Of a stretch of 64,000 bases of DNA, positions 1 through 64,000 are shown piece after piece (the stretch's first letter is position 1; each line of letters begins with the position of its first letter). This stretch comes from Bacteroidota bacterium (GTDB taxonomy: Bacteria; Bacteroidota; Bacteroidia; Bacteroidales; FEN-979). Below the pieces are notes generated by a model that was given only the letters and a program-made list of their open reading frames with translations, was not told the DNA's origin and searched no databases. The translations under genes were made by a program, and so were the position numbers. The stretch spans positions 8,298-72,297 of the forward strand of contig JBAXOB010000014.1 in the NCBI GenBank assembly GCA_037133475.1, written 5' to 3'.

Positions 1-1836
1 AAATGAGATTTTCGCCACCACCTCCTCTTCACGATCCTTGTCAAAGCCTGCCCAGGTAAAGGCTCCCTGGTGCCGCGCTTTTTCCTGCAGCAAATCCTGC
101 CGTGCATCCGCCAGGTCTCCGAGCTGCTGCTTCACCGATTCCTGCAGGGTAAGGTTGGGCGTGAGGAATTTCACAAGGTCGTTGCATTTCTTCAACTTGT
201 CGGCATCAGTTTTTCTTCCGCCCCTTGCCAGTTCCAACCCGTTTGCAACGTCAGTGGGGTTGAGTTTACGGGGGTGATCTTCAGAACCACACAAAGGACA
301 AGGCTTTCCATCGTGAAGCCCGGCGGCATAATCCTCCAGCTTTTTCCTGATCTCCAATCCTGAAATTTGTTCATCCCAACCCATGATCCTGCTTTCACAG
401 GAAACTGACAGAAGCTCAGCCTCGTGGATAAAACCCTGAACATCTGCCAGCAATGGGTCACTGCCGAACAGCGCAGAGCGGAAAATTTCAGCAACTGCCT
501 GGTTGTTCAATGTGGCCAGCGTAGCCTTCAGATCGGTGGTTTTCCTCTGATTTTCGGCCACTGTCCTTTCCAGTCTGTGTGACTCGGCAAACCACCCCTG
601 GATATCAGCAAGCATCTTGTAATCAGGAAGTTTTTCCTTCAATGATTCCATTTCAAGAACATTCGCCGAATGAAGATCCTTAGCAGCCTGTATCCTTTTG
701 AGCGCCCCTTCCAATGATGAACGACAGTCCTTTTCCCTCTGAACCAATGCCTGCTGTATGGCCCTGTTTTCCTTGATGGACGACAGTTTCGCCCATTCTT
801 CCGATTCACGGAGCAACACCTCCCTGTTATCAAACTCCTTTTTCAGCTCCTCATAACTTTTCCTGACCGACAGCAAATTTTTATGCAAGTCAGCCAGTAC
901 TCGCTGTTCGACTGCCATTTCGGCCGCGGTATTTCTGAACTTAAGGTCTGACATTTCAAGCAGGTTCACATCAGTCCTGAAGACCCTTGAACAGAGTTCA
1001 AACTCAGCGAGCCGGGTCTCCAGGTCCTGCATAACATCCTTTGACTTCATCAGGTCAGCCTGGCGGTTACTCCTGGATAAGTGGTCGGCCGAGAGTTTTT
1101 TAAGTGCTTCCGCCTCCTGGACGAGCCTTTCATGTTGGCCGAGATCCGATGTTACCCTGGTTTTTTCTTCCAGCAACAAGACTCGTTTGTTCTCCAATCC
1201 GCTGATGGTTTCCTGGCTGATCTCCCCCACCCCCTGCATTTCACCGGTCAGCAACTGGATGGCGGTATCATTCCTTGCCTCCATCCTGCCGATTTTATCG
1301 GAAAGTTCATACCTGGAAAGGTTGAACAGCTCCTTCAGCATGGTGGTCCTGTCGGATGAATTTAACTGCAGGAACTCCTGGAATTTGCCTTGGGGAATGA
1401 TGATCGTACGGCGGAAATTCTGGTAGTTCAGCCCGGTGATGGTCTCTATGTCGTCGGTTGAAATGGGAAACCAGTCATTTTTCACGAACCGGAAGGCACG
1501 CCGGTCGAAGGTTCCGACCTCCTCAAACCTCTTTTTATTCCTGGCCCCGGTAACGACAAAGCGGTAGCGTGTGTCATCCTGTGACTTGAACTCGAAATCG
1601 ATCAGCAGCTTTGCCGATTTCAGGTTCATCATGTTGTAACTGCGTTTGTCGCGTGAATTCAGCCGCTCGGATTCGCCGTAAAGGGCAAAAGAGATGGCCT
1701 CCAGGATGGAGGATTTACCGCTACCGACACCGCCAAAAATGCCAAAAAGCCCCGACCGGGTGAGATTGCTGAAATCGATGGTTTGGCTGGCCCTGTAGGA
1801 ATAGAGCCCCTCGATGGTTAATTTTAATGGTATCAT
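1..1836 (-). CDS. sbcC: SbcC/Rad50 SMC-like exonuclease ATPase subunit (5' part; runs off the window start)
   Basis: Absent from the ORF track because it is incomplete. Manual translation from ATG 1836: MIPLKLTIEGLYSY...GIFGGVGSGKSSILEAISFALYG (Walker A), coiled coil, and zinc hook KPCPLCGSEDHP near 270-310. ATGA overlap with the sbcD stop. Confidence 0.95.
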   Translation of the reverse strand, partial: MIPLKLTIEGLYSYRASQTIDFSNLTRSGLFGIFGGVGSGKSSILEAISFALYGESERLNSRDKRSYNMMNLKSAKLLIDFEFKSQDDTRYRFVVTGARNKKRFEEVGTFDRRAFRFVKNDWFPISTDDIETITGLNYQNFRRTIIIPQGKFQEFLQLNSSDRTTMLKELFNLSRYELSDKIGRMEARNDTAIQLLTGEMQGVGEISQETISGLENKRVLLLEEKTRVTSDLGQHERLVQEAEALKKLSADHLSRSNRQADLMKSKDVMQDLETRLAEFELCSRVFRTDVNLLEMSDLKFRNTAAEMAVEQRVLADLHKNLLSVRKSYEELKKEFDNREVLLRESEEWAKLSSIKENRAIQQALVQREKDCRSSLEGALKRIQAAKDLHSANVLEMESLKEKLPDYKMLADIQGWFAESHRLERTVAENQRKTTDLKATLATLNNQAVAEIFRSALFGSDPLLADVQGFIHEAELLSVSCESRIMGWDEQISGLEIRKKLEDYAAGLHDGKPCPLCGSEDHPRKLNPTDVANGLELARGGRKTDADKLKKCNDLVKFLTPNLTLQESVKQQLGDLADARQDLLQEKARHQGAFTWAGFDKDREEEVVAKISF

Positions 1837-3062
1837 GACTGTCCCTCCTCTGCGATAACCTCCCTGAAAATTTCCATGATCTGGCCGCCCGGGTCCTGTC
1901 CCTTCTTATGGTTGAAGAAATCGATGAAGAGTTCTTCTATCCCTTTGGTAAGATCTATCACACGGCCACTTTCGTTGCTCTCGCCCGCTTTTGCACGCGA
2001 TTCGGGGATGATGGTGACAATGGCGGGATGGGCATCGAGCAGCCGTTTCCTGTCAACGGCAGCCAGGTATTGATCGGAAACGATGGTAAGTTCTACAAAT
2101 ACCTCCTGGTTTGCTGTGAGCCATTCCACCGCTTCGCCAATATCCCCGAACCGCATCCTGACGAGCCGGCGGCCCTTTTCCAGCAGGATTTTGCGGGTGG
2201 TGACCGGTTCGCCGGCACCGGCTTCAACCATGACCACGAATTTATCCTGGTCAGCCTCGCTGAAACTGTATGCCAGCGGACTTCCCGAATAGACGACCGG
2301 GCAGGGCTTCGTGGCGACCACCTGGTGGCGGTGAAGGTGTCCCAGGGCAACATAACCGATTCCGTCAGGCAGGCCGTCAGTAAAGATCGCCGGCGCTCCC
2401 CCGACGTAATTGATGCGGCGCTGCTCCTCCGGCTCCTCGGGCAGCGACCCGGCGTCTGGGGCAAAAAGGAGATGGGCAACGAGTAGATTGACGCCGCCGG
2501 TATCGCAGTATTTTTCGGCGAGGTGATGCCAGTGGAGGCCCAGCACCTTCCTGAGTTCATCGCCGGTGTCGGCCACGCCAAGACAGCTCTTCAGCCTGAG
2601 TTCGTTGGCATACGGGGTCAGCAGCAGCCGCAACGGGCAACCTGCGCCCTGAAGGTGCAATTCAATAAAACCCTCTTCACTCCTGGTCAGCGCCATTCCC
2701 GGTTCAAGGGAGAAGGGCTTCAGCAATGCATTGGGACTGCCGGCAAAGATGATGCCGCACTCCCGGGCCAGCGGGTCGGGCGCATCGATCCGCTCGGGCA
2801 TATCGTGGTTGCCCGCGATGGCGATCACCGCACGGCGACCGTTGCAGGCAAGCCTTTTAAGAGAGCGGTAAAACAATTCGACAGCTTCCGCGGGGGGATT
2901 AAAGGTGTCGAACAGGTCGCCCGAGATGACAATGGCATGAACATCTTCCCGCTCTGCTATTTCACAGATTTCGGCCAGTACGGCCTCCTGTTCCTCCAGC
3001 CGTGAAAAGCCTTCCAGCCGTTTTCCAAGATGCCAGTCGGAGGTGTGCAATATCCTGATCAT
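1833..3062 (-). CDS. sbcD: SbcD/Mre11 nuclease subunit
   Basis: Metallophosphoesterase motifs HTSDWHLG, GDLFD, GNHD, ALGHLH, YSGSP; translationally coupled to sbcC. Confidence 0.96.
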   Translation of the reverse strand: MIRILHTSDWHLGKRLEGFSRLEEQEAVLAEICEIAEREDVHAIVISGDLFDTFNPPAEAVELFYRSLKRLACNGRRAVIAIAGNHDMPERIDAPDPLARECGIIFAGSPNALLKPFSLEPGMALTRSEEGFIELHLQGAGCPLRLLLTPYANELRLKSCLGVADTGDELRKVLGLHWHHLAEKYCDTGGVNLLVAHLLFAPDAGSLPEEPEEQRRINYVGGAPAIFTDGLPDGIGYVALGHLHRHQVVATKPCPVVYSGSPLAYSFSEADQDKFVVMVEAGAGEPVTTRKILLEKGRRLVRMRFGDIGEAVEWLTANQEVFVELTIVSDQYLAAVDRKRLLDAHPAIVTIIPESRAKAGESNESGRVIDLTKGIEELFIDFFNHKKGQDPGGQIMEIFREVIAEEGQS

Positions 3063-3085
3063 AATCCGATATTAAATTGTTCAAC

Positions 3086-3694
3086 CTATATCCTGGGGAT
3101 AGGTCCCAACCCATTTTGCTGCCTGTAGGCAATCATCGGGGGAAGGTTATCAATATCATCGATTCTTGCAAGAATCCATGAATACAGGTTGATACCATGG
3201 GGAGGTAATACCTGAACCCTTTGAATAACCGGATTAATTCCATAGCCTTGAGGTGGATTAGTCATCCATTCGGCAATTGCACCCTTTTCCGGGGTTGTTA
3301 TATCACCATAAAGGATATAGAGTGCATTCGCGGGAGGGGTGGCAATAAAATCAACCCCAAAGTCCTTAGGTCCGTTTACGTAGTGGGGATGCGTTTTCCA
3401 AACTGGCGATGCTTGCCAGAGACCATGTATCGCCTGTGCCAAAGCAATATTCTGCTGACAATTGTTTTGACCCTGCCGGCACCGGATCCGTAGGTTGACT
3501 GCAAAGTGCCAGTCAGGTTGATAGGGTCCCTGATACAGGTTTTGCAATGGTATGGGCACCAGCCCGTAAGGATTTAACCCACCATGATTATTTCTACTAT
3601 AGAATCCGAAACTAAATACAACCAGACAATCACGCTGTGGATTAATCTGGTAAAAGTGACAATCCACATGATCCTTTACCCAAGGTGTACACAT
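3086..3694 (-). CDS. Hypothetical protein (orphan, AT-richer than neighbours)
   Basis: 202-aa ORF with AT-rich leader and TATATTTG -7 element at 3767-3774 (minus); no recognisable motif. Confidence 0.6.
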   Translation of the reverse strand: MCTPWVKDHVDCHFYQINPQRDCLVVFSFGFYSRNNHGGLNPYGLVPIPLQNLYQGPYQPDWHFAVNLRIRCRQGQNNCQQNIALAQAIHGLWQASPVWKTHPHYVNGPKDFGVDFIATPPANALYILYGDITTPEKGAIAEWMTNPPQGYGINPVIQRVQVLPPHGINLYSWILARIDDIDNLPPMIAYRQQNGLGPIPRI

Positions 3695-3833
3695 AAAAAA
3701 AGTTTTAGGTTAATAACTAAAAATTTCAGGTAATTGTTATGATTCTATAAACTTTATTTGAAAAAACAAATATAATCTAACAATTAATACCGAAGTGAAA
3801 TAAATTGATTTCTTTTAGGATAGTTAAAAATCT

Positions 3834-5174
3834 CTATATTTTTTCGAGTATTCGCACCATGCTGAGGGTATCAAGTTTACAGTATTCCAGCAGGTCCCGG
3901 CGGATGGAACGCAGGACTTCCGGGTCGGGTTCGGTAAAGAGGGCTTCATAGGCCATGCAGGCCGCACCCCCGTCGCTGATCCCAAGGCTGGCATAGGAAA
4001 GTTCAGGAACGATGGCAGGCAGCACCGCTTTGAGCGAATGGCTGCCATTCATCTCGGTCGTGTAGAGATATTTCCTGCGAAAGGGTACCATCAGGTCGGC
4101 AACCCTTGTGAAGAGCGGGAAAATGCCGGGTTGGAATTCAGGAAAATCCCTGCCCACCTCCCTGAGAATGGTTTTTTCAAAACTCTGGTTCCAGACCAGG
4201 ATGCTGCCCCTGTTGCCCAGCCGGCCGAGGAGCGAAACGATAAATGCCGGGCGCGGATCTGCAGGGGGAGTACTCAGGAATTCATAATGGCGAAGGGTTC
4301 CCCCGGGAGTGTCGACCACATGCAGGGAATACTGGAAGGCGAGCTTCTGGTAGGGCCGTGTATTCTCGTATAACGGTACCGCCGGCATAAAGGTCTCGAA
4401 ATCCATAAAGTACAAGGGGTATTCCAGTTTATCCCGGAAAGCGTCCAGTTCATCCTGGTTCCGGTTAGCGGGGAAAGGGTCGCCTGGCGATTCTGCCGCG
4501 ATATGGTCCTTCAGGCAGAATTCAATGAAATCACACGGATACGACCGGTAACATTGCGGCCCCATCGTTATGCCTGGTATCGTCCCGGCTGCCAGCATCT
4601 GCTGCAGGGAGGCAAGATTTTCGGCAACCGCCTTCTGCCTCCTCATGATGGTGCGCGTGACAGGCTCGATATGGAAAAGTGACGAAAGATCCAGCGCTCC
4701 CTGGCGAATATACCTGTTATTCAGGTGGATCATCGAAAAATCCTTAACGGCCAATCCTGAACTTTTCATGACAAAATACTGGAATGAAGCATCCTGGAGA
4801 TGGTACTCCTTGATACGCGTGGCTGCCTTCACCTCATAAGCCTGCCACTGATCACCCTCTTTAACCAGGATATCCAGGTAACACAGCGTTTCACCATCCC
4901 CAAAGGCAGCCTCGTAAATTACAGGGCAGCCATCCTGGATCAGTTCAGCCGTAAAGGCTATATTTTCAGTGTAATTTGCAGGTTCCCCCCGGCTGGCGTC
5001 GATACCACCCGGGAAAAGCTGCTGCGCCAATCGTCCCACATCGTGACCACTGTTGAACAGGTTCTGCCGGCCCTCATCGGGTTCATCCCGATCTTCGGGC
5101 TGGTTATAATGAAGGTATAACGATTTCTGGCATTTTACACCACGGATAAAACCTGATTTTGAAATGGACCTCAT
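3834..5174 (-). CDS. DUF2779-domain protein: Cas4/RecB-like PD-(D/E)XK nuclease fused to an RNase H-like DEDD domain
   Basis: SKS..CQKSLYL, DILVK..YEVK, CxxxxxCxxxxxC, then DFET..FQYSLH..WNQSFE..SLKAVLP..YCKLDT. Start moved to MRSISKS (5174) because a -7 element TACTTTTG lies at 5196-5203. Confidence 0.85.
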   Translation of the reverse strand: MRSISKSGFIRGVKCQKSLYLHYNQPEDRDEPDEGRQNLFNSGHDVGRLAQQLFPGGIDASRGEPANYTENIAFTAELIQDGCPVIYEAAFGDGETLCYLDILVKEGDQWQAYEVKAATRIKEYHLQDASFQYFVMKSSGLAVKDFSMIHLNNRYIRQGALDLSSLFHIEPVTRTIMRRQKAVAENLASLQQMLAAGTIPGITMGPQCYRSYPCDFIEFCLKDHIAAESPGDPFPANRNQDELDAFRDKLEYPLYFMDFETFMPAVPLYENTRPYQKLAFQYSLHVVDTPGGTLRHYEFLSTPPADPRPAFIVSLLGRLGNRGSILVWNQSFEKTILREVGRDFPEFQPGIFPLFTRVADLMVPFRRKYLYTTEMNGSHSLKAVLPAIVPELSYASLGISDGGAACMAYEALFTEPDPEVLRSIRRDLLEYCKLDTLSMVRILEKI

Positions 5175-5299
5175 GGACAGAATTGTATATTGAAACAAAA
5201 GTAAACATTACCTCTGCCAGAATGTGACATGGTGAATAACTATTTGAAGAATAAAAACCAGTGAAGACGGGATACCGGAACCCCTGCCCGAAAGCAGGA

Positions 5300-7219
5300 T
5301 CAATGTCGTTTAATGAATACGCGGGAGGTCGATTGTTTGTCAAAAAAGAGGAGTATCGAATAAACGCCATCGGGCAACTCCCTGATATTGATTTTATTCT
5401 CTTTTCCGTAGAGATGCCCGGTTTTAACCCTTTTCCCGTCGGAGCTGAAAATAGTGAACGCTATCCCGGCCTTAACCTCCTCAAAGGAGATGGTTATCGC
5501 ATTCCCTGCAGGGTTTGGGTATATCTGCAGGTTCCGGTGCCAGTCATGTTCGGCAACAGCGCCCACGGTGTTATTCCCCGAGATGAGCTGGAAATCGGGA
5601 TCAAAGATGACCGAATCGACGGCAAATGGGATGGTGGCGGTGAAGGTCTGTCCCGAAAAGCTGTTGAAACCCCTGATAAGGGTATCCCGCGTGGCATTTT
5701 TAAACTGAACCGGGATGGACATCGGGAAAAAGGTTACGGATGGATGCGACTGGGTTTGGCTTACGGTATAGGTTACCGCATTTCCCGTCTGTGCCCAGTC
5801 GATATGATAGGATGGGTAACCTTCGCCCGTGAACCAGTCGTTGAAATACCAGGTCAGGTCGTGACCATAGGCAGCTTCGAGATGCGACTTCAGGTCGGCT
5901 GTCCGCGCAAATCCATAAGCAAGCGTTGCATCCGCCAGGTAACTTCTAAGGGCGGAGTAAAAGAGTGCATCGCCCATGATCCACCTCAGCTGATGCAGGA
6001 TCAGCGCACCTTTTGCGTAAGAGAGACGACTGTCGAAGATACGGCCCACGCTGGTGGTATCGGTGCAAAACACCGACCCGCCCGGCTGCGAAACAACACT
6101 TTGAACCCTCACCTGCCTGAAACGTTTCCACCAGGTGGGCGACAGGTGTTCATAACAAAGACCTGACAGGTAGGTGGCAAATCCCTCGTTGAGCCATATG
6201 TCGCTCCAGCTTCCACAGGTAACCTTGTCGCCGAACCACTGGTGGCCAAGTTCATGGGCTATCAGCTCATACCCGAAGGATACAACGAAGGTCATGGTCT
6301 GGTGCTCCATGCCTCCCCCCCATCCGAATTCGGCATGACCATATTTTTCATTTTGAAAAGGATAAATTCCAAACAAAGTATCGTACAGCTGGATCATGGG
6401 AACTACGGCGGCAGTCTGGGCAAAGGCTGCGGCAGAATCCTCGGGATAGACATAGTTGATAACCTTCAGCGTGTCGGATCCGAAGGGAACCAGGTGGGTA
6501 TAGCGGGAATAGTTGGTCACGGCAAGACAAACAAGATAGGTTGCGATGGGATACCTGTGTTTCCAGTGATACACGACATCATTACCCACGGGTGTTGCCG
6601 AAACCAGGGTGCCGTTGGATGCCGATTTGTAGGCAGAAGAGGTTTTAATGTAGATATCGATGGAATCGGCTTTGTCGGTCAGGCTGTTTTTGCAGGGCCA
6701 CCAGTCGCTGGCGCCGTAAGGCTCTGAAAGCGTCCAGATGATGGGGGCGCCGCTGTGCGTGCTCTGGACAAACGAGCCGAATCCATTGTCGGGAGGCACA
6801 CCGTGGTAGAATACCGTGACCGAATCGTACACCTGCACGGGCAGGGCTGCAGGAAACTTTACCGACAGCAGGTCGGATGCATGATTCCAGGATATAACCT
6901 GGTTGTGGTAATACACCGAATCGACCCGCAATGCCTGGTTCAGATCAAGGATGAGGGAATCGAGCGGCTGGGCGACCGGTTTAAAAAGCATGGTGACATT
7001 CCCGGAGACCTGTTTTACGGCCGGGTCGATATTCCAAAAGCAACGATACCAGCGGACATTGTAATTCGTTGTGCTTTCGGCCCTTGTTCCCAGCATTTTC
7101 GATACATGGGCATCACGCTCCATGTTTGCAATCTTGTTCAGGTTGTTCCCTTCGAAGGGGACCTGGGCCCCAACGTATCCTGAGACAAGCAATATAACCG
7201 CAGCGATCAGATTTTTCAT
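5300..7219 (-). CDS. M1 family zinc aminopeptidase with T9SS C-terminal sorting domain
   Basis: Signal peptide, GGMEH, HELGH..WLNEG zinc motif, IYPNP T9SS tail. Confidence 0.93.
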   Translation of the reverse strand: MKNLIAAVILLVSGYVGAQVPFEGNNLNKIANMERDAHVSKMLGTRAESTTNYNVRWYRCFWNIDPAVKQVSGNVTMLFKPVAQPLDSLILDLNQALRVDSVYYHNQVISWNHASDLLSVKFPAALPVQVYDSVTVFYHGVPPDNGFGSFVQSTHSGAPIIWTLSEPYGASDWWPCKNSLTDKADSIDIYIKTSSAYKSASNGTLVSATPVGNDVVYHWKHRYPIATYLVCLAVTNYSRYTHLVPFGSDTLKVINYVYPEDSAAAFAQTAAVVPMIQLYDTLFGIYPFQNEKYGHAEFGWGGGMEHQTMTFVVSFGYELIAHELGHQWFGDKVTCGSWSDIWLNEGFATYLSGLCYEHLSPTWWKRFRQVRVQSVVSQPGGSVFCTDTTSVGRIFDSRLSYAKGALILHQLRWIMGDALFYSALRSYLADATLAYGFARTADLKSHLEAAYGHDLTWYFNDWFTGEGYPSYHIDWAQTGNAVTYTVSQTQSHPSVTFFPMSIPVQFKNATRDTLIRGFNSFSGQTFTATIPFAVDSVIFDPDFQLISGNNTVGAVAEHDWHRNLQIYPNPAGNAITISFEEVKAGIAFTIFSSDGKRVKTGHLYGKENKINIRELPDGVYSILLFFDKQSTSRVFIKRH

Positions 7220-7367
7220 TTCCGGTTTGATTTATTGGTCCACCGTTAGTGGATGATCTTTTCATTGACCTTTTGATAATCCCTGACAGCCGGCTCATTT
7301 TCCAACCCCACCTGTCGTATTGCCAAAATAAGACAGCAGGCAGGAAACCCATTCGAAATAGCCGTCC

Positions 7368-8393
7368 CTACCGCTTCTGCGACTCCTTTTCCAGCTTCGT
7401 AATCCGTTCAGCCAGTTCGGGCAGGTTCCTGAACAGGGCTATGGACCTCCTGAACTTTGACACCTCCAGGGCCGGCACTCCCAGGTATGCCTGCCCGGGT
7501 TTGGTAAGGCTTCGCGATACGCCGGTCGCACCGCCCAGCATGGTCCCGTCGGCGATGGTAATATGGTTGGTCATGGAGACATGGCCGCTGATCATGCAGT
7601 TCTTTCCGACCTTTACCGAGCCGGCAATGCCTGTCCCGGCAGCGATGACGGTATTTTCACCTACATCCACGTTATGGGCGATGTGGATATGGTTATCGAA
7701 CTTAACCCCTTTTCGGATAATGGTCGAGCCGAAGGTGGCACGGTCGATGGCGCAGTTGGCGCCCATCTCCACATCATCCTCGATGACCACGTTGCCGATC
7801 TGGGGTACCTTGACATTCAAGCCATCCTGCTGGTTGAACCGGAAACCGTCGCTGCCGATCACGGTACCGGCATGAATAATACAGTTTTTACCAATCACGT
7901 TATCGGAATAGATCTTCACGCCTGAAAACAGCATGGTGTTATCACCAATGGTGCAGTTATCGTCGATAAAGACATGCGGATAGATCTTTACATTTCTCCC
8001 GATCACCACCTTGTCGCCGATCACGGCAAAATCGCCGATATAGATGTTTTCCCCAAGGGTGGCCGTTGGAGAGACCGAACTGCGGGGAGAGATGCCCCGT
8101 TTGTCGTACTTGATTTTATTATAAACCTCGAGCAGCTTTGCAAAGGCGATGTCGGCGCTTTCAACCCTGATCAGGGTTGCCGCAACGGGATGTTCGGCTA
8201 CAAACGAGTTGTTCACAATGACGATCGACGCCAGTGTGCTGTAAATATATTGTGTATATAGCGGATTTGCCAGGAACGACAGGGAACCCGGCACCCCCTC
8301 TTCAATTTTGGACAATTTCGAGATGGTCGCCCCGGGGTTGCCCTCCACGGTCCCATTGATCATCCCGGCTATCTGTGCAGCGCTGAATTCCAT
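7368..8393 (-). CDS. lpxD: UDP-3-O-acylglucosamine N-acyltransferase
   Basis: LSFLANPLY N-domain, hexapeptide repeats, GSDGF, PQIGNV, IDRA, HIAHNV. Confidence 0.95.
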   Translation of the reverse strand: MEFSAAQIAGMINGTVEGNPGATISKLSKIEEGVPGSLSFLANPLYTQYIYSTLASIVIVNNSFVAEHPVAATLIRVESADIAFAKLLEVYNKIKYDKRGISPRSSVSPTATLGENIYIGDFAVIGDKVVIGRNVKIYPHVFIDDNCTIGDNTMLFSGVKIYSDNVIGKNCIIHAGTVIGSDGFRFNQQDGLNVKVPQIGNVVIEDDVEMGANCAIDRATFGSTIIRKGVKFDNHIHIAHNVDVGENTVIAAGTGIAGSVKVGKNCMISGHVSMTNHITIADGTMLGGATGVSRSLTKPGQAYLGVPALEVSKFRRSIALFRNLPELAERITKLEKESQKR

Positions 8394-8599
8394 AGTTCAG
8401 GTATTATTTGGTTTTCGGCTGCAAGATAATATTTTCAACCTTACCGGCAGAGATTTTACCCAAATCAGGACAGAATTATATTCGCGCGGATACAATAAAA
8501 TCACAGTCGAACCATCGGGATACAGCTTACCAGCCGAGATGGCCGATTGGGACCGGGTGCACGGGTCCGAAACAGAATTTCTTTAACATCATGACACAC

Positions 8600-8803
8600 C
8601 AAAAAATCAAGGCAGGATAATCTCCTGTTCCATGATCACATCCCTGTTGATCGCTTGTCAGCTCCCGTTTTATTCGTAACCGCACCTGATCACTGTCGGA
8701 CGACATGACACTGATGTTCCCTGTCGATTTTTTTCTGGGTGGTTTTAATGACCACCGAATTCGGAATATTTTCGATGATTTCGACCGTGATGGGCGCATT
8801 TAT
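8600..8803 (-). pseudogene. Probable cupin-domain gene remnant
   Basis: One frame gives APITVEIIENIPNSVVIKTTQKK; after a shift in an A7 run (8728-8734) the next frame gives KKSTGNISVMSSDS. Resembles, from memory, a small Bacteroidota cupin family. No start codon and downstream part decayed. Confidence 0.55.
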
Positions 8804-8905
8804 GGCTGGAAAAATCACCCAAAGGCCGGCAGGAAAAAAACAAACCCTGACCAGTCACTGTGACCCGCCGGCATAAGGGTGACGTTGAAAAAGCAGTTAA
8901 CATTT

Positions 8906-9091
8906 TTAAAGTGATGAGATAATCTTGTGCAATTCCTCCTTCGTTTTTCCAAGCTTTATCTGCAGCCGGCCCAACATTTCATCCTTCTTGCCCGATTCAA
9001 ACATCAGGTCATTATCGGTTAAAGCGGCAAATTTTTGTTTGAGTTTGCCTTTCTGTTCATTCCAGGTCCCTTTTACTTCGGTAGTATTCAT
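8906..9091 (-). CDS. CsbD family general stress protein (copy 1)
   Basis: [41 protein letters not shown] is the CsbD/YjbJ signature. Confidence 0.93.
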
Positions 9092-9128
9092 TTTGTTAAT
9101 TTTTTTTCATGAAAGAATTTTCACGCAG

Positions 9129-9196
9129 CAAAGGTGATTCATTTAAGGCCGGCAATGGTTACACAATTCGGGATAAGAGTTACATCATTCACACAT
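9129..9196 (-). promoter_or_regulatory. Regulon promoter cassette 1 (csbD-1)
   Basis: ATGTGT GAATGATGTAAC-N9-GAATTGTGTAAC-N21-CACCTTTG. Confidence 0.9.
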
Positions 9197-9296
9197 TTGC
9201 CAGGTTTACATAAACCGGAAATGGTATCAAAACCGTTCATGTTGATATTGGTTGTTAATGAAGATGAAGATCGGAAACGGTTTCCGGAGAACTGTC

Positions 9297-9364
9297 ATGT
9301 GGGAATTATATAATTAATCTCCATAATTCTACAAGAAGGAATCAGTTTAATAGCGTTACCTTGA
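9297..9364 (+). promoter_or_regulatory. Regulon promoter cassette 2 (hybrid kinase 9405), divergent copy
   Basis: ATGTGG GAATTATATAAT-N9-TAATTCTACAAG-N21-TACCTTGA; same spacing, weaker match. Confidence 0.65.
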
Positions 9365-9404
9365 CAAAATAATAGAAACAACAAGTTCAGGTGATTTTCA
9401 AATT

Positions 9405-11936
9405 ATGTTAAACAATAAAAGCCAGGTGGAAACACCGGAAGACCAGACAAAGCTGGCTGACTCTGAAACCCGTTATCGCCGCCTCTTTGAAACGGCCAAG
9501 GACGGAATTCTGATTCTCGATGCCGAAACCGGCATGATCATGGATGTAAACCCGTTTTTAATAGAATTGCTGGGCTATTCCAAGGAACAGTTTATTGAAA
9601 AGGCAATATGGGAGATCGGTTTCTTCAAGGATATCGTGGCAAACCGGGAGAATTTTGCAGAATTACAGGTAAGGGAATACATCCGTTACGAGGATATGCC
9701 GCTTGAAACCGCCGACGGGCGCACGATCCATGTGGAGTTCGTGAGCAATGTCTACCTGGTCGACAAGCAAAAGGTAATCCAGTGCAATATCCGCGACATG
9801 ACCGAACGGGTCAGGGCCGAACTGGCCCTGGTCGTCTCTGAAACGAGATACCGCAGGCTCTTCGAAACAGCCCAGGATGGTATTCTTATCCTGGATGCCT
9901 CAACCGGGATGATCATGGATGTGAACCCGTTTTTAATTGAATTGCTGGGCTATACCAAGGAACAATTAATTGAAAAGGCTATCTGGGAGATTGGCTTTTT
10001 CAAGGATATCGTGGCAAACCAGGATAATTTCATGGAATTACAGCGCCGGGAATATATCCGTTATGAGAACATGCCCCTTGAAACCTCCGACGGGCGAACG
10101 ATTCATGTTGAATTTGTCAGCATTGTTTACCGGGTTGACAAGAAAAAGGTAATCCAGTGCAATATCCGCGACATCACCGACCGGGTCAGGGCTGAACGTT
10201 TTCAGAAACTTTCCAACGTTATCCTGAGGATACTGACCAGCAGCCTGGACCTGGAGAAACGCAGCATGGACATCATAAAGGCAATCCAGGAGGAAACGAA
10301 ATTTTCAGCGGTCGGGATTCGTCTGCAAAACCAGGAGGACTTTCCCTATTTTGTCCAGATCGGCTTTCCCGTTGAACTGATTCAAAGGGAAACCACCCTT
10401 GTTATCAGAGACGGGAAGGGCAGGGTATGCAGAGACAAAGATGGCCGGCAAATATTAGCATGTGCCTGTGGACTGGTACTATCCGGGAACACAGATCCTG
10501 CTTCACCATTTTGCACGGATTCAGGGAGTTTCTGGACAAATGATTCGTCGCAGATGTTATCCCTTCCAACCAACTTTGACCTGATACTTCATCCCCGGAA
10601 CATATGTATCCATGAGGGTTTTGGCTCAATTGCCATCATCCCCATCCTGGCCAATAAAAAAATCGTGGGTGTTCTGCAGCTGAATGAAAAGAAAAAAGGG
10701 GCCTTTACGCATGACATGATCCTCTTTTTTGAAGCGATCTGCCTGATAATCGGAACAGCAATCATGCGCAAGCAAAACACCGACGAACTCCTTATCGCAA
10801 AAGAACACGCCGAAGAGAGCGACCGGCTGAAATCAGCCTTCCTGGCCAACATGAGCCATGAGATCAGGACCCCGATGAACGGGATCCTCGGCTTTGCCGG
10901 GCTGTTGAAAGAGCCGGGGTTAACAGGCGAGGAGCAGGAAAAATACATCAGTATCATCGAAAAAAGCGGTGCCCGGATGCTCAATATCATCAACGACATT
11001 GTGAGCATCTCGAAAATTGAATCGGGGCAGATGGAAGTCTCCTTTTCAAAAACCAATGTAAACCAGCAGATGGAATACATCTATACCTTTTTCAAACCCG
11101 AGGCTGATCGTAAAAACATACAATTCAGGCTGGAAACCTCCTTAACTGCCGAGGATTCTATTATATATTCAGACCAGGAAAAGATAACCGCCATCCTGGT
11201 CAACCTCACCAATAATGCCCTTAAATTCTGCGACACAGGTTCCGTGGAGTTTGGATGCAAAATGAAGGGCAATTTCCTGGAATTCTTTGTGAAAGATACC
11301 GGTATCGGGATACCGGTACCGCGGCAAAAAGCAGTTTTTGATCGTTTTATCCAGGCTGATATCAGCGATAAAAGGGCATTCCAGGGAGCAGGCCTGGGAT
11401 TGTCCATTTCAAAAGCATACGTGGAAATGCTGGGTGGTTCCATAACGCTGGTCAGCGACGAAGGAAGGGGTTCCGAGTTTACCTTTACCATTCTCCATGC
11501 CCCCGAGGATGAATCAGCGGCGCCGAAGATCCAAGCATTCATGCCGGCAATTGAAGAGAACCATATCTCAAACCTCAATATACTGGTAGCAGAAGACGAC
11601 GAAACATCAGGAATTTTGATAAGCCTTGCCATCCGCAACCTGTCCAGGGAAATTTTCAGGGCCTCCAACGGCGCAGAAACCGTGGAGATTTGCCGTGCCA
11701 ATCCTGCAATCGATGTTATCCTGATGGACATGAAAATGCCCGTTATGGATGGATATTCAGCAACCCGGGAGATCCGCAAATTTAATAAAACAGTGGTTAT
11801 CATCGCGCAAACCGCTTACGGGCTTAGCGGCGACAAGGAGAAGGCGCTGGAGGCGGGATGCGACGGCTATATCGCAAAACCCTACAGCAATAATGCGCTG
11901 AGGGCCATACTAAACGTCTGCATGAAAAACAGGTAA
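9405..11936 (+). CDS. Hybrid sensor histidine kinase (PAS-PAS-GAF-HisKA-HATPase-REC)
   Basis: Two near-identical PAS domains, GAF, FLANMSHEIRTPMNGI H-box, DTGIG and GAGLGL G-boxes, receiver AEDD..LMDMKMP..K. Confidence 0.94.
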   Translation: MLNNKSQVETPEDQTKLADSETRYRRLFETAKDGILILDAETGMIMDVNPFLIELLGYSKEQFIEKAIWEIGFFKDIVANRENFAELQVREYIRYEDMPLETADGRTIHVEFVSNVYLVDKQKVIQCNIRDMTERVRAELALVVSETRYRRLFETAQDGILILDASTGMIMDVNPFLIELLGYTKEQLIEKAIWEIGFFKDIVANQDNFMELQRREYIRYENMPLETSDGRTIHVEFVSIVYRVDKKKVIQCNIRDITDRVRAERFQKLSNVILRILTSSLDLEKRSMDIIKAIQEETKFSAVGIRLQNQEDFPYFVQIGFPVELIQRETTLVIRDGKGRVCRDKDGRQILACACGLVLSGNTDPASPFCTDSGSFWTNDSSQMLSLPTNFDLILHPRNICIHEGFGSIAIIPILANKKIVGVLQLNEKKKGAFTHDMILFFEAICLIIGTAIMRKQNTDELLIAKEHAEESDRLKSAFLANMSHEIRTPMNGILGFAGLLKEPGLTGEEQEKYISIIEKSGARMLNIINDIVSISKIESGQMEVSFSKTNVNQQMEYIYTFFKPEADRKNIQFRLETSLTAEDSIIYSDQEKITAILVNLTNNALKFCDTGSVEFGCKMKGNFLEFFVKDTGIGIPVPRQKAVFDRFIQADISDKRAFQGAGLGLSISKAYVEMLGGSITLVSDEGRGSEFTFTILHAPEDESAAPKIQAFMPAIEENHISNLNILVAEDDETSGILISLAIRNLSREIFRASNGAETVEICRANPAIDVILMDMKMPVMDGYSATREIRKFNKTVVIIAQTAYGLSGDKEKALEAGCDGYIAKPYSNNALRAILNVCMKNR
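9462..10196 (+). repeat. Tandem 375-bp intragenic duplication (two PAS domains)
   Basis: TCTGAAAC.. at 9462 and 9837; translated SETRYRRLFETA(K/Q)DGILILDA...VIQCNIRD(M/I)T twice. Confidence 0.9.
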
Positions 11937-11990
11937 CCGGAACTTGTCGCAATTGCACCCCAAATACTTCATCCGGTGCCATTGTACCCT

Positions 11991-12190
11991 CATTCCATAA
12001 CTCCCTAATTCCCCCATTCCTGCATTCCTGCATTCCTGCATTGTTTGCATTGTCTGCATTGTCTGCATTGTCTGCATTGTCTGCATTCCCCCATTCCTGC
12101 ATTCCTGCATTCCTGCATTCCTGCATTCCTGCATTGTCTGCATTCCTGCATTCCAGCATTGTCTGCATTGTCTGCATTCCTGCATTGATT
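11991..12190. repeat. Composite 8-mer/9-mer tandem repeat (CATTCCTG / CATTGTCTG), about 24 units
   Basis: Directly visible; intergenic between convergent kinase and Nramp genes. Confidence 0.95.
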
Positions 12191-12225
12191 TGAAAAAACA
12201 ACAGCTTCTTGAAAGGAGGCCATCC

Positions 12226-13491
12226 CTAAATAAACTGGATGCCAATGAGCACCACGGCTGCCACGGTCATCAGCGTAAGCGTGGCAAATCCGAGGAAGTT
12301 GGACCACTTCCCGTTTGTATATTTCCCCATGATCTTCTTGTTGTTGGAGATATGGAGGATAATCGCAATAAGCACAGGCGCGGTAACGCCGTAAAGGATG
12401 GCCGAATAGATCAGCGCCTTGACCGGTGAAATACCCACGTAGTTCAGGGACAATCCCAGCAAAAGAGATACGGCGATAATCAGGTAAAATGCCTTTGCTT
12501 CGTGGAATTTCTTATCCAGCCCCTCTTTCCAGCCAAAAGTTTCGGTAATGATATAGGAAAGCGACCCGCTCAGCACGGGGATGGCCAGGAGCCCGGTTCC
12601 AATCACCCCGAGGGCAAAAAGCAGGTAGGCCGAATTCCCGACCAGGGGCTGCAATGCCCGGGCAGCCTGTTCAACCGTATCTATTTTATGAATCCCGGCG
12701 TTAAAAAGGACCGTCCCGGTGGTAAGGATGATAAAAAACATGACAAGGTTGGAGAAAAGCATGCCGAAGTCGACATCCTGTTTCATTTCGTCCATCACCC
12801 TTTTGTTGACAACCAGCTGCTTCTTCCTGATTTTCCTGTCTTCAACCTCCATTGTTGCCTGCCAGAAGAAGAGGTAGGGCGAAATGGTGGTTCCCAGGAT
12901 GGCGACCAGGATGCTGATAAAGTTTTTATCAAAGATGATTTTCGGGACCAGGGTGGCTTTCAGAATGGCCAGCCAGTCCTGTTTGAATAAAAATGGAATT
13001 ACAAGATAGACAAACAGCGCCAGGCAAAGGTATTTCAGGATTGCTGCCATTTTCCGGTAGGGCAGCAGGATAATGAGTCCCAGCAATAAAAAGGTGAAAA
13101 AGATGCTGAACCATGTTGCATGGATGGTTGGGAACAACAGGTTCCCGACGGCCCCCATGCCTTCAATATCGGCGCCGATGTTTAAAACGATGGCGGGAAA
13201 GCTAAAAAACAGCATTAAATATAAAACGGGTTTTGAATAATTTGACCTGAGGGTTCCTGCCAGGCCATGGGAGGTAACCAGGCCGATCCTGGCGCACATC
13301 TCCTGGATGGAGGCCATGAGTGGGAAGGTGATCAATGCGGTCCAGAGGGTCGATAGCCCATAGGCTGCACCCGCCTGCGAATAGGTTGCAATGCCGGAGG
13401 GGTCATCATCACTCGCGCCGGTAACAAGCCCGGGGCCCAGGATTTTCCAGAACCTGAAAAATTTATTGAAAAGAATTTTCTTAACTGTCAT
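12226..13491 (-). CDS. Nramp-family divalent metal transporter
   Basis: LGPGLVTGASDDDPSGIATYSQAGA, LGTTISPYLFFWQ, about 11 hydrophobic segments. Confidence 0.9.
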   Translation of the reverse strand: MTVKKILFNKFFRFWKILGPGLVTGASDDDPSGIATYSQAGAAYGLSTLWTALITFPLMASIQEMCARIGLVTSHGLAGTLRSNYSKPVLYLMLFFSFPAIVLNIGADIEGMGAVGNLLFPTIHATWFSIFFTFLLLGLIILLPYRKMAAILKYLCLALFVYLVIPFLFKQDWLAILKATLVPKIIFDKNFISILVAILGTTISPYLFFWQATMEVEDRKIRKKQLVVNKRVMDEMKQDVDFGMLFSNLVMFFIILTTGTVLFNAGIHKIDTVEQAARALQPLVGNSAYLLFALGVIGTGLLAIPVLSGSLSYIITETFGWKEGLDKKFHEAKAFYLIIAVSLLLGLSLNYVGISPVKALIYSAILYGVTAPVLIAIILHISNNKKIMGKYTNGKWSNFLGFATLTLMTVAAVVLIGIQFI

Positions 13492-13533
13492 CGGTCGAAT
13501 GGAATGCGTTGCCGTGATTGATTTTAATGAAAT

Positions 13534-13941
13534 CTATGTTCGTCCGGATACCGGCGAACCAGGGAGTTGTTTTCTCCTGAAAAGGCCCAGGATCGCCCTG
13601 CCCGCTGAAACAACCAGGTCAGGATGATTCTCAATGGCATTGGTGACACTCACCAGCACCGCATCACCGGCCAGCCTCCTGAAAGGGCTTTTCGTCATGC
13701 CGGCAACAACCTTCCTGGCAAGATAACCTGCCGTCAGCCCTACCATGGTGTACAGCAGGCTTCCCTTTCCCTCCTGGCTTGCGGTGCCGCCCTGCACGAA
13801 GTCCCGGAGCATGTTCACCGGCTGCAAGGTTTCAAACAGCGTCATCAGGTCGGCATTAAGCACCTGTTTTTCCGCTGCGCGCCTCTGTTCAAGCCGGGTA
13901 ATAGCTTCCCGCAGACCGGTCAGCGTATCGATATTTTGCAT
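13534..13941 (-). CDS. Hypothetical protein (YqjK-like position after the holin-like gene)
   Basis: 135-aa ORF in operon; N-terminal coiled coil plus a hydrophobic helix. Confidence 0.75.
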   Translation of the reverse strand: MQNIDTLTGLREAITRLEQRRAAEKQVLNADLMTLFETLQPVNMLRDFVQGGTASQEGKGSLLYTMVGLTAGYLARKVVAGMTKSPFRRLAGDAVLVSVTNAIENHPDLVVSAGRAILGLFRRKQLPGSPVSGRT

Positions 13942-13948
13942 GATCAGG

Positions 13949-14290
13949 TTATTGAAGTACTTGTTTAATAATAAAATCCCCGGCGGCTTTTTTTATCTTC
14001 TTCCGCAGGAAAATATGAAGGAAACCTGCAGCCACAAGGTAAAAGGCAGCTACGATGAACAGTCCATACCAGTTTTTACCCAGCATTTCACCCAGGAAAA
14101 GGGCAACCGCCGCACTCAGTAAAAGGAAAAACATGGAAACCAGGAGCCATACGCACAGCCTTGGGATCAGGGAGGCCACTATTCGTGTTAACGCCTCCAG
14201 TAACCTGAATTTTGAAAGTTCAAAAGTTGTAGCACTAAATGCTTCTACGCGTTCCATTAAACGTTCGACTGAGTTTTCCCGGATTTCCAT
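13949..14290 (-). CDS. Phage-holin-like (YqjE/DUF1469-type) membrane protein
   Basis: TTFELSKFRLLE followed by two TM helices, WYGLFIVAAFY; follows YtxH. Confidence 0.8.
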   Translation of the reverse strand: MEIRENSVERLMERVEAFSATTFELSKFRLLEALTRIVASLIPRLCVWLLVSMFFLLLSAAVALFLGEMLGKNWYGLFIVAAFYLVAAGFLHIFLRKKIKKAAGDFIIKQVLQ

Positions 14291-14308
14291 ATTTTTCTTT
14301 TTAGCCTG

Positions 14309-14578
14309 TTATTTCCGCCCCTCTTCGACGGCCTCTTCAACTTTCAATTTTCCTTTGTCCGCCATCATCCTGGCCACTTTTTCAACAGAGTCGAATTTGA
14401 CCTTGATACTTTCGATAAAGTCATTGAACTTCTCCCCGATTTCATCGGTATACTCATCGCTTTTACGCGAGATTTTTCTTCTTGTCGATGATCCTCTTGC
14501 CGGGGCAAAAAGAATCCCCAATGCAGCGCCGGCGGCAACGCCTGCCAGCACACCTAATACTACTTTTCCTGAACGCAT
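14309..14578 (-). CDS. YtxH domain general stress protein
   Basis: GVAAGAALGILFAPARGSSTRRKI signature. Confidence 0.92.
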   Translation of the reverse strand: MRSGKVVLGVLAGVAAGAALGILFAPARGSSTRRKISRKSDEYTDEIGEKFNDFIESIKVKFDSVEKVARMMADKGKLKVEEAVEEGRK

Positions 14579-14597
14579 GATGTTTGATTTTTAAGGG

Positions 14598-15158
14598 TTA
14601 TTTATTTTTTCCTTTATCATTCCCGTGATTATCCTTCTTGTCATGATCGTGACCCGGGGGTGAGCCATTGTCATGGCCATGCTGATCGCTGTTATGGCTG
14701 TCGTGACCGCCATTGTCCCTGTTTTCATGATTGGTTTCATGGGGCCTGTTTTCCCCCTGGTTTCCCCTCCCCGGCCGTTCACCGATGGTTTTCTGCGGGT
14801 GGCCGTGGTATCCCTTGGCATATCTCCCTTTATATTCCCTGAAATGGGTGTATGGGGTATTTCCGTGGTAATCATTCATCACAACTTTATACCCGCCGTA
14901 GAGGTCATAATTCTTATACCTCGCCGGGAGATAGGAGCGGTGAATCCATGCTCCGTCGCCATAATAGATAAACATGGAGGCATTAATATCGTAAAAGGCC
15001 TCCACGTCAGGCAGGTAGTAATAATGCGCCTCTGCGACCCCCGAGGGTCCCCACATCGGAGGGGCACCAAGGTTCAAACTCACCGAGAATTGCGCCTTTC
15101 CCTCCGCCTGTGCAAAAAACAACACCAGGCTGAAGAGGAATAGTTTTAGAAATTTCAT
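14598..15158 (-). CDS. Secreted hypothetical protein with His/Asp/Asn-rich tail
   Basis: Signal peptide; PPMWGP..YYYLPDVEAFYD motif; low-complexity C-terminus. Confidence 0.8.
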   Translation of the reverse strand: MKFLKLFLFSLVLFFAQAEGKAQFSVSLNLGAPPMWGPSGVAEAHYYYLPDVEAFYDINASMFIYYGDGAWIHRSYLPARYKNYDLYGGYKVVMNDYHGNTPYTHFREYKGRYAKGYHGHPQKTIGERPGRGNQGENRPHETNHENRDNGGHDSHNSDQHGHDNGSPPGHDHDKKDNHGNDKGKNK

Positions 15159-15180
15159 CCTATTGGTTTTTATAATCCGG

Positions 15181-15621
15181 TTATTTTACATTTTTGACGG
15201 TCAGGTCCTTGAATGCCTTGCCCAGTTCATCCATATCATGGCTGAATTCAGCCTTGAAACTCTGCCATTGCGCTTTCCCATTGGCCTGGTAACCTGCCAT
15301 TTTCATCTTCATTTCGGCATTTTTCTGTTCCAGTACGGCGATTCTCCTGTTGTAGTCAGCCTTCACGGCATGCTTATCCTGCGCGATACTCGCCTTTAAA
15401 TCGCTCAGGGCCTTGTCATTGGCTGCAATCCGCTCAGCGGTCTCCTTTTTATAGCTTTCCACATCGGCAAGGTATTCCTTGTTTGCCTGGTCCAGCTCCT
15501 TATTTGCCTGTGATACCTTATCCTGGGCATTATCCACCTTTTCGGCAGATGTAGTACATCCGGTCATGAGCGCACCTGCCAGTAACATGCCTGCCGCGAG
15601 TGCAAAAATTGTTTTTTTCAT
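15181..15621 (-). CDS. Coiled-coil lipoprotein
   Basis: Lipobox LMTGC; helical body ending WQSFKAEFSHDMDELGKAFKDLT. Confidence 0.85.
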   Translation of the reverse strand: MKKTIFALAAGMLLAGALMTGCTTSAEKVDNAQDKVSQANKELDQANKEYLADVESYKKETAERIAANDKALSDLKASIAQDKHAVKADYNRRIAVLEQKNAEMKMKMAGYQANGKAQWQSFKAEFSHDMDELGKAFKDLTVKNVK

Positions 15622-15703
15622 AGTTTGATTTGTTATTGGTTAAAATTGTTGTAAAGTGGCTGTCGTGAAATTCGTTGCAGCCTGCCGGGCAACCTGCCCG
15701 GTG

Positions 15704-15889
15704 CTACAGGGATGCTATGATCCTGTTCAACTCCTCCTTGGTTTTCCCAAGCTTGACCTGGAGCCGCCCGATCATCTCATCCTGCTTGCCTGCTTCAAAC
15801 ATCACATCATTATCGGTTAACACCGCGAATTTTTGCCTGAGCCTTCCTTTATGTTCATTCCAGGTTCCCAGTACTTCAGTCGTATTCAT
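15704..15889 (-). CDS. CsbD family general stress protein (copy 2)
   Basis: MNTTEVLGTWNEHKGRLRQKFAVLTDND; close paralog of 8906-9091. Start set at the matching Met, downstream of cassette 3. Confidence 0.92.
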   Translation of the reverse strand: MNTTEVLGTWNEHKGRLRQKFAVLTDNDVMFEAGKQDEMIGRLQVKLGKTKEELNRIIASL

Positions 15890-15919
15890 GTTTGGTTTTT
15901 TATATGTTTTTGGATATTG

Positions 15920-15987
15920 CAAAGGTGAGATTATGTTCAAGGGAATTTGTTACACTACTTTGGCAATTAGTTACATGATTCACACCT
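15920..15987 (-). promoter_or_regulatory. Regulon promoter cassette 3 (csbD-2...Nramp operon)
   Basis: AGGTGT GAATCATGTAAC-N9-AAGTAGTGTAAC-N21-CACCTTTG. Confidence 0.9.
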
Positions 15988-16034
15988 GCGGTTCCAACCG
16001 GCGGGAAATACCCGCAGGCAGGTTTCAGCGCATG

Positions 16035-16655
16035 TCACAGGGCCTTTACTGTCGGTAATTTCATAAGCACTTCGGGAACCAGTTGCATGGTCAGTCCCTC
16101 CTGGCCCAGGTTGGTGAGTTCCACCTCGCAGGTAATGGAAACCTCCTCGCCTACCATGATGCCACCTGCCTCCATGGCAGTCGTCCACACCAATCCCCAA
16201 TCGCTCCTGTTCACCTTCCCGGTCACGGTAAACCCGGCCTTTTCATTTCCCCAGGGATCATTAACGATTCCGCCGAACTGCACCATTAGCATTACATTTT
16301 TGGTGATCCCCCGCATGGTCAGTTCACCCCACATTTCATGGTTTCCCTCCTTGTCTGTTTTTCCGATGGAGATGGAGGTGAAGGAGATCTGCTTATGTGT
16401 TTCAACATCAAAGAAATCAGCGCTTTTTAAATGTTCATCACGTTTTGCATCGCCCGTACTGATGGAGGATGCATCGATCCATAGGTCAATTTCTGCCGTG
16501 GTGAAGTCTTTCCCACGGGTATAGATGCTGGCATCAAAGGTCCGGAAGGAACCTCTGACACTGGTAATCCTTAAATGCCTTACTTTAAAGGCAAGTTCAC
16601 TATGAGCCTGGTCGATCGACCACCTGGTTTTGGAAGTAACGTTCGTATTTTTCAT
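16035..16655 (-). CDS. yceI: YceI family polyisoprenoid-binding protein
   Basis: WSIDQAHSELAFKVRH..RDEHLKSADFFDV..GELTMRGITK..DPWGN. Confidence 0.92.
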   Translation of the reverse strand: MKNTNVTSKTRWSIDQAHSELAFKVRHLRITSVRGSFRTFDASIYTRGKDFTTAEIDLWIDASSISTGDAKRDEHLKSADFFDVETHKQISFTSISIGKTDKEGNHEMWGELTMRGITKNVMLMVQFGGIVNDPWGNEKAGFTVTGKVNRSDWGLVWTTAMEAGGIMVGEEVSITCEVELTNLGQEGLTMQLVPEVLMKLPTVKAL

Positions 16656-16715
16656 CTTAAATTAGTTAACTGGTTTGCGGTATATTGTTTCTCCATCTGC
16701 TCCCGGAGCATGCTG

Positions 16716-16783
16716 CAAAGATGGGTTGCCCCTGCTTGTGAAGTGTTATATAAATATGGGATTAAGTTGCAACATTCACACAT
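16716..16783 (-). promoter_or_regulatory. Regulon promoter cassette 4 (yceI)
   Basis: ATGTGT GAATGTTGCAAC-N9-TATTTATATAAC-N21-CATCTTTG. Confidence 0.87.
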
Positions 16784-16795
16784 TCACGGGTAATA

Positions 16796-18430
16796 TCACA
16801 AGGAGATTGCCCTGACTGCCCGTATCAGGAATTCCGGTTTATGAATCGAATCATACACCGGCATCACCACCCTGCCTGTTTCAAATAAGCCATAAACGGC
16901 CATCTGGGCGGTTCGTACGGAATATTCAACGGTAAACACGCAATCTTTCGGGGCTTCGGCAAACTGGCCCAGAAATGAAAAATTGGTAGCGCCCTTTGGC
17001 AGCACATCGGGCCGGTCGCCCGATTCCCTTGGCATAAACAGGCTATCCACAAAGGGCATCGCCACCGGGATGCAGTTTACCTTTCCGGATTCCATCACCG
17101 GTTTCATCAGCTCCTGGATCTTCAGGTGAAACCATAACTCTTCGAGGATCTCTTTGCCGCTGCATTCCGCCATCGTCTTATTGATGAAATTTCCCTTCCG
17201 GTCGGGGTAGAGTCCGTAACCCCAGAAAATTTTAACATGACCGGGCTGGTTCGGGAAATGGGGCTGACGGGCAATCACAAACGACATCAGCCAGTTTGAA
17301 TCGGTGATGGTCACCAGCCCCCCGGTACCGTCAACATTTCCCGAAAAATTCTCCATATAATCATGGAAGGTGCTATCTTTCAGGGTGGCGGTAAAGGAAT
17401 ACCATTTCTGCAGCCCGATATCGCTGCAAAAGGGCTCCGGGTTTCCGAATGCGGCGTCTCTTGCGGCAATGTTTTTCCATAGCTGCCATGACCCCGATTC
17501 CCTGATTCCCTTTAATTTTGCTGCCTTGTCCCAGGTGCCGTTATCGGTGCATTCGGTAAGCGAACCATTGGTAATGAAAACATAATCATTGTCGCCAAGG
17601 ACAATTTCATTTTTATCCTTCAAATGCAGCACCGTGGCAGTTTTCTTATCCGACGACAGGTTGAAGTCAATGTCGGTAACCTCCACCCCCATGTCGAATT
17701 GCACCCCCCTTCCCTCAAGGTATTTTTTCATCGGCAGCACCACCGAATGGTACTGGTCGTATTTGGTACGCAAAATCCCGCCCAACTTTGGAAGAACGTC
17801 GACCAGGTGGATAAACCGCTTCATGTAGCGTCTCATCTCAACCAGGCTGCTCCATTTCTGAAAAGCAAACATCGAGGTCCAGATCAGCCAGAAGTTGGTG
17901 GTGAAAAAATCCTGGTCAAACCATTCTTCAATACTTTTTTTACCGAGTGAACGCTCGGAGGAGAAGGTGAGTTTAAGCAGTTTTGACTGCTGTGCCAGGG
18001 AAAGCCCGAAGGAGGAGACATCCTGCTTCAGCCCGTTTTTCAGCAATCGTGCCTGTGCATTGGAGACAAAACGGTTATTGAATTCAAACGATTCATCCCT
18101 TACCGAAACCGCAGGATCCTCGAGGGAGGGGATGAAGGAGAGCAGGTCCCAGTAGCAGGTATAATACAACTCGTGCATCCGCCCGCCCCTGGCGACAAAA
18201 CCCGTTTCTGCATCGCCCGAGCCGTCCAGCGCTCCGCCGGCAATATTGTTTTTCTCCAGGATATGGATATTGGAACCGGGGACACCTGCATCTTTTTCAA
18301 GATAGAAGGCGCTGGCAAGGGAGGCTATTCCGCTCCCGATAAGGTAGATGGTCGATTCTTTGGCGTTTTGTCGTTTCGGCTGATGCATGATGTTGTTGGA
18401 TTTATGGTGTGTTTCAATATTATTTAGCAT
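16796..18430 (-). CDS. ohyA: Oleate hydratase (MCRA family)
   Basis: FAD motif LIGSGIASL..E..GGALDG..RGGRM, YDQYHS, GQFAE..DCVFTVEYSVRTA. True start may be 18388. Confidence 0.92.
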   Translation of the reverse strand: MLNNIETHHKSNNIMHQPKRQNAKESTIYLIGSGIASLASAFYLEKDAGVPGSNIHILEKNNIAGGALDGSGDAETGFVARGGRMHELYYTCYWDLLSFIPSLEDPAVSVRDESFEFNNRFVSNAQARLLKNGLKQDVSSFGLSLAQQSKLLKLTFSSERSLGKKSIEEWFDQDFFTTNFWLIWTSMFAFQKWSSLVEMRRYMKRFIHLVDVLPKLGGILRTKYDQYHSVVLPMKKYLEGRGVQFDMGVEVTDIDFNLSSDKKTATVLHLKDKNEIVLGDNDYVFITNGSLTECTDNGTWDKAAKLKGIRESGSWQLWKNIAARDAAFGNPEPFCSDIGLQKWYSFTATLKDSTFHDYMENFSGNVDGTGGLVTITDSNWLMSFVIARQPHFPNQPGHVKIFWGYGLYPDRKGNFINKTMAECSGKEILEELWFHLKIQELMKPVMESGKVNCIPVAMPFVDSLFMPRESGDRPDVLPKGATNFSFLGQFAEAPKDCVFTVEYSVRTAQMAVYGLFETGRVVMPVYDSIHKPEFLIRAVRAISL

Positions 18431-18452
18431 GTGGATTTTCGGTCGTTACAGG

Positions 18453-18905
18453 TTAATCCTGGTTTTCAATGACCAGGTCGTTGAATACGATCCAGGCACC
18501 CTCGCAGTTCCAGGCTATCCGCCCGGCCTCAGCCTTCTGAAAGTCAGAATTTACAGAGCCGCAAAGTGTGACAATCGGGCCGGCAACATTCACCAGTATC
18601 TTCTCGTCATTGATAGACCAATCGCTGACAAGATCCAACTCGATTTTATGTTTCTCAAGTTCGTCTTGCGTTTCTGAATGGATGGTCAGGTTATTGGTCA
18701 CCCCTTTGACTCCAACCAGGTCGGCAACAGATCTGTCGGCGGCCTCTCGCTGATAGTTCCAGTTAAGATCGCCTTCCAGTGTAATCCAGCCATCTTCAAC
18801 GATTACTTTTACTTTTCTGACAGGCACCTGCCAGTTCCAGTTAAAGGCGCTTACAACTTCCTGGGCTATTTCACTGTCCGATATGCTCCACGTGCTGGTA
18901 TTCAT
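18453..18905 (-). CDS. BON (OsmY-like) domain protein
   Basis: SDSEIA..VKVIVEDGWITLEG..WNYQREAA..GVKGVTNNL plus a second degenerate BON domain. Confidence 0.9.
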   Translation of the reverse strand: MNTSTWSISDSEIAQEVVSAFNWNWQVPVRKVKVIVEDGWITLEGDLNWNYQREAADRSVADLVGVKGVTNNLTIHSETQDELEKHKIELDLVSDWSINDEKILVNVAGPIVTLCGSVNSDFQKAEAGRIAWNCEGAWIVFNDLVIENQD

Positions 18906-18956
18906 GGTATCTGTTTTTAGGTTTGATCCGCAGTTTCACCTGCTTTTTGTAGAATG

Positions 18957-19024
18957 CAAAGGTGTGCCCGTCGCGGGCAGTTTGTGTTACAAAATGTTGT
19001 AAATAACTTGCAATATTCACACCC
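18957..19024 (-). promoter_or_regulatory. Regulon promoter cassette 5 (BON-ohyA)
   Basis: GGGTGT GAATATTGCAAG-N9-ACATTTTGTAAC-N21-CACCTTTG. Confidence 0.85.
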
Positions 19025-19147
19025 AGGCTGTTCAACATGCTGCATGAAACCAGTCATGACGCCGCAGGGTCCCGCCCTGGCGTGGCCCCTGCACCATGGC
19101 AATTGTGTCACCTGGCCCGGATATCCAACATGAAGAGGATATTAACG

Positions 19148-19171
19148 TGATATTGAAATAGGTCAATATCA
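19148..19171. promoter_or_regulatory. Perfect inverted repeat TGATATTGA-N6-TCAATATCA (FNR/Crp-like core TTGA-N6-TCAA)
   Basis: 9-bp perfect arms between divergent cassettes 5 and 6. Confidence 0.4.
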
Positions 19172-19184
19172 GCCTCAGGGATCA

Positions 19185-19252
19185 ATGTGTGAATCATGCA
19201 AAGTATTTACAGATTTCTGTAACACTTTCAAGGGCGGGCATCCCTAGTTTTG
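19185..19252 (+). promoter_or_regulatory. Regulon promoter cassette 6 (mlaEFD-AI-2E)
   Basis: ATGTGT GAATCATGCAAA-N9-GATTTCTGTAAC-N21-TAGTTTTG. Confidence 0.9.
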
Positions 19253-19274
19253 CTGATACTAATACCAGATTGAT

Positions 19275-20114
19275 ATGATAAAGTATAATCCTGTTGTGAA
19301 GGTAAAGGGATTCGCCCGCGTGCAATCCGTGAAGCTGGGTGAAAAAACCATGGCGAAAACTGCGCAGGCCGACAGCTTTTTCACCACCATTGCCGACGTT
19401 TACCTGTTTATCGCGAGGATCATCAGGGAAACCTTTACGCGCGACTTTGAATTCCGCGAGTTTTTCCGGCAGTGTTTCCAGATTGGGAATAGATCCCTGC
19501 CGCTGATTTCGGTTACCGGGATCATCATCGGACTGGTACTCACGATCCAGTCGCGGCCGGTTCTGATTCGTTTCGGGGCGGTGTCGCTGCTGCCGGGGAT
19601 GGTGGCCATTTCCCTTATCCGCGAGATGGGGCCGGTGATCACGGCGCTCCTGTGCGCGGGCAAGATCGGATCGGGCATCGGGGCCGAACTGGGATCGATG
19701 AAGGTGACCGAACAAATTGATGCCATGGAGGTCTCCTGTACCAACCCGATCAGGTTCCTGGTAGTTACACGGGTGCTGGCCGCCACCCTGATGATTCCCC
19801 TGCTGATACTTTACGCCGATGCACTGGGCATCCTGGGAAGCTGGGCAGGCGCAAACATCAAGGGTGATGTAACCTTTTACCTCTTTTTTTCGCAGGCCTT
19901 CGGACATGTGAGGTTCATCGATTTTTTCCCGGCCATCATCAAATCATTTTTCTTCGGGGCCGTCATCGGACTGGTTGGATGCTACAAGGGCTACAATGCC
20001 GGTCGCGGAACCGAAAGCGTCGGGATTGCCGCAAATTCCGCGGTGGTGCTGTCATCGCTGCTGGTTATCATCATCGACATGGTAGCGGTCCAGTTAACCG
20101 ACCTGCTTTACTGA
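19275..20114 (+). CDS. mlaE: MlaE-family ABC permease
   Basis: REMGPVITALLCAGKIGSGIGAELGSMKVTEQIDAMEV signature. Confidence 0.93.
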   Translation: MIKYNPVVKVKGFARVQSVKLGEKTMAKTAQADSFFTTIADVYLFIARIIRETFTRDFEFREFFRQCFQIGNRSLPLISVTGIIIGLVLTIQSRPVLIRFGAVSLLPGMVAISLIREMGPVITALLCAGKIGSGIGAELGSMKVTEQIDAMEVSCTNPIRFLVVTRVLAATLMIPLLILYADALGILGSWAGANIKGDVTFYLFFSQAFGHVRFIDFFPAIIKSFFFGAVIGLVGCYKGYNAGRGTESVGIAANSAVVLSSLLVIIIDMVAVQLTDLLY

Positions 20115-20133
20115 TAAAAACAAAATTCCAACA

Positions 20134-20916
20134 ATGAGTACCAATCAAACCGGATCAAGGATTGAAACTCCCTCCCCGGCCGAAAGCAATAAACCGGTCA
20201 TCCGCATTGAGAACCTGAAAAAATCATTTTCCCTGCAGGCGGTGTTGGTCAATCTTTCATTAAAGCTGTATAATGGCGAAAACCTCGTGGTGCTTGGCAA
20301 ATCGGGTTCAGGCAAATCGGTGCTGATAAAATGCATCGTGGGGCTGCTCACCGCCGACAGCGGGACCATCAGTGTCTTTGACGACAATGTGGCAACTCTG
20401 AACAGGAAGGAGCTGGGAGCATTGCGCCAAAAAATCGGGTTCCTTTTCCAGAGTGGCGCCCTGTATGATTCCATGACCGTAAAACAAAACATGGAGTTTC
20501 CCCTGCGCCGCACAAAACGGGATCTAACGGAGAGGGAAATCGACGACAAGGTCAACGAGGTGCTTGAAAATGTGGGTCTTGCCGATGCCCTGCATAAAAT
20601 GCCCTCCCAGCTTTCGGGTGGAATGCGCAAGCGGATCAGCCTGGCGCGCACCATTATTTCGGACCCGCTGATCATGCTTTATGATGAGCCGACCACGGGA
20701 CTCGACCCCGGAACTTCCGACGAAATCAGCGAACTCATCAACGACGTTCAGACGAAATATAAAACATCCTCCATCATCATCACCCATGATATCAGGTGCG
20801 CCAGGAACACGGCAAACCGGATCATCATGCTGCGCGACGGGGATGTATATGCAGAGGGCAGTGTGGCTGACTTTGAAAACTCAGCCGATCCTGTACTTCA
20901 TTCATTTTTCAAATAA
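20134..20916 (+). CDS. mlaF: MlaF-family ABC ATPase
   Basis: GKSGSGKS, LSGGMRKR, YDEPTTGLDP, ITHD. Confidence 0.93.
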   Translation: MSTNQTGSRIETPSPAESNKPVIRIENLKKSFSLQAVLVNLSLKLYNGENLVVLGKSGSGKSVLIKCIVGLLTADSGTISVFDDNVATLNRKELGALRQKIGFLFQSGALYDSMTVKQNMEFPLRRTKRDLTEREIDDKVNEVLENVGLADALHKMPSQLSGGMRKRISLARTIISDPLIMLYDEPTTGLDPGTSDEISELINDVQTKYKTSSIIITHDIRCARNTANRIIMLRDGDVYAEGSVADFENSADPVLHSFFK

Positions 20917-20938
20917 CCTACATAATTCATTGAAATCC

Positions 20939-21682
20939 ATGGACACGCAATCACATAAATTCAAAGTAAGGCTTGGGATGTTTATCGCCGGCGGCCTGGC
21001 GCTCTTCGTGCTGGCCATCTTTATCATCGGGAAACAAAAAAATTTATTCAACCCGGTGTACCGGCTTACCTCGGTTTTTTCAAATGTCAGCGGGCTGCAG
21101 GTCGGGAACAACATCCGTTTCTGTGGCATCAACGTTGGCACAGTTGACCGGATCACGATTATCAACGATTCAAATGTGAGGGTTGAAATGCTGTTAAAGA
21201 AAGAGGTCAGGCAGTTTATCAAATCCGACTGCGAGGTGGCTATCGGTTCCGAAGGAATTATCGGCGACAGGCTATTACTGCTTTCCCAGGGAGGCACCGG
21301 TTCACCGCTGGCAAAAGAGGGACAGGAACTGGTATCGGCCGAACCTGTTGAAACCAGCGCCATTATGAGCAGCTTGCAGGTAACCGCAGGCAATGCCGAG
21401 ATCATCTCACAGCAGCTGGCCGAAATCATGGTCAAAATCAACGATGGGAAAGGCACCCTGGGAAGGCTGATCCAGGATACATCCATCGCGGAGAACTTCA
21501 GCCAGACGATGGTCAATATCAAGAGAAGCACCAAAGGGCTGGACGAAAACATGGAGGCGGCCAAGCACAACTTCCTGCTCAAGGGCTTCTTCAATAAAAA
21601 AGCCGCGGCGGAGGAAAAGGTGAAAAAGGAAACCGAAAAAAAGAGAGTATCCGAACAGAAAGAGGCCGATAAAAAGAAATAA
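20939..21682 (+). CDS. mlaD: MlaD/MCE family protein
   Basis: N-terminal TM, FSNVSGLQVGNNIRFCGINVGTV, GKGTLGRLI. Start MDTQSHK follows the mlaF stop. Confidence 0.92.
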   Translation: MDTQSHKFKVRLGMFIAGGLALFVLAIFIIGKQKNLFNPVYRLTSVFSNVSGLQVGNNIRFCGINVGTVDRITIINDSNVRVEMLLKKEVRQFIKSDCEVAIGSEGIIGDRLLLLSQGGTGSPLAKEGQELVSAEPVETSAIMSSLQVTAGNAEIISQQLAEIMVKINDGKGTLGRLIQDTSIAENFSQTMVNIKRSTKGLDENMEAAKHNFLLKGFFNKKAAAEEKVKKETEKKRVSEQKEADKKK

Positions 21683-21808
21683 CGAGGATCCAGGCTGATG
21701 CCCGGTTTTTGAATAAACAAGGTTAAAAATAACCCGTCAATGAAAAAATAGTTGAACTTTGTCTTTCATGAAAGTACCGGTTTTCGGGTACTCCCAAGAA
21801 ATTCAGCT

Positions 21809-22888
21809 ATGAAAGATATCGTATCGCCTGATGGCTCGCCTGTGGTAAAGGTTGCTTCGCTCATCATCATCCTGGCAGGCGTAATTTATGCAAAATCGAT
21901 CATCACCCCCTGCCTGCTTGCGTTTTTCATCAGTATAATCTGCGCCCAGCCCATTGCCTGGCTGGAGGCCAGGAGGGTGCCGCGGTGGCTGGCAATGATC
22001 ATCGTTATCCTGGGACTGGTCCTGCTTTTTTCGGGATTTGCCCTGCTGATCGGGGGAACTTTATCATCGTTTTCCAGCAATGTGTCAAAATACGAGATCT
22101 CCCTCACCTCCATCAGCGACTCCTTTATCCGCTATCTGAATGACAAGGGGATCAATATTCCCGACAACCAGCTGTCGAATCTGATTCAGCCTGCCAGGAT
22201 CCTTGAATTCACCGCTGCGGCCGTAAATCAACTCCTCAATATGATGGGGAATACCTTCCTGATCCTGCTGATCGTGTTGTTCACCCTGATGGAATTCGGC
22301 AGTTTTTCAGTCAAAGCCAGGGCCATCCTGGCTGTTTCAGAAGATTCGATCTCCTATATTTCCACCATCACCCAAAATATCCGCCACTATCTCGGCATCA
22401 AAACACTGGTTTGCATCGCCACAGGCGTCCTGATCTATGTTGCCATGCTGATCCTGGGCGTTGACTATCCCCTGCTGTGGGCATTGATCGCTGCTTTGAT
22501 GAATTACATCCCGAATATCGGATCCATCATTGCGGCGGTTCCGGCTGTACTGTTTGCCCTGGTACAACTCGGGGTGCCAGGGGCGCTTTGGACCCTCGGA
22601 TCTTTTTTGCTGGTAAACAACATCCTCGGCAACTTTGTTGAACCCCGGATCATGGGCAAAGGGCTGGGGCTTTCAACCCTGGTTGTCTTCCTCTCCCTTC
22701 TCTTCTGGGGATTTATCCTGGGAACGGTGGGGATGTTCCTTTCGGTACCCCTTACCATGACCCTGAAAATAATCATGGAGCAGAACCCGAAAACACACTG
22801 GGTGGCAATCCTTTTGGGAACACCTGCTGAAGCCAGGCATTACCAGCAGCAAAAAGCCACGGCGAAAAAAGAGGCCGCAGGGCATTAG
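21809..22888 (+). CDS. AI-2E family transporter
   Basis: NYIPNIGS, GNFVEPRIMGKGLGLS, WGFILGTVGMFLSVPLT. Confidence 0.92.
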   Translation: MKDIVSPDGSPVVKVASLIIILAGVIYAKSIITPCLLAFFISIICAQPIAWLEARRVPRWLAMIIVILGLVLLFSGFALLIGGTLSSFSSNVSKYEISLTSISDSFIRYLNDKGINIPDNQLSNLIQPARILEFTAAAVNQLLNMMGNTFLILLIVLFTLMEFGSFSVKARAILAVSEDSISYISTITQNIRHYLGIKTLVCIATGVLIYVAMLILGVDYPLLWALIAALMNYIPNIGSIIAAVPAVLFALVQLGVPGALWTLGSFLLVNNILGNFVEPRIMGKGLGLSTLVVFLSLLFWGFILGTVGMFLSVPLTMTLKIIMEQNPKTHWVAILLGTPAEARHYQQQKATAKKEAAGH

Positions 22889-22917
22889 CTCCATTCCGGG
22901 CATTAACCCAAAATAAT

Positions 22918-22942
22918 ACGGCCGGGCTTGCAGCCCGGCCGT
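22918..22942. terminator. Hairpin between convergent genes, probable bidirectional terminator
   Basis: Perfect 11-bp stem ACGGCCGGGCT-tgc-AGCCCGGCCGT. Confidence 0.75.
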
Positions 22943-22977
22943 TTACATTCAATCAAATATATAACAACTGCTTATTC

Positions 22978-25605
22978 TCAGTTCTGCACTTCGATCCTCC
23001 TGATGACCTTATACTGGCTGTTCAGGAATACGACAAAATAGAGGCCGTCGTTTATCGGGCGAAGATCGATCTGTACATCAAGCCTGCCGCCAACGGTGCG
23101 GGTTTCGGGAAGTGCGAATACCTTACTGCCGACCATGTCATACACCAGGATCGAAAAGAGGCCATCTGCAGGGCACCGGATTGATACCGTGAACTCGCCG
23201 TTGTTCGGAACAGGATAGACATTGAAGGATGCCGATGCGGGAAGGTTCTTCATCCCTGATAAGGTAACCCAGACCTTGTTTGAAATATCCGACACACACC
23301 CGTTCAGTGTCACAGAACACCAGTAATTTCCGCTATTGCCGGTCACGGTAAAAACCTGACCGGTAGCCCCGGCAATTGCATTGCCCTCAAAATACCACTG
23401 GTTCCCTGCAGGAGCGCTGCTGGCTAGTATGTTGCCGGTTGCCGAAACCTGGGGAGCCGGCGGGATCGCGTTGACCATGATCATAAAATCGGGGGATAAT
23501 GGCCCGCTACCGCATCCATTAACGCCACTGACCGTGACGACATCATTGCCGGCAACCGGCCCAAAAGTGACCTCTACCTGGTTAGTTTCAGCCCCGGCGG
23601 TTATGGTGGCGCCTGCCGGGATAGTCCAATCATACCCGGTTACACCCATGATGGATGGAGTACTGAAAACAACACCCGAAGCACCCGCACACACTGCCGG
23701 TGGTCCGGTAATGAGCCCGGCTGCAGCCGGCATTGAATTGACAAACAGGTTATAGGCTGTTGGTGCTGATGCTGCACAACCTGATGAATTGCTATAGTTT
23801 ACCGTCACCACCTGCTGCCCGGTACCTGTCCAGGTTATGTTCAGCGTGCTGGTACCCTGCCCGTTTGCAATAATCCCGTCCGTTACCGTCCATATATAAT
23901 TGGATTGCCCGCTTTCTGTATAGTATATGTTGTTCGTTGATCCTGCACACGGGTTGTTGGTGCTTCCTATCGTTGGCACCGGAGAAGGGTTCACAGTCAG
24001 CGAAACATTTGCCGAGGTAATCGCCGGAAGGAATGCGCCCGTAACAACCACGTTGTAATTTGATCCCGCATTAGTTAAACCGGCCGGATTTATGGTTAAG
24101 GTCTGGGAGGTGGTGCCTGAAATATTCCCGCCATTTGTAAGGTTGACACTTCCCTTTTTCCATTGGTAGGTAAGGGAAGTTCCTGATGCATTAATCGAAA
24201 AGCTGGCACTCCCACCGGCACAAACTGCCTGGCTTACCGGTTGGGTAATGATGGTAGGTGACGCCGAACCTCCGCAACCCGGGGGCATGATGGCCGTAAT
24301 GGCAGTTGTACCCAGGGCGCCGGTGGTGGTTAGCCCCCTGCCTTCAAGGTTCACGCCGGTTTTGAAGAGCATGGCCCCGTTATTGCACACAATGGTTCCT
24401 TTGAAAACGGAATAATCATTGATCGACACCGCCCCGTCTACTTTCCAGTAGACATTTTTTGCCAGTGTCCCGTTGGTCAGGATCACCCTTGCATAAGTGC
24501 TGGTCGAAAGCGCGCCATTGATCTTGATGACAAATACCGCGTTTGCATTGCCCTGTGCGTTGAGGTAGACTGTATCGGTAAAGGTGGTCGCTGCGTTCAT
24601 CAGGTAGGTGTGCGGCGTAAGTACCAGGTTCCTGCCGAACTGTGCCGGGTATAGCAGTTCAATATCATAGGGCAGCGCGTTAAGGTAAGTATATACAATA
24701 CCCAGGTCAGCCGCCGCCTGTAAGGTTGCGCCATCCGGGATGGGGTGGATGGTCCCTGTCACAAACAATGGATTAAAACCTGTTGTCAACCCGACATTGG
24801 TACCGATATCTCCGGTGGCGTATGTAATTCCGGCATTGGTCACAGGTCCGCTGGCCGACAACAGCACAAAGCAGCCTGCAGTGGCAAGGGCGGGTGCTGC
24901 GGGCCCCGTAAGCACAGGAGATCCGCAACCGATGGGTGTATAGGCCATAACGCCTGCAACATTGACGGCGCCGGAGGTGGAGAGCGCTCTTCCTTCGAGG
25001 GTATCACCGGTGCTCATGCTGATGGCCGCATTGTTGGCAATGACAGTACCTCTCATGGTGGTGCCTGCTGCCATACTGACGAGTCCTTCAACTTTCCAGA
25101 ACACATTGCACGCCTGCGCTCCATTGATCAGTCTGACCTTAGCATTGGCACCTGTCGAAAAGGGTCCCTGGATTTTAAAAATAAATACCGCACCGGAATT
25201 TCCCTGGGCATCCAGGGTAAGATCCAGGTTCAGGGTGGCGGCACCCGGGATGGCATAAACACCCGCGTTAAGCACCTGTCCGTTTCCCAGCAAAGGCGCC
25301 GGGAAAAAGGCCGGAACCGCACTGTTCAGCAGGTTGCAGGCAATCAGCAGGTCTGCCGCGCACTGGGCGCTTGCCCCACCGGGAGACTGCATCACACCAT
25401 TCACATTGCCAAAACCGGTGATGGCGCCATTATTGGTACCCACGTTGCCGGTAACCTGGGAAATGCCTGTATTGCCAACCGCCCCAACCGTGGAGAAAAG
25501 AACGAATCCGGCGGCTGTTCCAAGCGGAGGAGCCTGTGCAAAATTCAGTAAAGGGAGTAACAAGATCAAAACTGCTGAAAATGACTTAAATAGTATAGTT
25601 TTCAT
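22978..25605 (-). CDS. Tandem DUF3494 (ice-binding family) protein with Ig/PKD-like domains and T9SS CTD
   Basis: Two copies of the LxLDAQGNxxAVFIFKI..NVFWKV..GTVIANN fold, signal peptide MKTILFK, VYPVPNNG T9SS tail. Confidence 0.9.
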   Translation of the reverse strand: MKTILFKSFSAVLILLLPLLNFAQAPPLGTAAGFVLFSTVGAVGNTGISQVTGNVGTNNGAITGFGNVNGVMQSPGGASAQCAADLLIACNLLNSAVPAFFPAPLLGNGQVLNAGVYAIPGAATLNLDLTLDAQGNSGAVFIFKIQGPFSTGANAKVRLINGAQACNVFWKVEGLVSMAAGTTMRGTVIANNAAISMSTGDTLEGRALSTSGAVNVAGVMAYTPIGCGSPVLTGPAAPALATAGCFVLLSASGPVTNAGITYATGDIGTNVGLTTGFNPLFVTGTIHPIPDGATLQAAADLGIVYTYLNALPYDIELLYPAQFGRNLVLTPHTYLMNAATTFTDTVYLNAQGNANAVFVIKINGALSTSTYARVILTNGTLAKNVYWKVDGAVSINDYSVFKGTIVCNNGAMLFKTGVNLEGRGLTTTGALGTTAITAIMPPGCGGSASPTIITQPVSQAVCAGGSASFSINASGTSLTYQWKKGSVNLTNGGNISGTTSQTLTINPAGLTNAGSNYNVVVTGAFLPAITSANVSLTVNPSPVPTIGSTNNPCAGSTNNIYYTESGQSNYIWTVTDGIIANGQGTSTLNITWTGTGQQVVTVNYSNSSGCAASAPTAYNLFVNSMPAAAGLITGPPAVCAGASGVVFSTPSIMGVTGYDWTIPAGATITAGAETNQVEVTFGPVAGNDVVTVSGVNGCGSGPLSPDFMIMVNAIPPAPQVSATGNILASSAPAGNQWYFEGNAIAGATGQVFTVTGNSGNYWCSVTLNGCVSDISNKVWVTLSGMKNLPASASFNVYPVPNNGEFTVSIRCPADGLFSILVYDMVGSKVFALPETRTVGGRLDVQIDLRPINDGLYFVVFLNSQYKVIRRIEVQN

Positions 25606-25645
25606 TTCATTTTTTCTAATCTGTGAAGGAATTTTCACAACACGA

Positions 25646-25713
25646 CAAAGGTCGGCGAGTTCCATGGCCGGTGTGTTACACAATATTCTAAATGAGTTGC
25701 ATGATTCACACCT
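25646..25713 (-). promoter_or_regulatory. Regulon promoter cassette 7 (DUF3494 gene)
   Basis: AGGTGT GAATCATGCAAC-N9-ATATTGTGTAAC-N21-GACCTTTG. Confidence 0.9.
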
Positions 25714-25714
25714 C

Positions 25715-25784
25715 CGCCGGGTAAAAGCGTTTTACCCCGGCGCCGGAAAATCAAAAAAGCTCCCCGGCATAGGTGCCAGGGAGC
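25715..25784 (-). terminator. Two hairpins after the OmpA gene, insulating cassette 7
   Basis: CGCCGGGTAAAA-gcg-TTTTACCCCGGCG and GCTCCCCGGCA-tagg-TGCCAGGGAGC. Confidence 0.6.
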
Positions 25785-25814
25785 CTGTTATTAACCGGGA
25801 TGATCAGGGCCGAA

Positions 25815-27878
25815 CTATTTGGCCGGTATGATATCCAGGATGACCGTACGGTTATAGAAGCGTTCCTCGGGGAACCTGTTTTCAAATGGCGTCAGGTTCT
25901 CATCCTCGCCAAATCCATAAACTTCGAAGGTGACATCTTTCCTGCCTGCTTTGGCCAGTCCATTTTCCAGGATCTCTTTTACATCATTGGCCCGGGCCAG
26001 CGACAACTTCTGGTTATAGTCCTCGTCGCCGATGACATCGGTATAGCCATGCAGGATCAGGGTCGCGTTTACAGGAATCGCAGGAATTACGATCTCATTC
26101 AGGTATTTTTCATAGGTGGCAGTTGCCTTAGATTCATTGAATTCATAGATGATGCTGAATCTTGTCAACCTGTCGGTTTTGGGCGGTGTCCACAGCGTCA
26201 TGGTAACGGAGGTATCTCTCCTGACGGACATCCCGGTTTTCGTCTGGCCGGTCATGGTGATCTTATACACGCCCACCGGCCTTTCACCCAGGATGGTTTT
26301 TCCGGGCATGCTTACCATTTCATGTGTATAGGGTCCGTAATTCTGAACGGCTCCCCGATCGTCTTTAATTTCCAAGGACCAGGAGGTGAGTGCCAGGTTT
26401 CCGCCATCCACCCTGAAGGTGACATAACTGTCAAGCGGTGCCTTCTGCACGCCAAAGATCTCGACAGGTTTCATCTGGCTTTCGGGGCCGCTCTGAAATT
26501 CCATCAGCATGGCAGGCGATGTGCTCCAAATGGAGACCCTGCGGTCGCCTTCACGGAGAAGGTCAAGTTCTTTGGTACCACCCGGTTGTTCCGAGGGAAT
26601 TCTTGGCTTCACACGACCTTCCGTTATAATCCTGGATGGATCGATGCCAAACACAGTTGTCAGGTAATTTTTCACAGATTCGGCCATGACCCGGCCCTCT
26701 TCGGGACCTGCCATGGAGGCGCCTGTCAGCCTGATGGAAGCCGCCGGGTTTTTCTGCATCCGGTCGCCTGTTATGTTAATGATATTATAATAAACAATCA
26801 TCTGCCGTTCAGAGCGACCCGCCAGGTTCTTCGGTGGGAATAATTCAAGATGGTCCTCTTTGAATCCTGCTACCTGTTCTTTCGTCAGCAAAACATACCG
26901 GGCCGGGATCTCCGTTGATCCAAGGTCAAAAAACACATAGTTGCGAAGGGGGAATATCTCCCTGACATTGTATTCGGCAGGGATATTTTTTGGAGCAACC
27001 ACGAAAAACCTGATTTTCGGCTCGGGTGCCGCAACTATTGCGGCAACAGGAATATCCACAACCTTTACCTTATCGCTTTTATAGGCAAATTTATAGGTAA
27101 GGCCGATGGTAGCCGAGCTATACATGTCGTTGACCATTTTCATGGCTCCGCCACGGGTCATATCCAATACATCCGACTTCTGCCATCTCCATGAAAATTC
27201 AACAGGAATGGAAAAATGGCGGTTGATGTTGAAATCAAACCCGATACCCGCATCCGCTTTGATTCTCAGGTCGCTGTGACCAATTCCGTCCGAATTTCCC
27301 ACATCCAGCGCATTGTGCTGGCGGCCCAGGTAAGCAATGTCCTTATCAAGGATCAAATCCCGTTTGGTGCCCATCGACTGGTCCAGGCCAATCCCGGCAA
27401 TAAGGTAGGAGGAGAAAAACCGCCCGGGCTTGTAGCCCATGGCCCAGTTTACCCAGTTAACCGTCACCTGCACGTCCGTTTCGACAATATTCGTTTTGAA
27501 ACTTTGCGATATGTACCCGGGAGTGCCGTTTCCGCCATTATAATCCCAGGTGAACTTGTTTTCCACCCGGCTTTGTACCATGCCATAGGCGATTCTTGCC
27601 CTTGCACCGATAACCCTGGTAAATTGTTTTGTGGCAACAACGCCGACATTATACCCGACACTGTTTGGATAAAGGTTGATCCATAGGTTTTTAGAGAGGT
27701 CGCCATTGAATTGCATGACCCCGCCAAAGACTCCGACGGACCAGTAGTTGTAAGATTGAGCGGCATTATCGCTTTTCCCCTGTACTTTCGAAGCCTCCTG
27801 GGCTATGGAATGGAAGGGTATGATTGCCACCAATGCGACAATCAGTAATCCTGAAATTGTGTTATAGAGCTTTTTCAT
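25815..27878 (-). CDS. OmpA family outer-membrane protein (beta-barrel plus OmpA-like domains)
   Basis: Signal peptide MKKLYNT; barrel ending IGLTYKF; GYTDVIGDEDYNQKLSLARA..NRTV peptidoglycan-binding domain. Confidence 0.88.
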   Translation of the reverse strand: MKKLYNTISGLLIVALVAIIPFHSIAQEASKVQGKSDNAAQSYNYWSVGVFGGVMQFNGDLSKNLWINLYPNSVGYNVGVVATKQFTRVIGARARIAYGMVQSRVENKFTWDYNGGNGTPGYISQSFKTNIVETDVQVTVNWVNWAMGYKPGRFFSSYLIAGIGLDQSMGTKRDLILDKDIAYLGRQHNALDVGNSDGIGHSDLRIKADAGIGFDFNINRHFSIPVEFSWRWQKSDVLDMTRGGAMKMVNDMYSSATIGLTYKFAYKSDKVKVVDIPVAAIVAAPEPKIRFFVVAPKNIPAEYNVREIFPLRNYVFFDLGSTEIPARYVLLTKEQVAGFKEDHLELFPPKNLAGRSERQMIVYYNIINITGDRMQKNPAASIRLTGASMAGPEEGRVMAESVKNYLTTVFGIDPSRIITEGRVKPRIPSEQPGGTKELDLLREGDRRVSIWSTSPAMLMEFQSGPESQMKPVEIFGVQKAPLDSYVTFRVDGGNLALTSWSLEIKDDRGAVQNYGPYTHEMVSMPGKTILGERPVGVYKITMTGQTKTGMSVRRDTSVTMTLWTPPKTDRLTRFSIIYEFNESKATATYEKYLNEIVIPAIPVNATLILHGYTDVIGDEDYNQKLSLARANDVKEILENGLAKAGRKDVTFEVYGFGEDENLTPFENRFPEERFYNRTVILDIIPAK

Positions 27879-27945
27879 ATTTAATTTGTTTTTTGTATTA
27901 AGTTGATCCTGAATTATTTTTAAATATTCTCCATTATTTTTTCGA

Positions 27946-29136
27946 TCAATGAGGAGGGATTTCTCCGCCCTTATGATCTTCGGGTTTTGCCACATGCGGT
28001 TGTGTAGGCTGTGACCTGGGCGCCTGGCCGGGATGCTGCTGCTGTGTTTGCGGCGGCTTCGAGGGCTGCTGCTGCTGCGGGGCCTGGCCGGGATGCTGTT
28101 GCTGTGTTTGCGGCGGTTTCGAAGGCTGCTGCTGCTGCGGGGCCTGGCCGGGATGCTGCTGCTGTGTTTGCGGCGGCTTCGTTGGCTGCTGCTGTTGCGG
28201 TGCCTGGCCGGTTCTCACCGGCGGCAATGACTGATGTTGTACCGGTTGACCTGTCTTCACAGGGGGTAAGGGGTGGTGTATCTCCTGTGGGTTCCCGGCG
28301 GGTTTCGGACTTGCCGCGGATCTCTGTGCAGGAGATTTGAAATCCTTCATATTTTCAACCTTTGCAGGCGCCGGTTTCGGGCCGGATGCCATATTTTTCT
28401 GAACCTGGGGCCTGTACAACTGCAGCTGGTTTTTATTCAGACTCTGCCCTTGTTTCGGGTTTTCCCTGATGGTCACCGGAACAATTGGCTTACCAGCGCG
28501 TTTTTCAACCTCCGATCTCCCGGGCCCGGTATTGTACCTTATATTACGGCCGTTATTTTCGCGGGGGTTGTTGATCACTGTGGAATTATGAACGATGGTG
28601 ACATTCCTTACGGAACTGACATAATAATTGTTTATATCATGCCGCCCAAAATCGCGGTCCCTGACAAAGGTCCACTGGTTATCCGGCACGTAGTAACTAT
28701 TGCCATAGGCAATACTGATACTGATCCCGGGACCAATGGGAGCCCAACCGTAATAACCTTCCGAGCTTCTCCACGTTACCCATCCCGGTCCCCACTCATT
28801 ATCGGGTACCCACATAGGTCCCCAGTTGGGATCGTCGAACCAGCGCCCATAGTGGAAAGGGGCCCATCCCCATGAGTAACCGGATACCCAGGTCCAGCCC
28901 TCGTCGGTGAAAATCCAGTATCCGTTTGTAGAATAGGGGATAAACCCCGGCCCGGCATTGGGCACCCACACATACCCCCAGGTAGGATTGTTTATCCAGG
29001 TACCGTAGGGACTCAGTTCATTATAAAATTCCTGGTAACTGACCGATGTGCCCTGAGCCGGTGCCCTCTGAGGCAACATCCCTGTAGCTGTTAGCAGGAC
29101 GAGGAATAAAACAATACATTTCATTTTAGCATTCAT
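27946..29136 (-). CDS. DUF6600-like secreted protein with Pro/Gln-rich tail
   Basis: FYNELSPYGTW..WGWAPFHYGRW..WGPGWVTWR..GWAP; low-complexity C-terminus. Confidence 0.85.
   Translation of the reverse strand: MNAKMKCIVLFLVLLTATGMLPQRAPAQGTSVSYQEFYNELSPYGTWINNPTWGYVWVPNAGPGFIPYSTNGYWIFTDEGWTWVSGYSWGWAPFHYGRWFDDPNWGPMWVPDNEWGPGWVTWRSSEGYYGWAPIGPGISISIAYGNSYYVPDNQWTFVRDRDFGRHDINNYYVSSVRNVTIVHNSTVINNPRENNGRNIRYNTGPGRSEVEKRAGKPIVPVTIRENPKQGQSLNKNQLQLYRPQVQKNMASGPKPAPAKVENMKDFKSPAQRSAASPKPAGNPQEIHHPLPPVKTGQPVQHQSLPPVRTGQAPQQQQPTKPPQTQQQHPGQAPQQQQPSKPPQTQQQHPGQAPQQQQPSKPPQTQQQHPGQAPRSQPTQPHVAKPEDHKGGEIPPH
28022..28211 (-). repeat. 60-bp coding tandem repeat x3 (GQAPQQQQPSKPPQTQQQHP)
   Basis: GCCTGGCCGG recurs at 28022, 28082, 28142 and 28202. 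Confidence 0.95.
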
Positions 29137-29169
29137 AACTCATTTTTAAGTGATGTGATGATCAGGCTG

Positions 29170-29237
29170 CAAAGGTCATTACACGGCTGGGGGATTGTGT
29201 TACATAATTCCGGGGAAGAGTTACATCATTCACATGC
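29170..29237 (-). promoter_or_regulatory. Regulon promoter cassette 8 (DUF6600-ompA)
   Basis: GCATGT GAATGATGTAAC-N9-GAATTATGTAAC-N21-GACCTTTG. Confidence 0.9.
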
Positions 29238-29251
29238 GGCTACTCTTCACG

Positions 29252-29319
29252 AAGTGTGAATCATGTAAGTAAATTCAATAAATATGTAACAATTAAGAAC
29301 TTACGGGTGCCCATCTTTG
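29252..29319 (+). promoter_or_regulatory. Regulon promoter cassette 9 (OmpA/MotB lipoprotein)
   Basis: AAGTGT GAATCATGTAAG-N9-TAAATATGTAAC-N21-CATCTTTG. Confidence 0.88.
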
Positions 29320-29349
29320 CACCTTGTTACTTACCTAAAAAAACAACCC

Positions 29350-30144
29350 ATGAAAAAACGAATTCTCGGCCTTGCATTTCTATCCCTTATTATGAGCATG
29401 GCTTTCATCTCCTGTGTATCAAATGCAAAATTCCTGGCCTCGGAAGCCAATGGCGCCAAACTCCAAAAGGAGAATTCCGACAAACAAAACCAGCTGATCG
29501 AGTGCACAGCCCAGGCAAAGAGGCTAAAGGATGAAAAAACCTCCCTGCAGGGTGAAAACGCATCCGTTCAAAATGACCTGAAGGCCCTGACTACCGAATC
29601 AAAAATGACCATTGCCGACCAGGCAAAAAGGTTGAAAAACCTGCAGTCGATGATCCAGTCGCAGCATGATGTCATGACAAGGCTTCAGAATTCAATTGCG
29701 GAGGCATTGCTTAACTACAAGGCCGATGAACTTTCGGTCTATGTTAAAGATGGTAACGTTTATGTGTCGCTTGAGGAGAAGCTGCTTTTCAAATCAGGCA
29801 GCGATGTGGTGAACCCCCAGGGCAAAGAGGCGCTGAAATCACTGGTCAAAGTGCTTAACAGCACGAAGGATATCACCGTTATGATTGAAGGACATACCGA
29901 CAACATCCCCATCAAAACAAAGCAGTTTGAGGACAACTGGGATTTAAGCACCGCAAGGGCCACCTCGATCGTACGGATCATGACCAATGACTATGGCTTC
30001 GACCCCATCCACATCACGGCATCAGGCAGGGGCAAATTTCATCCTGTGAAAACAAACGAAACAGCTGAAGGCCGCGCAGGAAACCGCAGAACGGAAGTGA
30101 TCCTATCTCCCGACCTGAAGGAGCTTTATAAGCTGCTGTATTAA
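29350..30144 (+). CDS. OmpA/MotB-domain lipoprotein
   Basis: Lipobox FISC, coiled coil, LLFKSGS..IEGHTDN..NWDLSTARA..NRRTEVIL. Confidence 0.9.
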   Translation: MKKRILGLAFLSLIMSMAFISCVSNAKFLASEANGAKLQKENSDKQNQLIECTAQAKRLKDEKTSLQGENASVQNDLKALTTESKMTIADQAKRLKNLQSMIQSQHDVMTRLQNSIAEALLNYKADELSVYVKDGNVYVSLEEKLLFKSGSDVVNPQGKEALKSLVKVLNSTKDITVMIEGHTDNIPIKTKQFEDNWDLSTARATSIVRIMTNDYGFDPIHITASGRGKFHPVKTNETAEGRAGNRRTEVILSPDLKELYKLLY

Positions 30145-30282
30145 TATATTTTTTTCTGCGGAATCCCCCTGATAACTTATAATAAAACTGTGAACGATCA
30201 TGCAGGTCAATACCGGACGGTCGGAAAACAAAACAAGGATCGAATAATAATAACTAAAGTTAATTTTACTAATATCCACAAA

Positions 30283-30855
30283 ATGAAAAATTCAGCAATC
30301 ATTCTTCTTTTCTTCATATTCGCAGCAGGAATCTCAGTTGAGACAGTCAGCGGGCAGGGGCCCGTCAACCCTGCCGGCGCCGGAAACGGCATCCTGGGAT
30401 TCGGCTTTGGTCCCGGTATCCCCTATTTCGGGGGGAGCGGTTTTGGTCCTGCCATCCTGGTGCATTACGACCAGAGCATCTGGCGCGCAGGTCCCGGGAG
30501 CGTTAGCCTCGGCGGCCAAATGGGAGTCTCCTTTTTCTCGACCGATTTTACCCACAGGGGAGATCCCTATACCAACAGGTGGACAAACGTCGGCATTGTG
30601 TTCAGGTCGGCCTACCATTATGGCTGGAAAGTGCGCGGGCTCGACACCTACGCCGGTTTTGGGGCAGGTACGCTGTTCAACATGTACCGGAATACCGAGT
30701 ATGGTGCACCGATTAATGATACCCAGGTCGGCTTCCTGCCAACCTGCTTTATCGGAGGAACCTATTTTTTCAACAATGTCATCGGGATGAATGCCGAATT
30801 CGGGTATAATTTCGCAATTGCCTCCATCGGGCTGGACTTCCGGTTTTCCAGGTAG
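30283..30855 (+). CDS. Small outer-membrane beta-barrel protein
   Basis: Signal peptide; alternating aromatic strands, AEFGYN..IGLDFRF C-terminus. Confidence 0.8.
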   Translation: MKNSAIILLFFIFAAGISVETVSGQGPVNPAGAGNGILGFGFGPGIPYFGGSGFGPAILVHYDQSIWRAGPGSVSLGGQMGVSFFSTDFTHRGDPYTNRWTNVGIVFRSAYHYGWKVRGLDTYAGFGAGTLFNMYRNTEYGAPINDTQVGFLPTCFIGGTYFFNNVIGMNAEFGYNFAIASIGLDFRFSR

Positions 30856-30888
30856 TTCGGGATACCTTTACGGTAAAATTTCAATTTC

Positions 30889-30921
30889 GGCTGCTTCTGG
30901 TTTACAGGGGCAGCCTTTTTT
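30889..30921 (+). terminator. Rho-independent terminator
   Basis: GGCTGCTTCTG-gttta-CAGGGGCAGCC followed by T6. Confidence 0.8.
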
Positions 30922-31017
30922 GATTTCCCCCTTGACATCATGAATTCAACCCCCGGTGAATCATTCGCAACACATTGCTTCCGAACGGGTCACAGGCAGC
31001 AGCCAGGGCATCGCGCA

Positions 31018-31085
31018 ATGTGTGAATGATGCAAAATATTCGAAAAATTATGTAACGGCCACCGGCCGGGCCGGGCATACCTTTG
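31018..31085 (+). promoter_or_regulatory. Regulon promoter cassette 10 (lmo0937-like, AI-2E)
   Basis: ATGTGT GAATGATGCAAA-N9-AAATTATGTAAC-N21-TACCTTTG. Confidence 0.92.
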
Positions 31086-31125
31086 TCAATACAAAACCTT
31101 ATTCACTTTTACTAAACCACATATC

Positions 31126-31281
31126 ATGGGAAATTTACTTTACATCATCGCGGTTATTCTTGTCATCGCCTGGGCTATCGGGTTCTTTGCTTACAGCTTC
31201 GGAGGCATCGTGCACATCCTGCTGGTCATTGCCCTGATCGCAGTTATCCTGAGAGTCATCCAGGGAAGAAATGTTTTATAA
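31126..31281 (+). CDS. lmo0937-family (DUF5670) small membrane protein, 51 aa
   Basis: Below the ORF-track cutoff; MGNLLYIIAVILVIAWAIGFFAYSFGGIVHILLVIALIAVILRVIQGRNVL. Confidence 0.9.
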   Translation: MGNLLYIIAVILVIAWAIGFFAYSFGGIVHILLVIALIAVILRVIQGRNVL

Positions 31282-31320
31282 CATCCCTGTAGCTATAATT
31301 AATTCAGAATCCATCACATC

Positions 31321-32421
31321 GTGATAACCAAAGAAGTAACCTTTCCGTTTTACCTCAGGGCCACCATTTTACTGGTGGGATTATTGGCACTCGTTGCCTT
31401 CCTGTACCTGGCCCAGCGGATCATTGTCCCGATCGTGTTTGCGACCATTGTAGCCATCCTGCTGCAGCCGGTTGTGAACATTTTCGTCAGGATAAAACTG
31501 AACAGGATCATTGCCATCGCCATCACACTGGTCCTGACCTTCCTGGTTATTGCCGCCTTTTTTGCACTCCTGTTTTCACAGGCCAGCCGTTTCAGCGAAT
31601 CATGGCCGCTCCTGGTCGACAGGTTTACCGTTATCCTCAACCAATCGATCACATGGTACAGCGGGTATTTCGAAATCAATCCCAAACGGATCCATGAGTG
31701 GATTGCCGATTCCAGGGAGGAACTCATCAGCAGCAGCACCTCGGCGATCGGTCACACCCTCTACACGATTGGCAGCGGACTGATTGTCGTATTCCTGGTG
31801 CCGGTCTATATCTTTATGATCCTTTACTATCAGCCCCTCCTGCTTGATTTTATCCACAAGTTGTTTAACGAAAGCCACCAGGGACAGGTAGCCGAAATTG
31901 TGACAAAAATAAAGGGCGTTATCCAGCGATACCTTACAGGGCTGATCATTGAGGCGGTGATGATCGCCGTCATGGATGCCACGGCCTTGTTTATCATCGG
32001 AATCGATTACGCAATCCTGCTGGGCATCATCGGGGCGGTGCTGAACGTGATTCCCTACATAGGGGGAATCATCGCCGTGGCTTTGCCCATGATGATTGCC
32101 GTAGCCACCAAATCGACGGTATGGCCCGCCTTTTACGTTCTTGCCGCCTATTATTTCATCCAGATGGTTGACAACCATTATATCGTGCCGGTAATTGTAT
32201 CCTCCAAAGTGAAGATCAATGCCCTCTTTTCGGTTATCGTGGTCATTGCAGGAAATGCCCTGTGGGGAATTTCAGGCATGTTCCTGTCGATCCCGCTGCT
32301 GGCCATTGTAAAGCTCATTTTCGACCACATCGGCCCATTGAAGCCCTGGGGATTTCTGCTGGGCGACACCATGCCGGAGCTGATTACCTTCAAACCTTCC
32401 GGTAAAAAACTGAGAATTTAA
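31321..32421 (+). CDS. AI-2E family transporter
   Basis: LNVIPYIGG, QMVDNHYIVP, ALWGISGMFLSIPL. Confidence 0.92.
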   Translation: MITKEVTFPFYLRATILLVGLLALVAFLYLAQRIIVPIVFATIVAILLQPVVNIFVRIKLNRIIAIAITLVLTFLVIAAFFALLFSQASRFSESWPLLVDRFTVILNQSITWYSGYFEINPKRIHEWIADSREELISSSTSAIGHTLYTIGSGLIVVFLVPVYIFMILYYQPLLLDFIHKLFNESHQGQVAEIVTKIKGVIQRYLTGLIIEAVMIAVMDATALFIIGIDYAILLGIIGAVLNVIPYIGGIIAVALPMMIAVATKSTVWPAFYVLAAYYFIQMVDNHYIVPVIVSSKVKINALFSVIVVIAGNALWGISGMFLSIPLLAIVKLIFDHIGPLKPWGFLLGDTMPELITFKPSGKKLRI

Positions 32422-32528
32422 CTGTTACAAATAATTCGCAGTTGGTTGAAGGTTAAATTTACCGCAAGTTGCGCAGTGTTTCAGGCATTGTTGAAGGCAT
32501 AGCTATAAAGTTGACAAAGTCCTGAAAA

Positions 32529-32596
32529 TTGTGTGAATTATACAAATAATTTCAGGAATTGTGTAAAACTAAATCCTGTAATGTCCCCCAAATTTG
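32529..32596 (+). promoter_or_regulatory. Regulon promoter cassette 11 (araC-1, kinase, RR operon; putative autoregulation)
   Basis: TTGTGT GAATTATACAAA-N9-GAATTGTGTAAA-N21-CAAATTTG. Confidence 0.85.
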
Positions 32597-32751
32597 CACG
32601 ATATCTTGCGGGGTGCAGGACATGAACGTTCAACCTTGACTCAACTCATTTTTTCAGAACGGGTCATTTCACGAAAGCAGTGATCATAATGCCTTTTTTT
32701 TTCAGAATTACGGATGAAAAAGGGTATGCATTCCAAAAGAAAACAATCCGG

Positions 32752-33321
32752 ATGAAAATTTATATTAAATACATGGTGAGTATCCGCTGTAAAATGGTGG
32801 TAAAAACCATCCTGAAAAAACTGGGGCTCCATTTCATCGTGGTCGACCTGGGCGAAGTGGAGATCATGGAAACACTCAGCGGGGAGCAGCACAGCCAGCT
32901 GGCGGTTGCATTACACGATGCCGGGCTTGAACTGATGGATGACAAAAGAGCGGTCCTGATTGAAAAGATCAAGAAGGTCATTATTGAAATGGTGCATTAT
33001 TCCGATGAAATGATCAAGGTTAACTTTTCTGATTTTTTAAGTAAAAAACTAAATCATGACTACACCTACCTGGCCAACCTGTTTTCAGAGGTCCAGGGAA
33101 CTACGATCGAGCATTTTATTATCTCCCATAAAGTAGAACGAATAAAAGAGCTGATCATTTATGACGAGCTAAACATCACGGAAATAGCATGGAAGCTGAA
33201 TTACAGCAGCGTTGCCCATCTGTCGAACCAGTTTAAAAAAGTCACAGGCCTCTCCCCTTCCCATTTTAAACAGCTGAAGGATAAACGGCGAAACCCGATC
33301 GAGGATGTGGGAAATGATTAA
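32752..33321 (+). CDS. AraC family transcriptional regulator with short N-terminal HMA-like domain (paralog 1)
   Basis: MKIYIKYMVSIRCKMVV...YTYLANLFS..LNITEIAWKLNYSSVAHLSNQFKKVTGLSPS double HTH. Confidence 0.93.
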   Translation: MKIYIKYMVSIRCKMVVKTILKKLGLHFIVVDLGEVEIMETLSGEQHSQLAVALHDAGLELMDDKRAVLIEKIKKVIIEMVHYSDEMIKVNFSDFLSKKLNHDYTYLANLFSEVQGTTIEHFIISHKVERIKELIIYDELNITEIAWKLNYSSVAHLSNQFKKVTGLSPSHFKQLKDKRRNPIEDVGND

Positions 33322-33372
33322 CGGATATCTCATAAATATTAGACAAATTATATGGAAATAGCAAAATCTTTG
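33305..33372 (+). promoter_or_regulatory. Degenerate 16th cassette at the araC-1 3' end
   Basis: ATGTGG GAAATGATTAAC-N9-ATAAATATTAGA-N21-AATCTTTG; spacing exact, boxes decayed. Confidence 0.35.
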
Positions 33373-36036
33373 GACTCGCAGTACACCAGGAGTTTGATGG
33401 AAACCTGCCTGGATCCCCTCGTGACCATCAACGAGAAGGGCCAGATAACCGACATGAACGCGGCATTGGTGACCATTACAGGAATTTCGCGTCAAAACCT
33501 GTCCGGAACAAACTTCTGCGATTGCTTTACCGAACCCGGTCATGCCACGGCGCTGTATATGGAAATTTTCACAAAGGGATCTGTTGGCGGGTCACATCTT
33601 TCACTTGTCAATCCTAAGGGTGCAATTTCCGAAGTGCTGATCAACGGCTCTGTTTACAAGGATAAAAATGGGATCGTACTGGGTGCCGTGGTAGTTGCCC
33701 GTGACATTGCCGGGCAAAAGCGGGCGCAGGAGCTGGTTATCGCCAACAGGGAACTTGCCTTCCAGAACGATGAAAAGGAAAAGCGTGCCCAGGAACTGAT
33801 CGTCGCAAACAAGGAACTTGCCTTCCAGAACGATGAAAAGGAAAAGCGTGCCCAGGAGCTGATCATCGCCAACAAGGAACTGGCCTTCCAGAACGATGAA
33901 AAGGAAAAGCGTGCCCAGGAGCTGATCATCGCGAATAAAGAGCTGGCCTTCCAGCACACCGAAAAGGAAAAAAGGGCTGCAGAACTGATCATTGCCAATA
34001 AAGAGCTGGCCTTTCTGAATGTCGAAAAAGAGAAACGGGCAGCAGAACTGATTATTGCCAACTATGCCCGCAGCCTGATTGAAGCAAGCCTTGATCCCTT
34101 GTTTACCATCAGCCTCGAAGGGAAAATCACCGATATGAACAAGGCTTCGGTTGATATTACCGGCGTGGCGCGTGAAAAATTGCTGGGTTCCGATTTTTTC
34201 GACTATTTCACCGAACCGCAAAAGGCACGGGAAGTTTACCTGGAGGTCTTTGCCAATGGCTATGTGGCGGATTACCCGCTCACGATCAGGGATGGAAAAC
34301 TGACCGATGTCCTTTTCAACGGCTCTGTTTATACCGATGACCAGGGCGAGGTTATTGGCGTGGTGGTCGTTGCACGGGATATAACCGATCAAAAAAGGGT
34401 TGCAACGGAATTAACCGAGGCCATCGTGTTTGCCGAACTGGCCACCGGAATCGCCGAAGAGGCCAAGATCAAGGCCGAAAATGCCACCCTTATTGCAGAA
34501 AATGCGGTCAAGGCAAAACAGCAGTTCTTGTCGAACATGAGCCATGAAATCCGTACCCCGATGAATGCCATTATCGGTTTCACCAAGGTGCTGCTGAAAA
34601 CCGACCTGTCGGTCAAGCAGCGGGAATACCTGACTGCTATCAAAATGAGCGGCGACGCACTCATTGTGCTGATCAACGATATCCTCGACCTTGCCAAGGT
34701 GGATGCCGGCAAAATGATATTTGAGCAAACCCCTTTTAAAATTGCCCTTTCCATTTCCGCCATGCTGCACCTGTTCGACACTAAAATACAGGAAAAAAAC
34801 CTGCACCTGTTTAAAGAGTATGATGACCGTATCCCTGACGTATTGGTTGGCGACCCGGTCAGGCTGCACCAGATCATCCTGAACCTGGTCAGCAACGCCG
34901 TGAAATTCACCACCAAGGGGTCGATAACCGTGAGCGTCCATATGATCAAGGAGGATGCAGAAACCGTAACCATTGAATTTACCGTTTCAGATACCGGTAT
35001 AGGCATCGCAGAAAACAAGATTGACAAGATTTTTGAAAATTTCCAGCAGGCTTCGAGCGGCACGTCAAGGTTGTATGGTGGCACAGGCCTTGGTCTTGCC
35101 ATTTCGAAACAATTGGTTGAAGCCCAGGATGGGACGATCCGCGCCGAAAGCACGATCAATGTCGGCTCCACCTTCAGCTTTATCCTGTGTTTCCTGAAAA
35201 CCAAGGTGGAGGCCGAATCTGATATGCAGATCCTGGAACTTGACAGCGAGATTAAAAACATCAAAGTGCTGGTTGCCGAGGATATCCCCCTTAACCAATT
35301 ACTGATGAAGACATTGCTGGATGATTTTGGTTTTGAACGGGATATTGCGGCCAATGGGAAGATTGCGGTTGAAAAGCTCAGGGAGAAACCCTATGATATA
35401 ATCCTGATGGACTTGCAGATGCCCGAGATGAATGGGTTTGAGGCGACAGAATATATCCGCAGCACGCTGAAACTTCAAATTCCGATCATTGCGTTAACGG
35501 CCGATGTAACCACGGTTGACCTGGCCAAATGTAAAGCGGTTGGGATGAATGACTACATCGCCAAACCTGTAGATGAAAGGCTGCTTTACAGCAAAATTGT
35601 CGGGTTGGTAAAAAAACCCGGGCTAACCAAGGAACCTGATCTATCAGAAACGGAATTGATGACCGTTGCAAAGCCCAGGTGCACCGACCTGGAATACCTT
35701 ATGCGCCGTACAAAATCAAATCCCAAACTGATGATGGAGATGATTTCACTCTACCTGGAACAAACACCCCTGCTGATCACCATCATGAAGAAAAGTTTCA
35801 GGGAAAAAGACTGGACATCGCTGCATGCTGCGGTGCATAAGATGATCCCCTCTTTTGCGATTATGGGGATCAGCGTTGACTTTGAAAACATGGCAAAAAA
35901 AGTCCAGGACTATGCCGGGGTGCAACAGCAGGCCGAAAGCATGCTGGACCTGGTCAGGCAGCTTGGGAACGTATGCACACAGGCATGCGGCGAGCTGGAA
36001 GAGGAGTTTAACCGGATCAAAAACGATAACCCGTGA
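33352..36036 (+). CDS. Hybrid histidine kinase (PAS, coiled-coil repeats, PAS, HisKA, HATPase, REC, HPt)
   Basis: FLSNMSHEIRTPMNAI, GGTGLGL, LMDLQMP, C-terminal AAVHKMIPS HPt-like helix. Confidence 0.94.
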   Translation: MEIAKSLDSQYTRSLMETCLDPLVTINEKGQITDMNAALVTITGISRQNLSGTNFCDCFTEPGHATALYMEIFTKGSVGGSHLSLVNPKGAISEVLINGSVYKDKNGIVLGAVVVARDIAGQKRAQELVIANRELAFQNDEKEKRAQELIVANKELAFQNDEKEKRAQELIIANKELAFQNDEKEKRAQELIIANKELAFQHTEKEKRAAELIIANKELAFLNVEKEKRAAELIIANYARSLIEASLDPLFTISLEGKITDMNKASVDITGVAREKLLGSDFFDYFTEPQKAREVYLEVFANGYVADYPLTIRDGKLTDVLFNGSVYTDDQGEVIGVVVVARDITDQKRVATELTEAIVFAELATGIAEEAKIKAENATLIAENAVKAKQQFLSNMSHEIRTPMNAIIGFTKVLLKTDLSVKQREYLTAIKMSGDALIVLINDILDLAKVDAGKMIFEQTPFKIALSISAMLHLFDTKIQEKNLHLFKEYDDRIPDVLVGDPVRLHQIILNLVSNAVKFTTKGSITVSVHMIKEDAETVTIEFTVSDTGIGIAENKIDKIFENFQQASSGTSRLYGGTGLGLAISKQLVEAQDGTIRAESTINVGSTFSFILCFLKTKVEAESDMQILELDSEIKNIKVLVAEDIPLNQLLMKTLLDDFGFERDIAANGKIAVEKLREKPYDIILMDLQMPEMNGFEATEYIRSTLKLQIPIIALTADVTTVDLAKCKAVGMNDYIAKPVDERLLYSKIVGLVKKPGLTKEPDLSETELMTVAKPRCTDLEYLMRRTKSNPKLMMEMISLYLEQTPLLITIMKKSFREKDWTSLHAAVHKMIPSFAIMGISVDFENMAKKVQDYAGVQQQAESMLDLVRQLGNVCTQACGELEEEFNRIKNDNP
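33718..34062 (+). repeat. 63-bp coding tandem repeat, about 5.5 copies (EKEKRAQELIIANKELAFQND)
   Basis: Visible in both DNA and protein between the two PAS domains. Confidence 0.95.
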
Positions 36037-36136
36037 GACCCTGATCAAGGTTCACTCGTAGAGAAATGTGCCCGTAACGGGCTTAATCCCCAGAACAGGG
36101 GCCTAAATGATTCGCAAATAAATTAATCTGCAGATA

Positions 36137-36571
36137 ATGAAAACCGAAAATAAGATCAAATTGTTCCTGGTGGATGACGATGCCCTGTTTCTGAAATCAC
36201 TGGAAATTGAATTCCTGCAGCATGCCGACTTTGCCATTGAAACCTTTGCAACCGGCGAACTTTGTATAGCGGAATTATCGCACCTGCCGGATGTGATCAT
36301 CCTGGACTACATGCTCGACGGTATCGACAGGTTCGCCATGAACGGGATCGACACCCTCGATTTAATCAAGGCCTTCGACCCTGATATTCCTGTTGTCATG
36401 CTGTCATCGCAGGATAAAATCGAGGTCGCTGTGAATTGCATGCACCACAGGGCATTCGATTATGTGGTGAAAAGTGAAACTGCCTTCCTGCGGCTGCAGA
36501 AGATCATCTCCACAATTTTCAAGTACAAGAAAATGGAAAAGGAGTTGAACTGGTATATGGAGAGGATGTAA
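36137..36571 (+). CDS. Single-domain response regulator
   Basis: LVDDD, ILDY phosphoacceptor, MLSS, DYVVK; no output domain, only a short C-terminal helix. Confidence 0.93.
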   Translation: MKTENKIKLFLVDDDALFLKSLEIEFLQHADFAIETFATGELCIAELSHLPDVIILDYMLDGIDRFAMNGIDTLDLIKAFDPDIPVVMLSSQDKIEVAVNCMHHRAFDYVVKSETAFLRLQKIISTIFKYKKMEKELNWYMERM

Positions 36572-36749
36572 AACCTTCCCCTAAGATCAATGTTAACCCC
36601 CTTGTTGATCCGGCAGACCTGCATGCAAAATTGGTTCGCTGTAATACCTGAATTCCTGCAAGTTCCCTCCCGGGACGACCATTGAAGCAGGGTTCCAAAA
36701 TGTTTTATCCCTCCTACTTTTAACTGGCCTGTATCATTTCAAACCCGTT

Positions 36750-36817
36750 ATGTGTGAATCATGTAACATAATTTTGAAATTATATAACACATTCCGCATC
36801 ACCGCGAACGACCTTTG
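36750..36817 (+). promoter_or_regulatory. Regulon promoter cassette 12 (acidic protein, USP and downstream genes)
   Basis: ATGTGT GAATCATGTAAC-N9-AAATTATATAAC-N21-GACCTTTG. Confidence 0.92.
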
Positions 36818-36822
36818 TCATT

Positions 36823-37182
36823 ATGAAAACACAACATGACAAACCGGATTTGCCGGACCAGACCAACGATTGTAATATGAATACTGATTTCACAGGATAT
36901 CCCCTCTACCCTTCAAGTGAGGATATTTACAACAAGCTACGGGAGGAGCGGGATGTGAATCCCGAAGATATCGCCAAGGCCAAGGACCCTGATGAAACTG
37001 ACAATGCTGTATTCCCGTATGATTCCTCTATCAACACGGGTTTTCCCGGCAGCGAACTTGACGTTCCGGGTTCTGATCTGGATGACCTGATGGAGGAGGT
37101 GGGAGAAGAGGATGAGGAGAATAACTTTTACAGCCTGGCCAATAGCGAACAGGGTGAAACCGACGATGATAACTCAATGTAA
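36823..37182 (+). CDS. Acidic hypothetical protein
   Basis: GYPLYPSSEDIY..ELDVPGSDLDD..GEEDEENNFYSL; very Asp/Glu-rich. Confidence 0.82.
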   Translation: MKTQHDKPDLPDQTNDCNMNTDFTGYPLYPSSEDIYNKLREERDVNPEDIAKAKDPDETDNAVFPYDSSINTGFPGSELDVPGSDLDDLMEEVGEEDEENNFYSLANSEQGETDDDNSM

Positions 37183-37189
37183 AAAATAG

Positions 37190-37681
37190 ATGAAAATGGA
37201 AACTACCAAGAAAAAAACAGTACTGATTGCGCTGGATTATGATCCGACTGCAAAAAAAGTGGCCGAGGCGGGATTCTCAATGGCAAAGGCCATGAATGCA
37301 GAGGTGATCCTGCTTCATGTGATCTCTGATCCCGTTTACTATTCTTCCGTTGAATATTCCCCGATTATGGGATATTCAGGATACCTGGCCCTGGAACCAG
37401 TTGTGCTGGAAAGTGCCGAGGGTCTTAAAAATGCATCCCAGCAGTTCCTTGAAAAAACCCGTCACCACCTCGGAGACACAACCATTAAAATACGGGTCGA
37501 AGAGGGCGATTTCGGGGAAACCATCCTGAAAACAGCAAAGCAGCTCCATGCCGATATGATCGTGATGGGCTCGCACAGCCACCGCTGGCTCGACGAGATC
37601 CTGATGGGCAGTGTAACTGAAATGGTGCTGCATCACACCACCCTGCCCCTCTTTATCATTCCTACCAAAAAACGGAGTTAA
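37190..37681 (+). CDS. Universal stress protein (USP)
   Basis: VLIALDY..LLHV..ADMIVMGSH..LMGSVTE..PLFIIP. Confidence 0.93.
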   Translation: MKMETTKKKTVLIALDYDPTAKKVAEAGFSMAKAMNAEVILLHVISDPVYYSSVEYSPIMGYSGYLALEPVVLESAEGLKNASQQFLEKTRHHLGDTTIKIRVEEGDFGETILKTAKQLHADMIVMGSHSHRWLDEILMGSVTEMVLHHTTLPLFIIPTKKRS

Positions 37682-37786
37682 ATTTTGGTCAGATTGAGAG
37701 ACTGTTTACATATCATCAACAGAAATAAACAGACCCGGATCAACCGTTTTAGTTGAACCTTATACAAAACGCAAATTCAGGCAGCA

Positions 37787-37975
37787 ATGACAAGGAATAC
37801 CGCAAAACCCGGAGGATCTCCGGTATCGGGGCAGCCTGGCAACAGCGGGATGAACCAAAAAAACAAGGTCTCAGAAAAGCCTGCAGTCCGCTGCCCTAAA
37901 ACCCCGTCAACGGCATATGATACCGGCCGGAAATTCTGGCAGGCGCTGGGGATCTGGGCGTTTGACCATGACTGA
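37787..37975 (+). CDS. Small hypothetical protein
   Basis: 62-aa ORF with A-rich leader, co-oriented; no motif. Confidence 0.35.
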   Translation: MTRNTAKPGGSPVSGQPGNSGMNQKNKVSEKPAVRCPKTPSTAYDTGRKFWQALGIWAFDHD

Positions 37976-38007
37976 AAAATTAAGACAATTCATTAAAAAC
38001 TCATCAT

Positions 38008-38289
38008 ATGGAACCGATTAACATATTACACCTTGTTGAACCATCAGCAGGTACAGAAAAACAGAAGAAGACAACGACAGAAACCATTTTCAGGTTTCTA
38101 CTTTTTATTTTCATGCTGTCATGGGCAGCCTTACTGACATCGTGCTTCGTGGCCGTGCCCGTTTCGCGGCACCCGCCAAGGCCAGGTTTTATCATTGAGC
38201 AAAATGGCCATGATGAACATCATGACAACGGAAGGCATGAGGGGAGGAAAAACAAAGAAGAAAACCAGGAATACATCTCAACTCCATGA
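38008..38289 (+). CDS. Hypothetical membrane protein or lipoprotein with His-rich tail
   Basis: Hydrophobic segment ending LLTSC; [10 protein letters not shown] tail; stop 4 nt before the cbpA start. Confidence 0.6.
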
Positions 38290-38293
38290 CCTT

Positions 38294-39187
38294 ATGAACT
38301 TCGTTGACTATTATAAAATACTGGGAATCGATAAAAAAGCTACCCCGAAGGAGATCAAATCAGCCTACCGGAAGTTAGCCAGGAAACTGCATCCCGACCT
38401 GAACCCGAATGATAAGGAGGCTAAAAGCAAATTCCAGCAGATCAACGAGGCCAACGAAGTATTGAGCGATCCTGAAAAAAGAAAAAAGTACGATCAGCAT
38501 GGCGAGGACTGGCAACATGCCGATGAATATGAAAAGGCCCGCGGGGATCAGCAGCAATCGTCCGGTTCGCAGGGTTTCCGCTCAGGCGGCATGCCGCCTG
38601 AAGGCGATTTTTCAGCTTTTTTCGAATCCATGTTTGGCGGTTCAGCCAGGCCGGGAAGAGGTCGCCAGGTAAAATTCAGGGGGGAGGACTATCATTCGGA
38701 ACTGCGTCTGGCCCTAATTGATGCCGGTAAAACGCACAAGCAGACCTTGACCGTAAACGGGAACAATATCAGGATTACCATCCCCGCCGGCATTGAAAAC
38801 GGGCAAACCATCAAAATTTCAGGGCATGGCGGACCCGGAGAAAACGGCGGACCCGACGGCGACCTGTTTATCACTTTTTCAATTGAAAACCATCCCAAAA
38901 TAAAACGGCTCGGAAACAATCTATATACCACGGCCGACCTCGATTTATATACCGCCATCCTGGGTGGCGAGGTAACGCTCAATACCCTCACCGGGAAGGT
39001 AAAACTAACGGTGAAGCCCGAAACCCAGAACGGCAGCAGGATAAAATTAAAGGGGAAAGGGTTCCCGGTCTATAAAAACGAGGGCCAGTCGGGCGATTTT
39101 TATATTACATGGGCCATAAAAACACCCACAAATTTAACCGAACGTCAGAAGGAATTATTCACTGAACTGTCAACATTGCAATCTTAA
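38294..39187 (+). CDS. cbpA: CbpA-type DnaJ co-chaperone (no zinc finger)
   Basis: [29 protein letters not shown]-domain plus C-terminal DnaJ domain; cbpM downstream. Confidence 0.9.
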
Positions 39188-39196
39188 ACTGGAACA

Positions 39197-39496
39197 ATGC
39201 AACGGGAAAATTTAATAGCATTAGACGAATTCTGCGCCAGCCACGGCATCGGAATTTCATTTATCGGTTCATTGCAGGAGAACGGACTGATCGAAGTTAC
39301 CAGGATTAAAGAGAGCTCCTTTATCGAAGCTGATCAATTGCAAAAACTGGAGACAATTGTCAGGTTTTATTATGAACTTGACATCAATATTGCAGGAATT
39401 GAATCGATTACCCATTTGCTGAACCGGATCACCTCGATGCATGAGGAGATGACAGTACTGAGGAACAGGCTCCGCCTTTACGAATCATTCGAATAA
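39197..39496 (+). CDS. cbpM: Chaperone modulator CbpM (MerR-like HTH)
   Basis: EFCASH..GLIEV..RFYYELDINIAGIE..RNRLRLYE. Confidence 0.88.
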   Translation: MQRENLIALDEFCASHGIGISFIGSLQENGLIEVTRIKESSFIEADQLQKLETIVRFYYELDINIAGIESITHLLNRITSMHEEMTVLRNRLRLYESFE

Positions 39497-39699
39497 ACCG
39501 AACTTGGCTAAACTTCAATTCCGGAAGTTGCCCATACAGCCCGGAATAACGGCTTAGCAGTGAGATGAGTGCCCTTTCCCTCCCTCCTGCCCCAAAGGGG
39601 AGGCAACCCGACAGGTACGCTTGCCGGCGGCAAACCAGGTTTCATTATTTTTCTTATCTTTACCATGACTTCATTGATCATCCTCAATAAAACCATACT

Positions 39700-42222
39700 A
39701 TGGAGCAGAACCCTCAACCCTTCTGGAGTTTTTCAGTTACCAGCCTGCTTGACAGCCTTCATGCGGATACAGGTGGACTCACCTCAAATGCGGCAGGGAA
39801 ACGGTTTGTTTTATACGGGGCAAACAGGCTTAAACCGCAAAAAAAATCGGATATCTTCACCCTGCTGATCGCCCAGTTTAAAAGTCCCATCATCCTGATC
39901 CTCCTGCTGGCAACAGGGCTGTCGTTTTTATTGCACAACCTGGTGGATGCCTCCATCATCCTGATCATTGTTCTCATCAGCGGGCTCCTGGGGTTCTGGC
40001 AGGAACACAGCGCGACGAATGCAGTCGCAAAGCTGCTGGCCATCGTGCAGATCAAAGCTGCCGTTCTCCGCGACGGGAAGGAGCAGGAAATACCCGTCGA
40101 AAACATCGTTCCCGGCGACATCGTGATCCTCAATGCGGGAGATATTGTACCGGGCGACTCCCTCCTGCTGGAGGCAAAGGATCTTTTTGTCGACGAAGCG
40201 ATGCTGACCGGCGAAACCTATCCTGTTGAAAAACTGGTTTCGGTATTGCCAGCCGATACGGCGCTTGCCCAACGGGCAAATACGGTCTGGATGGGTACGC
40301 ATGTTGTCAGCGGCACCGCAAAAGCCGTTGTAGCCCTTACCGGGAAAAATACCGAGTTTGGAAAGGTTTCGGAACGGCTGAAACTCAAATCCCCGGAAAC
40401 CGATTTTGAACACGGAATCCGCAGGTTCGGCTATTTCCTGGGCGAGGTCACGCTGGTGCTGGTGGTCATGATCTTTGGCATCAACGTATACCTGCACCGG
40501 CCGGTTCTGGAGGCATTTTTGTTTTCACTGGCCCTGGCCGTGGGGTTAACACCGCAGCTTTTGCCGGCCATTATCAGCATCAACCTTGCGCATGGGGCCA
40601 AAAAGATGGCCGGGAAAAAGGTGATTGTCAAGAGACTCGCCTCCATCGAAAATTTTGGCAGCATGAATATCATCTGCTCCGATAAAACCGGTACACTGAC
40701 CGAAGGTACTGTAAAGATTGAATCGGCGATGAATGTTGATGGCGGTGCAAGTGAGAAGGTATTCCTGTTTTCCTATCTCAACGCATTTTATGAAACAGGT
40801 TTTACCAACCCGATTGATGCGGCGATCCTGAGCCATCGCACGATTGACCTTGCCGGATACCGCAAGGTGGATGAAATCCCCTACGACTTTCTGCGGAAAC
40901 GCCTGAGTATCGTGGTAGCAACAGGCGATCAGCATCTCATCATCACGAAAGGGGCACTTGCAAATATTCTCGAGGTATGCACTTCCGCTGAGAACGCGGA
41001 TGGCAGCGTCACCGACATCGCCCCCCTGCAGCAGCAGATCGGGGAACACTTTGTTGACTTCAGCAACCAGGGATTCAGGACGCTGGGGATCGCCTATAAA
41101 AACGCAGCGCCCGATACCCTCATCCATAAAGCAGATGAAACAGGGATGACCTTCCTGGGGTTCCTGACCCTGTTTGATCCTCCTAAACCCAACATCCTGG
41201 AAACCATATCCTCCCTGAAAAAACTTGGCGTCGCACTGAAGATCATCACGGGCGACAACCATCTTGTCGCCTCGAGCCTGAGTAAAAAGATGGGGCTGTC
41301 GGAAAACAAGATCATTACCGGCCCCGAACTCCGGCAAATGAGCGACGGAGCCCTGCTCAGGAAGGTTGGTTCGACAGATGTCTTCGCCGAAATTGAACCC
41401 AACCAGAAAGAACGCATCATCATTGCCATGCGCAAAGCGGGGAATGTGGTGGGTTATATGGGCGATGGCATCAACGACGCATCGGCCCTTCACGCAGCGG
41501 ATGTGGGCATCTCTGTCGATACGGCAGCGGATGTCGCCAAGGATGCCGCCGATATCGTGCTGCTCGAAAAAGACCTCGGTGTCCTCGTGGAGGGTGTGCG
41601 CGAAGGCAGGACTACCTTCGCCAACACCCTGAAATATGTTTTCATGGCAACCAGCGCCAATTTCGGGAATATGTTCAGCATGGCGGGAATCTCCCTGTTT
41701 ATCCCGTTCCTTCCACTGCTGCCTAAGCAGATCCTGCTGACGAACCTCATGACCGATTTCCCTGAAATGACCATTGCCACCGACCGTGTTGACGAGGAGA
41801 TGGTCAACTACCCAAGGCGCTGGGATATCAAGGCCATCCGCAAATTTATGATTACTTTCGGATTGGTGAGTTCCCTGTTCGATTACCTTACCTTTGGCCT
41901 GCTTTTACTTGTCCTTCGGACCAATGAAGGCCAGTTCAGAACAGGGTGGTTCGTCGAATCCGTAATTTCCGCCTCGATGATTGTACTGGTCATCCGCAGC
42001 AGGAAACCCTTTTTTAAAAGCCTGCCAGGGAAATACCTGCTGATCGCCACCTTAACCATCGCCGTACTGACCATTCTGCTGCCCTTGTCGCCCCTGGGAG
42101 CACTGTTCGGATTTGCGCCGCTCAGCCTTACCACCTACCTTTTGCTTCTGGTGATTGTGATTGTCTATATTGCAGCAGCCGAGATAGCCAAGCATATTTT
42201 CTACAGGAAAGTCAGGTTTTAA
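39700..42222 (+). CDS. mgtA: Magnesium-translocating P-type ATPase
   Basis: TGET, AVGLTP, DKTGT, MGDGIND, SANFGNMFSM. Confidence 0.92.
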   Translation: MEQNPQPFWSFSVTSLLDSLHADTGGLTSNAAGKRFVLYGANRLKPQKKSDIFTLLIAQFKSPIILILLLATGLSFLLHNLVDASIILIIVLISGLLGFWQEHSATNAVAKLLAIVQIKAAVLRDGKEQEIPVENIVPGDIVILNAGDIVPGDSLLLEAKDLFVDEAMLTGETYPVEKLVSVLPADTALAQRANTVWMGTHVVSGTAKAVVALTGKNTEFGKVSERLKLKSPETDFEHGIRRFGYFLGEVTLVLVVMIFGINVYLHRPVLEAFLFSLALAVGLTPQLLPAIISINLAHGAKKMAGKKVIVKRLASIENFGSMNIICSDKTGTLTEGTVKIESAMNVDGGASEKVFLFSYLNAFYETGFTNPIDAAILSHRTIDLAGYRKVDEIPYDFLRKRLSIVVATGDQHLIITKGALANILEVCTSAENADGSVTDIAPLQQQIGEHFVDFSNQGFRTLGIAYKNAAPDTLIHKADETGMTFLGFLTLFDPPKPNILETISSLKKLGVALKIITGDNHLVASSLSKKMGLSENKIITGPELRQMSDGALLRKVGSTDVFAEIEPNQKERIIIAMRKAGNVVGYMGDGINDASALHAADVGISVDTAADVAKDAADIVLLEKDLGVLVEGVREGRTTFANTLKYVFMATSANFGNMFSMAGISLFIPFLPLLPKQILLTNLMTDFPEMTIATDRVDEEMVNYPRRWDIKAIRKFMITFGLVSSLFDYLTFGLLLLVLRTNEGQFRTGWFVESVISASMIVLVIRSRKPFFKSLPGKYLLIATLTIAVLTILLPLSPLGALFGFAPLSLTTYLLLLVIVIVYIAAAEIAKHIFYRKVRF

Positions 42223-42256
42223 GGGCAAGAATGAGACTGCAGGGAACCTAAGAGGG

Positions 42257-43315
42257 TTATTTGCCTCCTAAACGTTTGTAAATCATAGCCGAGATCCCGC
42301 TGACGAACGCTGTCTGTTTTTCGATGTGATTCCCGCGGGTCATGATGGTGAGGATATAGGGGGAATTATGGGCGTAAATGATGCCTGATTCTGAAAAGTC
42401 CATCACACCATTAATACCTCTTTCCCCGAATTTATGAGCAACGACGGTGCCTTCGGGCAGTTCTTTTACGAGCCCTTCCCTGAAACTGCTCTCCGTCAGG
42501 AGTTTCAGTCCGTATTCCGAAAGCTCTTCGTTGACAAAAGTTGCATTGTAAAGTAACCTGAAAAACTTCGAATACTGCCGCGGCGAAATTGAATAGACTA
42601 AATCGCCCGGTTCATAGTATGGGATATCGATATCCTTGAAAAACTCGCGGTACTGACTGGTGTCCATATGGCAGTTCAGCAAATAGGTGGCGTTATTGTC
42701 CGATTCGTCGATCATATACCTGAGGAGCCTGGCAACCGGGTACTTCCGACCGGGAATAATAGAATCTCCTTTGTATTTCTGCGTCGGGAAGCTGATACTC
42801 GCCTTCTCGTATACGAATTCCTTTTTTAAGGTTCCCGGGTGGAGTTCCTCCTGCTTCAGGTAATAGAGCAGGATGGGCAGTTTCATGAGACTTCCGGGAT
42901 GGTAATCATGGTTCCCGAACATACTCGTCCAGAAGCCGGAATTCATGTCCTTCACATAAACCGATGCGGCGGTGATCATGCCGGTATTTTCTGCCTGCTC
43001 GATGAATGCGGCAATATCGGCTTTAAGGGATGAGAAAGCTTCCGATTCCGACTCCGATTCGGCAAGAAGCAGCGGGCGTGTGTACTTATCGTGCGCATCT
43101 GCAAGCCGGATGATCGCCAGGGAACACGGGCTGCTGGTGAAATGCTGGCTGGCCGCGCGATTTGCGGCCCGTGATGCCTTGATTATGAAGAAAACATTGG
43201 ATGCCAGTAGGATGAGGAGGAGCCCTGAAAACAGGACAACAATGCTTCTGAACCTTTTCAAAGATTTTTTGGTGGCAGTTTCACCATCCGGGAGATGATG
43301 ATGTGTTTGTCGCAT
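42257..43315 (-). CDS. Class A beta-lactamase-like serine hydrolase (membrane anchored)
   Basis: SLMK (SxxK), SDN, AHKFG (KTG variant), N-terminal TM. Confidence 0.85.
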   Translation of the reverse strand: MRQTHHHLPDGETATKKSLKRFRSIVVLFSGLLLILLASNVFFIIKASRAANRAASQHFTSSPCSLAIIRLADAHDKYTRPLLLAESESESEAFSSLKADIAAFIEQAENTGMITAASVYVKDMNSGFWTSMFGNHDYHPGSLMKLPILLYYLKQEELHPGTLKKEFVYEKASISFPTQKYKGDSIIPGRKYPVARLLRYMIDESDNNATYLLNCHMDTSQYREFFKDIDIPYYEPGDLVYSISPRQYSKFFRLLYNATFVNEELSEYGLKLLTESSFREGLVKELPEGTVVAHKFGERGINGVMDFSESGIIYAHNSPYILTIMTRGNHIEKQTAFVSGISAMIYKRLGGK

Positions 43316-43506
43316 TGGCGGTAAGGTTAGTTTCCGTCAGACACTCATATGGGTAAAGGGTTGCCCGGATTAAAAATAAATCATCACAGGGCTGATTATC
43401 CGTAAGGCATTATTAATACCAGCATTCAACCAAATCGAAAGAGGGGATTTCCAACCATTCGCTTTCCTGCCGGGGGAACTGAAACCTTGGATGAATTGGC
43501 AACGTC

Positions 43507-44373
43507 TTAATCCAGGTGGTAGATCAAGGTCACGCCTGCGCCCACATGACTCACAGGGAGAACCTTTAATTTCTTAAGGTGGTTGTTCATGATCGTCCGC
43601 CCGATGGCAAATCCCAGCGCCGATCCTACAAACACGTCGGAGAACCAGTGATCGTTCTGGTAAACGCGTGAGGCTGCGGTAAACCCGGCAAAAGAGAAAC
43701 AAAGAATGGGCACCCAGATGGTCTTGCTGTAGGAGGTGGCAACGACCGTGGCTATGGCAAAGGCAACCGTAGAATGTCCCGACGGAAATGAGCTGTTGGT
43801 TTTAAGGGTAAACGGCCCGTCCCATAAATTGGGATTTGGTGGATTATCCTCGTAGGGCCGGTGTCGCTGGGTAAGTTGTTTCAGCACCTCGGCGGCAACA
43901 AAACCCAGCACATAGGCCTCCACTCCTTTCAGTGCCGTATACCGGGCCTTGTCATTTTTGGTAATTGCCCCGACCCCGTATAAGATGCCCAGTGCCGGGA
44001 TACTGTAGAAGCCGCTTCCCAGCCTTTCAAATCCGTATTTTGCAGCCTGATCCAGGAATTGGGTATGGGATAACTGAACTGCTTTCTGAATCCTGGCGTC
44101 CTGGGTGAAGAGTACCGCGGTGACAAGCACGACACCTGAAGCGGCCATCCACTGGTATTTGTTCCACCTGTAAGGTGCAATGGCAATATCCCTTGAATCG
44201 GTCAGCCACGATTTGAAATAGGCCTTGTCGGGAATGGTCGAAAGCGTCCGTTCATTTTTAGGGATCGCCCGCAGCCTGACATAGGAGGTATCCTCCTGCG
44301 CCATTATGTTAACACCAGAGATAAAAAAAAAGACAATAACGATGATAGGGGCGATTTTCATTCGTGTCAACAT
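43507..44373 (-). CDS. PAP2 family phosphatase
   Basis: KQLTQRHRP, SFPSGH, SRVYQNDHWFSDV. Confidence 0.92.
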   Translation of the reverse strand: MLTRMKIAPIIVIVFFFISGVNIMAQEDTSYVRLRAIPKNERTLSTIPDKAYFKSWLTDSRDIAIAPYRWNKYQWMAASGVVLVTAVLFTQDARIQKAVQLSHTQFLDQAAKYGFERLGSGFYSIPALGILYGVGAITKNDKARYTALKGVEAYVLGFVAAEVLKQLTQRHRPYEDNPPNPNLWDGPFTLKTNSSFPSGHSTVAFAIATVVATSYSKTIWVPILCFSFAGFTAASRVYQNDHWFSDVFVGSALGFAIGRTIMNNHLKKLKVLPVSHVGAGVTLIYHLD

Positions 44374-44405
44374 GGGATAAAATTTCAGATCTTGTTATCT
44401 GATTT

Positions 44406-44473
44406 CAAAAATAACATTTCCTTCAGGTTATTGTATTATATAATTCCGGTTGAATTTTACATAATTCACACAT
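44406..44473 (-). promoter_or_regulatory. Regulon promoter cassette 13 (PAP2)
   Basis: ATGTGT GAATTATGTAAA-N9-GAATTATATAAT-N21-TATTTTTG. Confidence 0.9.
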
Positions 44474-44542
44474 TCCCTTATTAAAAAACACCGGTCCTGA
44501 ATGGATCGGTGTCAACGCATGACGGCACTTCATCGTCTCTTT

Positions 44543-44728
44543 TCAGACATGAATATTCATCAGGTAGGCAAAAAGTCCGAAAACCTTGAGCAGCCATACG
44601 ATCACCACAACCACGACCACAACGTTGAAGATCCTTTTTATCTTGATATCCATCGGTATGTAGGAGTTGACGAGCCAGAGCAGCACTCCGACGACGATCA
44701 GTACGATTAATATTGTAAACAGTGGCAT
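44543..44728 (-). CDS. Thivi_2564-like small membrane protein, 61 aa
   Basis: MPLFTILIVLIVVGVLLWLVNSYIPMDIKIKRIFNVVVVVVVIVWLLKVFGL; start downstream of cassette 14. Confidence 0.87.
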   Translation of the reverse strand: MPLFTILIVLIVVGVLLWLVNSYIPMDIKIKRIFNVVVVVVVIVWLLKVFGLFAYLMNIHV

Positions 44729-44751
44729 AACATATATTTTTAGGTAGAAGG

Positions 44752-44819
44752 CAAAGGTACAGGTCAGAAAGCCGGCAAGTGTTACATAACAAAATGAATA
44801 ACTTACATCATTCACACAT
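44752..44819 (-). promoter_or_regulatory. Regulon promoter cassette 14
   Basis: ATGTGT GAATGATGTAAG-N9-TTGTTATGTAAC-N21-TACCTTTG. Confidence 0.9.
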
Positions 44820-44864
44820 TGTTGGCATAATTTCAACTGAACCGGCAATGCATTCCGTTATTTA

Positions 44865-47237
44865 TCAATGGACCAGGGCCCTGCTATTCCTTTTCCGCTC
44901 CCGGCGATATTTTTCCCTTGGCGGAAACTGGTTTAATTCATTCAACCTTTCGTAGGCTCTCAGTACCGATCGCGGGAACACCCCATGATAACTGATCCTG
45001 TAAAAAGAAAATCCATTATAGGGGATGACATTAACTGCCGCTGACATCTCAATCCTGTCTGCCACTTTCCTGCTTCTGAAAACTGAATAAAAAACCTCCG
45101 AGCGCCGGTGGTTCAACTCGCGGAACCTGTTATTTATCAAGGATGAATCGATAATCCTGGCATATTTTTCCTGGTTGGTGCAGAGTGCGGGGTCGTGGGT
45201 CTGGCTGTTTAAATACTGCAAAAAGCGGGGATCCTGCGGCGACAACCTGTCCACAGTTTCTGAATCATGTTCATTGAAGGTCCTGCTGGTTTTTTGACTG
45301 GCCGCCAGGAAATACTTTTTCTTTGCTTCAAAAAACAGGATATACTCCTTTTCCCTGGCATCGTACTGGTGCGGTTCAACAGAAACTACCGATCCGGGAT
45401 TTTCGGCAAGGAAGTCCGCCATTTTTATCATAAATTTTTTCTGCCTGTCGCTCAGTGAGTACTGGCGCATCTGCCATTTCAATGTGAGCGACTTTTCAAT
45501 TTCAGTCTCAAGGCTACTGACCTCCATCCGGTAAGGCGTGGTGAGCGGTTTTATAAAAATATTTTTAACAAGATCGGCCAGGATATCCCCCAGGTGGAAT
45601 TCAGGGACCTTCAGGTTTCCTGTTATCGGAATTTCATAGTCAATCACATTCCCCTTTTCACGGATTAATGACATGATAACGGTGAGCGGAAGCCATGTGA
45701 TGCCCCCGTTCTTCAAATGACCTGCAACCCGCGGGTCAATGATCACCAGGTGGTTATTGCTTTGGATGATCCCCTTCCTGACTTTCCACGACCCATTGAT
45801 TTCCAGGCTCCCCCTGTCAACAGGAAAGGAGGTGTAGGTGACCAGGTAGGGGTTAAACATGGCGACAGGCAGTTGCTGAAGGTGATATTGCAGATCAAAA
45901 TCGGTGCTGTCGCGGGGGTTTACTTTTAGGGTGACCATGGCATTGCCATATGGCAGAATCCCTGATTTAACAACCACATCAATCCATTTTTGCCTCTTAT
46001 AAACAGAATCGGCCGTTATCTCCAGCGGGCTTAACTCAACTGAAAATTTCTCGAAGGGTTTGTAGTCGTTGAATTTAACATCCCCCCTGCAAATTTCAAA
46101 CCTGTTGATCCTGTAGTTGCTCTGGAAAAAGTTCGCCGACAGCATTTTAATATAGCGGCCTATTTCAATGACAAGATTAAACCGGGCAGGATCTGAAATT
46201 ACCCGGTTCATTTTTCCAGCGCTGCTGTCAAAGATAACCTGCAGGTTATTAAGCTTTTCATAGTGTTCGAATTTGAAAATGGGGTGAATGAGCGATACGG
46301 TATCGAACTGGTATTGATGTTTGCCGGGGTTAATGTTGATAATTGACAGGCTGAGGCGGTCAAAGGAAAACAGGTCATCACTCCGGTTTTTCCCAAAATG
46401 AAAATCATTGATGGCCATCCGGCCTGCGGCCGAGAGATTTTGTTCATCCTTCAGGTTACCGGTTGCCTTCAGATCGACGTCGAGGTTGGCGGTGAACTTG
46501 CCGCCACTGACCAGGTCACGGAGGTACTGACCAATGAGGTTCAGGTCGAATTTACGGGCGATAACCCGGTACCGGTAATCCATTGTCCTGAAATTTATGG
46601 TAAAATCGCCCCTGATATCTCCTGCCCCGATACCGGGCTGAAGGGCAAACTTTGCCGCCAGGGTGTCGGCATTCCACCTTTTCCCGGTACTTTCGATATT
46701 TACGTGACGGATAAAATAGTCGACCGGAACCTGCCGTTCGTGAAAATAAAATTCACCTTCGGTAATGTTAACATGGAGAAAATTAAGATGGACCGCCGAA
46801 GAAGTTTTACGCTTTTTCGACGGGGTAAACCTGGTTACCAGGTCACTGAAATTAAAATCCTTTTTATCCATGAAAACCGTTCCCCTGGGCTTGTCGAGGT
46901 CGAGTTCAGTTATTTCAACAATTTTATGGAAGAGCTGATGCAGGGAGAACGTTGCGCTTAGCCCATTCGCCGTAAAAAAAAGGCTGTCGGCCGGCCGTCC
47001 TACATTCCACTTCGTTGATTCATAAATCTTAAGGTTGCTGATATGGACATAGCCGGTAAACGGATTCACATAAATCCAGCCCGTGGTGATTTTCCTTCCC
47101 GTTACCTCTTCATCATAACGTCCGACCAGGTACGCGGCCAATGGGGATGCCACGATGATAACAACCACAAAGAGAACTGTAACGGTACAGATCAGGATCG
47201 CAACCGATTTTATCAACCTGGATTTCGTAAATTTCAT
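44865..47237 (-). CDS. DUF748 (AsmA-like) protein
   Basis: N-terminal TM, VNPFTG, FNFSDL, IDYEIPITGNLKVPEF. Confidence 0.82.
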   Translation of the reverse strand: MKFTKSRLIKSVAILICTVTVLFVVVIIVASPLAAYLVGRYDEEVTGRKITTGWIYVNPFTGYVHISNLKIYESTKWNVGRPADSLFFTANGLSATFSLHQLFHKIVEITELDLDKPRGTVFMDKKDFNFSDLVTRFTPSKKRKTSSAVHLNFLHVNITEGEFYFHERQVPVDYFIRHVNIESTGKRWNADTLAAKFALQPGIGAGDIRGDFTINFRTMDYRYRVIARKFDLNLIGQYLRDLVSGGKFTANLDVDLKATGNLKDEQNLSAAGRMAINDFHFGKNRSDDLFSFDRLSLSIININPGKHQYQFDTVSLIHPIFKFEHYEKLNNLQVIFDSSAGKMNRVISDPARFNLVIEIGRYIKMLSANFFQSNYRINRFEICRGDVKFNDYKPFEKFSVELSPLEITADSVYKRQKWIDVVVKSGILPYGNAMVTLKVNPRDSTDFDLQYHLQQLPVAMFNPYLVTYTSFPVDRGSLEINGSWKVRKGIIQSNNHLVIIDPRVAGHLKNGGITWLPLTVIMSLIREKGNVIDYEIPITGNLKVPEFHLGDILADLVKNIFIKPLTTPYRMEVSSLETEIEKSLTLKWQMRQYSLSDRQKKFMIKMADFLAENPGSVVSVEPHQYDAREKEYILFFEAKKKYFLAASQKTSRTFNEHDSETVDRLSPQDPRFLQYLNSQTHDPALCTNQEKYARIIDSSLINNRFRELNHRRSEVFYSVFRSRKVADRIEMSAAVNVIPYNGFSFYRISYHGVFPRSVLRAYERLNELNQFPPREKYRRERKRNSRALVH

Positions 47238-47319
47238 TGGCGGTGGTATCGTCATCATTGCCGGATGGCCATGCGGTTACAGGATTACCCCCTGACAGGG
47301 GCCAAAGCCTAGCGACCTA

Positions 47320-48210
47320 TTATTTCAGGGCCAGCTGGCGGCCTGTTCCCAGTTTCCAGTGTACACTCACCCCAACTTCATCAGGAGAAGTAGTGAGACC
47401 AAGGGCAAGATACCTGCTGCAGGGAACCTTGTGTAATGCCGGCACCACGATCCCGATAACGGCGCCCAGCACAAAACCAACGGCAACATCCGAGGGGAAG
47501 TGATCCAGCGATTTTATCCGCGCATAACCTATAGCAAGAGGCGGTACCGATGCAGCAAGGTACAGGAGATATTTAACCGCCCCGATATTGGGATGATAAT
47601 CGCAATAGGCCTTGACCATAAAAAAGGTGCTGTAGGTGCACGATCCGACATGCCCGCTGAAAAATGAATTGCGGCTGTTGTTGTTCGCACGGACATCGTG
47701 GGCAAGGTCGGTATAATACACAACCGGGCGATAACGGTTGATGAAGGTTGGTCCGAACGGGCTGTAATTGTACATACTAAAGGTTACCGTGTGCCCCTCC
47801 ACGTAAATTAACAACAGGTCCAGCCAGTCCCGGCGCATATTTTTATCAATCATCAGCAGGCTGGGAAGCAGGAAAATACCAATCTCCCCGTAATCCGATA
47901 TTTTCTTGAATAATGGGCGGTCTGCCGGATTCTGCTGCAACGACCACCTGTCAATTGAGTTCAGTAAATTTCTCTGCAATTCCAGGTTTTTTGGAAGAAG
48001 TTCCTCATCGGTAACAGCTAATTTGTTTTTCAGGCGGCTGATGGCAAAAAAATCTCCTGCCATCCCCACGCCAATAATACTGCCTGTTACGATGTAGTTG
48101 ACACGATACACTTTTGCTTTTTTTACAACTGTTTTCGTTGAATCGGAAGATTGGCAAAAAATTCCCAGGGGAATGAAAATGACCGCAAAAAAAATGACCA
48201 GGGCTTTCAT
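47320..48210 (-). CDS. PAP2 family phosphatase
   Basis: RYRP, SFFSGH, ARIKSLDHFPSDV. Confidence 0.9.
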   Translation of the reverse strand: MKALVIFFAVIFIPLGIFCQSSDSTKTVVKKAKVYRVNYIVTGSIIGVGMAGDFFAISRLKNKLAVTDEELLPKNLELQRNLLNSIDRWSLQQNPADRPLFKKISDYGEIGIFLLPSLLMIDKNMRRDWLDLLLIYVEGHTVTFSMYNYSPFGPTFINRYRPVVYYTDLAHDVRANNNSRNSFFSGHVGSCTYSTFFMVKAYCDYHPNIGAVKYLLYLAASVPPLAIGYARIKSLDHFPSDVAVGFVLGAVIGIVVPALHKVPCSRYLALGLTTSPDEVGVSVHWKLGTGRQLALK

Positions 48211-48324
48211 AAGGTATAGTGCAAATTATGGGTGAATTTGCCGACGGCTACCTGGTGCCTGCGATCAGTTGCAATGGAAAAAATAATATTCAAACCAACT
48301 GCGGACAGGATAGGTCAACAGGTG

Positions 48325-48392
48325 CAAAGATGCAGCGGAATGGTTAAAGGAGTGTTACACAACTTTGAATGAAAGTTGCATCATTCACACAT
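48325..48392 (-). promoter_or_regulatory. Regulon promoter cassette 15 (PAP2-DUF748), overlapping the araC-2 stop codon
   Basis: ATGTGT GAATGATGCAAC-N9-AAGTTGTGTAAC-N21-CATCTTTG; AAT GTG TGA encodes Asn-Val-stop of araC-2. Confidence 0.92.
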
Positions 48393-48945
48393 TTTCGAGG
48401 GCGCTCCGCTTTTTTGTTTTGAGCGACTTAAAAAAGGAGGGCGTCAGGCCGGTCACCTTTTTAAACTGGTGGGAAAGATGCGCCACACTGCTGTAATGCA
48501 GTTTCCAGGCAATTTCGGAAAGGTTAAGCTCGTCGTAGATGATCAGCTCTTTTACCCTTTCAATTTTATGAAGGATCATAAAATGTTCAATGGTAATCCC
48601 TTTGGTTTCGGAAAAGATATTGGCAAGATAGGTATAATCGTAATCCAGTTTTTCGCACAGGTAATCTGAAAAATTCGTTTTTGGCAGTTCATCGGAATAA
48701 TGAATCATTTCAATAATGACATTCTGAATTTTTTCAATCAGGATGGCCTTTTTATCGTCCATCAGTTCAAGCCCCGATCTTCGTAAGGCAATTTTCAGTT
48801 GTTCACGCTGCTGTTCAGAAATATCTTCCATAACCTCAACTGTTCCCAGATCCACGGTAAGATGGTGCAGTCCCATTTTTTTCAATTCCTCCTTTACCAC
48901 CATTTTACAACGGATGCTTACCATGTATTTGATATAGAGCCTCAT
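48385..48945 (-). CDS. AraC family transcriptional regulator (paralog 2)
   Basis: MRLYIKYMVSIRCKMVV..LSEIAWKLHYSSVAHLSHQFKKVTGLTPS; highly similar to 32752-33321. Confidence 0.93.
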   Translation of the reverse strand: MRLYIKYMVSIRCKMVVKEELKKMGLHHLTVDLGTVEVMEDISEQQREQLKIALRRSGLELMDDKKAILIEKIQNVIIEMIHYSDELPKTNFSDYLCEKLDYDYTYLANIFSETKGITIEHFMILHKIERVKELIIYDELNLSEIAWKLHYSSVAHLSHQFKKVTGLTPSFFKSLKTKKRSALENV

Positions 48946-49045
48946 GCGAAGTATCCTTGTTTTATAACCTTTATCTTTTTATGTTCATTTATTTTCCTTA
49001 ATTCGTTCAATCCCGGCATTCCGGGTGAAATTGAGATGATCTGAT

Positions 49046-49053
49046 CAAAATTA
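49046..49053 (-). promoter_or_regulatory. Housekeeping -7 element of araC-2 (no cassette boxes)
   Basis: TAATTTTG matches TAnnTTTG; no box1/box2 at the expected offsets. Confidence 0.55.
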
Positions 49054-49063
49054 TAAGAAAGAA

Positions 49064-49098
49064 CACTACCCGTCCTGCAGCCTGTCAGGCGGGTAGTG
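49064..49098 (-). terminator. Hairpin terminator after the BACON gene
   Basis: CACTACCCG...CGGGTAGTG stem followed by a T-rich run on the minus strand. Confidence 0.7.
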
Positions 49099-49134
49099 CT
49101 CATTGACATCAAAAAATCAAGGATGCCTGTTTGA

Positions 49135-52068
49135 TTATTTTATGACAACCAGTTTCTTCACAAGCAGGTTACTCTCCGTGTTGATGATGATGTGGTAGGT
49201 TCCCTGCGGCGCCGCTGAAAGGTCAATTTCATATTCGGCGGATCCTTTGCATTCTTTGGTCAGGATTACCTTACCCGTGAGATCCTGAACGCTGACATCC
49301 ATCCTGCCTTTATTTGCCTGGCCCGGGATGATTTTAAAGATACCCCTGGTTGGGTTTGGGAAGATCTGAATGGAATTTTCGGGATGTTCAGCCACACCAA
49401 TGGTCGATTTTGCCTGGGAAACGGTAACGGTCTGGACAGGAAGCGACGTACCCGTAACCTGGATGTTGGCCACCCTTGCGAGGTGGTCGGTATTTACCGT
49501 ATAATCGGCTACGATGGTGCCATTTCCCGACCCGGAGGCGGTAACGGTGCACCAGGAGGCATCGCTGACCACGGTCCAGTTAACGTTGGCGGTGACGGTA
49601 AAGGCTGTAGTTCCGGCATCGAAGGATACATTCTGGATCGGGGGCGTTACACTCATCAAGGGGGTATAGCCTGCCTGGGTAACCGTAACGGTTTCGGAAG
49701 GGATCCCGGGGGCGGTAACCGTGACATTGCATACCCTTGGGTTCAGGGTGGGGTTCTCGGTATAGGTCGCAACGATCGCACCATTCATCGATCCCGAGGG
49801 TGTCACCGTACACCATGCAACATCGCTGGTAACCGTCCAGGTGGTGTTGGAAGAAACGCTGAACTGGGTGTTGCCTGCAGGAGAAGTTACATTGATGTTG
49901 TGCGGCGTAACCGACAGCATGGGAGCCACGGCAGCCTGGGCCACCGTAACAGTTTGTGATGAAACGCCAGTTCCGTTGACGGTAATATTGGCAACGCGCG
50001 GAGTTACGGCCGTGTTTGCCAGGTAGGTGACCTTGATGGTGTCGTTGTTGACTCCCGAGCCTGAACTGGTAATGGTACACCAGGCAGCGTCGCTGGCTGC
50101 AGTCCATGTCGTATTGGAATTCACCAGGAAGGTGGTTGTCCCGGCATCCGTCATCACATTACGGCTGGGAGGCGTAACGGCAAGAAACGGGGCAACAAGG
50201 GTGGTAAACGACATGTTGGTCCCCGAAGCGGGGCCACCGGCGCTGGAGGCAAAAATCCTGAAATAATAGGTTGTCGCACTCTGCAGCCCCGTAAGCGGAA
50301 CGCTGATATCCACGGGAGTAACGCCCGATCCTGCCGACAGGGTGGTCGTAGTATCGGTCATTCCAAACGGAGTGGTTCCATACCTGAAAAAGTAGGTTGT
50401 CGGCAGTCCGTTTGGATTGATCTGGCCGTTGATGTTGGCGGAATAGACCTTTACCGAATCGGCTGCTTTGGTAACGGCGACCGGCGGGATGCTGAATTTA
50501 AACGAGGCGATCTTGGTTTTCTGGTTGCCGCCATACATATCGGTATACCAGAATGTCTTGTCGTCGGTAGGGTCAACCGACATCTGGGAATAGTCTCCCC
50601 AGCGGTTGATCCCTGTCTGTGAATTTGTCCCGATCTGGATGGTATCTTCTGCAATATCAAGGACTCCGGTTCCGGCGGCATAGGCCGTTGCCGACTGTCC
50701 GCAATAGAGGATACTGGGATACATGGAGGTACTTGAAACGGAATAACCCAGCGCGAGTTCATTGAAGCCGTTCAGCATGATGCTGCCCATCCAGCGGCTG
50801 TGGATGTCGGGGGCGTAGGTTCCCTGTTGCCTGACCGACCAGGTTGAGGCGGTTTTCCGCAATTCATACCAGCGGATCCCGGCATGGTGCGCGCCGTCGA
50901 CATTCACGGTATGACAGCAGACGATGGTCTGGTAACCACCAAAATTACGGTACTGGGGCACATTCATGATCACCTGGGGGATGCCGTCAACGCGCTGGCT
51001 GGTACCCTTCTGGTCAATGTTGTTCCAGTTGTTGCCAAAGCTGCTGCTGAATGGCTGTACATCCAGCTGCTGCGTGCGGACGAAGGTTGAAAGCGAGGGA
51101 GTTGTCCAGTTGACGCTAAGTTCATATAGCCAAAGCTGGTCGGTCCCTCCACCCAAAGCGTCGTCGTTGAAGGCGATATACATGCCGGGAGTACCTGCAG
51201 GCGCAAGCGGACCATCGTTATCGATGGGTGGAACACACATAAAACCGTCGACAGAGGCGGGACGCCATGCATTGTTAAAGGCAATTGCCTGGGCTACACC
51301 CCCGGTAAGCATCTGGTCGCGCTGATAAACGTAAATGTCATTTCCCGAACTGTTGTTGTCGCCCATGTAATAACCGTCGCGCCAAACGCTGAATTTCGGG
51401 TAATCGGGCATGGCATCCACCGGGAAGGAGTACTGGTGCCACGAGCCCAGGGGATCGTTGGTAGCCGAGATGGCGAACATAATATAGTTGGTCCCTGAAT
51501 TCGGGATGGAAAATTCCGTCACGACATACCGGTCGGCCTGGTCATCATACAGCATAACAGGGTCGCCGTCATTCCTGTTGGCACCCGGCACACTGCCGAA
51601 AATCTGGTTGATATTGGTGGGACCGGCTACCAGGGTTCCCGATTTATCATAAATTGCATAAACACAGTTGATCAGCTGCATAAAATGGTTGCGCCCCGCA
51701 GTACCGTTGCAATCGGGGGGATAATAGGGTGAGCCCTGTCCCGGAAAATTCACAATCGGTGCTTTATTGCCGTTTTTCACAGTGCCCATAAAATCCTGCC
51801 ACGCAGGATCCGGACCTTTTGGCAAAGCGGTGGATGCATAAGGGAAAACACGCTTTTTCAATCCCTCATTCAGCTCACGTTTCTTACCCTTTTTCACAAG
51901 CTGATCAAATTCGGATTTTGTCATAACCGGGGCATCGCGAAGTGGTTTGCTAAGTCCATAATAGGTGCCGGTAACAACTTTGGCCGGGTGTACCGGGATA
52001 TCCTGGGCATAGAGCCCCAGCATAAACAGGCAGAAAAAGGTTGTAAGCAGTAAATGTCGTGTTTTCAT
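49135..52068 (-). CDS. T9SS-secreted protein with FnIII-like and three BACON domains
   Basis: Signal peptide; PPDCNGTAG..RWGDY domain; three repeats of SNTTWT..SDAAWCTVT..R; IFPNP T9SS tail. Confidence 0.85.
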   Translation of the reverse strand: MKTRHLLLTTFFCLFMLGLYAQDIPVHPAKVVTGTYYGLSKPLRDAPVMTKSEFDQLVKKGKKRELNEGLKKRVFPYASTALPKGPDPAWQDFMGTVKNGNKAPIVNFPGQGSPYYPPDCNGTAGRNHFMQLINCVYAIYDKSGTLVAGPTNINQIFGSVPGANRNDGDPVMLYDDQADRYVVTEFSIPNSGTNYIMFAISATNDPLGSWHQYSFPVDAMPDYPKFSVWRDGYYMGDNNSSGNDIYVYQRDQMLTGGVAQAIAFNNAWRPASVDGFMCVPPIDNDGPLAPAGTPGMYIAFNDDALGGGTDQLWLYELSVNWTTPSLSTFVRTQQLDVQPFSSSFGNNWNNIDQKGTSQRVDGIPQVIMNVPQYRNFGGYQTIVCCHTVNVDGAHHAGIRWYELRKTASTWSVRQQGTYAPDIHSRWMGSIMLNGFNELALGYSVSSTSMYPSILYCGQSATAYAAGTGVLDIAEDTIQIGTNSQTGINRWGDYSQMSVDPTDDKTFWYTDMYGGNQKTKIASFKFSIPPVAVTKAADSVKVYSANINGQINPNGLPTTYFFRYGTTPFGMTDTTTTLSAGSGVTPVDISVPLTGLQSATTYYFRIFASSAGGPASGTNMSFTTLVAPFLAVTPPSRNVMTDAGTTTFLVNSNTTWTAASDAAWCTITSSGSGVNNDTIKVTYLANTAVTPRVANITVNGTGVSSQTVTVAQAAVAPMLSVTPHNINVTSPAGNTQFSVSSNTTWTVTSDVAWCTVTPSGSMNGAIVATYTENPTLNPRVCNVTVTAPGIPSETVTVTQAGYTPLMSVTPPIQNVSFDAGTTAFTVTANVNWTVVSDASWCTVTASGSGNGTIVADYTVNTDHLARVANIQVTGTSLPVQTVTVSQAKSTIGVAEHPENSIQIFPNPTRGIFKIIPGQANKGRMDVSVQDLTGKVILTKECKGSAEYEIDLSAAPQGTYHIIINTESNLLVKKLVVIK

Positions 52069-52421
52069 AAGTTGCTAATTGATTATTTTACAAATTTAAA
52101 ACAATATTTTACAAATCTGATGGCCCCGGAAAACAAATTCCTTAAAAACCGCCAGGATATATATTATGCTCATATTCTATAACTTAAAAAACAATCCACC
52201 CTAACATCCATCAGGGTTGATTCAATGAACAGGCTACCGTTATTTAAAGGATCCTAAATGAAGCAGCCGGCACTTTTCCTATGTCAGGGGAACAATCTTG
52301 CTTTTTGTCCCGATCATTTTTATATTTGCGCCAATTAACAAGCGTAATTCAGTACCTGTTTCACTGTTACCAGCATTTTAAAATACTGCAAACATTAACG
52401 TTATAACCATAGGATCAACTT

Positions 52422-52856
52422 ATGAAAATCCTGAAAGATTTCAAGGAATTTGCCATGAAGGGCAATGTAATCGACCTGGCGGTGGGTATCATCATCGGCG
52501 CAGCCTTCGGAAAAATCATCTCATCCCTCGTGAATGATCTCATCATGCCGCCCATCGGGCTCCTGGTAGGCGGGATTGATTTCAAAGAGATCGTCGTTAA
52601 CCTGAAAGAGGCCGTTAAAGACCCGGCCACCGGGAAGATCCTGAAAGAGGCAGTCACCCTGAAAATCGGCAATTTTATCCAAACGGTGGTTGATTTCCTC
52701 ATCGTGGCATTTGCCATCTTTATGATGGTCAAGGCAATCACCAACCTGAACAGGAAAAAGACCGATTCCGCTCCCGTTGCCCCTCCTCCCCCAACCAAAG
52801 ACCAGGAGCTCCTTTCCGAAATAAGAGACCTGCTGAAAAAGGGTCAGGGTGAATAA
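52422..52856 (+). CDS. mscL: Large-conductance mechanosensitive channel
   Basis: [46 protein letters not shown]; -7 element TATATTTG at 52321. Confidence 0.97.
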
Positions 52857-52892
52857 CAAATAATTTAATATAAAAATTTCAACTGCTTTAAT

Positions 52893-53831
52893 ATGAAACA
52901 ATTATATATATTAATATTGTCGGTTTTATTGGCCGGTGTCGCCTACGGCCAGGATATCCAGAAAGTTGCAAAGGCCAAGACAGAGGCACTGGCGGAGGTT
53001 CAGCCGGATAGCACAAAGTCATGGTTTGTCCAGGGAAACGGCTCCCTGCAATTTTCACAGGCATCGTTTTCAAACTGGTCGGCAGGAGGCCAGAATTCAC
53101 TTGGACTGGTGGCCTGGATTAATTTCAAGGCGAATTACCATCATGGCAAGCATATATGGTCAAACAACATCGACCTGGGGTACGGCTTCAACTACCTGGG
53201 TAAAGGCAGTGATGCAAAATTCAATAAAACCAACGACAAGATTGAAATCACCAGTGCTTACGGATATGAACTGCACCCGAACAAAAAGTGGTATCTCACC
53301 GTACTGGTAAATTTCAGGTCGCAGTTTGACAATGGGTATAATTACCCTGATGACAAAACGGTCATTTCAAAATTCATGTCCCCCGGTTACCTGGTTGGCG
53401 GTATCGGGGTCACCTACGCACCCGTAAAGTGGTTTTACCTCTACCTCTCGCCGTCGTCGGGACGTTTTACCTTTGTTACCGACAAAAAACTTTCCGATTC
53501 GGGCGCCTTCGGCGTTGAAAGAGGAAAAACCATCCATGGCGAATTCGGCCCTTACCTGCGTGCCGACCTGAACAAGGACCTCGCCAAAAACATCAACATC
53601 ACCTCAACCCTGGAGCTCTTTACCGATTATCTCCATAAGCCGGGAAACATCGACGTAAACTGGAGCCTCCTGCTAAGCATGAAGGTCAACAAGTGGCTGG
53701 CGGCCTCCATCCAGACACAGCTGCTGTACGACGACGATATCACCATTAAAACCGATCCGAACAAACCGGGAGGTCCCCGTACCCAGTTCAAGGAGCTGCT
53801 CGGACTTGGATTGACCTACAAGTTTAAATAA
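52893..53831 (+). CDS. DUF3078 family outer-membrane protein
   Basis: FSQASFSNWSAGG, SKFMSPGY, QFKELLGLGLTYKF. Confidence 0.88.
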   Translation: MKQLYILILSVLLAGVAYGQDIQKVAKAKTEALAEVQPDSTKSWFVQGNGSLQFSQASFSNWSAGGQNSLGLVAWINFKANYHHGKHIWSNNIDLGYGFNYLGKGSDAKFNKTNDKIEITSAYGYELHPNKKWYLTVLVNFRSQFDNGYNYPDDKTVISKFMSPGYLVGGIGVTYAPVKWFYLYLSPSSGRFTFVTDKKLSDSGAFGVERGKTIHGEFGPYLRADLNKDLAKNINITSTLELFTDYLHKPGNIDVNWSLLLSMKVNKWLAASIQTQLLYDDDITIKTDPNKPGGPRTQFKELLGLGLTYKFK

Positions 53832-54102
53832 CTATATTTAAAAACCATAATCCTCTTTTGCCGCCCTGACGAAAAAAAGGCGTCCAAAGAATCCAATTTT
53901 GAACTTGTGTGAACCATTTTTATCTTTATGGTTAGAAAACGCGTCGAATAAAGGGCACAATCCGTATGAAAAACAACAAACTATTAAACATGCAATAAGA
54001 CTTTTTTTCAGTCTGATTAACATATGACAATAATTTTTCACGGTCGATAATCCCCCCTTTCTAATAATTTTATCCGTATTTTTGAAGTCAAAATAAATTG
54101 TT

Positions 54103-54375
54103 ATGGCACATCATGCAGAAGACACCGGAACGCTCACCCATGAGCAACTGAAATTCAGGGAACATACTGAACGCGGGGCCAATTTTATCAAGATCGACCT
54201 GTTTCGTTCTGCCAGGGAGGAATTCAAAGCGGCATTGCTTTACAAGCCCGGCGATGAAGAATGCCTTCGGAAAATCGACGAGATGAATGCCAACATTGCC
54301 CGCGACCGCAAGACGATCTTAGTGGTAGCTCCCCTGGTCATCCTCCTTATTGTTGCAATTGCCTTGCTGATGTGA
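54103..54375 (+). CDS. Small TPR-like membrane-anchored hypothetical protein
   Basis: AREEFKAALLYKP TPR-like helix plus C-terminal TM; -7 element TATTTTTG at 54077. Confidence 0.75.
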   Translation: MAHHAEDTGTLTHEQLKFREHTERGANFIKIDLFRSAREEFKAALLYKPGDEECLRKIDEMNANIARDRKTILVVAPLVILLIVAIALLM

Positions 54376-54404
54376 TAAGGCCTCCCGTAAAACCCCAGTA
54401 ATCC

Positions 54405-56435
54405 ATGAAAGAAAAACCGATCAAACAGCTTGCCCTTGTCAGGAACGACCCATGGCTTGAACCAGCAGCCCCGGATATCATGGCACGGTATGAGCGTTAC
54501 AGGTTCACCCTTTCCGGGATCGAAGAGGACTGGGAGAGCCTGAATAAATTTGCAAATGCCTACCAGTTTTATGGATTCCACTATGACCGGAACCTAAAAG
54601 GGTGGTATTTCCGCGAATGGGCCCCGAAGGCCCAGGATATCTACCTTTTCGGAGATTTCAACAACTGGCAGCGTTATTCGCACCGGCTGACGCCGAATAA
54701 ATATGGACAGTGGGAGATATTCCTGCCTGATGAAGAATATAAGGACCGGCTGACGCACCAGAGCAAGGTCAAGATACTGGTGCATTCCGAAACAGGCTGG
54801 CATGAAAAGATCCCCTCCTATATCCACCGGGTTGTGCAGGATACCGACTCGGTTGATTTCAGCGGGCAGCACTGGGCTCCTCCGAAGCCGTTCGACTGGG
54901 AGGGCGACCATTTCGACATCGCACAGCTCAACGAACTGCTCATCTATGAATGCCATGTCGGGATGGCAATGGAACACCTTTCCGTTGGTACCTTTGTAGA
55001 ATTTGCCGACTATATCATCCCCTACATTAAAAATTCAGGTTACAATGCCATCCAGCTGATGGCCCTTGCCGAGCACCCCTATTACGGCTCCTTTGGTTAT
55101 CATGTCACCAGCTTTTTCGCGGTTTCGTCGCGGTTCGGCACTCCCGAGGAGTTGAAATACCTGATCAGGAAGGCGCATGAACAGGGAATTGCCGTGCTGA
55201 TGGACCTGGTGCATTCGCATTCGGCAAAAAACACGATGGAGGGGCTCAACCAGTTCGACGGATCGGAGGACCAGTATTTTCACCCCGGTGAACGGGGCGA
55301 CCATCCCCACTGGGATTCAAAATGCTTCAATTACGGGAAACGCGAAGTCATGCAATTCCTGCTTTCCAATATCAAATACTGGCTGCGCGAATTCCATTTC
55401 GATGGCTTCCGGTTTGACGGTGTCACCTCGATGATGTATTTTGATCACGGTTACCGGGAAGTCTGGGATCTCAACGGATATTTCAAGGATGGCGTCGAAT
55501 GGGATGCGCTGATCTACCTGCAGCTTGCCAACACCCTTATTCACAAGGTCAAACCCCACGCGGTTTCCATTGCCGAAGATGTAAGCGGCATGCCGGGATT
55601 GTGCAGGCCCATCCGTGAAGGCGGGATCGGCTTTGATTACCGCCTGGCCATGGCCATACCCGATTTCTGGATCAGGGTGCTGAAGGAGAAAAAAGATGAG
55701 GAGTGGAACATCCATGAGATGTGGTCGGTCATGACCGACAGGCTGCCAGATGTAAAAACCGTGGCCTACTGCGAATCGCACGACCAGGCGCTCGTAGGCG
55801 ATCAGACGATCGCTTTCAGGCTGATGCAGAGCGAGATCTATTTCAAGATGAACAAGGCCGACGAAAGCCACGTCATCGACCGGGGCATCGCCCTGCACAA
55901 GATGATCCGGCTGATCACCATCACCACGGGCGGCCAGGCCTACCTGAACTTCATCGGCAACGAATTCGGCCATCCCGACTGGGTTGATTTTCCCCGGGAG
56001 GGAAACAACTGGAGTTTCCAGTATGCCCGCCGGCAGTGGTCGCTGATCGAAAATCCCGACCTGAAGTACCGTTACCTTGCCCTGTTTGACCGCCAGATGC
56101 TGGCGCTGGTGAAAAACTTCAAGCTGTTCGACCAGGGTTTCGCCAACCAGCTGAATATGGATGAACAAAACCAGACCATCGTCTTTGAGCGGCAAAAACT
56201 AATTTTCGTATTCAACTTCCACGTTGCAAACTCCATTCCCGATTACGAATTTGTGGTTCCCGAACCGGGCGACTACCGGATCATCCTCAACACCGACCGG
56301 GCCGACCTGGGCGGTCATGACAGGGTGAACGAAAACCTGGTATATACAACGCGGTTTGATGCGACAACCCAAACGCATCACCTGATGATCTATAATACAA
56401 ACCGTACCGCCCAGGTGTTCGAACGGATTCTTTAG
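54405..56435 (+). CDS. glgB: 1,4-alpha-glucan branching enzyme (GH13)
   Basis: REWAP, IYECHVG, FDGFRFDGVTSM, IAEDVSG, ESHDQA, GNEFGHP. Confidence 0.95.
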   Translation: MKEKPIKQLALVRNDPWLEPAAPDIMARYERYRFTLSGIEEDWESLNKFANAYQFYGFHYDRNLKGWYFREWAPKAQDIYLFGDFNNWQRYSHRLTPNKYGQWEIFLPDEEYKDRLTHQSKVKILVHSETGWHEKIPSYIHRVVQDTDSVDFSGQHWAPPKPFDWEGDHFDIAQLNELLIYECHVGMAMEHLSVGTFVEFADYIIPYIKNSGYNAIQLMALAEHPYYGSFGYHVTSFFAVSSRFGTPEELKYLIRKAHEQGIAVLMDLVHSHSAKNTMEGLNQFDGSEDQYFHPGERGDHPHWDSKCFNYGKREVMQFLLSNIKYWLREFHFDGFRFDGVTSMMYFDHGYREVWDLNGYFKDGVEWDALIYLQLANTLIHKVKPHAVSIAEDVSGMPGLCRPIREGGIGFDYRLAMAIPDFWIRVLKEKKDEEWNIHEMWSVMTDRLPDVKTVAYCESHDQALVGDQTIAFRLMQSEIYFKMNKADESHVIDRGIALHKMIRLITITTGGQAYLNFIGNEFGHPDWVDFPREGNNWSFQYARRQWSLIENPDLKYRYLALFDRQMLALVKNFKLFDQGFANQLNMDEQNQTIVFERQKLIFVFNFHVANSIPDYEFVVPEPGDYRIILNTDRADLGGHDRVNENLVYTTRFDATTQTHHLMIYNTNRTAQVFERIL

Positions 56436-56489
56436 CCTTATTTTTTTTCATATCTTTGCATGAAAATCCAGCGCTAAATCCTTCTCGTT

Positions 56490-58124
56490 ATGAATTCTCT
56501 CCTTCATGGTGCCACCCTCCCGAAAGTCAAGCTGATGATGGTTTTTGTTTCTGCCCTGATGATCCTGTTGTCGGCAGGCAGAGAGGCCTCTGCAGCCCCC
56601 GACACCACCTGGTCGGTCACCTTCAGCGTCAACATGTCGAAGGCAGTTAAGGAACACACCTTCAACGCGGCTACCGATTCTGTTTTCGTGGTGCTGAGCC
56701 CGGGGATCGCCCCGCTGAAACTGGTTGAAGGAGCCGGGTATGTTTACTCCGGGACCTTGTATAATGAGATTGATTCCACCACAACCTATACCTACTACTT
56801 CAGAAAAAACGGCTCCACGCCTGAGGCCATAACCCGCCAGTTTATCCCTAAACCGGGAATGTCAACCATCGCCGTGTGGTGGAACAACGACCCGCTGAAC
56901 ATCACCACCTTTGTTGCCAACATGCAATATGCCGCACAAAACCAGCTCTTCAACCCCGCCACCGATTCCGTGTCGGTCGTGGGGACCATGAACAATATGA
57001 AGGGCTCCCCAAAGATGACGAGAATAGGCACTTCCCTGAATTATTCATATTATTACACCCTTGCCCCGGGCAGTGTTGTGGAATACAAATACCGCATCAA
57101 CAGGGGCGACACTGCAAAAGGGCAGGCGGAACTGGTCAACCAGCCGAACCGTCTTATCCTTATTCCTGATACGCTGCTGGAAGTTACCGACGATTATAAC
57201 AACGTCAACCCTTCAAAGCTGCTCATGACCTTCCGGTGCAACATGGCCTATTATGTAAAGTCTCACCGGTTCAGCATCTCGGCCGATTACCTTGACATTG
57301 CCGGAAGTTTCAACAATGGCGGGGCGCATGATGTTCTGTTCAGGTTGGATACCGACACGGTATATACCCTGCGGAAATTCCTGGATACCACCTATATCCA
57401 CCAGGCGCCTATTACCTTCAAATTCAGGATCAACGGCAGCTGGAGCAGTGCAGAACTTACCGGCAAACCAAACCGCACCTATACCCTTCACGACACCACC
57501 GGTGTGCATCCCAATATTTTCAGCTGTTATTACAACAACCTCGACCCGACGATCCCCACGCGGCCATGGGCCTACAACCTTGGCATACAGGGCACCCTTA
57601 TCCACAAGCAGATCCTGAGCGGCATCTACACCTACGAGGATGTCAACGGCATCCCTGAAGACAGCACCACCTACCGCTGGCTCCGCAGCACGGATGCAGC
57701 AGGCATCAACGCCGTGGCCATCGATTCGGCCCGGAAGATCACCTATACGGTTGATACGCTCGACATGGGCAAGTACCTGGTCTTCGAGGTGACCCCCAGG
57801 GCTGCAAAGGGTGATTCAGCCGTCGGCATACCGGTGCGCTTTGTATCAGGCGCAGTTGTTTACGGCGTTGGCATTGATGAACACCAGGCCCTGATTACCC
57901 GGGTTTATCCCAATCCTGTCACCGATCTCCTTACAGTCGAGACAAGCAGCGACGTTACCACCGTGGAACTGATCAACCTTGCAGGACAACGGGTTATGAC
58001 GGCCCGTGGATTCCTGACGCGGTTGATCCGGTTATCACCGGGACATTTGCCCAAAGGCATTTACCTTCTTAAAGCAACTGCGAAATCGGGCGATTTCGGT
58101 GTAATCCAGGTTGTTAAGAACTAA
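56490..58124 (+). CDS. T9SS-secreted protein with repeated CBM-like and Ig-like domains
   Basis: Three VTFxVNM-type modules (YKYRIN, FKFRING), Ig-like YRWLR module, VYPNP tail; -7 element at 56451. Confidence 0.8.
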   Translation: MNSLLHGATLPKVKLMMVFVSALMILLSAGREASAAPDTTWSVTFSVNMSKAVKEHTFNAATDSVFVVLSPGIAPLKLVEGAGYVYSGTLYNEIDSTTTYTYYFRKNGSTPEAITRQFIPKPGMSTIAVWWNNDPLNITTFVANMQYAAQNQLFNPATDSVSVVGTMNNMKGSPKMTRIGTSLNYSYYYTLAPGSVVEYKYRINRGDTAKGQAELVNQPNRLILIPDTLLEVTDDYNNVNPSKLLMTFRCNMAYYVKSHRFSISADYLDIAGSFNNGGAHDVLFRLDTDTVYTLRKFLDTTYIHQAPITFKFRINGSWSSAELTGKPNRTYTLHDTTGVHPNIFSCYYNNLDPTIPTRPWAYNLGIQGTLIHKQILSGIYTYEDVNGIPEDSTTYRWLRSTDAAGINAVAIDSARKITYTVDTLDMGKYLVFEVTPRAAKGDSAVGIPVRFVSGAVVYGVGIDEHQALITRVYPNPVTDLLTVETSSDVTTVELINLAGQRVMTARGFLTRLIRLSPGHLPKGIYLLKATAKSGDFGVIQVVKN

Positions 58125-58366
58125 ACAGACTCCTTTCATCCCTGTTTTAAAACTGGAAATATTTTTTTATTTTTCACAAATGTTTTTAATTGGGTATCAA
58201 TTCGTACCTTTGCAGCCACATTTGAAAGATTGTATCTCAATCTGTAAGTAATCCTTCCCCTTTTACAATTCAGCCCAGCATACACTTTTTTAATGAAACC
58301 CGGGTAAAACTGTTCTTCAGTTTATCATCGGGGTTAATCAATATTATATATATCTAAATCCATTAA

Positions 58367-59503
58367 ATGAATTTTGAAAATCTGAATCTTATCCAGCCGT
58401 TATTGAATGCGGTAAGTAAGAAAGGGTACCTGAACCCCACACCAATCCAGGAAAAAGCAATCCCGGTTATTCTCCAGGGAAAAGATATTTTTGGCTGTGC
58501 ACAAACCGGTACCGGTAAAACGGCTGCCTTCGCGCTGCCAATCCTTCAGTTGCTGGAAACTGAAAAAGAACGCACCCAGCGCCGTGCCGTGAAGGCATTG
58601 ATCCTTGCCCCTACCCGTGAACTGGTAGCCCAGATCAGCGAAGAGATAAACAACTATGGCAAAGAACTTGACATACGCCTCGTTACCATCTATGGCGGTA
58701 TTTCGCAAAAAGCCCAGACCCAGTCGCTGCAGCGCGGGGTTGATATCATCGTTGCCGCACCCGGCCGTTTGCTCGACCTGATGAACCAGGGATTTGTCCA
58801 TCTCGATAAGGTAGAATACCTCGTACTCGATGAAGCCGACCGCATGCTCGACATGGGCTTTATCAACGATATCAGGAAGATCACCGCGAAACTGCCGGCA
58901 AAAAGGCAGACCCTGCTGTTTTCAGCAACAGCTCCTGATGAGATCAGGAAACTGGCGGCTTCGCTGCTGCACAACCCTGTACAGCTTAACCTTTCGCCGG
59001 ATGCCATGCCACCCATCCTGGTGTCGCAATCGGTTTACCACGTAAAAAAGGAAAACAAGAAGCTGCTCCTCACGCATGTGCTGAAAAATGATGCTGTGGA
59101 ACATGTACTCATTTTTACGCGAACCAAACATGGCGCCGACAAGGTTGTCAAGGACCTTATCCGCAACGGGATCAAGGCGCAGGCCATTCATGGCAATAAA
59201 TCACAGAGTGCCCGTGACAAGGCGCTGAAGGATTTCAAGAGCCGGAGCATCCGCGTGCTGGTAGCAACCGATGTAGCCTCCAGGGGTATCGATGTTGACA
59301 AACTGACCCACGTAATCAATTACGAAATCCCGGAGCAGGCTGAAACCTATGTTCACCGCATCGGACGGACCGGAAGGGCCGGCGAAACCGGGGCTGCATT
59401 ATCCTTTTGTTCGGCCGACGAAAAGGCCTACCTGCGAAACATCCATAAACTGATCCATAAGAATATCGATGTTGTTACCTCGCATCCCTTCGCGATAAAT
59501 TAA
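58367..59503 (+). CDS. rhlE: DEAD-box RNA helicase (RhlE-like)
   Basis: AQTGTGKT, PTREL, DEAD, SAT, HRIGRTGRAG. Confidence 0.93.
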   Translation: MNFENLNLIQPLLNAVSKKGYLNPTPIQEKAIPVILQGKDIFGCAQTGTGKTAAFALPILQLLETEKERTQRRAVKALILAPTRELVAQISEEINNYGKELDIRLVTIYGGISQKAQTQSLQRGVDIIVAAPGRLLDLMNQGFVHLDKVEYLVLDEADRMLDMGFINDIRKITAKLPAKRQTLLFSATAPDEIRKLAASLLHNPVQLNLSPDAMPPILVSQSVYHVKKENKKLLLTHVLKNDAVEHVLIFTRTKHGADKVVKDLIRNGIKAQAIHGNKSQSARDKALKDFKSRSIRVLVATDVASRGIDVDKLTHVINYEIPEQAETYVHRIGRTGRAGETGAALSFCSADEKAYLRNIHKLIHKNIDVVTSHPFAIN

Positions 59504-59525
59504 TAATCACCTTCTCCAGTAATAG

Positions 59526-59574
59526 CCGTGTGTGGATTTTCCCCTTAACCCCGGGAAATTCACACACGGTTTTT
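59526..59574 (+). terminator. Rho-independent terminator
   Basis: CCGTGTGTGGATTTTCCC...GGGAAATTCACACACGG followed by TTTTT. Confidence 0.8.
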
Positions 59575-59781
59575 GCTACAATGACGCCAGATGGAAACAG
59601 TTTTCCGGACAATTCCGGCTACATAACAATACAAGTAAGTGTTATGGTACTGTATTTCAAATTGTTCGCTGACATTGAGGGATCTTGCATTCCAATCCAA
59701 TATTTTATTGGAAATCAACATTTCTTTTTGTAATTTTATTGGGTCGCAGGGAGCTTTCAATTCAACAGACTCCGACCCTTT

Positions 59782-62088
59782 ATGAACGCAAATGGAAAGA
59801 TATTTCCGGTAATCATCATATGGCTAACAGGGACCATTATTACCCTTACAGGCCTTACGGCCGCGATTGGCTGGTTTTCCGGGAATAAAACCCTGATGGC
59901 CATCATTCCCGGGCTGGAGCCGATGATGGTAAACTCGTCGGTTTGTTTCTTTGCAGCTGGTATCGCACTGCTTTCATCCGCGTTGACGAAGGGCAGGTCC
60001 AGGTTGTACGTGGTACGCGCGCTTTCCATGGTGCTCATCTTCTTCGGCGTGCTGACCCTCATGGAATATTTTTTCCACCAGGACCTTGGCATCAACAACC
60101 TCTTTATCAAAGACAGGTATAGCAGGACAATTTTTTTTGGCGGCCACATGACCCTTTCAGCAGCGCTGAACTTTTTCCTTGCGGGGATTGCCCTTTATTA
60201 TATCCATTCCGCCGGTAAGGTTTCATTCTGGATTGCCCAGGTTGCCGCATTGCTGACAGGGGTTATCTCGTGGATTGTGCTGGTGGGGTACCTGTACAAT
60301 ATCGGGCAGGAGTTCTACATAGGTCCTTTTTCGACCATGACCATCACCTCGGCCACCCTCTTTTTCCTCCTGGCAATAGGCATTTTTATCTGTTACCCCG
60401 AACAGGGTATATTTTCAGTTCTTTATGGTCACGGCAATGGAACCATACTGGCCAGGCTGTTTTTCGTGGCTTCAGTAGGTGTCCCGCTGCTAGCCGGTTT
60501 CCTGGTGGTGATTGGCGAAATTGCCGGCTGGTTCAATACAGCATCCGGATCAGCCATTGCCGCCATCATCAATGTAATCGTGCCGGGCACCCTGATCATT
60601 CTCTCGGGCAGGTGGCTCAACAGGTCGGAACAACTCGTGCAGGACAGCCATCACGCACTGCTGAAAAGCGAAGAACACTACAGGGGGTTGTTTGATCATA
60701 TGGTCGAGGGTTTTGCCAACCATAAAATGCTTTTTAAGGATGGCAAACCTTATGATTATATTTACCTGGATGTTAATGAGGCTTTTAAAAAAATGACAGG
60801 TCTCACCGATGTGATCGGGAAAAGGGCAAGTGAAGTCGTGCACAATATCCAGCAGGACAACCTTGATATTTTTGAACGGTACCGTGAAGTTGCCGCTTCG
60901 TCAAGGCCATCGAGGTTTGAGACCTTTTCGCCGGCCCTTAAATCCTGGTTTTCCATCTATATATATACCTTGGAAAATGATGAGTTTGTAACGGTTATTG
61001 ATAACGTTACGCAACGTAAAGAGGCTGAAGACGCCATCAGGCTGAATGAAGAAAAATTAAGGTTGCTGTTTGATGTACTGCCTGTAGGAGTCTCGTTTCA
61101 TGATGCTGACAGCAGGATCGTTCAAATGAACCATGCCCTGGTGAAAATCCTCTCAGTTTCAGAGGATGCCCTGCTTGACGGGAGCCATCGCATCCGGACT
61201 TTTATCGACAGCAGCGGAAGGCCTGTTTCACAGGAAGAATGGCCTGTCATCAGCGCCCTGCGTGAGAAAATTCCGGTTCATGACAAAGAGATCGGCATCT
61301 GGCTCGATAACGGGGAAACCAGGTGGCTTAATGTCAATGCCGCCCCTGTTTCCTCTGCCAACCTGGGGGCGGTCGTGGTTATCACCGACATTACCCGTCA
61401 AAAACAGATCGAGATGGACCTGGTCGCCTCACAGCGGGATCTGCGCGATACCCTCACCCGGCTGACGGAAATGGAGGAGGAGATCAGGCGTAAAGCAGCC
61501 ATCGAACTGCACGACCAGGTAGGACAGAATCTCACGGCATTGGTCATTAACATGAACTACCTCAAATCCCAGCTCATTTCCGGAGCAAACCCGCGACTGG
61601 TGAAATTCCTCGACGATTCGATCCAGCTTCTTGAAGATACCATCGCTCGGACACGCGACATCATGGCCGAACTTCGGCCTGCCGTACTCGAGGATTACGG
61701 GCTCTATGCAGCAATACAGTGGTATGCCACCCAGTTTTCAGGCAGAACCGGATTGCCGGTTATGGTCCAGGGGCGTGACCTTGCCTATCCGCTTCCCGCC
61801 CGGGTTGAGTATGCCATGTTCCGTATCGTTCAGGAGGCCTTTACCAATATTGCCAAACATGCCCATGCTTTGAAAGCAAGTATCAGCCTGGTGGAATCGG
61901 AACGAGAAGTAACCCTGGAAATTGCAGATGACGGAGTTGGTTTCGACACGGGTTCATTGAAACATAAAGAAAATCCCACACTGGGGATGATTGTCATGAA
62001 GGAACGCAGCAAGGCAGCAGGCGGCATTTTCAACATTACCTCGTTACCGGGACACGGAACCACGATTACATTTCAGATAACCCGCTGA
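59782..62088 (+). CDS. Membrane PAS sensor kinase (HisKA_3, NarX/UhpB type)
   Basis: Multiple TMs, two PAS domains, ELHDQVGQNL, QEAFTNIAKHA, DDGVGFD. Confidence 0.92.
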   Translation: MNANGKIFPVIIIWLTGTIITLTGLTAAIGWFSGNKTLMAIIPGLEPMMVNSSVCFFAAGIALLSSALTKGRSRLYVVRALSMVLIFFGVLTLMEYFFHQDLGINNLFIKDRYSRTIFFGGHMTLSAALNFFLAGIALYYIHSAGKVSFWIAQVAALLTGVISWIVLVGYLYNIGQEFYIGPFSTMTITSATLFFLLAIGIFICYPEQGIFSVLYGHGNGTILARLFFVASVGVPLLAGFLVVIGEIAGWFNTASGSAIAAIINVIVPGTLIILSGRWLNRSEQLVQDSHHALLKSEEHYRGLFDHMVEGFANHKMLFKDGKPYDYIYLDVNEAFKKMTGLTDVIGKRASEVVHNIQQDNLDIFERYREVAASSRPSRFETFSPALKSWFSIYIYTLENDEFVTVIDNVTQRKEAEDAIRLNEEKLRLLFDVLPVGVSFHDADSRIVQMNHALVKILSVSEDALLDGSHRIRTFIDSSGRPVSQEEWPVISALREKIPVHDKEIGIWLDNGETRWLNVNAAPVSSANLGAVVVITDITRQKQIEMDLVASQRDLRDTLTRLTEMEEEIRRKAAIELHDQVGQNLTALVINMNYLKSQLISGANPRLVKFLDDSIQLLEDTIARTRDIMAELRPAVLEDYGLYAAIQWYATQFSGRTGLPVMVQGRDLAYPLPARVEYAMFRIVQEAFTNIAKHAHALKASISLVESEREVTLEIADDGVGFDTGSLKHKENPTLGMIVMKERSKAAGGIFNITSLPGHGTTITFQITR

Positions 62089-62091
62089 TTT

Positions 62092-62742
62092 ATGGCTATT
62101 TCAGTTATCATAGCAGATGATCACACCATCGTTCGCGAAGGACTCCGCCTGATCCTGGAATCCTCGGGCGTGGCCTCGATCGTTTCAGAAGCGAAAAACG
62201 GACTCGAAGCGGTCCACCAGGCTCGCCAGTATAAACCTGAGGTAATCCTGATGGATATCGCCATGCCGGTGATGAATGGCATTGCCGCGACAGAACGCAT
62301 CCACGAAGAATCCCCCTCCATCGCCATCGTGATCCTCTCCATGCAGTCAACCCTGGAGGATATTTACCGCGCCTTAAGGGCCGGGGCGACCGGGTACCTG
62401 CTGAAGGAATCGGCCGGCGCCGAAGTCATTGAAGCCATTATCGCAAGTAGCCGCGGCAAACGATACCTGTCACGCAAAGTCGATGACATCCTGATCGACG
62501 GCTATATTCACCAGCGCAACGGCATGAATGGCATCGGCCCTCTCGAAAGCCTGAGCCCCAGGGAACTGGAGGTTCTTCAAATGGTAGTCGAAGGATTATC
62601 CTCCCAGCAAATAGCAGAATTACTCTTCCTCTCTGCGAAAACCGTTGAAACATACCGGTCACGATTGATGCAGAAGCTCGGCATCAAGGACATCCCCGCC
62701 CTGGTCAAATTTGCCATCCAGTACGGGGTGACTAAAATTTAA
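62092..62742 (+). CDS. NarL/LuxR family response regulator
   Basis: ADDH..LMDIAMP receiver plus LSPRELEVL..KTVETYRSRLMQKL HTH. Confidence 0.95.
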   Translation: MAISVIIADDHTIVREGLRLILESSGVASIVSEAKNGLEAVHQARQYKPEVILMDIAMPVMNGIAATERIHEESPSIAIVILSMQSTLEDIYRALRAGATGYLLKESAGAEVIEAIIASSRGKRYLSRKVDDILIDGYIHQRNGMNGIGPLESLSPRELEVLQMVVEGLSSQQIAELLFLSAKTVETYRSRLMQKLGIKDIPALVKFAIQYGVTKI

Positions 62743-62817
62743 GTGGATCCCCTACCCAACCTGTCAAACTTTCCCCACACAAGACCCCCTCTGTTTGGCA
62801 GTATCTTTAGCAGGTGC

Positions 62818-63070
62818 ATGAAACCGTTCCTTTAAACATATCCATTGTGATCGTACTGATCCATAACGCTTTACGATCGTCCTGCCATAAATAGCTGGCA
62901 GAACTCTTTTCCCGGGCCGAAATTCCGGAAGCATCCACCGGGAGGGATGGTATTGACCATCCCCTGAAACACCCGGGATCCGTCGTGCTGCCCGACAAGG
63001 AGCTGCCTGATATGACGGTGGCTGAACGAACAGGATATCTTTGACAGGCTGCCTCATATTGTTGAGCGAT
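62818..63070 (+). pseudogene. Decayed receiver-domain gene
   Basis: Frame from 62832 reads LNISIVIVLIHNALRSSCHK*LAELFSRAEIPEASTGRDGIDHPLKHPGSVVLPDKELPDMTVAE. In-frame TAG at 62892, TGA at 63042; ATG 62818 is out of frame. Confidence 0.6.
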
Positions 63071-63103
63071 GGATGGCCAAAGGAACATTTATTTGTTAGG
63101 TCT

Positions 63104-64000
63104 ATGGAAACACATAACATTGATTATCAGAAAACCCACCGTCAATCACACGATATCCGTGATCCCAGGTATACGCGGGCGGAATCACTGGCCAATTTCG
63201 GTTTTTTCGAGGTTGACCTGCTTTCAGGATGGAACTACTGGTCACCCGGCATGTACCGCATTACCGGCTTCGATTCCGAAATACCGCCACCTACCCTGGA
63301 AACTCTATCCGACTGGGTTTTGCCAGCCGATCAGGGTAATTACAAATCATTCTATGATGAGGTATGCCGGGAGGGGAGTATCGGGTTTCTTGAATTCAGG
63401 CACCAGGACAGGGCTGATTCCATCAGCTCCTTTGCAGTTCACCTGGAACCTGAAGCGGACGACGAGGGATCGGTTATCCGGCTGTTCGGGACATTGCAGG
63501 AGATTTCTCCGGAGGGTATACCAACCCAGATAAATTCCTCACAAAACCTGCAATTCAATGCACCTCTCAACAACCTGCTGGAGGGTTGCCAGATCATCGG
63601 TCACGACTGGCGGTATCTCTATCTGAATGAACGTGCCGCCAGCTATGGAAGGTCGCGTGTTGATTCGTTGGTGGGAAAATCGGTCATGGAGATGTACCCT
63701 GGGATTGAACACACCCGGATGTACGAAGTCATGCATGAATGTATGACTGACAGGGTCAGCCGTACCGAGGATTTTGAATTCCTCTACCAGGATGGTGAAA
63801 AGGCCTGGTTTGAGTTCAGCATCCACCCGATACCCGAAGGAATCCTTGTCTTGTCGGTCGATATCAGCGGGCGGAAACATCACGGGGAACTTATCAGGGC
63901 CAGTGAAAGGCGCTACCAGCATCTTTTTGAACATATGTCGGAGGGATTTGCGCTGTGCAGGATGATCTTCGAGAAGGGCAAGGCTGTTGATTTCCTCTAC
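63104..64000 (+). CDS. Multi-PAS sensor protein (5' part; runs off the window end)
   Basis: Not in the ORF track. METHNIDY..NFGFFEVDL..WSPGMYRITG..LEGCQIIGHDWRYLYLN..SERRYQHLFEHMSEGFALCRM, open to the window end. Confidence 0.88.
   Translation, partial: METHNIDYQKTHRQSHDIRDPRYTRAESLANFGFFEVDLLSGWNYWSPGMYRITGFDSEIPPPTLETLSDWVLPADQGNYKSFYDEVCREGSIGFLEFRHQDRADSISSFAVHLEPEADDEGSVIRLFGTLQEISPEGIPTQINSSQNLQFNAPLNNLLEGCQIIGHDWRYLYLNERAASYGRSRVDSLVGKSVMEMYPGIEHTRMYEVMHECMTDRVSRTEDFEFLYQDGEKAWFEFSIHPIPEGILVLSVDISGRKHHGELIRASERRYQHLFEHMSEGFALCRMIFEKGKAVDFLY

Follow-up and report, generated by a model that had tools for sequence, protein, structure and literature searches.

The end of araC-2 as part of a probable promoter

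In the 64,000-nt stretch of Bacteroidota DNA analysed here (the window), a gene for an AraC-type regulator, araC-2, ends within what looks like a regulatory site for the genes downstream. The locus raises two questions: whether this double use of bases is peculiar to one genome, and whether the AraC protein is the factor that reads the site. The initial annotation held that the last codons and stop codon of araC-2 are also the start of box 1 of a promoter cassette, the fifteenth of the window, lying upstream of PAP2 and DUF748 genes. The sequence of the junction bears this out. On the minus strand araC-2 ends ...CTC GAA AAT GTG TGA, followed by ATGATGCAAC. One correction is needed, namely that the strongly constrained shared core is only TGTGA at 48389-48385, i.e., five bases made up of the TG of the last codon and the TGA stop; the AAT before GTG TGA is a weaker part of the motif. 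The features of the junction, in window coordinates, are:

48385..48945, minus strand: araC-2 open reading frame, translated into 186 aa and closed by the TGA stop at 48387-48385
48385..48393, minus strand: doubly used bases AAT GTG TGA, codons 185-186 and stop, forming the 5' end of box 1
48375..48393, minus strand: box 1, the distal half-site, AATGTGTGAATGATGCAAC (motif search and matrix)
48354..48366, minus strand: box 2, the proximal half-site, AAAGTTGTGTAAC, with a TGTAA 21 nt downstream of the box 1 TGCAA
48325..48332, minus strand: -7 promoter element CATCTTTG, of the TAnnTTTG type, with TTTG at 48328-48325, exactly 26 nt after box 2
47320..48210, minus strand: PAP2-family gene (Pfam), predicted to be driven by the cassette at the araC-2 end
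44865..47258, minus strand: DUF748 gene, 61 nt after the PAP2 gene and on the same strand

The cassette itself is 42 nt long, TGTGAATSATGYAAC-N15-TGTAAC, at 48352-48393, and its score of 55.7 is among the best; position 48325, from which the initial annotation ran, marks where the -7 box finishes. Of the two boxes, TGTGAATSATGYAAC (box 1) is the strong one and AAnTTnTGTAAC (box 2) the weaker. They are direct-repeat half-sites 21 bp apart, the I1-I2 type of layout of class II AraC sites, and as two half-sites they would imply two protomers. Judged by the TTTG spacing, the proximal half-site has a fixed position by the -35/-33 region, again as at class II promoters. The only conserved element downstream of TGTAAC is the TTTG at a fixed 26 nt, the intervening bases being unconserved, and transcription would be expected to start a few bases beyond it. 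A search for sequencing runs listed nine, all of them DNA metagenomes. An ECF-sigma promoter was rejected on spacing, as there are no conserved -35 and -10 elements 16-18 nt apart. Also rejected was an RNA element or terminator: the predicted fold of 48205-48400 is not unusual (z = -1.54), and within 47900-49200 nothing in Rfam matched at E up to 1. A search of the araC-2 strand between the araC-2 stop and the PAP2 gene gave no terminator-like site. The DUF748 and PAP2 genes probably belong to one operon.

Conservation of the overlap

In the same genus, 13 of 14 araC-2 orthologs end in AAT, GAT or AAA followed by GTG TGA and carry the cassette at the identical offset. A wider sample was made up of 125 distinct homologs of the regulator gene whose 3' ends are complete, and a gene was scored as overlapping if, counted from the stop, it had TRYAA at +7 and TRTAA at +28. 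By this measure 49 of the 125 have the overlap in the same phase. The stop is TGA in all 49, the last codon is GTG in 29, ATG in 14 and CTG in 6 (i.e., always NTG), and TTT[GA] lies exactly 26 nt past box 2 in 40. Homologs lacking the boxes end in TAA (43), TGA (23) or TAG (10), with many different last codons. Because the boxed homologs are fixed for NTG and TGA and the box-free ones vary, the overlap is not a one-off, the outcome that the initial annotation had named as fatal to its proposal.

The constraint can be assigned to the DNA. Across the 49 overlapping homologs the last residue is V, M or L while the bases stay fixed, and selection on TG-TGA therefore cannot come from the protein. 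Codon use was compared in the 47 overlapping homologs that have 186 codons. Codon 186 was the only non-Met codon with zero third-base entropy, the median being 1.46 bits. Val186 was encoded by GTG in 27 of 27 cases, and each of the 8 other Val columns used all four codons; of 38 conserved columns with four- or six-fold degeneracy, not one was restricted to a single codon. Among 24 homologs without the cassette, Leu186 was encoded by 6 different codons. The possibility that the motif's edge fell on the stop codon by chance, in this genome only, draws on the small size of the shared segment, five strongly conserved bases, but it is refuted by the recurrence of one phase with TGA and NTG throughout and by a codon 186 that is uniquely invariant at its third base; we regard coincidence as virtually out of the question.

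Regulator identity is at least 70% across the best 80 loci, which span several classes. On the tree of the homologs, at least 19 changes of the overlap state are needed, though 63 of 118 inner branches are open and the starred branches force only 2 changes. A single ancient origin of the overlap is compatible with this poorly resolved tree, not proven by it.

Among the offsets seen between stop and cassette, values of 1-19 nt do not occur: the cassette either overlaps the stop (offset 0) or lies 20 nt or more away, and ten homologs have it 20-246 nt after the stop. A cassette within 450 nt upstream of the regulator gene was found for 0 of the 49 overlapping genes, 0 of the 10 near-overlap genes and 20 of the 66 others. 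These distributions bear on a feedback explanation, in which regulator bound at box 1 would stall the polymerase finishing araC-2, giving non-stop messages, tmRNA rescue and degradation of the tagged protein. There is a known parallel in geometry, as the LacI auxiliary operator O3 sits at the 3' end of lacI and the araC-2 operator likewise lies at the 3' end of its regulator's own coding sequence. In the 49 homologs the start of the operator coincides with the stop codon, no terminator was found between araC-2 and the site, and the overlapping type, having no upstream cassette, lacks a positive loop and could use a negative one. A precedent is given in PMC3711431, in which LacI at O3 leads to a truncated lacI transcript and SsrA tagging. 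Such a block by a bound activator would, however, have to be presumed by analogy; the ten homologs with a displaced cassette indicate that adjacency survives without overlap, and one ancestral event followed by double constraint explains the fixed phase without an added function. We consider the roadblock quite unlikely. If true, it would mean a feedback of the LacI-O3 kind throughout the phylum, in a candidate master regulator of the general stress response. The araC-2 site further resembles LacI-O3 in lying directly upstream of the promoter that would be controlled, and differs in three respects: LacI is a repressor that acts from O3 through looping as well as roadblock, the araC-2 site is the distal half of a putative activator site, and the araC-2 type of overlap is conserved across many Bacteroidota lineages.

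Genes behind the junction

The initial annotation also suggested that araC and its downstream promoter travel as a portable unit that puts any adjacent gene under its control. Part of this stands, in that the junction is kept while the gene behind it differs across lineages: PAP2, araC-1-like, cupin, OMP barrel, REC, B12-radical SAM, SPFH, ice-binding-like and OmpA genes are all found there. The genes upstream of araC-2 also differ, even within the genus, with the BACON gene matched at 4 of 15 loci (L001, L002, L004 and L008; some loci are incomplete). Both observations would suit a mobile cassette that moves between loci and captures genes. Within the genus, on the other hand, the driven gene is nearly always PAP2, followed by DUF748 (at least 13 loci), which is ordinary synteny; no transposase, integrase or flanking repeat was noticed around araC-2 on incidental inspection; and the same pattern would arise if ordinary rearrangement exchanged the genes behind a junction that cannot be split. 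Mobility of the unit is very unlikely.

The cassettes and a proposed stress and envelope regulon

The cassette is one of a set. The pattern ATGYAA-N16-TGYAA occurs 10 times in the window, whereas 100 shuffles averaged 0.29 matches and never exceeded 2. Nine of these 10 sites were used to train a 42-nt matrix, which recovers 15 sites in the window, the 9 training sites included, and 18 in the whole genome (4.61 Mb), 15 of which lie in C14:17,453-56,690. One 40-kb stress and envelope island thus holds 15 of the 18 cassettes together with both AraC paralogs. Of the 15 cassettes in the window, 14 have TTTG exactly 26 nt past box 2. Besides the cassette at the araC-2 end, these are as follows, identified by the matrix and TTTG spacing except as noted:

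9156..9197, minus strand: cassette before a CsbD-like gene (8906-9091)
9296..9337, plus strand: weak, degenerate cassette before a hybrid kinase gene (9405-11936), score 20.6, TTTG absent at 26 nt
15947..15988, minus strand: cassette before the second CsbD-like gene
16743..16784, minus strand: cassette before a YceI gene
18984..19025, minus strand: cassette before a BON-domain gene and an MCRA gene
19184..19225, plus strand: cassette before MlaE, MlaF and MlaD genes
25673..25714, minus strand: cassette before an ice-binding-like T9SS cargo gene
29197..29238, minus strand: cassette before DUF6600 and OmpA-like genes, with a third TGTAA 21 nt further on
29251..29292, plus strand: divergent cassette before an OmpA-family gene (29317-30144)
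31017..31058, plus strand: cassette before DUF5670 and AI-2E transporter genes
32528..32569, plus strand: cassette upstream of araC-1, score 37.1, TTTG at 26 nt
36749..36790, plus strand: cassette before a 119-aa ORF and a Usp gene
44433..44474, minus strand: cassette before the second PAP2 gene (43507-44373)
44779..44820, minus strand: cassette before a 61-aa membrane-protein ORF

Among the putative targets are two CsbD-like genes as well as YtxH, Usp, BON, YceI and DnaJ/CbpA-like genes. The sigma-B general stress regulon of Bacillus subtilis offers a functional analogy, and by that analogy the cassette targets would form a comparable set; control here would be exerted by an activator with the housekeeping sigma factor, in place of an alternative sigma factor. 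To our knowledge no general stress regulator has been described in the Bacteroidota, and none turned up in literature searches either.

Which protein reads the cassette

According to the initial annotation, the overlap is the best sequence-level evidence for this AraC family as the cognate factor. An overlap cannot by itself identify the binding protein; what supports the assignment well is the co-occurrence of motif and regulator. Among 61 relatives, at least 5 sites were present in 24 of 26 genomes with an araC-1/2-type gene versus 1 of 35 without. In a phylum sample of 401 genomes, at least 2 sites were present in 33 of 79 genomes with a homolog versus 4 of 322 without, and 3 of those 4 hold a relative that is 35-43% identical. 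Related genomes in these counts are not independent, and the co-occurrence is with the whole island, so that the counts cannot separate AraC from other island proteins. Around 80 homologs, the general pattern gave 137 matches in 860 kb and 0 in the reversed-sequence control, and in AraC-positive genomes its density within 6 kb of the AraC gene exceeds the genome-wide density about 300-fold. There are exceptions in both directions. G016 has 14 cassettes before the same kinds of genes, and neither an araC-1/2-type gene nor an HK2 ortholog was found in its assembly, which is 94% complete in 160 contigs and in which the regulator gene may simply be unassembled. In G028 (98% complete) there are 2 top-scoring, perfect cassettes and only a 36% paralog was found, no araC-1/2. 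Three more genomes (G003, G023 and G025) have 2-3 sites each without an araC-1/2-type gene. Conversely, G039 and G053 have a homolog with 0-1 matches to the genus pattern, and the degenerate pattern is absent in 26 of the 79 phylum-sample genomes with a homolog.

The possibility has to be weighed that another factor, a LytTR-type response regulator or some other protein, reads the cassette, the AraC gene being a conserved regulon member or neighbour. LytTR-type response regulators also use 21-bp-spaced direct repeats, the island holds two hybrid kinases and a lone receiver domain, the overlap by itself is silent on the binder, and cassettes occur in G016 and G028. Against this, motif and AraC co-occur across both genome samples and the motif is concentrated near the AraC gene. 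Further, the AraC pair carry the sole classical transcription-factor domains among the Pfam-scanned island proteins. That set contained neither a LytTR protein nor any other DNA-binding response regulator, and its one other HTH match is a CbpM-like MerR_2 protein adjoining the DnaJ gene. Finally, the AraC recognition helices, DYTYLANxFSE and YSSVAHLSxQFKK, are nearly invariant in 72 homologs, in line with the invariant motif core. When the motif variants TGTGA-ATnA and TGTGA-TnTA were set against helix residues (T110, H/N159), there were few differences, which followed phylogeny. A reader other than AraC is, on balance, unlikely. Direct-repeat binding is said in PMC9723621 to be restricted to a few regulators, mostly of the AraC family.

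AraC-2 and the class II promoter model

As is typical of the AraC/XylS family, AraC-2 carries two helix-turn-helix motifs in a C-terminal domain of about 100 aa. It matches Pfam HTH_18 with 52.7 bits (cut-off 33.6; 5.5e-14) and HTH_AraC with 35.5 bits (cut-off 26.6; 1e-08). In the AF2 model, of pLDDT 91.8, fold matches of the C-terminal half are AdpA, MarA, SoxS and the DNA-binding domain of AraC (TM to target 0.7-0.8). The N-terminal part of about 65 aa appears to be an HMA-like domain, residues 1-62 being predicted to form a beta-alpha-beta-beta-alpha-beta ferredoxin-like fold. The likeness to the HMA metallochaperones GolB, CopZ and Atx1 is one of modelled fold, with TM to target of 0.63-0.71 and weak Foldseek E-values (0.13-0.18), and a Pfam scan of the protein gave no HMA match. 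The MxCxxC metal-binding loop of the metallochaperones is replaced by M8-V-S10-I-R-C13, i.e., M8-x-S10-x-x-C13; among 72 homologs C13 never varies and at least 90% have S10. A homodimer prediction with two copies gave a median of 0.37 (mark 0.42) and counts neither for nor against a dimer. AraC-2 belongs to no named curated subfamily: no NCBIfam model reaches its cut-off, the best scoring 44 bits against a cut-off of 200, and public records carry generic names only.

Class II activation is known in the AraC/XylS family from AraC at araI1-araI2 (E. coli pBAD), XylS at Pm, RhaS, RhaR and MelR. With these the araC-2 junction shares two direct-repeat half-sites of about 21-bp periodicity, a proximal site against the -35 region (here -33) at a fixed distance to the core promoter, and a regulator with a C-terminal double HTH whose fold matches AraC, MarA and SoxS. 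It differs from them in the following. The AraC-2 N-terminus is a 65-aa segment with an HMA-like ferredoxin fold in place of a cupin sugar-binding or dimerisation domain; the core promoter has the -7 element of Bacteroidota; the predicted targets are stress and envelope genes where the examples control a catabolic operon; and the stop codon of the regulator is fused with the distal half-site. Binding and activation by AraC-2 are predictions from sequence.

We conclude that 48325-48393 is probably an activator-dependent promoter of the class II AraC/XylS type, bound by the regulator and with its distal half-site fused to the stop codon. The segment would be a complete promoter of the Bacteroidota sigma-A type, with the proximal box where the -33 element would sit. 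AraC-2, and probably also AraC-1, most likely bind both boxes, and the bound regulators would switch on some 15 operons for stress and envelope functions. The joining of operator and gene end appears to be old, as it is found in several classes of Bacteroidota, and to be held by selection on DNA, not protein. The compact arrangement may have become frozen because any change must satisfy both stop codon and operator. A regulator gene without its own terminator would read into its first target, and any gene landing behind the junction would come under the regulator's control. If so, an unnamed, very conserved regulator is physically joined to the first promoter of a classic stress-gene regulon, and the double use of the stop codon is the evolutionary footprint of an operator edge, a clear natural example of a transcription-factor site constraining a stop codon. 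Literature searches returned no published description of the regulator, the motif or the overlap. The candidate binding site and the regulator are accessible in cultivable species, such as those of Pontibacter, Arcicella, Emticicia and Algoriphagus.

AraC-1 and more distant paralogs

The paralog araC-1 is 70% identical to araC-2:

32752..33312, plus strand: araC-1

Behind it come a PAS hybrid histidine kinase gene (33352-36036) and then a single receiver domain (36137-36571), and the 3' end of araC-1 has no cassette. Genes of the araC-1 type are often preceded by a cassette and those of the araC-2 type never are, which suggests that araC-2 is at the top of a small cascade.

A 37% paralog on contig C1, which unlike AraC-2 has the metal motif, as MTCSCC, was rejected as the cassette reader. 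It is present in 35 of 36 sampled genus genomes, many of them cassette-free, its recognition helices differ, and there is no cassette near its gene. More divergent members of the family may nevertheless have a role at cassettes, given that three genomes of another family, in which there is only a 35-43% relative, have 3-4 matches to the cassette pattern, several of them with the typical core.

The 3' end of araC-2 lies within a repeated cassette

The initial annotation had described the last codons and stop codon of araC-2 as part of a putative binding site for its own product. The elements concerned are:

48385-48945, minus strand: araC-2, AraC-type regulator gene
48352-48393, minus strand: cassette at the araC-2 end (score 55.7), consisting of box 1 (distal) and box 2 (proximal), with a -7 element beyond it
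32752-33312, plus strand: araC-1, a paralog 70% identical to araC-2
32528-32569: cassette upstream of araC-1

Re-reading of the minus strand showed the description of the araC-2 end to be right to the base. ORF calling and translation gave a product of 186 aa, with an AraC-type double helix-turn-helix in its C-terminal half (Pfam HTH_18 and HTH_AraC, both above cut-off). The gene ends CTC GAA AAT GTG TGA, followed directly by ATGATGCAAC, and box 1 of the repeated element there is AATGTGTGAATGATGCAAC. From the end of araC-2 to the beginning of PAP2, the minus strand showed no terminator-like site, an Rfam search gave no match, and the RNA fold was ordinary.

A signature was derived by aligning ten window matches to ATGYAA-N16-TGYAA. 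It consists of box 1, (A)ATGTGTGAATSATGYAAC; 15 variable bases and then TnTGTAAC(AC); and about 24 more bases followed by (T)AnCTTTG. The last is a predicted -7 promoter element of the Bacteroidota type (consensus TAnnTTTG). The two-box pattern matches the window 10 times; 100 shuffles averaged 0.29 matches and never gave more than 2. A 42-nt matrix, trained on nine window sites with the second register of a triple site at 29179 left out, found 15 window sites (nine of them the training sites) and 18 across the 4.61-Mb assembly, 15 of which lie within 17.4-56.7 kb of the window's contig. TTTG starts exactly 26 nt past the box 2 TGTAA in 14 of the 15 window sites, the sole exception being a weak site at 9296. 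The cassette at the araC-2 end shares this geometry in full, and its TTTG ends at 48325, the start coordinate in the initial annotation. Divergent back-to-back cassette pairs were seen at 29179-29292, 18984-19225 and 9156-9337, and the cassette at 29197 has a third TGTAA one more 21-nt step downstream, overlapping the spacer before its -7 box.

Conservation of the stop-codon overlap

Among 14 same-genus orthologs (80-95% identical), GTG TGA and the cassette occur at the same offset in 13; the remaining one, L007, has its cassette some 100 nt downstream. The comparison was then widened to 30 loci from relatives and 80 from a genome contig database, which after removal of identical copies gave 125 distinct homologous genes whose 3' end is complete. 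An overlap class, in which the stop codon falls in box 1, was defined by the boxes alone (TRYAA at +7 and TRTAA at +28, counted from the T of the stop codon) and held 49 of the 125. All 49 have a TGA stop and a last codon NTG (GTG 29, ATG 14, CTG 6), whereas the other 76 end in TAA (43), TGA (23) or TAG (10) after 27 different last codons. The fixed codon and stop usage anticipated in the initial annotation is thus found where the boxes are present, and usage varies elsewhere. The last residue varies (V, M, L) but the bases are fixed, the mark of selection acting at the DNA level, which appears to hold NTG-TGA in the overlap class.

Codon usage was compared in those 47 genes of the overlap class that are exactly 186 codons long. 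Codon 186 is the sole non-Met codon with zero third-base entropy (gene median, 1.46 bits). All 27 genes with Val186 encode it as GTG, whereas each of the other eight Val columns draws on the full set of four codons; more than one codon was seen in every one of 38 conserved four- or six-fold degenerate columns. Among the 24 homologs of 186 codons that lack a cassette in the 400 nt behind the gene, six different codons serve for Leu186.

The promoter as a whole is conserved too: behind box 2, TTT[GA] stands at exactly 26 nt in 40 of the 49 overlap-class genes, five have it at 25 nt and one at 20 nt, and three gave no match. The 21-nt step between the boxes places the box 2 TAA in the reading frame of the TGA stop in every one of the 49 (48355-48387 here). 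A TAA also lies three codons past the stop in 40 of the 49, where araC-2 itself has CAA; such in-frame TAAs amount to back-up stops. Overlap-class genes carry the labels Bacteroidales MAGs, Ferruginibacter, Emticicia, Arcicella and Pontibacter, and bin labels of Cyclobacteriaceae, Saprospiraceae, Flavobacteriales, Balneola/Balneolaceae and Melioribacteraceae, though MAG labels may err, two loci being labelled Akkermansia and Bifidobacterium. These comparisons show the overlap to be an old, selected feature.

The factor that reads the cassette

The overlap had been offered as the best sequence-level evidence that this AraC family is the cognate factor. By itself the overlap cannot tell; three other lines favour the AraC family. 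The pattern TGTGA-N4-TRYAA-N16-TRTAA gave 137 matches in 860 kb around 80 homologs versus 0 in reversed sequences, and besides the 49 overlaps, a cassette lies 20-246 nt past the stop in ten homologs. In a sample of 61 related genomes, with araC-1/2-type genes called at E < 1e-45, the genus pattern matches 5-31 times in 24 of the 26 relatives with such a gene; the other two, G039 and G053, have 1 and 0 matches. Among the 35 without it, the pattern is absent from 26, matches 1-3 times in eight, and matches 14 times in G016. A backwards-pattern control gave 2 matches in all 61. In 401 high-quality, evenly drawn Bacteroidota genomes, a regulator homolog (E up to 1e-50) was found in 79 genomes and 53 of 180 genera, and family f47, with 86 genomes, had none; the regulator is thus broadly but unevenly distributed. 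At least two degenerate-pattern matches occur in 33 of the 79 homolog-bearing genomes versus 4 of the 322 others. Three of those four carry a 35-43% identical relative; the fourth, G249, has no relative at E up to 1e-10. Linkage and the two co-occurrence sets point to the AraC family as the probable reader, the co-occurrence being with the entire island (the ~40-kb region holding most cassettes and both araC genes), not with AraC alone, and the related genomes not being independent.

Two genomes of the window's own genus are exceptions. G016 (94% complete) has its 14 sites, with cassettes before DUF6600, DUF748, PAP2, OmpA and Nramp/AI-2E/Mla/Usp genes, and neither an araC-1/2-type gene nor an HK2 ortholog was found in its assembly. 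G028 (98% complete) has two top-scoring cassettes, one ahead of a YceI gene; its assembly yielded a 36% paralog only, and no araC-1/2-type regulator. These exceptions weigh against a strict motif-regulator pairing. In family f46, G074, G079 and G084 have 3-4 cassette-pattern matches, several with a typical core, and just the 35-43% identical relative; the cassette motif may also be read by divergent members of the family.

In AraC's favour, Pfam scans of island proteins gave no classical transcription-factor domain outside the AraC pair. According to PMC9723621, direct-repeat sites are characteristic of AraC-family regulators. In 72 homologs the two putative recognition helices hardly vary, as is true of the motif core. 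Of the 36 genomes sampled in the genus, 35 have a third paralog (contig C1, 12007-12597; 196 aa, 37% identical); it carries a complete MTCSCC metal-binding motif, differs in its recognition helices and has no cassette nearby.

The AlphaFold model of AraC-2 is confident (pLDDT 91.8). In structure searches with it, residues ~70-186 matched the DNA-binding domains of AraC, MarA, SoxS and AdpA, and residues 1-62 gave a fold-level match to HMA-type metallochaperones with weak E-values. The metal loop is MxSxxC with C13 invariant, and classical metal binding is therefore doubtful; that a thiol-based signal is sensed is a guess. Family models and public records held no curated family or specific name for AraC-2.

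Proposed mechanism

Most likely, two regulator protomers would occupy boxes 1 and 2. Taking the G of TTTG to lie near -7, the boxes would span about -71 to -58 and -47 to -36. The bound protomers would bring RNA polymerase, carrying the housekeeping sigma factor, to a promoter lacking a -33 element. That the distal site starts inside the last codon would go back to a fusion of gene end and operator in an ancestor; any mutation must then preserve both stop codon and operator, and NTG-TGA would therefore be frozen. A regulator bound at box 1 might instead block completion of its own message, as PMC3711431 describes for LacI at O3; we regard this as improbable. The preferred arrangement, activation from two boxes, is of the same kind as an AraC/XylS-type class II promoter, except that the sensor domain is unusual and the operator takes in a stop codon. 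A literature search found no published description of the regulator, motif or overlap.

Genes behind the cassettes

The initial annotation, sound in its observation and supported in part in its interpretation, had also proposed that araC and the downstream promoter travel as a portable unit.

First gene behind the araC-cassette junction
PAP2: 13 loci, regulators all at least 79% identical to araC-2
araC-1-like gene: 3 loci
Ice-binding-like: 2 loci
OMP beta-barrel: 2 loci
OmpA, receiver domain, kinase-like gene: one locus each
B12-radical SAM, SPFH: one locus each
Homolog of the island's 146-aa ORF (15181-15621): one locus
Short cupin-like protein: one locus, matching Cupin_2 below the Pfam cut-off; four more loci have N-terminal sequence in common with it
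Family-less small proteins: remaining loci

The junction outlives its cargo, as the varied first genes attest, but the same-genus order araC-2, PAP2, DUF748 is plain synteny, and we saw no evidence of mobility of the araC-promoter unit.

In the island, cassettes precede CsbD-like (two copies), YceI, BON and MCRA, MlaEFD, ice-binding-like T9SS protein, DUF6600 and OmpA-like, OmpA-family, DUF5670 and AI-2E transporter, Usp, two PAP2 genes and araC-1. Other island genes encode YtxH, a P-type ATPase, Nramp, and a DnaJ/CbpA-like protein followed by a 99-aa CbpM-like MerR_2 partner (38195-39496). The DnaJ/CbpA-like and MerR_2 pair, two CsbD, YtxH, Usp, BON and YceI give the island a general-stress character.

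A cassette lies within 450 nt upstream of 0 of 59 regulator genes with an overlapping or nearby downstream cassette versus 20 of 66 others, mostly 81-122 nt ahead of the start. In the tree, 39 of 64 rows without a downstream cassette form one clade (support 92), which contains the kinase-linked genes and no overlap members. These patterns suggest a two-tier circuit, with the overlapping-type regulator at its top.

A PAS hybrid kinase and then a lone receiver domain lie 3' of araC-1, at whose 3' end no cassette was found. That end (33283-33315) reads GAG GAT GTG GGA AAT GAT TAA C, which to the eye resembles box 1 in degenerate form, at about 13/16 bases and with two indels of one base each; box 2 and the -7 box are absent behind it. 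An ...IE[DE][IV]GN ending is common among kinase-linked homologs. The araC-1 end could be a relic of a fused operator, or mere homology of the last codons. Between the hybrid kinase and Nramp genes, an 8-nt tandem array, CATTCCTG, runs for 20.5 copies with 88% matches (12015-12186).
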